Assembly (NCBI GenBank): GCA_031972835.1
Contig: DALYDX010000001.1
Location: 5,852-62,946, forward strand
Direction of reading: 5' to 3'
DNA: 57,095 bases
Origin: Minisyncoccota bacterium
GTDB lineage: Bacteria > Patescibacteriota > Minisyncoccia > Phycocordibacterales > UBA9973
Shown piece after piece: positions 1-57,095 of this stretch (its first letter is position 1; every line of letters starts with the position of its first letter). Made by a program: the position numbers and the translations under genes. The notes beneath the pieces are model-generated. The model made no database searches. It saw nothing but the letters and a program-made list of their open reading frames with translations, and was not told the DNA's origin.

Positions 1-16593: not shown

Positions 16594-16708
16594 GGCTGGA
16601 GTCCAATAGATATCTGGTGAATCCGTGTTTCTCCTTGAGTTTGCTCGATTTTTGAGCCGATTTAAGAAAATACACGTGATATTCCTTTATATCTAAAGGC
16701 TTTTATAT

Positions 16709-16894
16709 ATGGCAAAGAAATCAACCGTCGCACGGTCAAACAAAAAACCAAAATTTAGTACCCGAAAAGTAAATCGGTGCTTTCGTTGTGGTCGCACACG
16801 TGGTTTTATGGGAGATTTCGGTGTTTGTCGTATCTGTTTCAGAGAGCTTGCAAACGAGGGTATGATCCCAGGTATTCGTAAATCTAGCTGGTAA
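16709..16894 (+). CDS. rpsZ: 30S ribosomal protein S14, zinc-binding type Z
   Basis: 61 aa with CFRCGR...CRICFRE (CxxC..CxxC). Confidence 0.93.
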   Translation: MAKKSTVARSNKKPKFSTRKVNRCFRCGRTRGFMGDFGVCRICFRELANEGMIPGIRKSSW

Positions 16895-16922
16895 GAGAGT
16901 AATTCAATAAATCAACATCATT

Positions 16923-17309
16923 ATGGATCCAATCGCAGACATGTTAATAAAACTCAAGAATGCTAATCGTGCAGAACACGAGGTAGTTTCTATGCCTTAT
17001 TCACAAATCAAACACGCTATTTTAGACTGTCTAGTTCGCGAGGGATACATAAAGTCAGTAACAAAGAAGACTGACAAGACACATCCAACACTCGAAGCTG
17101 TACTTATTTACAGGAATGATATGCCTCGTATAAGCGATGTTGTGCGCATGTCTAAGCCTTCACGCCGAATTTACCTTGGAGTAAAAGATATCAGACCTAT
17201 AAAGAGTGGTTACGGAATCATAGTATTATCAACACCTAAAGGTATTCTTTCAGGTGCAAATGCAAAGAAAGAATTGGTCGGAGGCGAAATACTATTTAAA
17301 ATGTGGTAA
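16923..17309 (+). CDS. rpsH: 30S ribosomal protein S8
   Basis: S8 N-terminus: DPIADMLIKLKNANRA. Confidence 0.95.
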   Translation: MDPIADMLIKLKNANRAEHEVVSMPYSQIKHAILDCLVREGYIKSVTKKTDKTHPTLEAVLIYRNDMPRISDVVRMSKPSRRIYLGVKDIRPIKSGYGIIVLSTPKGILSGANAKKELVGGEILFKMW

Positions 17310-17316
17310 AAAATAT

Positions 17317-17850
17317 ATGTCACGAGTAGGAAAAAAACAATTACAGATAGAAGGAGGAGTAACAGTCACTTACGTAGATGGTCTTTGTACAGTAACTGGT
17401 CCAAAGGGTACTCTCACAAAGAATTTTCGTGATGATATAGAAGTGTTTATAGTTGATGGTATTGTTTCTTTCAAGCCTAAAAAAGATTCAGTAGCAAACC
17501 GTGCTCTATGGGGAACATATGCATCTCATGTTGAAAACATGATTATCGGTGTTACAAATTTGTTTACAAAAAAGCTTATACTTGAAGGAGTTGGATTCAA
17601 ATCAGATGTCAGTGGATCAAATTTGAATCTTGCATTAGGATTTTCTCATCCTGTTGTTGTGCTTATACCAGCAGGACTTACAGTTACAGCAGAGAAAAAT
17701 GTCATAACAGTTTCAGGTATCGACAAAGAGCTAGTAGGACAATTTACAGCAAAAGTTCGTTCACTTAAAAAGCCAGAACCATATAAGGGTAAAGGTTTCC
17801 GATATGACACTGAAGTTATTCGTCGCAAGCAAGGTAAGAAATCTGCTTAA
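17317..17850 (+). CDS. rplF: 50S ribosomal protein L6
   Basis: MSRVGKKQLQIEGGVTV is L6-like. The ATG at 17317 comes after the rpsH stop, whereas the track ORF from 17254 overlaps rpsH. Confidence 0.93.
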   Translation: MSRVGKKQLQIEGGVTVTYVDGLCTVTGPKGTLTKNFRDDIEVFIVDGIVSFKPKKDSVANRALWGTYASHVENMIIGVTNLFTKKLILEGVGFKSDVSGSNLNLALGFSHPVVVLIPAGLTVTAEKNVITVSGIDKELVGQFTAKVRSLKKPEPYKGKGFRYDTEVIRRKQGKKSA

Positions 17851-17876
17851 TCAATAACGACTAAAGCATAAAATAT

Positions 17877-18227
17877 ATGAAAACTATAAACAAGAAAACT
17901 GAAAAACGTAATCGAATAAAAAGAAAGATCAAAATCAAGATCAGTGGTACTAGTGTACGCCCACGTCTTTCAGTTTTTCGTTCAAATAAATTCATATACG
18001 CACAGTTGATTGACGATGTAGCAGGGAAGACAATTGCTTCAAGTTCTGATGTTAAGACAACAAAAGGAACAAAGAATGAGCGTGCAAAGACAGTAGGTAA
18101 AGAAATCGCAGGTCTTGCAAAAGAGAAGGGGATTAACACCGTTGTTTTTGATAGAAATGGTTTTAAATACACAGGTCGTGTCAAATTACTTGCTGATGAA
18201 GCACGTGTAGCTGGACTTATTTTTTAA
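17877..18227 (+). CDS. rplR: 50S ribosomal protein L18
   Basis: L18-like sequence: [20 protein letters not shown]. Confidence 0.94.
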
Positions 18228-18235
18228 ATAATTTT

Positions 18236-18892
18236 ATGGATACTGAAGAAAACAAAAACGTAATACCAGAAGCTGTACCACAAGCAGAAGTCAAAAAAGA
18301 ATCTGCACCTGTTGCTGCTGCAGCACCTTTCAAAAAAGACGGCGCAAGTCGTGGCGGGCAACGTTCTCGCGGAGGACGCCCTGGAGGTAGAAGTGGATCT
18401 TTCGCTCGCCCAAAGCCAGAGTTTGACCAAAAGATTATTGCTATTCGTCGCGTAACACGTGTTGTTGCTGGAGGACGTCGCATGAGTTTCTCTGTTGCTA
18501 TGATTATTGGAGACAAGAAAGGATCTGTTGGATTTGGTACTGGAAAGGCTACTGATACAGCACTCGCTATTTCAAAGGCTCTAAAAAATGCTCGCAAGAA
18601 CATGATCACAATCAAGACTACAAAATCTATGTCTATTCCTCATGAAATTGAAGCTAAATTCTCAAGTTGCCAAGTAGAGATTGCTCCAAATCGCCGTCAT
18701 GGAATCGTGGCAGGAAGTGTTGTACGCGATATTGTAATACTTGCTGGACTAAAAAACATAACAGGTAAGATTCATTCTGGAAGTAAAAATCGTCTAAACA
18801 ACGCTCAGGCTGTTATGAAAGCACTCTCTACTATAGCTACAAAGAAACGCGTTTCACCTGTAGAAGAGGTTCATTCATACGTTCAACAATAA
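18236..18892 (+). CDS. rpsE: 30S ribosomal protein S5 (N-terminal extension)
   Basis: S5 core: IAIRRVTRVVAGGRRMSFSVAMIIGDKKGSVGFGTGKA. Confidence 0.95.
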   Translation: MDTEENKNVIPEAVPQAEVKKESAPVAAAAPFKKDGASRGGQRSRGGRPGGRSGSFARPKPEFDQKIIAIRRVTRVVAGGRRMSFSVAMIIGDKKGSVGFGTGKATDTALAISKALKNARKNMITIKTTKSMSIPHEIEAKFSSCQVEIAPNRRHGIVAGSVVRDIVILAGLKNITGKIHSGSKNRLNNAQAVMKALSTIATKKRVSPVEEVHSYVQQ

Positions 18893-18903
18893 TTTTTTAA
18901 ACT

Positions 18904-19347
18904 ATGCAATTACACACACTAAAAAGAAATACACCAAATAAAAAAAGCGCTCAAGTTGGCCGTGGTGGTACTCGCGGTAAGACTTCAGGCCGTGGAACAA
19001 AGGGTCAAAAGTCTCGTGCTGGTAACAAGCGACGTCCTCATATTCGAGATATCATAAAGAAACTCCCGAAGCTTCGTGGTCGCGGAAAAAATAGTTTTGT
19101 AAGTTTTGAATTAAAACCTAAAACTGTAAATCTATCTTTTATCGATACACATTTTAAAGCTGGAGACATAGTCAATCCTTCAGTTTTGCTTGAAAAGAAA
19201 CTAGTAAAACATATTCGTGGAGTTACTCCAAAAGTTAAGATCTTGGGAACAGGTGAAATAACTAAAAAGGTTACAATCTCACACTGTCTCGTATCAGAAT
19301 CTGCAGAGAAAAAGATTGTCGCTGCTGGAGGTGAAGTTCGAAAATAA
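18904..19347 (+). CDS. rplO: 50S ribosomal protein L15
   Basis: L15 sequence GRGGTRGKTSGRGTKGQKSR. It starts 11 nt after rpsE, so no L30 gene lies between them. Confidence 0.94.
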   Translation: MQLHTLKRNTPNKKSAQVGRGGTRGKTSGRGTKGQKSRAGNKRRPHIRDIIKKLPKLRGRGKNSFVSFELKPKTVNLSFIDTHFKAGDIVNPSVLLEKKLVKHIRGVTPKVKILGTGEITKKVTISHCLVSESAEKKIVAAGGEVRK

Positions 19348-19352
19348 AATTT

Positions 19353-20624
19353 ATGAAAAAGTTCTGGCAAAAAATACATAAAATATTCTCTGATAAGTCT
19401 CTCCGAAAGAGAATAGTATTTGTTGTTTTGATGCTCGCTGTTTTCAGAGTTTTGGCTGCAATTCCAATCCCGGGTATTGATGCATCACGTCTCGCGTCTC
19501 TTTTATCTGGAAACCAATTTTTGGGTATTTTAAATATATTCTCTGGAGGAGGTCTTTCAAACCTATCTATCATAATGCTTGGAGTTGGTCCATACATCAC
19601 TGCGTCTATCATAATGCAGCTTTTGACTTTGATGTTTCCTCGTTTAAAGGAGATGTACCAAGAAGAAGGTGAGGCTGGACGAAAACGTTTTACTCAATAC
19701 TCAAGACTTCTTACTATTCCTCTCGCCGCTGTGCAAGGTTTTAGTTTGATTGTTATACTCGCTAGACAAGGAGTTCTACCAACTCTAGGTCTTTTCCAGA
19801 TCATCACCAGTGTTATTGTCTTGATCGCAGGATCAATGCTACTTATGTGGATCGGTGAGCTTATCACAGAATTTGGAGTAGGAAACGGAGTATCTATTTT
19901 GATATTTGCTGGTATCGTGGCCAATGTTCCTACAGAAATCAGTCAGATTCTTTTCTCTTTTGATCCTTCACAAATTCCACTTTATATACTGTTTGTTCTC
20001 ACAGCAGTATTACTCATAGTTGGTGTTGTATACGTGACTGAAGCTGAGCGACCAATACCAGTGACATATGCCAAACAATCTAGGGGTAATGCAACAACTC
20101 GTGGAGCTTCTACATATGTACCGCTTCGTGTAAACCAAGCTGGTGTGATTCCAATTATCTTTGCACTTTCAATCCTACTTTTCCCACAGCTTATAGGTAA
20201 CATGCTCGCGACTTCTACAAGTGGATTCTTGCTTGGTGTATCAAAATTTATGTTGATATTCTCTCAAGGTACACTATGGTATGGAGTTGCTTACTTTGTA
20301 CTTGTATTCCTATTTACATATTTCTACACTGCAGTTACTTTCGATCCACATGCTATGGCGACGAACTTGCAAAAGGGCGGTGCATTTATTCCAGGTATTC
20401 GTCCGGGTCAAGCTACAGAGGAGTATGTAGGCAATATCGTTACTCGTATTACATTCTTGGGCGCACTTTTCTTGGGTATCGTGGCGGTGCTTCCATTTAT
20501 AGTACAGAGTGTTACTGGTATTACTCAGCTTGCTATCGGTGGAACAGCGCTCTTGATCGTTGTATCAGTTGTGCTTGATCTAATCAAGAAAATCGACGCC
20601 CAGCTTTCAATGAGGGAATACTAA
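19353..20624 (+). CDS. secY: preprotein translocase subunit SecY
   Basis: 423-aa polytopic membrane protein in the canonical position, with SecY-like segments (GIDASRL, LGVGPYITASIIMQLL). Confidence 0.96.
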   Translation: MKKFWQKIHKIFSDKSLRKRIVFVVLMLAVFRVLAAIPIPGIDASRLASLLSGNQFLGILNIFSGGGLSNLSIIMLGVGPYITASIIMQLLTLMFPRLKEMYQEEGEAGRKRFTQYSRLLTIPLAAVQGFSLIVILARQGVLPTLGLFQIITSVIVLIAGSMLLMWIGELITEFGVGNGVSILIFAGIVANVPTEISQILFSFDPSQIPLYILFVLTAVLLIVGVVYVTEAERPIPVTYAKQSRGNATTRGASTYVPLRVNQAGVIPIIFALSILLFPQLIGNMLATSTSGFLLGVSKFMLIFSQGTLWYGVAYFVLVFLFTYFYTAVTFDPHAMATNLQKGGAFIPGIRPGQATEEYVGNIVTRITFLGALFLGIVAVLPFIVQSVTGITQLAIGGTALLIVVSVVLDLIKKIDAQLSMREY

Positions 20625-20652
20625 TATAAGAACAATAGATCGAGGAACAGGT

Positions 20653-20690
20653 AAAATAAAATCTAGAACTTTGTTCTAGATTTTATTTTT
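20653..20690 (+). terminator. intrinsic terminator after secY
   Basis: Long AT-rich hairpin aaaataaaatctagaac-ttt-gttctagattttatttt followed by a T-run. Confidence 0.7.
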
Positions 20691-20721
20691 ATAAAAGTGT
20701 TTTTCATGATAGGATGCGCAT

Positions 20722-21324
20722 ATGCAAGATAGTCCAAAAAATTTCATATTCATAGGCCGTTCAGGTTGCGGAAAGGGTACTCAAGCTGAGCTACTTATAA
20801 ATCACTTGAAAGAAAACGATTCTCCAGATCGAGGGATTTTCTATATGGAAATCGGCAAGAAATTTCGAGATTATTTGAATGAGCAAACTTATACAACAGG
20901 GCTTTCAAAAGAGATATATAAAAAAGGTGAACTTCAGCCAGATTTCCTAGCTATCCATATATGGGCGCATTCTATTATCGCGGACTACAATGGGTCTGAT
21001 CATATGATTGTCGATGGTATACCCAGATCACTTATTCAAGCGGAGGTTTTTGAGACCGCTATGAATTTCTACGACAAGCAAGAAGTGTTTGTTATAAATC
21101 TCGATGTGTCCGAAGATTGGTCTCGTGCTCGTCTCGAAGCTCGCGGTCGTGCCGACGATAAAGAGAAAGATGAAGTCGAGAACAGGCTTGCTTGGTTTAC
21201 ACGTGATGTAATACCAGCGATAGATTACTTTAGAAAAAATTCCCGATATAAAGTTTTGGATATAAACGGCGAGCAATCTATAGAAGAGGTATTTGCAGAA
21301 ATATTAAACAAAATATCTATTTAA
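20722..21324 (+). CDS. adk: adenylate kinase
   Basis: P-loop GRSGCGKGTQAE and position after secY. Confidence 0.85.
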   Translation: MQDSPKNFIFIGRSGCGKGTQAELLINHLKENDSPDRGIFYMEIGKKFRDYLNEQTYTTGLSKEIYKKGELQPDFLAIHIWAHSIIADYNGSDHMIVDGIPRSLIQAEVFETAMNFYDKQEVFVINLDVSEDWSRARLEARGRADDKEKDEVENRLAWFTRDVIPAIDYFRKNSRYKVLDINGEQSIEEVFAEILNKISI

Positions 21325-21332
21325 TAAATAAA

Positions 21333-22103
21333 GTGGTAATAATTAAAACAAAAAAAGAGATTGAGATACTTCGTGAAGGAGGTAAGATTTTAGCTAAGGT
21401 ATTAGATGAAGTAGTTAAGAAGGTTAAACCAGGTATTACTACTGACGAACTTGATACATATGCTTATAACCTAATTAAAAAATATGGTGGTGAGCCAGCT
21501 TTTTTGAATTATCAGCCAGACGGGGCAAGTTATCCATACCCAGCGACTATTTGCATATCGGTGAATGACGAAGTTGTTCATGGGATACCAAGTCCTCGTG
21601 TTTTGAAAAATGGCGATGTCGTTTCTCTAGACTTAGGTCTCAAATACAAAGGCATGTTTACTGATCATGCGCGTACAGTTCCCGTAGGCAAGATAAGTCC
21701 AGCTTCAAAAAAACTACTCTCTTTTGCAGAGGAAGCTATGTATATAGGTATCGAACAGGCTCGTGCAGGGAATACCACAGGAGATATCGGCTATGCTATA
21801 GAGAGCTATATCAAGCCACACAAGTATGGAATCGTACGAGAACTTGCAGGACACGGTGTGGGGCGAGCAATCCATGAAGATCCATATATCCCAAACTTCG
21901 GCAAGAGAGGTGCTGGAGAGAAGCTTGTAGCGGGGATGGTGGTTGCGATAGAGCCTATGGTGAACGAAGGTACTGGCTCTGTAGTATTTGAAGATGACGG
22001 GTATACCGTATCCACAAAAGACGGCAAAAAGAGCGCGCACTTTGAACATACGATATTGATAACCGATGGGGATCCAGAGATATTGACTTCATTAAAAAAA
22101 TAA
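21333..22103 (+). CDS. map: type I methionine aminopeptidase
   Basis: MetAP metal-ligand context (DLG..., HGVGR.IHE, EPM) with a GTG start. A terminator follows at 22103-22131. Confidence 0.93.
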   Translation: MVIIKTKKEIEILREGGKILAKVLDEVVKKVKPGITTDELDTYAYNLIKKYGGEPAFLNYQPDGASYPYPATICISVNDEVVHGIPSPRVLKNGDVVSLDLGLKYKGMFTDHARTVPVGKISPASKKLLSFAEEAMYIGIEQARAGNTTGDIGYAIESYIKPHKYGIVRELAGHGVGRAIHEDPYIPNFGKRGAGEKLVAGMVVAIEPMVNEGTGSVVFEDDGYTVSTKDGKKSAHFEHTILITDGDPEILTSLKK

Positions 22104-22143
22104 AAACCTCAGACGAGGTTTTTATTTTTTTAATTTATTTATA

Positions 22144-22590
22144 TTATTCTGCTGACTCTCTTTCTTTTGCCCATTCCATTTTAGTTTGTTTCATTAATGC
22201 AATTCCTCCTGTTACAAATGTTGTGAGTAGACCTCCGATAACCATTAAGTTGGCCGCAAGCTCTTGAGGGTTGAATGCAAATTCTTTGTGTTCACTCATA
22301 TCTATTTTCATAAATCCTTCGACAGCAGCACTAACCCCTAAGACAGCGATTAATCCGAAGATGTTTCTAGACTTCTTGTATGCACTTACTGCATTTTCAG
22401 GATTTCTAGCGACAGATGCTTCAGTGATGTTTCCAATAAGCTCTTTTGCTTCTTCAGCACTTTTCATGACTGAATCAAGCATCTCTGGACTTACATTTTT
22501 TAATCCTTCAAGTGCAATTTCTTTTGTGTCGTCTGTTTTTTCAACAGGGGCTACTGTATTTACAGGATTTTCATTTCCAAATTTAAACAT
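22144..22590 (-). CDS. hypothetical membrane protein
   Basis: 148-aa ORF with two hydrophobic segments. Confidence 0.5.
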   Translation of the reverse strand: MFKFGNENPVNTVAPVEKTDDTKEIALEGLKNVSPEMLDSVMKSAEEAKELIGNITEASVARNPENAVSAYKKSRNIFGLIAVLGVSAAVEGFMKIDMSEHKEFAFNPQELAANLMVIGGLLTTFVTGGIALMKQTKMEWAKERESAE

Positions 22591-22601
22591 ATATTTTTTA
22601 G

Positions 22602-22742
22602 TTAAGGTTGTAATTGTTTGAGATCTTCATTAAGATCTTTGATTAAGATTTCGAAGTTTTGAAAGAAAGCGACCTTTTCTTCTTCGGTTGCCTGCCCAGA
22701 CTTAATTTTTTCGGCTAATGCCAACATTTCTTCTTGTTTCAT
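22602..22742 (-). CDS. small hypothetical protein (46 aa)
   Basis: Translated by hand as MKQEEMLALAEKIKSGQATEEEKVAFFQNFEILIKDLNEDLKQLQP. It ends 11 nt upstream of the 22590 start. It is below the ORF-track length cut-off. Confidence 0.3.
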   Translation of the reverse strand: MKQEEMLALAEKIKSGQATEEEKVAFFQNFEILIKDLNEDLKQLQP

Positions 22743-23073
22743 ATATAAAAAGTTACTTTATAAGACTACATTTAATTAAAGCATATTTGTAGGTATTTTT
22801 CCATAAAAAATCCTTCCAATGCAATGCCTTGGAAGGATACCTACGAAAGATTGATAGGGTAGGACAGATCCAAAGCCCACAATACTTCTTTTGTTTTTTG
22901 AGCCCGTTTTCTCTTCAGTTCCCGTCTCCTTCGTAGGATTTTCAGGATTCTTATAAATCTCATAACATATATATTTGTACTGAACATTGTATCATATATA
23001 ATATGAAAAGTCAATAGCATTTTACCCCAATTAAATATATGTATTTTTAGTTCATGAGTTATACTAATATGAT

Positions 23074-25797
23074 ATGAACCTTAGTTTCAATGAAATGCCG
23101 AAGTTTCAAACTCCCGAAGAGGAGCTCAGATTTTTGCGTGAGCACATAGCAAAACGCGAACAAGAGATATCAAGTGCTGGTGGAAATCCTGAAAAAAAAG
23201 AAGTAGCAAGTTCTACCCTAGAAGCTTACAAAGCTGTCCCTCAAGAAAAAGTCTTGGCCGATGTTGCTGTGGTTACAAAATCTGAATCCGATCAGTTTGT
23301 TTTGCGTCTTAAGCCAGAAGCTCATGATACAAAGATGGAAGAGCTCTTAGGTATACTGCTTTCTCGTGGCATAAAAGCTGCACTTGAAATGGCCTCTGGT
23401 TTTAACAATCCACATCTGGACGATGATTTCCATCGCTTTCTCGTGCAGTATCTTATCTCAGCTCGCGGTATCCCTGGACTTAAAGAGAATGCTCCAATAT
23501 TCAAGGGTTTGAATATGTCGCTTTTTGAGGTGACACTACCACCCGCAGGAGATAAAGACAGAGGTTTCAAAGAACTACTCGGTGCGATGGAACAGTTCTA
23601 CGCAGGCATGCAATCAGTTGCAGGTGATATAAACAATAAGACAAAAGAATACTACACACTTGAAATTGCACTCTCTAGTTCGTCTGATCAGGTGATTGTC
23701 TACGCAGGAGTTCCAAAAAATAAAGGCCAGCTTTTTGAAAAACAAGTTTTATCTTTTTATACAGAAGCCAAGGTTCGTGAGATAAATGATGACTATAATA
23801 TTTTTTCTGTGGGAGGTGCTTCATCTGGAGCGCATGGTAGTTTGGCTGAGAATCCAATAATGCCTATAAAAACTCATGATGCACTAGACCACGACCCGAT
23901 GCAGGCAGTTTTGAATGTATTTTCCAAGATGAAGCGTGAAGGTGAGGGAGCTGCGATTCAGTTTGTCATCCAGCCTGCTGGAGATACATTTATCAAGCGT
24001 TTTACAAGTGTATTGAAAGATGTAAAAGATGGCCTGTCATTGAAAGAGGCGAGTGAAAACCATAAAGTTGGTTCAGCTATTTTGAATGCATCAAAGAATT
24101 TGCTCTTTGGTTCAAGTAAAGACAAAGAAAAAGAAAAAAAGATTGATGACAACGCCATAAATCATATTAGTGAAAAGATTAAAAGCACTATTTTGGAAGT
24201 CGGTATACGTGTTATTTCATCTGCAGAGACCAAACAGCGCGCAGACGATATATTGCTTGAGATGGAAAGTGCGTTCAATCAATTCAACGATCCTTCTAGT
24301 AACCATTTTGTTTTCAAAAAGATTCCAGATAAAAAGCTTCCAGGACTTTTTCATGAATATTCATACAGACTTATCGATGAGGAGAATTCACTGCCACTCA
24401 ATCTTCGTGAGATATCGACTATCTTTCATTTCCCAGTTGGTGTAGGCAATCCACAGCTCAAGGAGGCAAAGGCTGGTATTGCGCCTGCTCCACTCGATAT
24501 GAGTACAGATGGTATATTGCTCGGTTACAACAAATATAGAGGTATGGATACACCAGTACATATGAAGCGCGAAGATCGCATGCGTCACTTTTATGTTATC
24601 GGTCAGACTGGTACTGGTAAAACTGTGATTTTGAAAAATATGATTGCGCAGGACATCAAAAATGGTGACGGTTGTTGTTTTATAGATCCGCACGGTACTG
24701 ATATTCAAGATATCCTTTCCTATGTTCCACCAGAGAGAATAGACGATGTTATATATTTTGATCCGGCCTATATTCCTCGACCTATGGCACTCAACATGCT
24801 TGAGTTTGATCCACGATACCCAGAACAGAAGACTATGGTGATAGATACTCTTATGATGATTTTTAACCAACTTTTCTCAAAGGAGTCTATGGGCCCGATG
24901 TTTGAGCAATACTTTAAAAACGGGGCATATTTGGTTATGGATCATCCAGAAAGTGGCTCTACATTGCTTGAGATTACTCGTGTACTAGCAGACAAGGCAT
25001 TCAGAGATATGAAGCTATCACACTGCAAGAATCCAATTGTGAAGCAATTTTGGGCGTCTGCCGAGGCGACTACTGGCGACCAAGGACTTTCAAACTTTGT
25101 GCCTTACATCACTTCAAAATTCGATGTATTTATTTCAAATGAATTTACCAGACCTGTTGTACTCCAAGAAACATCTGCATTAAATTTTAGAGATATCATG
25201 GACAATAAAAAGATTCTCCTCGTGAATCTTTCAAAGGGTCGTCTTGGGGAACTCAATGCAAACTTGATCGGTATGCTTATTGTTATGAAATTCCAAATGG
25301 CTGCACTCTCTCGTGTGGATTCATATGGAAAACAAATGTCAGATTTCTATCTGTATATAGACGAGTTCCAAAACGTTACAACTCCCGCAATATCATCTAT
25401 TCTCTCTGAGGCTCGTAAATACAGACTATCTCTCAATGTTGCTCACCAATATATATCTCAACTTACAGATGATATTAAAAATGCAGTTTTCGGTAACGTA
25501 GGATCAATGGCTGTTTTCCGAATCAGTCCAGAAGATGCGTCGTACCTTGAGCCGAAGTTTACACCAACATTTACCGCTCAAGATATTACACGTCTAGACA
25601 ACTACAATGCATACATGAGTATGATTATAAATGGAGCTCCTGCACTTAAGCCGTTTAACATAGAAACTCTTGCACCACAAAAAGGTAATGTAGAGATTGT
25701 AGAAAAACTAAAACAGATTTCATACTTGAAATATGGACGCGATAGAGATCAGGTAGAAGAAGAGGTTTTTGCAAAATTTAACAAAGCAAAGCAATAA
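23074..25797 (+). CDS. FtsK/HerA-superfamily P-loop ATPase, TraG/VirD4 (T4SS coupling protein)-like
   Basis: Walker A GQTGTGKT, Walker B-like YIDEFQN, and a large N-terminal non-ATPase region. Confidence 0.6.
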   Translation: MNLSFNEMPKFQTPEEELRFLREHIAKREQEISSAGGNPEKKEVASSTLEAYKAVPQEKVLADVAVVTKSESDQFVLRLKPEAHDTKMEELLGILLSRGIKAALEMASGFNNPHLDDDFHRFLVQYLISARGIPGLKENAPIFKGLNMSLFEVTLPPAGDKDRGFKELLGAMEQFYAGMQSVAGDINNKTKEYYTLEIALSSSSDQVIVYAGVPKNKGQLFEKQVLSFYTEAKVREINDDYNIFSVGGASSGAHGSLAENPIMPIKTHDALDHDPMQAVLNVFSKMKREGEGAAIQFVIQPAGDTFIKRFTSVLKDVKDGLSLKEASENHKVGSAILNASKNLLFGSSKDKEKEKKIDDNAINHISEKIKSTILEVGIRVISSAETKQRADDILLEMESAFNQFNDPSSNHFVFKKIPDKKLPGLFHEYSYRLIDEENSLPLNLREISTIFHFPVGVGNPQLKEAKAGIAPAPLDMSTDGILLGYNKYRGMDTPVHMKREDRMRHFYVIGQTGTGKTVILKNMIAQDIKNGDGCCFIDPHGTDIQDILSYVPPERIDDVIYFDPAYIPRPMALNMLEFDPRYPEQKTMVIDTLMMIFNQLFSKESMGPMFEQYFKNGAYLVMDHPESGSTLLEITRVLADKAFRDMKLSHCKNPIVKQFWASAEATTGDQGLSNFVPYITSKFDVFISNEFTRPVVLQETSALNFRDIMDNKKILLVNLSKGRLGELNANLIGMLIVMKFQMAALSRVDSYGKQMSDFYLYIDEFQNVTTPAISSILSEARKYRLSLNVAHQYISQLTDDIKNAVFGNVGSMAVFRISPEDASYLEPKFTPTFTAQDITRLDNYNAYMSMIINGAPALKPFNIETLAPQKGNVEIVEKLKQISYLKYGRDRDQVEEEVFAKFNKAKQ

Positions 25798-25867
25798 ATC
25801 ATTGAGTTGCAGAAAACGATTATATTCTGTAAGATGAAGGCACTTTAGTATTAATAAGTAAAAAATA

Positions 25868-26383
25868 ATGAAAACCATAGAACACACACTCATAGTATTC
25901 AAGCCGGATGCAATACAGCGCGGGATTGTCGGGGAGATAGTAACTAGATTTGAAAAAGTTGGCTTAAAGATTGTCGGAGCAAAAATGATTCAGCCGTCTA
26001 CAGACCACTTTCTCCATCACTATGAAGGTATTGGCAAAATGATATCACGACGTGGACAGAAAGCTTTTGACGATACAGTAAAGATGGTGCAAAATGGTCC
26101 AGTTTTCGCATTCATCCTAGAGGGGATAGAGGCTGTTTCATTGGTAAGAAAAATGGTTGGCGCAACTGAACCAAAAAGCGCTCTTCCTGGAACAATCAGA
26201 GGGGATTATGCGCACATGAGTTTTACTCATGCAGATGATCAAAATGTTGGATTACCTAATCTAATTCATGCTTCAGGATCTACAGAGGAAGCAGTAGAAG
26301 AAATAAAACATTGGTTTAGTGAGTCTGAGATATATTCTTATGAAGCATCTCATGAATTCCATACACAAACAAAAACTAAATAG
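25868..26383 (+). CDS. ndk: nucleoside-diphosphate kinase
   Basis: NDK motifs: ERTLIVFKPDAIQRGIVGEI...GTIRGDY...NLIHASGS. Confidence 0.9.
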   Translation: MKTIEHTLIVFKPDAIQRGIVGEIVTRFEKVGLKIVGAKMIQPSTDHFLHHYEGIGKMISRRGQKAFDDTVKMVQNGPVFAFILEGIEAVSLVRKMVGATEPKSALPGTIRGDYAHMSFTHADDQNVGLPNLIHASGSTEEAVEEIKHWFSESEIYSYEASHEFHTQTKTK

Positions 26384-26460
26384 TTTTTTTGACAAAAACC
26401 CAATAAAATGGGTTTTTGTTTTATTTAAAAGTTGTAAAACATTTTTTTAATCCGTCTAGA

Positions 26461-26489
26461 TTGCGGGATTCGAATGTAGGGTCTATAAT
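26461..26489 (+). promoter_or_regulatory. sigma70-like promoter (TTGCGG-N17-TATAAT)
   Basis: ttgcgg at 26461-26466 and tataat at 26484-26489. The predicted start near 26496 coincides with the 5' arm of a long-range helix. Confidence 0.5.
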
Positions 26490-26495
26490 CTTTGC

Positions 26496-26682
26496 AGGAT
26501 TACTTACATGTATTACCGAGAACAACCAGTGTATGGGATCTTATCACTTTTATGATGTTGGTGGAGCTTCTCTGAGGCGACCGATACATCATATCGAGGG
26601 AACCCACGTAATAAAAGTACGCTACGGTAATCACGTCTTGGTAGTCCTAAAAAGTCTCTCTGCTTATGGCAGGGATTTTTTT
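26496..26682 (+). ncRNA. candidate structured RNA of about 190 nt (6S-like rod, or an aptamer-terminator leader of the downstream membrane-protein gene)
   Basis: The 5' AGGAUUAC (26496-26503) pairs with GUAGUCCU (26641-26648), AUUACCG (26512-18) pairs with CGGUAAU (26625-31), and UAUGAUGU (26551-58) pairs with ACAUCAUA (26586-93). A terminator hairpin at 26657-26675 is followed by T7. The segment looks more GC-rich than its flanks, and the overlapping ORF translation looks non-protein-like. Confidence 0.35.
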
Positions 26683-26706
26683 ATTTTATTAAAGTATAAT
26701 GTATTC

Positions 26707-27135
26707 ATGTCTATCGCAAAATATACTAAAATCCGTCTCTTGGGCTTAATTATCTTTATATTTGTGGTCAATTTATTGGCTATGAAGTTCTTTTGGTATA
26801 TAAGTATCTGGTGGTTTGATATGCCTATGCATTTTTTAGGTGGAGTATTCTTGGGATTTCTTTATGTGGCGCTAGGAACGTTTGTAAAATCAAGTTTTTT
26901 TACAAATCCATCGACTATTCTCAGACGAAAGAACGTTATTCAATTTATGACATTTGTTTTTGTTGTAGGATTTCTATGGGAATTGTATGAGATAGGAGTC
27001 GCTCGTATAACTTTGGGAGATTTAGGTACACCAATAGATTCTCTTAGTGATTTATTCTTTGATTTAGCTGGTGGAATATTTTCTTACATCTTGATGCTTC
27101 GAAATACATGGGCAAATGAAAAGAATACGCTATAA
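26707..27135 (+). CDS. hypothetical integral membrane protein
   Basis: The hydrophobic 142-aa product starts at the ATG at 26707 (MSIAKYTKIRLLGL...). The upstream part of track ORF 26416.. overlaps the RNA candidate. Confidence 0.55.
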   Translation: MSIAKYTKIRLLGLIIFIFVVNLLAMKFFWYISIWWFDMPMHFLGGVFLGFLYVALGTFVKSSFFTNPSTILRRKNVIQFMTFVFVVGFLWELYEIGVARITLGDLGTPIDSLSDLFFDLAGGIFSYILMLRNTWANEKNTL

Positions 27136-27143
27136 TATACGGG

Positions 27144-28511
27144 ATGGAAAAAAAAGAAGCTACAGTAACATTTTGCGCGGGTACAGGTACAGTGACCGGC
27201 GCCAACTTTCTCTTTGAAGCGGAAGGTCACAAGATTCTTGTGGACTGTGGTCTTACACAATCTACTAAACTTGCTGATGAAGCCAATTGGGGAGATTTTT
27301 CATATGACCCAAAAGAAATTGATGCACTATTTATCACTCATGCACATATTGATCATATAGGCCGTATACCGAAACTTTTCAAAGATGGTTTTAAAGGAGT
27401 TATATATTCGACAAAAGCTACACATGACTTGGCTTTGCCTATGCTGCTTGATACAACAGTTATTTTAGGTAGAGATACCGAAAATGGACTTGATGCAATA
27501 TACACAGAAGAAGCTGTGATGGAGATTATGAAACTTTGGAAAGGGTTAGATTATCATGAAAAAGTTGAAGAATTTTCTGGACTCAATATTTTTTACAAAG
27601 ACGCAGGGCATATATTGGGGTCTGGGATGCTCTATATAGTTTATAATGGCAAGAAAATTGTTTTCACTGGCGATCTTGGAAACTCACCATCACCAATACT
27701 CCTAGATACTGAAAAAGTAGATGATGCAGATTATATGATAATGGAATCTGTATATGGTGACCGCAATCATGAATCTCGCAATGAACGTAAAGCTCGCTTG
27801 CAAGCGATTATTCAGGATAACTATAAACGCAATGGCACACTTATCATCCCTACATTTTCGCTTGAACGTTCCCAGGAATTACTTTTTGAAATAAATGACC
27901 TTGTCGAAGGGGAGCGTATTCCAAAGATGCCGATATTCTTTGATTCACCACTTGCGATCCGACTTACAAAAATATATAAAAATTACGAAAAATTATTTAA
28001 TAAAAATGCACTAGAACACATAAATCATGGTGATAACATTTTTGATTTTCCAGGTCTGCACACTACACTTCGCACTGAGGAGTCGAAGCTTATTCTGAAG
28101 GCCCCAGATCCAAAGATAATTATTGCAGGAAGTGGTATGTCAAACGGTGGACGAATTGTTCATCATGAAAAGAATTATTTACCAGACCAAAACAACACAC
28201 TATTGCTCATAGGGTATCAATCTGCAGGAACTATGGGGCGAACTATAGAAGACGGAGCAAAGTTTGTGCATATTTTTGGTGAGGAAGTACCGGTACGTGC
28301 ACATATTGAGAAAATTAGTGGATATTCTGGACATAAAGATTCAGATAATTTGATCAATTTCGTATCTGATAGTGCAGAGGTTGTGAAGTGTGTGTATGTA
28401 GTTATGGGAGAACCAAAATCCTCATTATTTTTAGTTCAGAAACTACGAGATATATTTGGTATCGATGCGCGTGCTCCAAAAGTCGGTGACCGAGTTACTC
28501 TTTCATGCTAA
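27144..28511 (+). CDS. MBL-fold beta-CASP family RNA-metabolising hydrolase (RNase J/CPSF-like)
   Basis: HAHIDHIG metallo-beta-lactamase motif, a DAGH motif, and a beta-CASP-like C-terminal half. Confidence 0.75.
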   Translation: MEKKEATVTFCAGTGTVTGANFLFEAEGHKILVDCGLTQSTKLADEANWGDFSYDPKEIDALFITHAHIDHIGRIPKLFKDGFKGVIYSTKATHDLALPMLLDTTVILGRDTENGLDAIYTEEAVMEIMKLWKGLDYHEKVEEFSGLNIFYKDAGHILGSGMLYIVYNGKKIVFTGDLGNSPSPILLDTEKVDDADYMIMESVYGDRNHESRNERKARLQAIIQDNYKRNGTLIIPTFSLERSQELLFEINDLVEGERIPKMPIFFDSPLAIRLTKIYKNYEKLFNKNALEHINHGDNIFDFPGLHTTLRTEESKLILKAPDPKIIIAGSGMSNGGRIVHHEKNYLPDQNNTLLLIGYQSAGTMGRTIEDGAKFVHIFGEEVPVRAHIEKISGYSGHKDSDNLINFVSDSAEVVKCVYVVMGEPKSSLFLVQKLRDIFGIDARAPKVGDRVTLSC

Positions 28512-28522
28512 TATAGTTACAT

Positions 28523-29140
28523 ATGGATAAAGAATATTTATGTTATAACGGGCCGATTGGCAATGGTGATAAGCACAATCATTTAAAAATAAAGTTAGGA
28601 ATATCAGGTGCGGCTGAAACTGGCCATTGTGGAGTCGACGCTCTCGAAAAGGCGAAAGAGCTTGGTAGGGAAATAATTCGCCAAGGTGGAATATTGGTTT
28701 CTGGTGCAACAACTGGTTTTCCACTTTGGGCCGCCATGGGTGCAAAAGAAGAAAAGGGTATGTCCATAGGGCTCTCTCCAGCTTCTACAGAAAAAGAACA
28801 CGTAGAGACATATAAGCTACCTTTGGATTATATGGATTTGATCATATATACAGGTTTTGGGTATTCTGGTAGGGACTTACTTTTCACTCGTACTTGTGAC
28901 GCAGTATTTATAGGTTGTGGTCGCATAGGCACAATACACGAGTTTACAATTGCTTTTGAAGACAATAAGCCTATCGGAATACTCGAAGGAGATTGGGATA
29001 CAGCAAAAGACATAAAGACATTGCTCGAAAATGGTCACCGGCCAAACTCTAAGATTGTTTTCGATTCTGATCCAAAAGAACTTGTAAGAAAAGTTATGAA
29101 GCTTGTTGAAGCAGATAAAGTAAAAGAATTTACTTTATAA
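28523..29140 (+). CDS. TIGR00725/LOG-like (SLOG) Rossmann-fold protein
   Basis: GISGAA...LGREIIRQGGILVSGATTG...GLSP...GRIGTIHEF pattern. Confidence 0.55.
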   Translation: MDKEYLCYNGPIGNGDKHNHLKIKLGISGAAETGHCGVDALEKAKELGREIIRQGGILVSGATTGFPLWAAMGAKEEKGMSIGLSPASTEKEHVETYKLPLDYMDLIIYTGFGYSGRDLLFTRTCDAVFIGCGRIGTIHEFTIAFEDNKPIGILEGDWDTAKDIKTLLENGHRPNSKIVFDSDPKELVRKVMKLVEADKVKEFTL

Positions 29141-29206
29141 AAATATATTTAAAATAAACAAAAAAATCCGTTATGCGGATTTTTTTGTTTATTTTATTAT
29201 TAGTTT

Positions 29207-29551
29207 TTACGCTACCTGTTTGAATATTTTTTCAAAAGTCGCTGGGTTTTCGATAGCAATTTGTGAGAGTATCTTTCGATCTAGTCCGATTTCTTTCTTC
29301 TTTAGCTTGTCGATAAATTTACTGTATGAAAGTCCTAGTGGTCTTACTGCAGCGTTGATATCAACTTGCCAGCCCTTTCGGCGATCTGATTTCTTGTCTC
29401 GGCGGTGAGCAAAAGCATGTGTTCCTGCGTGTGCGATAGCTTCCTTTGCTTGCGCTTCCTTTGTACTTCTACCAAAACGATATCCTTTAGTTTTTGATAG
29501 GACATTCTTTCGGCGCTTATTCTTTATAACTCCTCTTTTTACGCGTGACAT
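29207..29551 (-). CDS. rplT: 50S ribosomal protein L20
   Basis: MSRVKRGVIKNKRRKNVL is L20-like. Confidence 0.95.
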   Translation of the reverse strand: MSRVKRGVIKNKRRKNVLSKTKGYRFGRSTKEAQAKEAIAHAGTHAFAHRRDKKSDRRKGWQVDINAAVRPLGLSYSKFIDKLKKKEIGLDRKILSQIAIENPATFEKIFKQVA

Positions 29552-29552
29552 A

Positions 29553-29738
29553 TTAGTTGTTTGGAAGCATTTGGCTTCTTATCTTATTTTTCATAATAAA
29601 CTCTTTCATCTTGCGACCTGCAAGTTGGTCTGTACGACTTTGTTTTGCATTAAAGTGGTTGAAGCCTGGTGCTCGACCTAAAAGCTTACCACTTTTGGTT
29701 TGTTTTAGTCTTTTTGAATATGATTTATTTGTTTTCAT
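29553..29738 (-). CDS. rpmI: 50S ribosomal protein L35
   Basis: MKTNKSYSKRLKQTKSGKL is L35-like and sits between infC and rplT. Confidence 0.9.
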   Translation of the reverse strand: MKTNKSYSKRLKQTKSGKLLGRAPGFNHFNAKQSRTDQLAGRKMKEFIMKNKIRSQMLPNN

Positions 29739-29758
29739 AATATTTTTATTATTAAATG

Positions 29759-30271
29759 TTATTTTTTGGAATCTTTTTCAAGTGTAACTGTGATACCTTT
29801 TGGTCCGCGTTTGTAGGACTCACTGACTCTATATTCCTCGGTTATGAGGTGTAATATGCGGTCTAGGCGTTCACGCAAGAATGCATCAGCCATATATTTA
29901 GCGCGACCAGACAAGAAAAGTTCTACTTTTATTCGGTGACCTTCCTTGAGCCATTTTGAAGTCTGTTTAGCCTTGAGCTCTAGGTCGTGTTCTCCTGTAG
30001 CAATCTTTACTTGAATTGATTTTGTTTCTGTAGGTTTCGCTCCAGCCTTTGCTTTCTTTTGTTTTTTGTTTTGCTCGTACTGATATTTACCAAAATCCAT
30101 TATTTTTGCAACTGGTGGATTTGCATTCGGTGATATTTCAATAAGATCAACACCTTGCGCGATTGCCATATCCAGAGCTTCTTTAAACGAGAGTACACCC
30201 AAATTGCCATTTTCACTATCTATGACTCTTAGTTCTTTTGCTCTTATTTGGTTGTTTATGCGTTCTCGCAA
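29759..30271 (-). CDS. infC: translation initiation factor IF-3
   Basis: INNQIRAKELRVIDSENG..LGV is IF-3-like. TTG start, and infC-rpmI-rplT order. Confidence 0.93.
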   Translation of the reverse strand: MRERINNQIRAKELRVIDSENGNLGVLSFKEALDMAIAQGVDLIEISPNANPPVAKIMDFGKYQYEQNKKQKKAKAGAKPTETKSIQVKIATGEHDLELKAKQTSKWLKEGHRIKVELFLSGRAKYMADAFLRERLDRILHLITEEYRVSESYKRGPKGITVTLEKDSKK

Positions 30272-30390
30272 GCTACAAAATGTTTAAGAAAACAGGTAAA
30301 TTAGTTAGCAATACCTTGGTCCCCATAATAGCCTTTTACGTATGAAAAGTCAATAAATACAGTCTTTTGCCAATATGGTACGCTAGAGGC

Positions 30391-31134
30391 ATGGGACCAA
30401 TGCTTTTATACAAGAAATTAGGGGAAACACCCCTTGAAGCAATCGAGCGTTTTCGACTTATAAACCCTTTGTACAAGAATGTGCCCATGACCTATGCGGG
30501 TAGGCTTGATCCAGCTGCTGAAGGCTTGCTAGTACTGTTAGCAGGGGATCTTTGTAAGGAAAAGGACTTATATACAAAACTTCCAAAAGTTTATGAGGTG
30601 AAGATGCTTTTTGGGTTCTCTACTGATACACATGATTTACTAGGTATTCCCGTAGAAAAGAAAAATAAAATAACCCTATCATTGGAAGATATTGAAACAG
30701 AATTAAGAAAAATTTTTACCAATACTCCAATTACCATAAATCAAAAATATCCAGCGTATTCGTCAAAAACTGTTGGAGGAGAATCTCTGATTAGTCTGGC
30801 GCGAAAAGGTATAGCAGTGGCTTTACCTAAACACAAGGTTGAGCTATACAGTGGAGAAATAAAATCCACTGAAACACTCTCTAGTATACAGATCGAAAGC
30901 AGAGTTAGAGAAATTTGCGATCTTGTGAGTGGTGATTTTCGTCAAGAGGAAACACTTGTTGCTTGGAGGAAAATTCTAAAGAATTGGGGGCACTTTACAG
31001 TTGTAACTTGTACGATTAGTGTTGGATCTGGATTCTATGTTAGAACCTTTGTAGATGATATAGGTAAAAAGTTAAAAACTGGTGCAGTGGTGTATTCACT
31101 CAAGCGTACAAGTGTAGGGGATTATAAAATATAA
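30391..31134 (+). CDS. truB: tRNA pseudouridine synthase, TruB-like
   Basis: AGRLDPAAEGLLVLLAG resembles the catalytic-Asp motif GTLDPxAxGvL. The start is ambiguous (30367 TTG, 30391 or 30400 ATG). Confidence 0.6.
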   Translation: MGPMLLYKKLGETPLEAIERFRLINPLYKNVPMTYAGRLDPAAEGLLVLLAGDLCKEKDLYTKLPKVYEVKMLFGFSTDTHDLLGIPVEKKNKITLSLEDIETELRKIFTNTPITINQKYPAYSSKTVGGESLISLARKGIAVALPKHKVELYSGEIKSTETLSSIQIESRVREICDLVSGDFRQEETLVAWRKILKNWGHFTVVTCTISVGSGFYVRTFVDDIGKKLKTGAVVYSLKRTSVGDYKI

Positions 31135-31160
31135 AACGCGCACAATGCGCGTTTTCTTTT

Positions 31161-31562
31161 TTAATTTTTACAAAATTCACCAATATTTTCGATAATGTAT
31201 TGGTTTGTATTTTTTTTAAGCAAACCAGATTGATTGTGTATTTCATTGGAAGGGAATATACATATTGCCCCAAAGATCTTTGAAGTAATCTTAATATTTC
31301 CATTTTCTTCAACAATACAGTCATCTTTGTCTGTGTTTATAGAAAAAATACTAAAAACATTTTTTACCTTGAACCATTTGAATGTTTCTTTTTTCCACTT
31401 TGCATGGTCTTTGGTCTGGATAAAAACAACATTTCCATCTTTTGTTGTACAGACATGTTCAATCCATCCACGACACAATTTTCCTTGGTGCCAAAATTCT
31501 ACAATTCGATTTGCAGTTTCGAAGTCGGTAAATATTTTCTTCAGGTTTCGGATTTCATTCAT
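31161..31562 (-). CDS. hypothetical protein
   Basis: 133-aa ORF with no recognisable motif. Confidence 0.45.
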   Translation of the reverse strand: MNEIRNLKKIFTDFETANRIVEFWHQGKLCRGWIEHVCTTKDGNVVFIQTKDHAKWKKETFKWFKVKNVFSIFSINTDKDDCIVEENGNIKITSKIFGAICIFPSNEIHNQSGLLKKNTNQYIIENIGEFCKN

Positions 31563-32040
31563 AAGGTGCGTTTTTGTTATTTAATCATAAAAATGGCGAG
31601 ATGTCAAAGGGAAAATAAATAGCCGATATTATCGGCTATTATTACTTTAAAATTCTTGATGCTTCATTGACGGCAAAGAATGCAGCTTCACTGGATTTTG
31701 GGTTTTTTCCAAGTTTTGTCCAGTCTACTTCATCACGCGCTTCGATTGTGTTGCTTGGTATTAGTGTAATTTCTTTTATCAATGCAAGTTGGTTTATGAT
31801 TTTTTTGTCTAACATATGCGTTTTTTTGTCAGTATAAAATAAAAAATAGGTGAGAGCAAGTATGAAGATGGAAGTCGGTTACAGATATTTTTCTGCTGAA
31901 AAATTCCTCGAACTCGCCTCGCACCAGTCGCGCTACGGCTTTCAACTCCCCACGAAAGCAAATCGGGAAAGTCTCTCCTTACAGGAGCAGTAAAGCTTCT
32001 CCCACGTGAAGCGTGCAGACACTTCATTCATTTCCACTAA

Positions 32041-32075
32041 AAAAATAAAAGCGCCTTTTGGGCGCTAATATTTTT
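32041..32075 (-). terminator. bidirectional intrinsic terminator downstream of ssrA
   Basis: Hairpin agcgcc-ttttg-ggcgct flanked by an A-run and a T-run. Confidence 0.7.
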
Positions 32076-32080
32076 ACTAG

Positions 32081-32464
32081 TGGAAATGGGGGGAGTCGAA
32101 CCCCCGTGCAAGGGAGATTTCATACAAGATCTACGTGTGTAGTTTATTTTATTTGTTTAGAGACTGTATCTATAAAATAGACAAAATAATACAGCCTCGA
32201 TTCTCAATTGTTTCGGATTCTAGCTGAGAAGAGAAAGATTCCTATCCCGATAGATGTTGCCTCATGTATTTCATCGGAAGTCGAACACAGAGACACTCGC
32301 GAGCTTACGCTCGAGCGAGAGCAAGATCAGCCATACCGAAATATGGTGATGTTACCTTACCAAATGTTTTTGCATTTGAGTTTTGTGCGATGTTTAACGA
32401 GCGTTTCGCACGAGCTCGACACGCATCATACAAAATTATTCCTTTGTCGATGCCTTACATTCCC
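32081..32464 (-). ncRNA. ssrA: tmRNA (SsrA)
   Basis: On the minus strand the 5' end reads GGGAAUGUAAGGCAUCGACAAAGG. The 3' end reads GGGGGUUCGACUCCCCC-CAUUUCC-A. The acceptor stem GGGAAUG/CAUUUCC contains G3:U70. An internal reading frame GCA AAA ACA...GCU CUC GCU CGA GCG UAA predicts the tag AKTFGKVTSPYFGMADLALARA. The RNA starts 6 nt after the smpB stop. Confidence 0.85.
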
Positions 32465-32470
32465 AATATT

Positions 32471-32914
32471 CTACATTTTCAATGTTCTACTGATTTCACG
32501 ATCCGTATCACGCTTTTTCAAAGTTTCTCGTTTATCAAATTTCTTTTTACCACGAGCCACTGCGACAGAGACCTTTATTTTCGGACCTTTATTATACAAT
32601 GATATAGGTATCAATGTCAATCCTCTTGTGGATTCGGTTTTTGCTAAAGTCTCGATTTCTTTTTTATTTAAAAGCAACCGTCTTGTTCGAAGTGGGTCGT
32701 AGTCTTCTTTGGTGTTGTTTGGTTGATATGGAGATATTCCCAAACCCAAGACATATGCTTCGCCCCCTCGGATTATTACCCGTGCTCCTTCGAGTGTTGC
32801 CTTGCCTGTGCGTATAGCCTTAACCTCAAGACCAAAAAGCTCGATTCCAGCTTCTATTTTTTCCAAGAATTCGTAGTTAAAATGAGCTTTTCGGTTTTCA
32901 GCATATGTAGCCAT
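32471..32914 (-). CDS. smpB: SsrA-binding protein SmpB
   Basis: MATYAENRKAHFNYEFLEKIEAGIELFGLEVKAIR is SmpB-like, and the gene is adjacent to ssrA. Confidence 0.93.
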   Translation of the reverse strand: MATYAENRKAHFNYEFLEKIEAGIELFGLEVKAIRTGKATLEGARVIIRGGEAYVLGLGISPYQPNNTKEDYDPLRTRRLLLNKKEIETLAKTESTRGLTLIPISLYNKGPKIKVSVAVARGKKKFDKRETLKKRDTDREISRTLKM

Positions 32915-33195
32915 GGAAAGATTGTAACACATTTATTTTTAATGATTTTCTAGTCTAGAATATCTCAAATGCTTTTTGCTTTGAGAGTGAGTGGGCGGGG
33001 AAAGGGGCGATTAGGATATCGTGTCGTGAGACACGGGGAAAATTCTAGTTTTCCCCGTAGAGGAGAGTAGTGAAGCGTTGAGAACCGAGAGGTTCTCAAA
33101 AATAAACTCGCCTCGTCTAGTATCCTAGTCAATGAACTAGAGAGAGTTATAGACGAGGCGAGTTTATTGGTGTATAGTGAGGTACATTTATATAT

Positions 33196-35112
33196 ATGCA
33201 ATCACCATTAAAAAACTTGAAAAATCTTAAGCCAAAGGGGAACAAGCCCGCTATGAAGAAGACCACAATCAGTAATCATATTATTACTGCGTTTTTGATA
33301 TTCATGTTGATTTCTGCACTCTATACAGTCCTCACAGAAAACAAAAAGGAAGTAAAAGACGTGACTCTTTCTGAGGTAGCTACACTGATTGAAAATGGTC
33401 AGATCAAGACTATAGAAGTAGACGGAGACGTATTGAATATAGAGCTTGTTGATGGGACACTACAAAGATCTAAAAAAGAGCTGGAGTCTTCACTTTCTGA
33501 GACTTTGGCAAACTATGGTGTGCCAGCCGAAAAGATTTCCTCTACTCCGATTAGTATAAAAAGTCAGACAGGATTTGGATATTGGCTCTTAACAATACTA
33601 CCGATACTTATCCCGGTTATTTTCATAGTAATTTTCTTCTGGTTTATTTCTCGCCAAGCAAAAGGTGCAGGTATGCAAGCATTCTCTTTCGGTCAATCAA
33701 AAGCAAAACTTACCGACCCAAATGACAAAAACAACCGAGTTACTTTCAAAGACGTTGCAGGTTCAAAAGAAGCAAAAGAAGAATTGAAAGAAATCGTAGA
33801 CTTTCTTCGCAATCCAAAAAAGTTTTTAGATATTGGTGCACGTATTCCAAAAGGAGTATTGCTCACAGGTGTTCCAGGAACAGGAAAAACACTTCTTGCT
33901 CGTGCAGTAGCAGGGGAGGCTGGGGTGCCATTCTTTCATCTGTCAGGTTCAGAATTTGTAGAGATGTTCGTGGGTGTGGGAGCGAGTCGTGTGCGTGACT
34001 TATTTCAAATTGCAAAACGCACAGCACCAGCGATTATTTTCATAGATGAGATAGATGCAGTCGGACGCGTACGTGGTACTGGTGTTGGCGGTGGAAACGA
34101 TGAACGTGAACAAACTCTAAACCAGATTCTTGTCGAGATGGACGGATTCGAACCAAACGAAAAGGTGATTGTTATGGCTGCGACAAACCGATCCGACGTG
34201 CTCGATCCAGCTCTACTTCGCCCGGGACGTTTTGACAGACGAGTAATACTCGATCTTCCAGATCGAAGAGATCGCGAAGAAATTTTAGCTATACACGCAA
34301 TCAAAAAGCCACTTGCTGAAGATGTGAATATGAAGATCATCGCAGAACGTACACCAGGATTTTCTGGAGCAGACTTGTATTCACTTATGAACGAGGGTGC
34401 GATACTCGCTGCGCGTGAAGACCGCAAGAAAGTTGCGCAGTTTGACCTGATTCGATCAATTGAAAAAGTCATGATGGGCCCTGAACGCAAAAGTCACTTA
34501 CTTTCTCCTCAAGAGAAAAAGATAACTGCATACCATGAAGCAGGACATGCGGTTGTAGCATCTGTTCTGCCATACGCAGATCCTGTACACAAAGTTTCTA
34601 TTGTTGCACGTGGACGTGCTGGTGGTTACACACTCAAGCTTCCACTTGAAGATCGTAAGCTCCAGTCTCGAAAAGAATTCCTAGATGATATAGCAATGTC
34701 TCTCGGTGGCTATGTAGCAGAGGAGATGATTTTCGGTGACATCACCACAGGTCCATCGAACGATCTTCAAGTATCTTCGTCTCTCGCTCGCGCGATGGTT
34801 ACTCGATGGGGTATGAGTGATTTGATTGGTCCTGTGGCACTAGAAAGTGATGGAGGAAAAGCGATGTTTGGACGTGGAGTAGAAGATCGTGAATATTCTG
34901 AAACAATGTCTACAAAAATTGACGGTGAGGTAAAAAGGATTTTGGATGAAGCACTCGAAAAAGCTCGTACGGTACTCACAGAAAACCGTAAGTGTCTTGA
35001 TGCTGTTGCAGACAAATTGATTGAAGTAGAAACACTCGAACAACCAGAATATGAAGAGATCATAAAAGCTCATGGAATTAGTCCTAAAAAGAAATCAGAA
35101 GTAAAAGCATAA
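33196..35112 (+). CDS. ftsH: ATP-dependent zinc metalloprotease FtsH
   Basis: Walker A GVPGTGKT, an AAA second region of homology, and the HEAGH zinc motif. Confidence 0.97.
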
Positions 35113-35184
35113 AAAATATCCACGCAATTGCGTGGATATTTTTTATGCTAAACTTATATTATTAGCAATTATTTAATTATTTTT

Positions 35185-35397
35185 ATGTCACACCTTAAAC
35201 AAATAGCGATATATACTCTTGTAACAGCAGTCGCAATCCTTACTTTGATAGCCGTACTCTCGATTTGGGATGTTCTGTCAAAGGAAGTACTAGGTAAGTC
35301 ACTTTCTACTATTGGTGTAGTAGCATTTGGAGCGCTCATCGTTGTAATCGCATCTCAAGCCCTAGAGAACAAGAATAACACTAACCATCCTCTATAA
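35185..35397 (+). CDS. small hypothetical membrane protein
   Basis: 70 aa with two hydrophobic helices. Confidence 0.45.
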   Translation: MSHLKQIAIYTLVTAVAILTLIAVLSIWDVLSKEVLGKSLSTIGVVAFGALIVVIASQALENKNNTNHPL

Positions 35398-35398
35398 C

Positions 35399-35878
35399 AT
35401 GGGATCAGATATTTTTACAAAACCAATAGGGAGATGGCACTATCTACTCGCCAATATTTTCATTGGTGTACTTTTGGTTGGTTTAATGAAGATTATTTTT
35501 GGCTCGAGCACTCCTGGTCGTATGTCGACCGAAATTTATATAGAGAAGTTCGTGGAATTTATCCCATTACTTCTTTTGTTTATATCGGCAAAAGTTATTG
35601 TTGCTTACAAAAGATTGCGTGATATAACGCTCGATAGAAGATATTTATATTTACTAATTCTGCCAGCCATTGGATCTCTAATGAAGGTTGGTACTATGGG
35701 AATGGATTTCTCATTTCATTCTATCAATTTTTTTATCCCACATAGGGGTTCATTTTTTGACTACTCAATAATCTTCTCACTTATTGGACTTGGTAATCTG
35801 ATTTTCGGACTCTATCTTTTACTCAAGAAAGGAGACAGAGAAAAAGCACCTTCTATATTTGAACAAAAGCCAATATAG
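35399..35878 (+). CDS. DUF805-like membrane protein
   Basis: Hydrophobic protein. AYKRLRDI resembles the RRLHD motif of DUF805. Confidence 0.4.
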   Translation: MGSDIFTKPIGRWHYLLANIFIGVLLVGLMKIIFGSSTPGRMSTEIYIEKFVEFIPLLLLFISAKVIVAYKRLRDITLDRRYLYLLILPAIGSLMKVGTMGMDFSFHSINFFIPHRGSFFDYSIIFSLIGLGNLIFGLYLLLKKGDREKAPSIFEQKPI

Positions 35879-35971
35879 ACCCAACAATAAAATCCCTCAG
35901 TCAAACTGAGGGATTTTATTGTTGTTGACATATTTATATTTTGTAATAATGTAAATAAAAATGTTTTTATT

Positions 35972-36451
35972 ATGGAATTAAAACAGTTAGACGAAGTCAC
36001 CCAAAAGGCCAAGAAGCTTGGTCTGGGTACAGCCGTGGACTGCTTGAAAGAGCTCCGCAAACATCTCGATAATCCTTCAAAGGCTTTCTCAAAGAAAATA
36101 AAATTACTGATCGCAAGATCAATAATCCTAAGCTCTTATGAGATTGGCCAAGAAGAAGCACAAAACAATAAGAGATATCTATGGTTGGGATTAAAGCAGG
36201 ATTCTGGTGAGAGCAATCTACCTAAAGGTTTCAGTATAGAAGATGCTGCTGTAATACTTCTCCTCGCTTCAAGTTTTAATGAGGCGTGTCAGAAGTTTGA
36301 GTATCGCAAAAAGGATTGCGTTATATCTTTTTTTCTAAGTCTTTTCTTTGACTTTGATTTTACCTCACCACTTGTGTCTCGCATGTATAGCAGATCTTTC
36401 ATGTCATTCTGGGAAGAGGAACTTCACAGTATTGATAAAGTAATAAAATAA
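35972..36451 (+). CDS. hypothetical protein
   Basis: 159-aa ORF preceded by a TTGACA..TAATGT-like promoter. Confidence 0.45.
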   Translation: MELKQLDEVTQKAKKLGLGTAVDCLKELRKHLDNPSKAFSKKIKLLIARSIILSSYEIGQEEAQNNKRYLWLGLKQDSGESNLPKGFSIEDAAVILLLASSFNEACQKFEYRKKDCVISFFLSLFFDFDFTSPLVSRMYSRSFMSFWEEELHSIDKVIK

Positions 36452-36485
36452 ATTCAAAAATCCCCCTTAAGCGCGGGGGATTTTA

Positions 36486-36956
36486 TTATTGTGCTTTATT
36501 TTGTCCGACTGATTGGAGTTCAGAGGAGATTGTGTCGAGTAGGTCATGGTGGAAGTTCATACATTCATCTGCAAGTGTCATGAGGATTTCGTGGTTCAAA
36601 GTTTCTGCTACACCTTTTACAAGTCCCCAGTGTACAAATGCTGCACCTTCAAAGAACCCTGACCACTCGAGTATTTCAGTTGGGTTCTCCCATTGGTCGC
36701 CGATATAGAGCTCACGCATCTCACGGAGTTTTGCGCTAGTCTTTTCAAATTTTGCGTTTACTATTTCAGATACACCAAGATCACTGGCAAGTTTTTTGAG
36801 TTCATCCGCGTGAATGCGATTTTTATCCAACATATCAGAGAGTTCTTTTTCTCCGAGAATAGGGGATAGAACCCCTCGTCCCTTTTCCAAAGTTTCATCT
36901 CCTACTATTGCAAAGGCAAGCACTTCTCCCAATTTTTTAGCTGCAAATTCGTTCAT
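36486..36956 (-). CDS. hypothetical helical protein
   Basis: 156-aa ORF with no motif recognised. Confidence 0.5.
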   Translation of the reverse strand: MNEFAAKKLGEVLAFAIVGDETLEKGRGVLSPILGEKELSDMLDKNRIHADELKKLASDLGVSEIVNAKFEKTSAKLREMRELYIGDQWENPTEILEWSGFFEGAAFVHWGLVKGVAETLNHEILMTLADECMNFHHDLLDTISSELQSVGQNKAQ

Positions 36957-37081
36957 AGGTTTAAATGGTTAGATTATAAATGTAGTATAACACAAGAAAT
37001 ATATACCATTGACAATATATTCAAATAGGATTATAAAGGATGTGTAATTGTTCTATATTTTTTCACAAAAAACAGTATAAT

Positions 37082-37336
37082 ATGTCACTTAAACTTCAGA
37101 AAGACAGCAAGGCAGAAGATGCCCTGCAATTACCTAAAGGTAAACTTATCGGTAAAGACTTATCGGGCGTACCAGGTGTTGGTATGGAAGTAAGCTTTGG
37201 TCCGAAAATTGTAGTTGAATCAGCTGATTTGATTATAGAAAAAGGAGATGTTAATGAAACATTTTACACTCAAGCTGAAATAATTTCCTACGCTAACAAC
37301 AATCTTGTTAAGGACAAGCAAATAGACTACGTATAA
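37082..37336 (+). CDS. hypothetical protein
   Basis: The ATG at 37082 lies downstream of TTGACA (37009-14)-N17-TATAAA (37032-37). A terminator hairpin follows at about 37343-37370. Confidence 0.45.
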   Translation: MSLKLQKDSKAEDALQLPKGKLIGKDLSGVPGVGMEVSFGPKIVVESADLIIEKGDVNETFYTQAEIISYANNNLVKDKQIDYV

Positions 37337-37602
37337 TTTTTCAAAAGCCCGTAATAATTACGGGCTTTCGCATTTCTGCGACCCCGGCACCATACTTGGA
37401 CACTTTTAGTTTTCTTGTCGTCACGCATAATTTTCTGCTGAAAATTTGCGCGACCCCGCCTCGCGCCAGTCGCGCTCCGGCTTGGACAATTGATCCCATC
37501 AATGTCGTCACGGATAAAACACTCGCCGTCGCTCGTATTTTTCCGCGACCCCGACTCAGTAGTTTTTCTTGCTAGAAAAACATACTTCCGTCCTGGACTA
37601 GT

Positions 37603-37636
37603 AATAAAAAACACCAAAGCAGTTTGGTGTTTTTTA
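37603..37636 (-). terminator. bidirectional terminator downstream of the tRNA
   Basis: acaccaaa-gcag-tttggtgt flanked by an A-run and a T-run. Confidence 0.7.
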
Positions 37637-37641
37637 TCTAG

Positions 37642-37715
37642 TCCACCCTCTTGGATTCGAACCAAGGACCCCAGAGGTATAAGCTCTGTGCTCTAACCAA
37701 CTGAGCTAAGGGTGG
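37642..37715 (-). tRNA. tRNA with anticodon UAU (tRNA-Ile reading AUA)
   Basis: Hand-folded minus strand: CCACCCT-TA-GCTC-AGTTGGTTA-GAGC-A-CAGAG-CTTATAC-CTCTG-GGGTC-CTTGG-TTCGAAT-CCAAG-AGGGTGG-A. It is 74 nt and CCA is not encoded. Confidence 0.85.
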
Positions 37716-37806
37716 ATGTATTTGGCTAGACTTTGATATTAGCCTATTTATCAGATTTTTTCAAAGATTTTTGGGAAACTTGCCAACCTAGATAAATGAG
37801 TGTAGA

Positions 37807-38658
37807 GTGAAGAAAAATGTAAATTTTATGGAAGCTATACAAATTGCTCCACACGAAGTTAAAAGTTTTTTAAATAAACTCAGACAAGTGAATATTTCTA
37901 AGATGCAGGACAAAGAAAATTATACTGAAACTAGCCACGAAACTTGGAAATATGTAAAAGGTAGACTGGATGAAATCTGGATAGGCAGAGTTCATCCGGC
38001 AATTATTCATGGATACGAGTCTTTAAATTTTACGGACACTATCCCTGATGGCACTAATCTTTCTGATGCACTTGAAAGAGCAAGTGGATTTCGTTTTTAT
38101 TTTTCCGATCATATATTACCAGACTCAGTTTTATATGAAGGTTATGCGGAAAGATTTTTTCCGACAACAACTTTTATCAGAAACTGGGAACAGCGTGATT
38201 ATATCGTTGAGCCGGATTTAGTTCATGAAAATCGTGGTCACGGGTCAGCTTTGGCAAATCGTGCGTACGCCGATGTATGTCAGAAACTTGGAGTGATTGT
38301 ACGAGCTTTTCGTTATGATCCACTTATCATGGAGATCATGCACCATATCCACTGGTTTTTAGTGGAATTTCCATTAGTACAATACAAAGGTGAAAATATG
38401 ATTGTTGGACCGGGAATACTCTCATCTCCTGGAGAGTGTATAAACTCTCTTGAAAATAAGAATGTAAGGAGACATATTATTGCGCGAGAAAATTTTGGAG
38501 AGGTACTCGATCATATTGTGGGCACACCAGTTGTTATAGATGTTTTTCAAAATGATTTGTGGGTCTTTAAAAATTTTGAAGATTTTTCAGATATTCTTAC
38601 AAGATTTTTACCGGTATATCTTAAAGACAAGACCGGAGTTCTCCCAATGCCATACTAA
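37807..38658 (+). CDS. aromatic amino acid hydroxylase-like protein (phenylalanine-4-hydroxylase family)
   Basis: EPDLVHENRGHGSALANRAYADVCQKLG resembles the PEPDxxHExxGHxPxL iron-binding region of biopterin-dependent hydroxylases. Confidence 0.5.
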   Translation: MKKNVNFMEAIQIAPHEVKSFLNKLRQVNISKMQDKENYTETSHETWKYVKGRLDEIWIGRVHPAIIHGYESLNFTDTIPDGTNLSDALERASGFRFYFSDHILPDSVLYEGYAERFFPTTTFIRNWEQRDYIVEPDLVHENRGHGSALANRAYADVCQKLGVIVRAFRYDPLIMEIMHHIHWFLVEFPLVQYKGENMIVGPGILSSPGECINSLENKNVRRHIIARENFGEVLDHIVGTPVVIDVFQNDLWVFKNFEDFSDILTRFLPVYLKDKTGVLPMPY

Positions 38659-38778
38659 AATTAAATCCCCCTCATTTACAGGGGGGTTTTATTATGCTTT
38701 TTTTACAAAAGTGTCTATAATATATATAATCACTATTTATATATTGACATATTATTATTAACTATTCATAATATTTAA

Positions 38779-39075
38779 ATGACAAACGATCAAATGGGTC
38801 AATTTATCGATACGCTAGTTCTCGACAAAGGCCTCACAAACCTAGAGCCAGAAGTTTTGGACCAAGTAAAAGTGGACTTACACGATGCACTTGAAGATCG
38901 TATCAACGCTACGATCTTAGCAAATCTTCCAGAAAGTAAACTCGCGGATTTTGATAAGTTACTCGACGCGGGAGATGACAAGGCGATATACAAATTCTGC
39001 CAAGACAATATCGAGAATCTTGATGCAGTTATGGCGGGTGAATTTCTAGCATTCCGTAACACTTATCTTGGTTAA
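38779..39075 (+). CDS. hypothetical acidic protein
   Basis: 98-aa ORF immediately upstream of the giant ORF. Confidence 0.45.
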   Translation: MTNDQMGQFIDTLVLDKGLTNLEPEVLDQVKVDLHDALEDRINATILANLPESKLADFDKLLDAGDDKAIYKFCQDNIENLDAVMAGEFLAFRNTYLG

Positions 39076-39087
39076 ATTTAAAACTCC

Positions 39088-42000
39088 ATGGACAATATAA
39101 ATCCGAATCCTCAAAAGAAAGAAAAAAGAAAAATAGTTCTTGTTGACACTGAGCATGTTGCAGAGAGTGAGGCTCGTGACTTTGCCGATATGTCGACCAC
39201 TGCAGAAAAGTCTACTTTGAAAGGCTTCAAAGGATTTTTCAAGAAAATGTGGAAACACAACATTGCTCGTGAGTACTATCATCAAAAAGAGATTGTTAAA
39301 GCTCGCAAATCAATTTACGAAAAAGAAAACGTATTTGCGAATCAAGAAATAGACAAGAATGCTCACAAAGAAGCAATGGATGCCATAGTTGAGCGTTTTG
39401 AAAGTGAGTACGAGGATATGATAGATCGCGAGGCTGGTGAGTCGAAAGATAAGCTTCCAGAAGGTCATGAAACAAATGCACTAAAAAGTGGTTTACAATA
39501 TCTTATTCGTCGATATGCATCTGGAGAAATTAGTGAAGGATCTTTTGAAGAAGAAAAAAAGCGCCAACTTGCATTTTTCCGCGAAGCTTTTCCGAAAGCA
39601 CTCCCAAGTGCAAAGATGTTTGCTGACAATATATTTGAAATCGCAAAAGAGTCCAGACAAGCAGTGGAACACGGCATGTCTATAGATGAGCTTGATCTAG
39701 ATTTTGACATTGTACTCGGTAAGGCAAAAAGTGCACTTCGCACAGAAGCAAATTTTACAGTAGTTGATAAAGCTATAGATAAGATAAAACGTGTGCCGAT
39801 ACTTGGGCATCTTTTCAACGAGACTACTGTCGCACTTGTTGCTTCAAGTTTTTTGTTCACAAGCAAGAAAATACTTTCTAGCAAAGTAGCATCTTTGATA
39901 ACATTTGGAGGCTCTGCTGTCGTGGCGAGTTCTTTTGCTGGAATGATCGAGAACATGCGTGTAAAGGCAGAACGCCGACAGCATCTGCGCGAGCGAGCAA
40001 AAGGTATGACTTTTGAGGCTGGAGCAGAACGCCGAGAAGAAATGGAAAAGACCCAGTACGACATGGTAAATGCAAAAGCAACTATCGATCAGCTAACATC
40101 ACTCCTTGCTTCTATAAAATCTGAGGGCGCAGGCAACGAATCGGAAAGAGCTCTTCAAGATAAAGTAAATGAAATGCTCGCAGAACTTTCAGATTTGGAA
40201 GCTCGTATAAAAATCGGCAATGAGAAAAAGATAGACTTGATCGCGTATTCAAATATCACAGAAGTTGAAAAGGAAAAGAAGGATCTTTTGACAATACGCG
40301 CAGAAGCAAAAGTAGAACTCAGAAGACTCCTCGCGCTCTATCCAAGCCTCCGTACTCCGACAGGACAACACTTTGATGCATATTTAACTTCACAGATTGA
40401 AGCCGAAATCCGCGGACTCAAAGGTGGTGAGGCGGGTATAGAGGCAAAGGATAAGTTATTTAGAAAAATGAAACGCAAGAAAGTTGGCGCTATGATGGGA
40501 AAAACTTTCATTGCAGGTCTCTTGATCGGTACTGCAGCTCAGGAAATCGGTGCAGCCGTAAGCTCTGAACAGCAAGGTCTCGTCGACAGTATTATCGGCA
40601 AAGAAGACGTAGTGGGGCATTCAGCACACATGACACCACTTGGCGGTGCAGCACAGGAAGTCCGCGATCTATTTACAGGACACCATATGCATATGAGCAT
40701 GGACAATGCACATACATTTGATCTAAACGGCGCTCACATGAACCTACCTGAAGGTGTAGATATGGTTGCAAATCCTGACGGTACTGTAGACATACTTCGC
40801 GATGGAGCTCCGTTTGCTGAAGATGTGCCGTTATCTTTTGATGCCGATGGTTCACTCACGCAGGCTTCTATAGATGCGTTGCGTGGACACGGGATTGATG
40901 CAAGTTTTGAGCAACTGACGGTTATAAATGGAACTGAAATAACCGAAAGTCCAAGCGAATACATTGATCATCATCCTGATGCAACTCAAAACGCAGATAG
41001 AACTCTTTGGTATGATAACGATACTCCGAAGCCAGTGTTTGATCAGAATGAGCTTAAGCTCTGGTGGGGTGCTCCCGGCAATGATGGAATAGATGCGGAT
41101 GGAAATTATGTTTTCAATGTGGAACACATGACAAGTGGTGGGTCTTTTCACGATTCACTTTCAGTTGATGCACAGAAGCTTCTTGCAGAAGGGAAGTTGA
41201 AGATGCAATTTTCTTTATCCTCAGAAACTCAGGATCATGTATTTCAGGTTCCTATAGATACAAATGGAAATGCGATTATTGATCCAGACAGTGAAATCGG
41301 AAAATTATTTTTCGAGAATTCAAATGGGCACGCAGTATTCTTGGGACGATACGCAGAAGTTGTACAAAGCATGGGTACAGTAAACGGGGTAGAGCAAGTA
41401 CATGTTTTGGCTACACATGTAGGTCACGGACTTGATTCTGTAAAAGATACTATTCCAGGTCCTGCAGGAGTGAACACTATCGGAGTTCCAGTGGACTACG
41501 ATATTTACCCACCACCATTTATCCCAGTTGTAGGACGAAGACCTCTTGAGCCAGGAGTGTATAAAAATTTTAACACGAAGGTTCCTTTGTTCGTTTCTAG
41601 TGAGAGAGGCCTTGGTCCTTATGGATATGGATACGGGTATGGTTCTGAAGGTGGAGATTTTGGTTTGCTTGATAGAAGTAAGTACGATGCGCGCATGTCG
41701 AAGCTTTTACTCAAAGACAGTAATCTTGATGTTTCTAAAAATGACAAGAAGGTTATAAAGGAATATTTAGAAAAACAAGACAAGGAATATTTAAAAGAGC
41801 TAGAAGAAATGATACGAGACTTGCCTCCAATGAAAGACAATATAGAGGTTGTTATTACTCTGCCTGCATATCTAGAAGGAAAAAATCTTGAAAAGACGAT
41901 TCGGAATTATGCGAAAATGAATAATCACGAGAAGTTTGAAGTGGTTATACTAGAAAATCATCCTAAATCAAAAGAAAGAGACAATACAGAAGAAATAATA

Positions 42001-43371
42001 TCTAAAATGAAAATTGAGTTTCCTGATATGAACCTCGTGCATGTCTATAAGGTTTTTGATGAGAAGCCTACAATAGGAGAAGTTAGAAAATATCTTGTTG
42101 ATTCTGTATTAGTTAGAAAACAAAAAGCAGGTATATCTAAATCTATAACAATTGTTAGTAATGATGCTGATTTGGAGGGTATAGACAAAGACTACGCGAA
42201 CCACATTTCTAAAGCGTTTAAAGAAGATGACCATCTCGATGCTGTTGGGGCTAAATGGGATTTTCCAAAGAATGATTTTGAAAAATTACCTATCCTGCAT
42301 GCCTCACAAAGACTTTGGCATTATTTCGATATCGTATTTAGATATAACTACATGAAATCTCCTGAACTCATCGGACGTAACTCTGCTTTTAGGTCTGGTA
42401 TATATGCTGCCATAGGAGGTTATAACGAGACTTCTAGGCTTGCAGAAGATCTGGAAATAGGTTGGCTTATAAAAAATGCTCGTAAATACGATGTGTCACG
42501 TATAAAATATTTGAATAATGCTAGCTTGAAATCAAATTCTAGACGCGCGGTAGGAAAGATGCTCTCAGGGGGACGCTTGATACAGCAGTATGGAGATTTC
42601 CATGAAAACGAAGAAGTAAGAAATGCCCCTCTAGAAGAACTCTTAAAAGATAAAAAAGATTTTGATTTGGAAGTATTTAAATTAGAAGTTCAATCTATCT
42701 ATGATTATTATAAAAAATGGAAGAAATCAAATGGAGGTTGGATAGATGATAAATATATTGATGAATCATTTGAGCGCGCAATGAGTTTTGTTGGAGTGAA
42801 GTTTTCCAAAGACAATGAAAATATAAATATATTAGACACATCAAAACTGGAAAATTCTCTAAATAAAAATATAGACAAATTAGTAGATGTAGCAGAAAAA
42901 GACAATGATTACACAATTGGAGATTTAGATACACCAGAAGTAAAGGTTGTAAAAAAATCTCCTAAAAAAGGGAAAGTTGGAAAAGCTGAAAGAAAAGAAA
43001 CAAAAACCAAAGAAACAGAAGGTTTATCTCTAAACAAAGATACAGATTTAATTTACAGTAGAATGATGAGTAATCCTTTGGATTTAAACACTGAGGTTGC
43101 AAGTAGAGTGAAGCGTTACAAGAAACCAACTTTTGTAATATTTGAACAAGACAAAACAAAACGTGCAGATTTCGAAAAACAGATCAAGGTTACACAGAAA
43201 AAGTATCCTGATGCATATATAGAATATGTAAAACTCCCTGATGATATGAGTACTATTTCTGGGGTTAGTGCAAATGAGTATATGAAATCTGTAATTGAAA
43301 ATAGTTCAAGTGAGGTAAAGTTAGATGCACGTGTTGAAAAACGTTTAATAAATCCAAAAATAACTTTCTAA
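39088..43371 (+). CDS. giant (1427 aa) membrane-associated protein containing a family-2 glycosyltransferase-like domain
   Basis: The region around residues 915-1150 (VVITLPAYLEGKNLEKTIRNY...VVILENHP...VSNDADLEG) resembles GT2 with a DxD motif. There are hydrophobic segments near residues 250-300 and 480-500. Confidence 0.6.
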   Translation: MDNINPNPQKKEKRKIVLVDTEHVAESEARDFADMSTTAEKSTLKGFKGFFKKMWKHNIAREYYHQKEIVKARKSIYEKENVFANQEIDKNAHKEAMDAIVERFESEYEDMIDREAGESKDKLPEGHETNALKSGLQYLIRRYASGEISEGSFEEEKKRQLAFFREAFPKALPSAKMFADNIFEIAKESRQAVEHGMSIDELDLDFDIVLGKAKSALRTEANFTVVDKAIDKIKRVPILGHLFNETTVALVASSFLFTSKKILSSKVASLITFGGSAVVASSFAGMIENMRVKAERRQHLRERAKGMTFEAGAERREEMEKTQYDMVNAKATIDQLTSLLASIKSEGAGNESERALQDKVNEMLAELSDLEARIKIGNEKKIDLIAYSNITEVEKEKKDLLTIRAEAKVELRRLLALYPSLRTPTGQHFDAYLTSQIEAEIRGLKGGEAGIEAKDKLFRKMKRKKVGAMMGKTFIAGLLIGTAAQEIGAAVSSEQQGLVDSIIGKEDVVGHSAHMTPLGGAAQEVRDLFTGHHMHMSMDNAHTFDLNGAHMNLPEGVDMVANPDGTVDILRDGAPFAEDVPLSFDADGSLTQASIDALRGHGIDASFEQLTVINGTEITESPSEYIDHHPDATQNADRTLWYDNDTPKPVFDQNELKLWWGAPGNDGIDADGNYVFNVEHMTSGGSFHDSLSVDAQKLLAEGKLKMQFSLSSETQDHVFQVPIDTNGNAIIDPDSEIGKLFFENSNGHAVFLGRYAEVVQSMGTVNGVEQVHVLATHVGHGLDSVKDTIPGPAGVNTIGVPVDYDIYPPPFIPVVGRRPLEPGVYKNFNTKVPLFVSSERGLGPYGYGYGYGSEGGDFGLLDRSKYDARMSKLLLKDSNLDVSKNDKKVIKEYLEKQDKEYLKELEEMIRDLPPMKDNIEVVITLPAYLEGKNLEKTIRNYAKMNNHEKFEVVILENHPKSKERDNTEEIISKMKIEFPDMNLVHVYKVFDEKPTIGEVRKYLVDSVLVRKQKAGISKSITIVSNDADLEGIDKDYANHISKAFKEDDHLDAVGAKWDFPKNDFEKLPILHASQRLWHYFDIVFRYNYMKSPELIGRNSAFRSGIYAAIGGYNETSRLAEDLEIGWLIKNARKYDVSRIKYLNNASLKSNSRRAVGKMLSGGRLIQQYGDFHENEEVRNAPLEELLKDKKDFDLEVFKLEVQSIYDYYKKWKKSNGGWIDDKYIDESFERAMSFVGVKFSKDNENINILDTSKLENSLNKNIDKLVDVAEKDNDYTIGDLDTPEVKVVKKSPKKGKVGKAERKETKTKETEGLSLNKDTDLIYSRMMSNPLDLNTEVASRVKRYKKPTFVIFEQDKTKRADFEKQIKVTQKKYPDAYIEYVKLPDDMSTISGVSANEYMKSVIENSSSEVKLDARVEKRLINPKITF

Positions 43372-43405
43372 AATAACCCCTACTTAACCGTTAAATTGTA
43401 AAATT

Positions 43406-44533
43406 ATGTCACAAGAAAATGAAAATCTGTCACCCTTGGATAAGCTGGAGGCGCTTAAAGAAAAAATAAAAGCAAAGAGCGATGAAGGAAAGCAGCAAAA
43501 ACAAGATGAAAGAGTAGAGGAACTCAAGGCTGAATTAGACAGCGAGAGAGTTTACAATGACAATCGAGCTAAAAAAAACAATGAAGATACTGCTCGCATT
43601 AACGAGCTCACCGCAGAATTGAAAGGACAATTTACCGAGAGAGATCGTCTGAAGAATGAAGGCAAGAAGGCAGCGGCGGAGCTAAGAAAAACAAAAGAAG
43701 GCCAGGAAATAATTGACGATAAAAAAGACAATGAATTTAAGCAGGAGATTTTTGGTGATACCATAAATGCACTGAAGGATATACAGGAATTTGTTAAAAA
43801 ACACAAGAAAGAATTTGACACTGAAATTGAAGAAAGGAAAAACAATATATCTTTAGGTGATAAAGCCAATCAGGAAACAAAAACTAGAAGAATAAAAGAG
43901 TTTAAAGAAAAATATCCTGAAATTGATGATATCCATAAGAAGATGGGGTATATGAAAGAGAGGCGAGACTGGCTTGTTAAGGAAAAAGAAAGTCTCCGAT
44001 CCTTCCTTTCAAGTCCAGAATTCACCCTATTTCTTGAAGATAAATTAGTACACAAGAAAAATGAATACAACAGAGATGTTCTTGTGGACGTAACTCTTGA
44101 AGAAGAGATAAAAAATCTCCGTACGCAGTTAGACGGTATGCGCAAGGAAGTCCATGATAAATATGAAGAGATAAGGAAAAAAGAACAGAAAGGAAAAAGT
44201 TGGCTAGAAGACAAAAAAGGATTCGATGAGAAGATAAGTAATCTTTTTGCAGAATTAAAAAAATACGAGAAGGAGCAAGAGGGAATTATTTTTCATGGAG
44301 ACAGAGGGATACAAAATCTAGTCAGCATAAAACAAGAGATAGAAGATAAGCTCTCTGGTTTTTTACGGGTTAACTTTAATTCTATTGAAGAAAGGGAAGC
44401 AGTGGAGAAAGGTAAGACTATACGAGGTCTCGTTGAGCATATTCTTTCAGTTGTAGAAAAGGAAATTGAAGAGAAAAAACTTTCAGAAGAAGAACAGTTG
44501 ATAAAAGACCTAAATGACGAACTGTGGAGATAG
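43406..44533 (+). CDS. hypothetical K/E-rich coiled-coil protein
   Basis: 375-aa highly charged ORF. Confidence 0.5.
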   Translation: MSQENENLSPLDKLEALKEKIKAKSDEGKQQKQDERVEELKAELDSERVYNDNRAKKNNEDTARINELTAELKGQFTERDRLKNEGKKAAAELRKTKEGQEIIDDKKDNEFKQEIFGDTINALKDIQEFVKKHKKEFDTEIEERKNNISLGDKANQETKTRRIKEFKEKYPEIDDIHKKMGYMKERRDWLVKEKESLRSFLSSPEFTLFLEDKLVHKKNEYNRDVLVDVTLEEEIKNLRTQLDGMRKEVHDKYEEIRKKEQKGKSWLEDKKGFDEKISNLFAELKKYEKEQEGIIFHGDRGIQNLVSIKQEIEDKLSGFLRVNFNSIEEREAVEKGKTIRGLVEHILSVVEKEIEEKKLSEEEQLIKDLNDELWR

Positions 44534-44535
44534 GT

Positions 44536-46716
44536 TTATTCAAAGTGCATGTCGCTTTGTCTCTCTCGGATTGCTTCGACAAGTGTAGGATAGTTAGCTA
44601 AAGCACAGTCTTTTTCAATTAGGATTCTCGCTTCATTTCGAGCTGCTTCCACCATTTTGATATTGCGGATTGCTTCCATGCCAAGGTCTGTGATGCCCCA
44701 TTGTTTTCCGCCACCGAGCTCACCTGCACCTCGGAGTGCTAGGTCTAGTTCTGCAAGTTCAAAACCACTTTTCGCAGAGACTAAAGCTTTTAGTCTGTCT
44801 GCAGTTTTTTGTGATTTTGCATCCGCAAAGAGGTAACAATACGCCTGATGATTGGATCTGATCACGCGTCCACGAAGTTGGTGAAGTTGGGCGAGTCCGA
44901 AACGTTCTGCTCCTTCGATTATGATGATAGTTGCATTCTCGACACTTACACCGACTTCCACAACTGAAGTCGCGCAGAGTATATCTATCTCGTGATTTAG
45001 GAATGATTCCATGACTTCTTCTTTCTTTTGTTTCGTCATTTTAGAATGCAGTACTCCGATTTCGTATTCCGGAAACACTTCTTTCTTTAATCTCTTCGCT
45101 TCTTCGGTTACAGATTTTGCAATCACCGCCATCTCTTTTTCTGGATCTGGTTCATCGATGCGTGGACATATCACGTAGAGTTGTCTGCCATTTTTTAATT
45201 CAGCACGGATTTTTTCATATGACTCATCACGTTTGTTGGAGGGGATTATTTCCGTGATGATGGGTTTTCGTCCCATGGGCATCTGGTCGAGAATCGTCAG
45301 GTCTAAGTCTCCATATATTGTGAGGGCGAGTGTGCGGGGGATAGGTGTCGCTGTCATAGAGAGCAGGTGTGGAGAAATAGTTTTACCATTTGATTCCTTG
45401 TGCGCGAGTTTACTTCTCTGCATGGTGCCGAAGCGGTGTTGTTCGTCTATAATCACGAGAGCAAGATGTTTAAACTTCACTGATTTTTGTATGAGTGTAT
45501 GCGTGCCTATAAGTATCGGTATCTCGCCGTTTTCAACCCATTTCAAAAGTTGCGTGCGAGAAATGCTTGTCCAGTTACCGACGTTTGAAGCGACTTTCGA
45601 TGGGAACTTTCTACATCCACTGCCTGTGATGAGTCCGATATTTATCCCGGTGTGTTCGAAATATCTGATAAAGTTTTCAAAAAGTTGTGTTGCAAGTATT
45701 TCTGTCGGAGCCATGTATGCGACTTGAAGCGATCCAAAAGTTTGCTTCATAGGTCGATTGGTGATGATCCCATACGACGCACTTGCTGCGACTGCAGTCT
45801 TACCACTACCTACATCACCTTCAAGTAGTCGAGCCATAGGATGGTCGCGTACTATATCGGCACGGATACCCTCGATTGCTTTCTCCTGGCCTTCGGTGAG
45901 TGGAAAGGGAAATCGTTTTGTGAATTCTAGTAGATCTTCTTTTTCGATTTTTATTTCATATGCATAATTCGTTTTAAATATATGCCGGTCTTGTTGTTTC
46001 TTGAGTTGGATCAAGAACACTTCTTCGAAAGCAAAACGTTTTCGTGCAGCTTCGGCATCGTTTTCATTTCGTGGAGTATGTATCCATACGAGTGCTGTGC
46101 CAAGCTTTGGGAGGTTATATTTTTTTAATATTGGATCAGGTATTGGATCGATTATAGAATTTTGTATTCCAGATTTGAATATTTTATCAATCGCATGAAA
46201 TATAAACCTTGATGTGACTCCACGACTCTCGGGGTATATAGGGTATCTGATACCTGCGCTCGTAGAGCCTTCTTTTACAAAAAGCGTATCGTGTATATCT
46301 ATAGGGAGTGTCGGAGTTTTTTCTATCTCAGGATTTGTAATCGTGAGACCGCTTTTGGTTTGGCTTATTTTACCGGTGACTTTCACACTATCGCCGACTT
46401 GAAACATTTTTGCGAGGTATGCCTGATTGAACCAGACGATACTAATAGTCCCAGTCTGGTCCTCGACGGTCGCTTCGCCCATAGGTACTTTTGTACGGAA
46501 AGATTTCTTTGTCTTTGCTCGCGTGATAGTACCGTGGATTGTAGCAATCTCACCGGGATTTAAGTCGCGGATAAAATGCAGTTCCGATATGTCTGAGTAA
46601 CGAGTAGGGAAGTGATATAGAAGTTCGTGGATAGTGTTTATACCCAGGCGCGAGAGCGCCTTCTTCTCGGCTTCGGCGAGCTTGAAATGTATATTTAAAG
46701 TGTCAGTTATTTTCAC
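44536..46716 (-). CDS. recG: ATP-dependent DNA helicase RecG
   Basis: GDVGSGKT, DEQHRFG and an OB-wedge-like N-terminus. RecG-length protein. Confidence 0.9.
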   Translation of the reverse strand: MKITDTLNIHFKLAEAEKKALSRLGINTIHELLYHFPTRYSDISELHFIRDLNPGEIATIHGTITRAKTKKSFRTKVPMGEATVEDQTGTISIVWFNQAYLAKMFQVGDSVKVTGKISQTKSGLTITNPEIEKTPTLPIDIHDTLFVKEGSTSAGIRYPIYPESRGVTSRFIFHAIDKIFKSGIQNSIIDPIPDPILKKYNLPKLGTALVWIHTPRNENDAEAARKRFAFEEVFLIQLKKQQDRHIFKTNYAYEIKIEKEDLLEFTKRFPFPLTEGQEKAIEGIRADIVRDHPMARLLEGDVGSGKTAVAASASYGIITNRPMKQTFGSLQVAYMAPTEILATQLFENFIRYFEHTGINIGLITGSGCRKFPSKVASNVGNWTSISRTQLLKWVENGEIPILIGTHTLIQKSVKFKHLALVIIDEQHRFGTMQRSKLAHKESNGKTISPHLLSMTATPIPRTLALTIYGDLDLTILDQMPMGRKPIITEIIPSNKRDESYEKIRAELKNGRQLYVICPRIDEPDPEKEMAVIAKSVTEEAKRLKKEVFPEYEIGVLHSKMTKQKKEEVMESFLNHEIDILCATSVVEVGVSVENATIIIIEGAERFGLAQLHQLRGRVIRSNHQAYCYLFADAKSQKTADRLKALVSAKSGFELAELDLALRGAGELGGGKQWGITDLGMEAIRNIKMVEAARNEARILIEKDCALANYPTLVEAIRERQSDMHFE

Positions 46717-46811
46717 CTATTCATTTTAGCTTATTTTGTAAGGTTTTCTTATCATTGACAGAACACTATATAATATGGTATAATACATTCAAACCAAATA
46801 AAAAACTGAAT

Positions 46812-47741
46812 ATGAAAAAAATCCTTAATATCGTTATTGTAGGCGTTTTAGCCTTGAGCTTTATCTTCGCATCGTGTTCCTCTAAAAAGGAGGACATGAA
46901 TACCTATCAACTTATTGCATCTGAGAAAAATAATCAGAAGGCAATGCGTCTAATTGAGGAATTTTTGTTGAATGACAAACAAATTAAAACAGCCTTTGAA
47001 AAACCCCTCCGTTTTGTGGACACGATGGATTTATACGAGGCCAGGTTCCAAAGATTTGTTCCAAATGATCCAAGGCCAATGGTGCTTGTGGAGATAGTGT
47101 TTAACAAAAAGATTATAGCTGAATTCAATCGTCGTGCTGATAATATGCCGATTAGGCAAAAAGCATTTCTGATTGATGCAATTGCGCATAATCACAGAAT
47201 CGACTCTAGCATTGCGGGTGATTTGGCGACAGAGTATGCAGAAGCAATCTTTCGTACGAACACCGCAGATAGTTTGCCAGGATTTAGTATCTGGCATCAT
47301 ACACCCAGGGTTTTGGCGTATTGCCCAAATAGTGAGCGAAAGTTGCTCGACAGCGCACACGCGTACGCTACAAGCTTGTATGATAAAAAATATCTACCAA
47401 TTATAGGTAGATACAAGAGACTTAGGGAAGCAACAGATCATTATGGTGTGCCGGACTATGGTTATGGTACTGCAAATCTGCAAGAAGCACTGAAGCAAAA
47501 GACTGTATCTCTCGAAGATAGAATGATAGCGAGTCCGTATTCATATTCATTCTCGGAACTAATGGCTCTTCCATACAATAGGAATCTTAGCCCTGAGTAT
47601 TATGCTTGTTTGGTTCTAAAAGCTAAGACATATGAAGACTGTCAGGACCTGTTAAGGGTAATACCTGATAGTCATGTAGCCATCCAAGACGCATGTACAA
47701 AAAAAGCCCAGAATATTCTGGGTATAGGACAATGTGAATAA
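46812..47741 (+). CDS. hypothetical lipoprotein
   Basis: MKKILNIVIVGVLALSFIFASC is a signal peptide with a lipobox. A TTGACA-N18-TATAAT promoter lies at 46755-46784. Confidence 0.55.
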   Translation: MKKILNIVIVGVLALSFIFASCSSKKEDMNTYQLIASEKNNQKAMRLIEEFLLNDKQIKTAFEKPLRFVDTMDLYEARFQRFVPNDPRPMVLVEIVFNKKIIAEFNRRADNMPIRQKAFLIDAIAHNHRIDSSIAGDLATEYAEAIFRTNTADSLPGFSIWHHTPRVLAYCPNSERKLLDSAHAYATSLYDKKYLPIIGRYKRLREATDHYGVPDYGYGTANLQEALKQKTVSLEDRMIASPYSYSFSELMALPYNRNLSPEYYACLVLKAKTYEDCQDLLRVIPDSHVAIQDACTKKAQNILGIGQCE

Positions 47742-47850
47742 GATTTTTTCAAATATTTAAACTGCAGATAATATCTGCAGTTTTTCTTTTGGTTAAATTA
47801 TGCTTGACATTATAGTACAAAATGTGCTATAATGCAGTCAAACGTAAACT

Positions 47851-48450
47851 ATGATAACTAAAAAACAAACAGTATTTTTAGCATTAATTTGCTTTACATT
47901 ATTGACTGTAATCTTAGCCTCTTGCACAAGCAAGTCGGATAGAAAGATGGAACTGCAAGAGCAACAGAAACCGGTAACAGCAGAGCCAGTTATAAAACCT
48001 GTTGAGATTCCGGTGGCAGCGATCCCAAAAGGAATCGTAACTTTCACTCCTGAAAAGATGGAGGTTGATCCGGTGTTGTACAATCAAAATGATTTGATTG
48101 GTGAAGGCCAAACACCGGGCACTAGCTATAAAGCGGGTATTTATTTCACAGCTGGCGACAAGGAATTAAAATTAGTTTTGTATGAGTATTACTATAATAG
48201 CCCGAAATATTATAATGATAGTGGAGAAATTAATGATGAGAGTAGAGAGCGCCAGTCTGAGGAAAAAGCTATTTTACAAAAGGCGAAGGACTGTTATACT
48301 GCGATCAAAAATTCTTCGTTTTCAGATTTGATCATCGAAGATCAAAATGGCCGTGTGATTACTGTAAAGAAAAAAATTTCGGTGACTGAAAAAAAAGATG
48401 GTAATGCCATCATTCGTCAGGACTCAGTTATCCAACTGTATCCGTACTGA
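47851..48450 (+). CDS. hypothetical lipoprotein
   Basis: Signal peptide plus lipobox (LTVILASC). Confidence 0.55.
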   Translation: MITKKQTVFLALICFTLLTVILASCTSKSDRKMELQEQQKPVTAEPVIKPVEIPVAAIPKGIVTFTPEKMEVDPVLYNQNDLIGEGQTPGTSYKAGIYFTAGDKELKLVLYEYYYNSPKYYNDSGEINDESRERQSEEKAILQKAKDCYTAIKNSSFSDLIIEDQNGRVITVKKKISVTEKKDGNAIIRQDSVIQLYPY

Positions 48451-48570
48451 AAATTTCCTAAAATATAAATATTTGAAAACACCAAGTCTAACTTGGTGTT
48501 TTTTATTTTTCAATATTAACCATGTTTGACAAGTTATATATAAAATGTATAATATTAAAAAAATATAAAA

Positions 48571-49245
48571 ATGAAAAAAAACAAAACCTCGCTTCTTGCT
48601 GTGTTTGCGTTTGCAACTATGGCATTACTGGCTTCTTGTGCCCACACATCTGCCGAAGGGCAAGATGACTCAGGCGCTATGACAGAACCAGTCACCAATT
48701 TCCCTGACAGCTCATCTATGGTTGCCCCAGTTGCACCTCTTGAGCAAGAAAATACTGCTATTCTCCATACCGAGGAGGTATCGCCAAATGAAAAGGTAAG
48801 CCCTACTCTTCCAAAAGAAGAAACAAAGAACACGACATATATAACTCATGTTCAGGTGGAAGAACCATTGGAAAAAGTTTTCACTGAAGGCAAGCGCGCC
48901 GGTGTTGAGTATAGCTCAGCCGTTTATTTTATTGATTCAGTCGATAGTGAAGGGCGAGAATATCCATTGTATTTTGAGTACAAAGCATTCAATACTCCCA
49001 CAAAGACTGATTCTGCCGAAGTAGAAAGCAAGAAAGCGCTTGAGGTTGCTAGAAAAACTTTCGAGTACATCATCAATCTGGAGAATCCTTCAGATCTGTA
49101 TCTCGTAACAGATGCCGAGGGAGAAATCCTCGAGGTATGGACAAAGTTGCATGCAAAGAAAGAAAAAATAGGGAACGTGACCGTGCGTGATCCGGATCCA
49201 GTAATGATCTGGCCGGTGTACGATGTTCCACAAGAAAAAAAATAA
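48571..49245 (+). CDS. hypothetical lipoprotein, distant paralog of 47851-48450
   Basis: Lipobox MALLASC. It shares the pattern (A/S)xxYF...(L/Y)xxEYxxxN with the previous ORF. Confidence 0.55.
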   Translation: MKKNKTSLLAVFAFATMALLASCAHTSAEGQDDSGAMTEPVTNFPDSSSMVAPVAPLEQENTAILHTEEVSPNEKVSPTLPKEETKNTTYITHVQVEEPLEKVFTEGKRAGVEYSSAVYFIDSVDSEGREYPLYFEYKAFNTPTKTDSAEVESKKALEVARKTFEYIINLENPSDLYLVTDAEGEILEVWTKLHAKKEKIGNVTVRDPDPVMIWPVYDVPQEKK

Positions 49246-49294
49246 ATAAAAAATCCCTCCGCATAATCGGAGGGATTTAATTTTTCCAGATGCT

Positions 49295-49759
49295 TTATTT
49301 ATCTGCCAAAACAAACACTGTACCTTTCATTGTTGGATGCAAGTGATCATGGAACTCATATGTTCCAGCTTTTTCAAATTTGAAAGTATAGATTTCTCCT
49401 GTTGAGTAACCTTTCTTTGCATCAAATGCACTAAATTCAGTATGTGTTGGGTGTGGATCTGAAGCAACCCACATCAAGCCTGATGTATCATTTTTGAATG
49501 ATACACTGTCGCCTTCGTCTATAGTTACAGTTATCGGACTAAAGCCAAGTTGTCCATAGTCTAGGACAAAAGTTTTATCTTCATCGACACTTGTATTCGT
49601 GTCTACTGTGGTGGTATTTGTGTTTATATTTGTATTTGTTTCAGAAGGGTTGTTCGTATTGTCTTCTAAGTTGACCATATCCTTGTCTTTACCAAATATA
49701 ATAAATCCTCCTACTACTATAAGGATAATAAGCCCCAAAATTGCATATGTTTTGTTCAT
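49295..49759 (-). CDS. cupredoxin-like secreted protein
   Basis: N-terminal TM/signal segment. The C-terminus GTYEFHDHLHPTMKGTVFV resembles plastocyanin-family C-x-x-H-x-x-x-x-M but has Asp where Cys is expected. Confidence 0.45.
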   Translation of the reverse strand: MNKTYAILGLIILIVVGGFIIFGKDKDMVNLEDNTNNPSETNTNINTNTTTVDTNTSVDEDKTFVLDYGQLGFSPITVTIDEGDSVSFKNDTSGLMWVASDPHPTHTEFSAFDAKKGYSTGEIYTFKFEKAGTYEFHDHLHPTMKGTVFVLADK

Positions 49760-49855
49760 AAGTGATATATTCGGTTAATCTACTAATACTTTAATTGTAC
49801 GCTTATGCCTACAAAGCACAATGAGACAAAAAAATCAGGGGATTTACCCCTGATT

Positions 49856-50224
49856 TTATCCTAGTATACTTTTTATTTTGTCTGACAGTTCGTCTAGTGT
49901 GAAGTTGGACTTTATCATGAAGTCATTTGCTCCGAGCTCTCGAGCACGAGTGACATCTTTGTCTTCGGAAAGATTTGAGAATATTATAACTGGTGTTTTT
50001 GCTAGAGCCGCATTTGAGCGGATTTTCTCTAACACCGTGAATCCATCCATAGTAGGGAGTACAAGGTCTAGTAGTATAAAATCAGGCTTTTCACTATCAG
50101 CGATCTTCACTGCATCTTCGCCATCGCTGGCTGTAAGCACTTGAAAACCATCTTTTGATAATTTACCCGCAGCTAACCCTTGGAGGAATGAATCATCTTC
50201 AACTATAAGTATTTTCTTTGGCAT
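49856..50224 (-). CDS. single-domain response regulator (CheY-like receiver)
   Basis: ILIVEDD...DLVLPTMDG...K receiver motifs. Confidence 0.85.
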   Translation of the reverse strand: MPKKILIVEDDSFLQGLAAGKLSKDGFQVLTASDGEDAVKIADSEKPDFILLDLVLPTMDGFTVLEKIRSNAALAKTPVIIFSNLSEDKDVTRARELGANDFMIKSNFTLDELSDKIKSILG

Positions 50225-50248
50225 AAGTCTTATTGTACTCGGAGTGTA

Positions 50249-50998
50249 TTATTGGTGCAAGGGGAGTGAAAAGTTGAAAGAAGTCCCTTCTTCTGTGGAA
50301 TTGAAACTGATTTTTCCACCATGTCGTTCGACAATGTGTTTTGTTGTGTATAGTCCTAGGCCTGATCCGATTGAGTCTTTCACCTTAGCATTTGTAGCTC
50401 TATAGAATTTTCCGAAGATTTGATCTTGCTCGGACTGTGGGATACCGATTCCTGTGTCTTTGACTGATACTTCGATTCCGCTTTCGTTTGCATGGATTGA
50501 TATCAGGACTTTGTCTCCAGTGTTGCTGTATTTGATTGCGTTCTCGATTAGGTTTTGGATAACAACGCGGATCTTTTCCTTATCGCATGTTATTGATTTG
50601 ATAGGGTTTTCTGGTTTTAGAAATATTGTTTCAATACCTTTTTTGAAAGCTTCGCTCGAAAAATCAAAAAGTGTCTCATCTATCAGTTTTACTATATCGA
50701 CTTCTTCAAAATTGTATGTCAGTGAGGTCGCATCAGCATGATTGAGCGAGAGCATTTCGTTCACAAGTGTGAGCATGCGTTCGTTTGAATCACTTGCGCG
50801 TTTCATGAAGTCATTCTGTTCAGGAGTAAGCTCACCAAAATCTTTGTCTAAAAACATGCGAAGTATCCACTTCACAGCGGAAAGGGTAGTGCGGAGTTGG
50901 TGGGCTGATATGGATATCCAATTACTCTTTAGAGCATTTTGTTGCTTGAGTTCTTCGTTTTCTTTTTTAAGTTGTTCGATTTCTTCTGTTTCGGTCAT
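50249..50998 (-). CDS. sensor histidine kinase (cytoplasmic, coiled-coil + HisKA + HATPase_c)
   Basis: H-box ISAHQLRTTLSAV, an N-box NLIENAIKYS and a G-box GSGLGLY. I prefer the ATG at 50998, because the longer track ORF runs into the divergent promoter. Confidence 0.8.
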   Translation of the reverse strand: MTETEEIEQLKKENEELKQQNALKSNWISISAHQLRTTLSAVKWILRMFLDKDFGELTPEQNDFMKRASDSNERMLTLVNEMLSLNHADATSLTYNFEEVDIVKLIDETLFDFSSEAFKKGIETIFLKPENPIKSITCDKEKIRVVIQNLIENAIKYSNTGDKVLISIHANESGIEVSVKDTGIGIPQSEQDQIFGKFYRATNAKVKDSIGSGLGLYTTKHIVERHGGKISFNSTEEGTSFNFSLPLHQ

Positions 50999-51115
50999 GG
51001 AAGCATTATACCTTGCGAGTGGATGTAGTACAAAATCTGCGGGCTCTGTGGTAGACCGTTGGAATCTATTTATTGACAAAATTGCCACAAAATGTATTAT
51101 GAAAAAAAATATAGA

Positions 51116-51400
51116 ATGGAACAAACTAATACTCTGTTGTTAATAACAACAGATACAGAAGGCCAAGCAATAGGTACTTTGCAAAGTGCTCAACCTGATT
51201 TAGGAAATGTTATCTTGGTCAGCTCCAGAGATGCCCTTAAAGAAGCATTAGAAGATCAGACTAATGGAACATATTTCTATAAAGTAATTTATAGCTATCT
51301 ACTAAATGAAGAACTGATTAATGCTAAAAAAGAATTTAATGTAAAAGATGGGACGTATAAAAAGGTAGAAGGAAAAATATCAAATTATTTAGATAATTGA
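51116..51400 (+). CDS. hypothetical protein
   Basis: The TTGACA (51073-78)-N16-TATTAT (51095-100) promoter overlaps the track start, so I prefer the next ATG at 51116. Confidence 0.4.
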   Translation: MEQTNTLLLITTDTEGQAIGTLQSAQPDLGNVILVSSRDALKEALEDQTNGTYFYKVIYSYLLNEELINAKKEFNVKDGTYKKVEGKISNYLDN

Positions 51401-51450
51401 TGAAGTAAATGATTAGTTGGAATACTAGTCATTTTTTATTTGTAAAATCT

Positions 51451-51868
51451 GCGGAGTCTATTGTACAAAATTCGAACTTATTTTGAAAGCAATCCCGATG
51501 AAAGCTAATCGCACGCGCGGAGCGCGTGGTGGCTCTAAATTAAGCCGTACGCTCCACGAAAGCCCCGCCACCGCCTCGCTTCACTCGGCAACCCCAAAAA
51601 GAAAAAATGTCTCTTGCTTTTCTGTTTTCGCGGGGGTGATTTTTTCTAAAATGGAAAGGACATTTTTCTTTTTGGGGTTCTGCCTTCCAAGTATTCAGGC
51701 AGTGTGGCGGGGCTTCAATTCGGACTCGGTTTTGCGAAAATTATTTTCTGGGGTATTGGATTTTCGCAAAACCGAGACTAATTTGTTTTTGGATTTTGTT
51801 CGCGCGGAGGAGGGGTCTGGGGAGGAATCCGCGCGGGCTTCTGTGTTTTTTGGCTGGGTGGGGGGCTA
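51451..51868 (+). repeat. left arm of a perfect 418-bp inverted repeat (GC-rich, internally hairpin-rich)
   Basis: I compared it block by block with the reverse complement of 55412-55829 and every block I checked was identical. Confidence 0.95.
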
Positions 51869-52004
51869 CAACCAAAATTGTTATTATGCTATGAGTTATA
51901 AAAAGTGTTATAATACTTTTGTTAGCCAAGTGGTGTGGATAAACGCAATTGAGGTAATTTTTTGATGTCGAATATCATTTTTAATTAAATATTTAAATAT
52001 TATT

Positions 52005-55000
52005 ATGAAGCATGAAGTACTCTCTCTCTCTCGTAAAACCGCCAAGTTTTTTTGCTTGGTTTTGATTTTACTGCAAGTATTTTATGGCTTTGCTCCAGTA
52101 GTATTTGCAGCAACTTCAACTTGGGATTTTTTAAATTCTTCCGACTATACTTTTGATAATACAAAAATAGAATTTTCAGGTGGGCAAGCTCAACTTAAAG
52201 CGACAAGTACCCCTGCTTGGTATTCAACATCATGGACAAAACGAAAAGCAGTAACGATAACTGGTTCTTCTGCCGGAGCGCAAACGAATTATCAAGTAAA
52301 AATTACTGTCCCATACGATGCTGATATGCAAGCGGATTATGATGATATTCGCTTCACATCATCCGATGGACAAACACTTTTAGATTACTATCTCGAATCA
52401 AAAACAAATTCCTCGACCGCCGACTTTTGGGTTGAGGTGCCATCAATCCCTGCATCGCCCGATACAGTGGCGGTGTATATGTATTATGGAAATTCCAGCG
52501 CCAGCTCGGTGTCAAGCGGAGCCAATACCTTTATTTCGGGAACAGATTTTGTGCAGGATGATGGATTTTCCTATCGCGACAATGGAACAAGTGAAAGCTA
52601 TGGCGACAGTACAGGACAGATTCGTAGTAATGGGGGGCAACTCTCTTTAGTAGGAGTTGACAGAATTAGTGATAGTTATGTAGCTAATAATAGAAAAGCT
52701 AACGGAGCAAGTATTGTTGGTTCTGTCGTGGACAGCACGGCACTGAATGACCCCGAAGACGTACTCATCGATGGAGATTATGTGTACATACCGACCAGAG
52801 CTGGTGGAAAGTTGAGTGTATATAATATCTCTAATCCCGCTTCTCCAACATTTGTCAGTAGCTTTACCGATAGTGATTTGACCGAAGCCGTAGGCGTTGC
52901 CAAAAATGGAAACACGATTTACTTGGTCTCTTGGCATAATCACAAGTTGCTAATTTTAGATGCAACCGATCCGTCAAATATCACTAAAACTTCTTCAATT
53001 GAAATTGGAACGACCGAAGGCGGTGGTGACCCTGATGAATTAAGAAAAGTATTCTATTTAGACGGATATGCATATGTTACTCACAGCCACGATCAAAAAC
53101 TTTATATCGTAGATGTTTCCAATCCTGCATCGCCGTCAATTACTGGTAGCGTCGCGACAGGTGATGGGGCGTTTGCGGTTTTTGTAAAGGGAAATTATGC
53201 ATACGTCGGTGGCTGTTTCGTCGGCTCGTCGTTAAAAGTGATTGATGTATCTAATAAGACCGCCCCATCAGTAGTGAAAACTCTTTCAAGTGGAAATTAT
53301 TCTTGTACTGCTGGTTTCGCAAATAGCGGTAATAATTTGTATGCTGTCTACTACAGTAGTAATACTTTTGTGACATTTGACATTTCCGATCCTGCTAATA
53401 CTTCTCAAATTGGGATTTTGAGTAATTCGTCGCTTAACAGCCCTAATCGTTTAGATGTCTTTGGAAATACCGCCTATGTTGCTTCCGCTGGAGGCGATGC
53501 AATAGTTCAGGTCAATATTACTGATCCAACGAATCCGACTTTGAGTACTATAACGGCAAACGTTCTTTTGGATCGGGCGTACGGCGTTAAATATTCTGAG
53601 GGAAAAGTCTTTGCAGTAGGGCGCGCCGCCGATAGTCTTGTAATACTCGATCCATCAACTATTGATGAAGGAAGCGAAGATGTGAATGTAAACGTATCGG
53701 ATAATTTTTCTGTCCGGTCAAAGTTTAGATTAACAGCGGCGACGGCCGGCGCATGGCTCCCAGTGACGGGTATCAGCGCGGACGGTAGCGCAATCAATTC
53801 GGGGGCGAGTGCTTACAGTCTCAATCCTATTTGGTTTAATAATACGTTGCAGGTGATAGAATTTTTTGGCGCAGGAGGCACGTACTACAAACAAGCCGCC
53901 AGTGCAGTTTCAACGTCACTTAACACAACATATATTACAGAATTAAAGAAAGTTGGAAGTAATGCAACCTTATCTGTTTACCAGACAGACGGGACATTAG
54001 TTGGTTCATCCGTAATTTCCTCTCTTACCAACTCCAGCATTGAGTACAAATGGTTAATGCCATATCAAAACACAGCGTCTAATGGCAACTGGGGATCAGG
54101 CAAAACAACAACTCAAGATATATATTTCTCATTTTTAAGAAATTATGTATCCCCCGAGCCAACCTACAGTATTGGTTCAGAAGTGAATATATATCCTAGT
54201 GACAATCCAACAGTCCAACCTACTTCTGCCACTCCTTTCACTTCACTTTCAGGTTTTGTCGAAACCTCAACACTCAACAGCGGAGCAATAAAATACCAAA
54301 TCTCAAATGACGGAGGTACGACTTGGTATTGGTATAGTTCAGGTTGGACTACAACCAACACTGGATACACAGAAGCAAACACTGCAAGTGATGTAAATTC
54401 TAATATTGCTACGTTTCCTGTTGGAAGCGGATCATTTTTATGGAGAGTATATCTACATTCTGATGGCACGCAGTTGGTACAACTTGATAATATTAACTTA
54501 ACATATATTAGCGATGCGACTGCTCCCGTTCTCTCTTTAGGATCGCCGTCTAACACGCTTGCACACGGAACAACAGGCACAACACTTTCTCTTACTACGG
54601 ATGAAAATGCGACTTGTAAATACGGAACCATTTCTGGTACAGCGTATGCTTCCATTGCTAGTACATTTACAACCACTGGCGGGACTTCACACAGTGCTTC
54701 ACTAACTGGTTTATCAAATGGCACTAGTTATACTTATTATATTCGTTGCGAAGACGAACAAAGTAATAGTAATTCTAATGATTATACAATATCTTTTTCT
54801 GTCGCAAACCCACCAAGCAGTGGAGGAAGTGGTGGATTTTCGGCTCCATATCCGACGGCACCAGCAGGAGGATTTACCGCAACTAGAGATATAACTAACT
54901 CTCAAAATAAAACTGTTTTACATTTTGGTTTTGGTAATGATATTACAAACATTGCTATTTCAGAAAATGCAAACTTCTACCCTGCCACTTATATAAATGC

Positions 55001-55394
55001 AACAACCTCTATTGAGTGGACAGCCACTACTACTAAAATACTTTATATAAAATATTGCAATCGATACGGCAGATGTTCAAACCCTATTTCACTACAGATC
55101 AACGCTTATACTCCAATCGTTTCCAATTCATATAAATTTTACAAAAACCTTTCGTATCGCATGACAAATTCAGACGTGAAAGAATTGCAAAAATATCTCA
55201 ATACGCACGGATTCATTGTTGCGCCAAGTGGTGCCGGGTCTCCGGGTAAGGAGACAAATTATTTCGGCCTACTAACCTACAGAGCAGTTATTAAATTCCA
55301 AGAAGCCAACGCCTCTGACATTTTGACACCAATCGGTCTTAAAAAAGGAACTGGATATTTCGGACCAAGCACTCGTGCTTTCGTGAATAAATAA
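52005..55394 (+). CDS. large secreted/surface protein: DUF2341-like N-domain, LVIVD-type beta-propeller repeats, C-terminal peptidoglycan-binding domain
   Basis: Signal/TM segment. WTKRKAVTI...DYDDIRFTSSDG..LDYYLE...FWVEVPSI...VYMYYGN is DUF2341-like. Repeated GNYAYV...L.V.DVSN...P units occur. The C-terminus NSDVKELQKYLN..G...G.FG..T..AV..FQ is PG_binding_1-like. Confidence 0.7.
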   Translation: MKHEVLSLSRKTAKFFCLVLILLQVFYGFAPVVFAATSTWDFLNSSDYTFDNTKIEFSGGQAQLKATSTPAWYSTSWTKRKAVTITGSSAGAQTNYQVKITVPYDADMQADYDDIRFTSSDGQTLLDYYLESKTNSSTADFWVEVPSIPASPDTVAVYMYYGNSSASSVSSGANTFISGTDFVQDDGFSYRDNGTSESYGDSTGQIRSNGGQLSLVGVDRISDSYVANNRKANGASIVGSVVDSTALNDPEDVLIDGDYVYIPTRAGGKLSVYNISNPASPTFVSSFTDSDLTEAVGVAKNGNTIYLVSWHNHKLLILDATDPSNITKTSSIEIGTTEGGGDPDELRKVFYLDGYAYVTHSHDQKLYIVDVSNPASPSITGSVATGDGAFAVFVKGNYAYVGGCFVGSSLKVIDVSNKTAPSVVKTLSSGNYSCTAGFANSGNNLYAVYYSSNTFVTFDISDPANTSQIGILSNSSLNSPNRLDVFGNTAYVASAGGDAIVQVNITDPTNPTLSTITANVLLDRAYGVKYSEGKVFAVGRAADSLVILDPSTIDEGSEDVNVNVSDNFSVRSKFRLTAATAGAWLPVTGISADGSAINSGASAYSLNPIWFNNTLQVIEFFGAGGTYYKQAASAVSTSLNTTYITELKKVGSNATLSVYQTDGTLVGSSVISSLTNSSIEYKWLMPYQNTASNGNWGSGKTTTQDIYFSFLRNYVSPEPTYSIGSEVNIYPSDNPTVQPTSATPFTSLSGFVETSTLNSGAIKYQISNDGGTTWYWYSSGWTTTNTGYTEANTASDVNSNIATFPVGSGSFLWRVYLHSDGTQLVQLDNINLTYISDATAPVLSLGSPSNTLAHGTTGTTLSLTTDENATCKYGTISGTAYASIASTFTTTGGTSHSASLTGLSNGTSYTYYIRCEDEQSNSNSNDYTISFSVANPPSSGGSGGFSAPYPTAPAGGFTATRDITNSQNKTVLHFGFGNDITNIAISENANFYPATYINATTSIEWTATTTKILYIKYCNRYGRCSNPISLQINAYTPIVSNSYKFYKNLSYRMTNSDVKELQKYLNTHGFIVAPSGAGSPGKETNYFGLLTYRAVIKFQEANASDILTPIGLKKGTGYFGPSTRAFVNK

Positions 55395-55411
55395 TTTCTT
55401 TTTTCGTAATT

Positions 55412-55829
55412 TAGCCCCCCACCCAGCCAAAAAACACAGAAGCCCGCGCGGATTCCTCCCCAGACCCCTCCTCCGCGCGAACAAAATCCAAAAACAAATT
55501 AGTCTCGGTTTTGCGAAAATCCAATACCCCAGAAAATAATTTTCGCAAAACCGAGTCCGAATTGAAGCCCCGCCACACTGCCTGAATACTTGGAAGGCAG
55601 AACCCCAAAAAGAAAAATGTCCTTTCCATTTTAGAAAAAATCACCCCCGCGAAAACAGAAAAGCAAGAGACATTTTTTCTTTTTGGGGTTGCCGAGTGAA
55701 GCGAGGCGGTGGCGGGGCTTTCGTGGAGCGTACGGCTTAATTTAGAGCCACCACGCGCTCCGCGCGTGCGATTAGCTTTCATCGGGATTGCTTTCAAAAT
55801 AAGTTCGAATTTTGTACAATAGACTCCGC
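55412..55829 (-). repeat. right arm of the perfect 418-bp inverted repeat
   Basis: Reverse complement of 51451-51868. Confidence 0.95.
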
Positions 55830-56110
55830 CAAAAAACGAAATCGGATTTTAGAGCCGAAATGGGGTCGCGCCGAAGGCGCGACACTAATGCATTCCCCCC
55901 GCCGAATTCAGAATCCAAAAGGGTTTTCCACGCTCCGCGTGGCTCCTCGTTTGCCAATACAAAATAAAAAATGGTAATATTGGGTTGCACCAACTTTAGA
56001 CACTTTCGGCTTTTTATTTGCTTGAGCATCTAGACGGGCGACTGTGTTCAATTTTGCTGAAAGGTAAAGTTGGTGCAACATGGTCGCCCTTTTAGGTTTT
56101 TAAACATATT

Positions 56111-57095
56111 ATGAATAATCAAACCAAAAAGTTTTTCATATATACTCGCAAGTCTACCGATGATAAAGATAGACAAGTGAGAAGCATTTCGGATCAACTG
56201 GCCGAACTCAAGGAGTTAGCGATTAAGGAACAAATTGAGGTCATTGATATTTTCGTGGAAAAACAAACCGCGAAGATTCCGGGTCGGCCAGTCTTTAATG
56301 AAATGCTTCTCCGCATGGAAACTGGTGAAGCAAATGGAATTTTAGCATGGCACCCCGATCGACTTGCGAGAAACTCGGTAGACGGAGGAAAAATTATCTA
56401 CCTCGTTGATACCAAAGTTATTTTGGATTTAAAATTTTCAACTTTTTGGTTTGATCCAACTCCACAAGGAAAGTTCATGCTCTCAATTGCATTTTCGCAG
56501 TCCAAGTACTATGTGGATAACTTGTCGGAGAATATCAAGCGTGGTCATCGTCAAAAATTGAAGGATGGTATTTGGCCTCAAATGTCCCCGCTGGGCTATG
56601 TAAATGTGAAAGGTGCTGGAATAGTACCTGATGAAAATATTGCTCCGTTAATCAAGAAAACATTTGAGGCCTATGCAACTGGAAATTTCACTTTGCGCCA
56701 ACTACACGATAAGTTTAATGCTCTTGGATTGAGTAGAAAGAATGGAAAGGTGCTTTCCGTTTCCAACTACCAACAAATTTTGAGAAATCCGATTTTCACA
56801 GGCTTAATGAGATATGGTGGTGAAATCTACGAAGGAAAGCACAAACCGATTATCACAAAGAAACTTTTTGATTCCGTTCAAGAAGTGATGATGAGAAAAT
56901 CTAAACCTCACTCCAAAGGACTGAAACCATTTTTGTATAGAGGATTTTTCCGTTGCGGAGAGTGCGGTTGCTTCATCACCACCGAGCAACAAAAAGGTCA
57001 TAATTATCTCCGCTGTACCAAACGGAGAAATCCTTGTTTGCAAAAATATGTCCGTGAAGAAATCATCACTTCTCAAATTCAAAAGGAAATCAAAA
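56111..57095 (+). CDS. large serine recombinase (partial; runs off the right edge)
   Basis: Translated by hand as MNNQTKKFFIYTRKSTDDKDRQVRSISDQ... (catalytic Ser context YxRxSt..Q). A recombinase domain and a CGECGC...C zinc-ribbon region follow. There is no stop before the window end. Confidence 0.8.
   Translation, partial: MNNQTKKFFIYTRKSTDDKDRQVRSISDQLAELKELAIKEQIEVIDIFVEKQTAKIPGRPVFNEMLLRMETGEANGILAWHPDRLARNSVDGGKIIYLVDTKVILDLKFSTFWFDPTPQGKFMLSIAFSQSKYYVDNLSENIKRGHRQKLKDGIWPQMSPLGYVNVKGAGIVPDENIAPLIKKTFEAYATGNFTLRQLHDKFNALGLSRKNGKVLSVSNYQQILRNPIFTGLMRYGGEIYEGKHKPIITKKLFDSVQEVMMRKSKPHSKGLKPFLYRGFFRCGECGCFITTEQQKGHNYLRCTKRRNPCLQKYVREEIITSQIQKEIK

Follow-up and report, generated by a model that had tools for sequence, protein, structure and literature searches.

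Several described systems combine inverted repeats with a site-specific recombinase. The P1 C segment is bounded by inverted repeats of 0.6 kb with crossover sites at their outer ends. Cin, Gin and Hin are small invertases which need an enhancer and Fis, and their segments switch alternative gene ends or a promoter. FLP of the yeast 2-micron element is a tyrosine recombinase, and 2-micron carries an origin and partition genes. CPR bacteria (Patescibacteria) account for much of bacterial diversity, yet their genomes are tiny, genetic tools for them are nearly lacking and little is known of their mobilome. In streamlined Prochlorococcus genomes, tycheposons carry tyrosine recombinases in 910 of 937 cases, and many hold replication genes (bioRxiv 10.1101/2020.12.28.424599).

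Here we analysed a window of 57,095 nt, the whole stretch of a Minisyncoccota bacterium contig under study, in which long inverted repeats enclose a surface-protein gene next to a serine recombinase gene. It is very probable that the repeats belong, with the surface-protein gene and the recombinase, to a single integrative element. This element would span about 6.2 kb, from 51451 to about 57.7 kb, and sit at the 3' end of a tRNA-Ser gene; its arms would be copies of an attachment-site arm, and the surface-protein gene would be the cargo between them.

Inverted repeats and cargo gene

The features of the locus are as follows.

51451..51868, no strand: left arm (arm A), left end of the element and P-arm of the attachment site, joined to the chromosomal flank at J1
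51451..51456, no strand: core GCGGAG (CTCCGC on the other strand), common to the tRNA-Ser 3' end (attB) and the element site
51455..51508, plus: last 17 codons and stop of the recombinase (SLLYKIRTYFESNPDES, then stop), outer 54 nt of the arm
51831..51853, plus: terminator-like hairpin and T-run, pointing into the cassette
51906-51914, plus: TGTTATAAT extended -10 box of the cargo gene, within the unique segment
52005..55394, plus: cargo gene, 1129-aa exported protein with DUF2341, LVIVD repeats, an FN3-like stretch and a PG_binding_1 peptidoglycan-binding domain
52020..52032, plus: (CT)n tract, codons 6-10 of the cargo gene, length variable among copies
55412..55829, no strand: right arm (arm A'), inverted copy, meeting arm B at J2
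55427-55449, minus: terminator-like hairpin, mirror copy
55772-55825, minus: recombinase tail, mirror copy
55830..55945, no strand: arm B, recombinase leader, about 116-120 nt, whose reverse complement encodes the C-terminal ...EPRGAWKTLLDSEFGGGN...FVFWR
55964..56107, no strand: 144 nt inserted into the recombinase leader, containing a pair of 15-bp inverted repeats (55984-55998, 56065-56079)
56111..57094, plus: large serine recombinase, first 328 aa, running off the window; YTRKST carries the catalytic serine

The original prediction held that 51451-51868 is the exact reverse complement of 55412-55829, and both a repeat search and direct string comparison agreed, with 418 nt at 100% complementarity; by string comparison the identity ends abruptly on all four sides. 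A perfect match of this length cannot be of chance origin. The 57-kb window has no other long inverted repeat, and no further arm copies were found in it. As also predicted, the 3543 nt between the arms hold only one promoter and one ORF, the 1129-aa gene, and the recombinase gene, expected about 280 nt to the right of the arm, begins at 56111, 281 nt away. The promoter box itself, originally placed at 51913-21, was corrected to the extended -10 listed above. In the k=31 unitigs of independent runs the inner segment is a single unitig of 3603 nt which breaks exactly 30 nt inside each arm and is identical or nearly so in runs X1-X9; unitigs of this kind cannot phase a 418-nt repeat, and the reads confirm neither orientation of the window copy.

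Read from the outside inward, arm A consists of the core, the last 17 codons and stop of the recombinase, hairpins and a terminator facing the cargo. Two relatives from independent MAGs also have promoter elements at the position of the window's -10 box, which is duplicated in L002 and replaced by TTGACG-17-TATAAT in L004. Upstream of the (CT)n tract lie two ATGs in different frames; the tract is 2 nt shorter in X7 and 4 nt longer in L002, where the ORF is maintained via the second ATG. Because the segment contains the cargo promoter as well as the start and stop, and the arms match perfectly, the surroundings of the gene are unchanged over 418 nt in either orientation. With its own promoter, the cargo gene should be expressed independently of orientation.

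Recombinase and attachment site

Judged from its domains, the enzyme is an integrase-type large serine recombinase, with an N-terminal resolvase catalytic domain (PF00239, E = 3.3e-18, residues 9-153), Recombinase (PF07508, E = 9.5e-14) and Zn_ribbon_recom (PF13408, E = 5.2e-7) domains, and the motif FIYTRKSTDD read directly in its sequence. Full-length relatives at 83-94% identity are mostly 494-574 aa, the window copy being cut at 328 aa. Its leader contains TTGCCA-18-TAATAT with TG at 55951-55980, and also the 144-nt insert, which was found neither in relatives nor in other copies of the same metagenomes, where 55963 is joined to 56108.

The proposed layout would run from the flank through armA - cargo - armA', then armB - recombinase - armB', to tRNA-Ser. 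In the free form the attachment site would read armA.core.armB; after integration, armA would bound one side of the element and armB' the other, and a second, inverted site (armA'.core.armB) would remain intact within the element. The cargo bay would thus have the end copy of arm A on one side and the spare copy on the other, which would explain why long inverted repeats enclose an entire gene. In the window, J1 reads armA.CTCCGC.flank (...ATAGACTCCGC joined to AGATTTTAC) and J2 reads armA.CTCCGC.armB (...ATAGACTCCGC joined to CAAAAAACG), hybrid junctions with a short common core, and attB reads ...CACATCCTCCGC joined to AGATTTTAC. As attB and the element site have the core in common, the crossover lies within it. 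J2, the A'/B joint at 55829/55830, is a spare, intact, inverted attP-like site inside the element. The left-flank unitig runs into arm A, with an empty-site variant branching off at 51456, and the complete J1/J2/J3 set was read in five relatives (L096, L101, L102, L103 and L105). A second arm-B copy (B') should lie in the 3' end of the recombinase gene, beyond the window. The C-GAA-G hairpin of arm B shows compensatory changes, and at 55945 ('AAAAAGTACGGT') depth rises and the path branches.

The 17-residue tail encoded in the arm can be read only when B', the 3' arm of the recombinase, is joined to an arm A. Several relatives gave conserved tails in the same frame (YSLYKIRTFFE[ST]NPDEEI and CLLDKVR[MN][FY]FEQNPND, each followed by stop), and two of the eight tail constructs (L089, L098) gave unrelated ones. 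The recombinase gene would be split by its own attachment site. When integrated it would read into antisense tRNA, and the conserved tail would be regained when B' meets an arm A, by excision or by a flip of the recombinase segment.

A spare inverted site and a split gene might together amount to a built-in control device, a proposal that we put forward tentatively and regard as rather unlikely. The integrated enzyme would then lack its tail, a flip between B and B' or excision would restore full length, and no separate directionality factor would be needed to set the direction of recombination; the excised two-repeat circle would isomerise like 2-micron, and the elements would form a distinct 'cassette shuttle' class, maybe the main gene-exchange vehicle among Patescibacteria. 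To our knowledge, typical phage serine integrases do not recombine attP x attP, attL or attR, hence catalytic use of the spare site is putative.

Mobility and the empty site

The integrative element is mobile, has an empty site and obeys the junction logic given above. The left flank (41401-51400) was present only in source-study runs, and 51000-56200 was present in at least 20 runs from 9 studies, across which the cassette and recombinase were essentially identical and adjoined at least four different flanks. In X4, X5 and X6 the cassette (3603 nt) and the recombinase stretch were 100% identical to the window with matching depths, and 44000-51428 was absent from these three runs even at 80% likeness. 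The identical element also had different outer flanks in X4/X11, X7 and X8, and it was found in rivers, lakes and treatment plants from 2016 to 2025.

In two source runs, X2 and X3, unitigs join 51427-51456 straight to a tRNA 3' end (reverse complement ...GTGAGTTCGAATCTCACATCCTCCGC joined to AGATTTTAC), at a depth of 6.1 against 9.9 and 12.7 for the occupied junction, although depths of such short junction unitigs do not sum cleanly. These runs show the left half of attB directly; for the tRNA half, the link to the right end comes from relatives and other copies. The empty site need not reflect excision: it could belong to another strain in the population that has always lacked the element, and it was not found in X1, a run from the same sample as X2. 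Together with the identical element at other flanks and the conserved family layout, an empty site in the same population supports the suggestion, made at the outset, that the cassette is cargo of an element mobilised by the recombinase.

The source runs gave the tRNA.armB joint with the exact window arm B in one lone low-depth contig (X1, depth 4.57, slightly different tRNA). Because this joint is rare there, B' of the window copy, whose right end (tRNA included) is past the edge of the window and is inferred, may differ from B, or the right end may be otherwise arranged. An unbranched 501-nt unitig in X9 reads armA-core-armB, has twice the depth of the cassette and leads to neither flank nor tRNA; it hints at a circle and also fits cargo between two recombinase units as in L107, and the free circular form is thus putative.

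Relatives, arm evolution and cargo orientation

The recombinase has more than 7900 relatives, with more than 120 clusters at 83-94% identity, and all named ones are Patescibacteria; relatives at high identity number thousands, across several classes. An arm-A pair (60-219 nt, 91-100%) was present in all nine fetched loci with more than 2 kb upstream, enclosing varied cargo of 1.9-2.3 kb, and an arm-B pair (120-182 nt, 83-100% complementary) surrounds the recombinase in 17 of 17 family loci analysed and also in L107-L110. Neighbouring repeats share 4-7 nt, namely the core, and tRNA-Ser or a remnant abuts B' wherever the contig reaches far enough; in L098 the tRNA is on the 5' side of the recombinase, which we count among the signs of inversion. 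Tandem arrays are formed in family loci, and relatives carry restriction-modification systems, HNH and proteases in the same frame. The window arm modules (inner hairpin and outer end) were common to both arms of the family loci with an arm-A pair fetched at that stage and, by sequence, are homologous to the family arms.

Ultra-small CPR bacteria have this layout very often, and a published account of it was not found in the searchable literature. The family is abundant and recently active, the latter given a near-identical element at different flanks and an empty site within the source population, and it transports surface, restriction-modification and protease genes. If our reading is true, it shows a gene exchange route in CPR organisms, offers a ready-made integration system for CPR genetics (a recombinase with a defined tRNA-Ser target) and adds a serine-integrase element design, with a site-split gene and a spare inverted site inside, that was not found in the searchable literature.

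Within a genome the two arms are identical or 1 nt apart in the window, L002 (97% aa) and L004 (82% aa), whereas between these three they differ at many sites, inner boundary included, a pattern indicating that the arms evolve in concert. Arm-arm recombination or gene conversion would keep the arms identical, and crossovers between them would flip the cargo. Opposite cargo orientations do occur among relatives: L090 and L091 have the same recombinase protein and the same cassette at 100% in opposite orientation (in short-read assemblies across roughly 190-nt repeats), and the 3' end of the gene points toward the arm.flank joint in L004 and toward the arm.armB joint in the window. The prediction that perfect identity implies gene conversion or inversion was supported. 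Which enzyme flips the cargo, and what role the tail has, we infer.

Alternative explanations

A dedicated phase-variation switch, in which the adjoining recombinase acts as a Hin/Gin/Cin-like invertase and turns the surface protein on or off or changes a fusion, is very improbable. Long inverted repeats beside a serine recombinase recall the P1 C segment, both cargo orientations occur among relatives and the surface-protein cargo has a variable (CT)n tract, but the promoter, start and stop are internal and the arms identical, and the enzyme belongs to the integrase-type large serine recombinases rather than to the 190-aa invertases. Furthermore, the entire unit is mobile, with an empty site, and relatives carry unrelated cargo (restriction-modification systems, HNH, proteases). 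A simple promoter flip had been thought unlikely, rightly so given the internal promoter, start and stop and the identical arms; the suggested invertible segment is partly right, in that relatives have opposite cargo orientations and the arms evolve in concert, but a dedicated expression switch it is not, and inversion of the window copy itself is putative.

We give just as little credence to an independent foldback or composite transposon, with the arms as its own terminal inverted repeats, moved in trans beside an unrelated recombinase element. The outer ends of the arms encode the conserved tail of the recombinase, the arm.armB joint is kept across the family, and a cassette and recombinase variant identical to the window occurs in X4-X9, with matching depths in X4-X6 and X9. 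No target-site duplication was found (flanks AAATCT and CAAAAA), and the arms bracket the cargo alone and not the mobile unit, as those of an insertion sequence or foldback element would. Homology between the window and L004 does end exactly at the outer end of the arm, and L004 lacks a recombinase on the assembled side, but its other arm is cut by the contig end and a recombinase is possible there. The arms predicted as part of a 'foldback-type mobile unit' are instead the recombinase 3' end plus the attachment-site arm, present twice, and not transposon ends.

The left end of a prophage, comprising a phage integrase and a surface gene as a lysogenic-conversion 'moron', is highly improbable. 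An IMG/VR contig does carry a 73%-identical integrase with endolysin, transglycosylase and tail-like genes after it, and the cargo has its own promoter. Against this, the recombinase gene ends in tRNA-Ser in 9 of 14 relatives (>84% identical, contig extending past the gene 3' end), with housekeeping genes directly after the tRNA-Ser in several (L092, L101, L105), and the window has no phage genes, only cargo and recombinase in the element. Neither megablast against phage records nor an arm-pattern search of IMG/VR gave a match.

Arm unitigs ran at about twice the depth of the 3603-nt cassette unitig in independent runs (cassette against arms: X1, 19.4 and 38-50; X4, 4.6 and 9.2; X5, 19.1 and 42.1; X7, 41.1 and 86-93; X9, 11.4 and 23.5), and the assembly-graph check that had been proposed thus indicated a genuine repeat. 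An assembly artefact, a collapsed or chimeric repeat fusing two organisms, has a negligible probability even though the window stops within the recombinase gene, where assemblies fragment, and its left and right parts are distributed very differently among runs, since in X1 full-depth unitigs cross from flank to arm, three source runs gave the same depth for flank as for cassette (19.1/19.4, 22.8/23.8, 15.4/14.3), the doubled arm depth recurs in many independent runs and the independent MAGs L002 and L004 show the same layout.

Also rejected were a small serine invertase system (Hin/Gin/Cin/Pin), as the domains mark a large serine recombinase and there is no promoter or gene-end switching, and an integron, as the sole recombinase is serine-type and the repeats are arm copies with tRNA-derived cores.

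Comparison with known systems

The element has a three-domain recombinase as do phiC31, Bxb1, A118, SPbeta SprA, SCCmec CcrAB and Tn4451 TnpX. With elements of large serine integrases it has in common site-specific insertion, a short common core, hybrid junctions and an empty site, and with SCC elements cargo and tandem arrays. It differs from the large serine integrase elements in having a second, inverted, intact attachment site with long arms, which places both cargo and recombinase within inverted repeats of their own. Its recombinase ORF spans the site and loses a conserved tail upon integration, its target is the last bases of tRNA-Ser, its roughly 6 kb hold no phage, conjugation or second recombinase gene, and no separate directionality factor is evident.

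Like the P1 C, Mu G and Salmonella H segments (Cin, Gin, Hin), the locus has a serine recombinase by or in a segment bounded by inverted repeats and found in both orientations; unlike them, it encloses a complete, self-contained gene and has an integrase-type enzyme of about 500-560 aa. An excised element would resemble yeast 2-micron (FLP/FRT) as a circle with two long inverted repeats and two unique segments, where each repeat would hold a recombinase target and one segment the recombinase gene, although no replication, origin or partition genes were recognisable in the element. Prochlorococcus tycheposons are likewise small cargo elements of streamlined genomes, with tRNA-gene insertion, arrays and excised subpopulations, but a double inverted-repeat design such as that seen here is not described for them (bioRxiv 10.1101/2020.12.28.424599). 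Integrons are similar in placing a recombinase beside rows of mostly promoter-independent cassettes parted by structured repeats; they use the tyrosine recombinase IntI and folded attC sites, whereas here the recombinase is of the serine type, the cores derive from tRNA and each cassette brings its own promoter.

The inverted repeat and its cargo

The original prediction of a perfect inverted repeat was borne out: 51451-51868 (arm A) and 55412-55829 (arm A') are 100% complementary over 418 nt with 3543 nt between them, and in a direct string comparison the identity stops sharply at all four sides. Neither a further long inverted repeat nor an extra copy of the arm was found within the 57-kb window. 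The arms are a series of hairpins with a G+C content of 0.49, compared with 0.40 for the cargo and 0.385 for the window, and Rfam searches of the arm at gathering and E-value thresholds returned chance miRNA-like hairpin matches only. The main features are as follows.

51831-51853 and its mirror copy: terminator-like hairpin and T-run facing the cargo, at the inner end of each arm
51906-51914: TGTTATAAT box, inside the enclosed DNA
Enclosed DNA: cargo ORF of 1129 aa, the sole ORF between the arms, with DUF2341, LVIVD and PG_binding_1 domains
From 56111, running past the window end: large serine recombinase ORF (328-aa fragment)

An assembly artefact had been named as what might undo the prediction, and the repeat proved real, the inner segment being a single 3603-nt unitig that ends 30 nt into each arm and the arm unitigs having approximately twice its depth. 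The repeat-cargo stretch is contained in at least 20 public metagenome runs from nine studies. Flank and cassette depths were equal in the three best runs of the source study (19.1/19.4, 22.8/23.8 and 15.4/14.3), and in one of the source runs (X1) the flank/arm junction is spanned by a unitig. No close relative with flanks emerged when JGI metagenome contigs were scanned with the cargo protein, and exact-protein look-ups with the cargo of the window and of two related MAG contigs (L002 and L004) gave nothing beyond the pieces already known.

Cargo codons 6-10 contain a (CT)n tract (52020-52032) whose length differs by -2 nt in run X7 and +4 nt in L002, with a (GA)n tract at this position in L004. 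Two cargo ATGs lie 7 nt apart in different frames (ATGAAGCATGAAG), so that two length classes out of three retain an open frame. This looks like a slipped-strand contingency tract.

Mobility and the empty site

The 10 kb to the left of the arm was near-identical only in the four source-study runs. The 3603-nt cassette was identical to the base in one activated-sludge and two freshwater runs from other studies, and the same three runs carried an identical recombinase stretch (55933-56873) at a depth matching the cassette; 44000-51428 was absent from them even at 80% likeness. DNA outward of the arm varied by run, reading TGGAACTCCCCGCTGAGC... in X4 and X11, ...ACAGCACACTTTTGTGTGCTG in X7 and ...CAGTGGGTCACTCCG in X8. 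The cassette and recombinase are mobile, and the left flank lies outside the mobile unit.

In two source runs, a short unitig leads from 51427-51456 into GATGTGAGATTCGAACTCACGGAG instead of the arm, and GATGTGAGATTCGAACTCACGGAG, when reverse-complemented, gives the T-arm and acceptor end of a tRNA. This unitig is the empty site, its depth being 6.1 compared with 9.9 and 12.7 at the occupied junction, although with unitigs this short junction depths are too noisy to be summed for a share of circles. The empty-site chromosome reads tRNA-Ser...CACATCCTCCGC|AGATTTTAC, and the element entered it within CTCCGC. The right end of the window's own copy lies outside the window.

A possible free form was seen in run X9, where a single 501-nt unitig without branches starts within the arm, crosses the core and stops at the end of arm B (the repeat in the recombinase leader), at a depth of 23.5, twice the cassette's 11.4, and with no branch to flank or tRNA. 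X5 resembles X9 on the arm side. This would be expected of a circle with two joints of arm A, core and arm B; recombinase units flanking the cargo on both sides, as in locus L107, would give the same picture.

Recombinase family and element layout

The 328-aa recombinase fragment has more than 7900 relatives at E <= 1e-20 and more than 120 clusters at 83-94% identity, the named ones all being Patescibacteria (Minisyncoccia, Shapiro-, Pace-, Kaiser- and Liptonbacteria). We drew the family layout from 22 fetched loci of nine recombinase proteins. In most of these, an opposite-strand tRNA-Ser gene overlaps the 3' end of the recombinase gene. The recombinase is bracketed by an arm B repeat pair (120-182 nt, 77-100% complementary), one copy ending approximately 21 nt before the usual ATG and the other (arm B') lying in the 3' coding end and abutting the last tRNA bases. 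Each of the nine loci whose upstream DNA exceeds 2 kb also has an arm A pair (60-219 nt at 91-100%, some arms being truncated where the contig stops) around 1.9-2.3 kb of cargo, usually a small XRE-type regulator together with a restriction-modification system, HNH protein, trypsin-like protease or another gene. Neighbouring repeats overlap by 4-7 nt, and the three junctions of family loci read armA.CCGC.flank (J1), armA.CCGC.armB (J2) and tRNA.CCGC.armB (J3). Recombination of armA.core.armB with tRNA.core.flank should yield two hybrid products, and these are J1 and J3. J2 is an intact inverted copy of the armA.core.armB site, internal to the element.

The window's arm is homologous to the family arms in the inner hairpin (55431-55479) and the outer 50 nt, and two long mid-arm hairpins account for its extra length. 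Homology to family arm B covers 55830-55962, and in every run the path forks at 55945, a position that fits the inner end of arm B. For the window's copy, roughly 1.55 kb is predicted between arm B and arm B', followed by GGCGGAG and an antisense tRNA-Ser ending ...CACATCCTCCGC. One of the arm B hairpins has a stem kept by compensatory changes at three pairs and a loop that is always C-GAA-G. tRNA-like loose ends at 55824 were considered as alternative insertion sites and rejected, being joints between arm B' and tRNA of the window's and related elements. The recombinase leader of the window also holds a 144-nt insert (55964-56107) with perfect 15-bp inverted repeats, an insert that the relatives all lack, as do other copies in the same metagenomes; combined with a conserved TTGCCA, the insert creates a TG-extended -10 (TGGTAATAT) upstream of the recombinase gene.

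A recombinase tail encoded in the arms

In relatives, the recombinase ORF passes through arm B' and the core. Where it runs on into the tRNA, its tail consists of antisense-tRNA sequence (RGRDLNPR...). When arm B' was joined in silico to arm A of its own locus, the ORF stopped after 16-18 residues in most loci, and these tails are conserved despite differing DNA (YSLYKIRTFFE[ST]NPDEEI and CLLDKVR[MN][FY]FEQNPND, each followed by a stop). The exceptions were L089 and L098, with unrelated tails, and L092, with upstream DNA too short for a stop. In the window, the reverse complement of 55830-55945 encodes ...TVLFEPRGAWKTLLDSEFGGGN...FVFWR, to which the left arm adds SLLYKIRTYFESNPDES and a stop, in frame, at 51455-51508; the arm tail of L004 is CLLYKIRTYFESNPD and a stop. 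Two arm ORFs (51483-51965 and 55411-55797) were rejected as the conserved frame, which is that of 51455-51508. Because an in-frame tail can be read from the arm, each 418-nt arm comprises the last 17 codons of a split recombinase gene and, in its remainder, what looks like the 3' untranslated part of that gene.

Arm identity and cargo orientation

The same cargo occurs at 97% (L002) and 82% (L004) protein identity, in an identical arm-gene-arm arrangement. The two arms of any one genome (window, L002 or L004) match completely or at all but a single base; compared across genomes, arms diverge at many positions, inner boundary included. Identity within and divergence between genomes is concerted evolution, and therefore recombination or conversion between the arms continues.

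The public runs are k=31 contigs, no Nanopore or PacBio run being listed among them, and such contigs do not give cargo orientation directly across the 418-nt repeat. A 1395-nt unitig in X12, from arm B through the arm to the 5' end of the gene, looks like the flipped form but was rejected as evidence, since at low coverage a k=31 path carries no linkage across a repeat of 418 nt. Loci L090 and L091, from two JGI samples, encode an identical recombinase protein and share a 1.6-kb cassette stretch, 100% identical, in opposite orientations relative to it, a contrast to be taken with caution because it rests on short-read contigs that cross repeats of 190 nt. In L004 the cargo gene has its 3' end towards the arm at the chromosomal flank, in the window towards the arm at arm B, and in L098 the tRNA is at the 5' side of the recombinase. 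The cargo occurs in opposite orientations among relatives; this evidence comes from the relatives and not from the window's own copy. Since the cargo has its own promoter, start and stop between identical arms, a change of orientation should leave its expression unaltered. Orientation could, we infer, determine whether transcription reading through from the cargo promoter extends into the recombinase gene, which in the window is co-directional with the cargo.

Related loci and other features of the window

In L102 (8143-9703) and L104 (3842-5402), the 3' end of a second large serine recombinase gene (508 aa) lies antisense over a tRNA-Glu gene, an overlap which suggests that sister elements target other tRNAs. 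L093 (4329-11400) has a second unit in tandem, in which 197-nt arms around a type I restriction-modification cassette are followed by 133-nt arms around 1.5 kb without a called gene and then by tRNA-Ser; the tandem resembles a two-element array whose inner element has lost its recombinase to decay. On a Patescibacteria contig (L109/L110, 2193-7978), a family recombinase and tRNA-Ser adjoin T4SS pilin, TrbC, PrgI, TraC-like and VirB4-like genes, a type IV secretion-like neighbourhood. An IMG/VR contig (L087, 1-10939) starts within a recombinase gene of 73% identity, which is followed by endolysin, transglycosylase and tail-like genes; given these phage-type neighbours, related enzymes also serve CPR phages. 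L004 has a second perfect inverted repeat of 189 nt (5153-5341 and 9618-9806), derived from the 5' part of a 249-aa gene; a MoxR-like AAA_5 gene and a VWA gene lie between its copies, the outer of which is cut by the contig end.

Elsewhere in the window, approximately 1 kb without ORFs (9267-10260) consists of 43/86-nt periodic units in which TGTGAAAAACAA alternates with TGTCTTTAAACAA / TGTTTTTAGACAA motifs and the spacers, each approximately 10 nt, vary. This does not amount to a typical CRISPR array. A tRNA-Ile gene (37641-37715) has a genomically encoded UAU anticodon. A 64-nt GC-rich block occurs twice at 83% identity (31878-31941 and 37420-37483), adjoining the tmRNA gene and the tRNA-Ile gene.

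Relation to known systems

The element is not a Hin/Gin/Cin switch, prophage, foldback transposon or integron. The layout was undescribed in a full-text literature search, which gave no retained inverted attachment site, no bracketing of both modules by inverted repeats and no recombinase gene split by its own site, and the arm pattern had no match in IMG/VR or, by megablast, in phage records. By domain content the window enzyme belongs to the large serine recombinases, and the element resembles serine-integrase islands in its empty site, hybrid junctions and arrays. Tycheposons, which also shuttle small cargo at tRNAs, come nearest in concept, but these are mostly tyrosine-recombinase elements.
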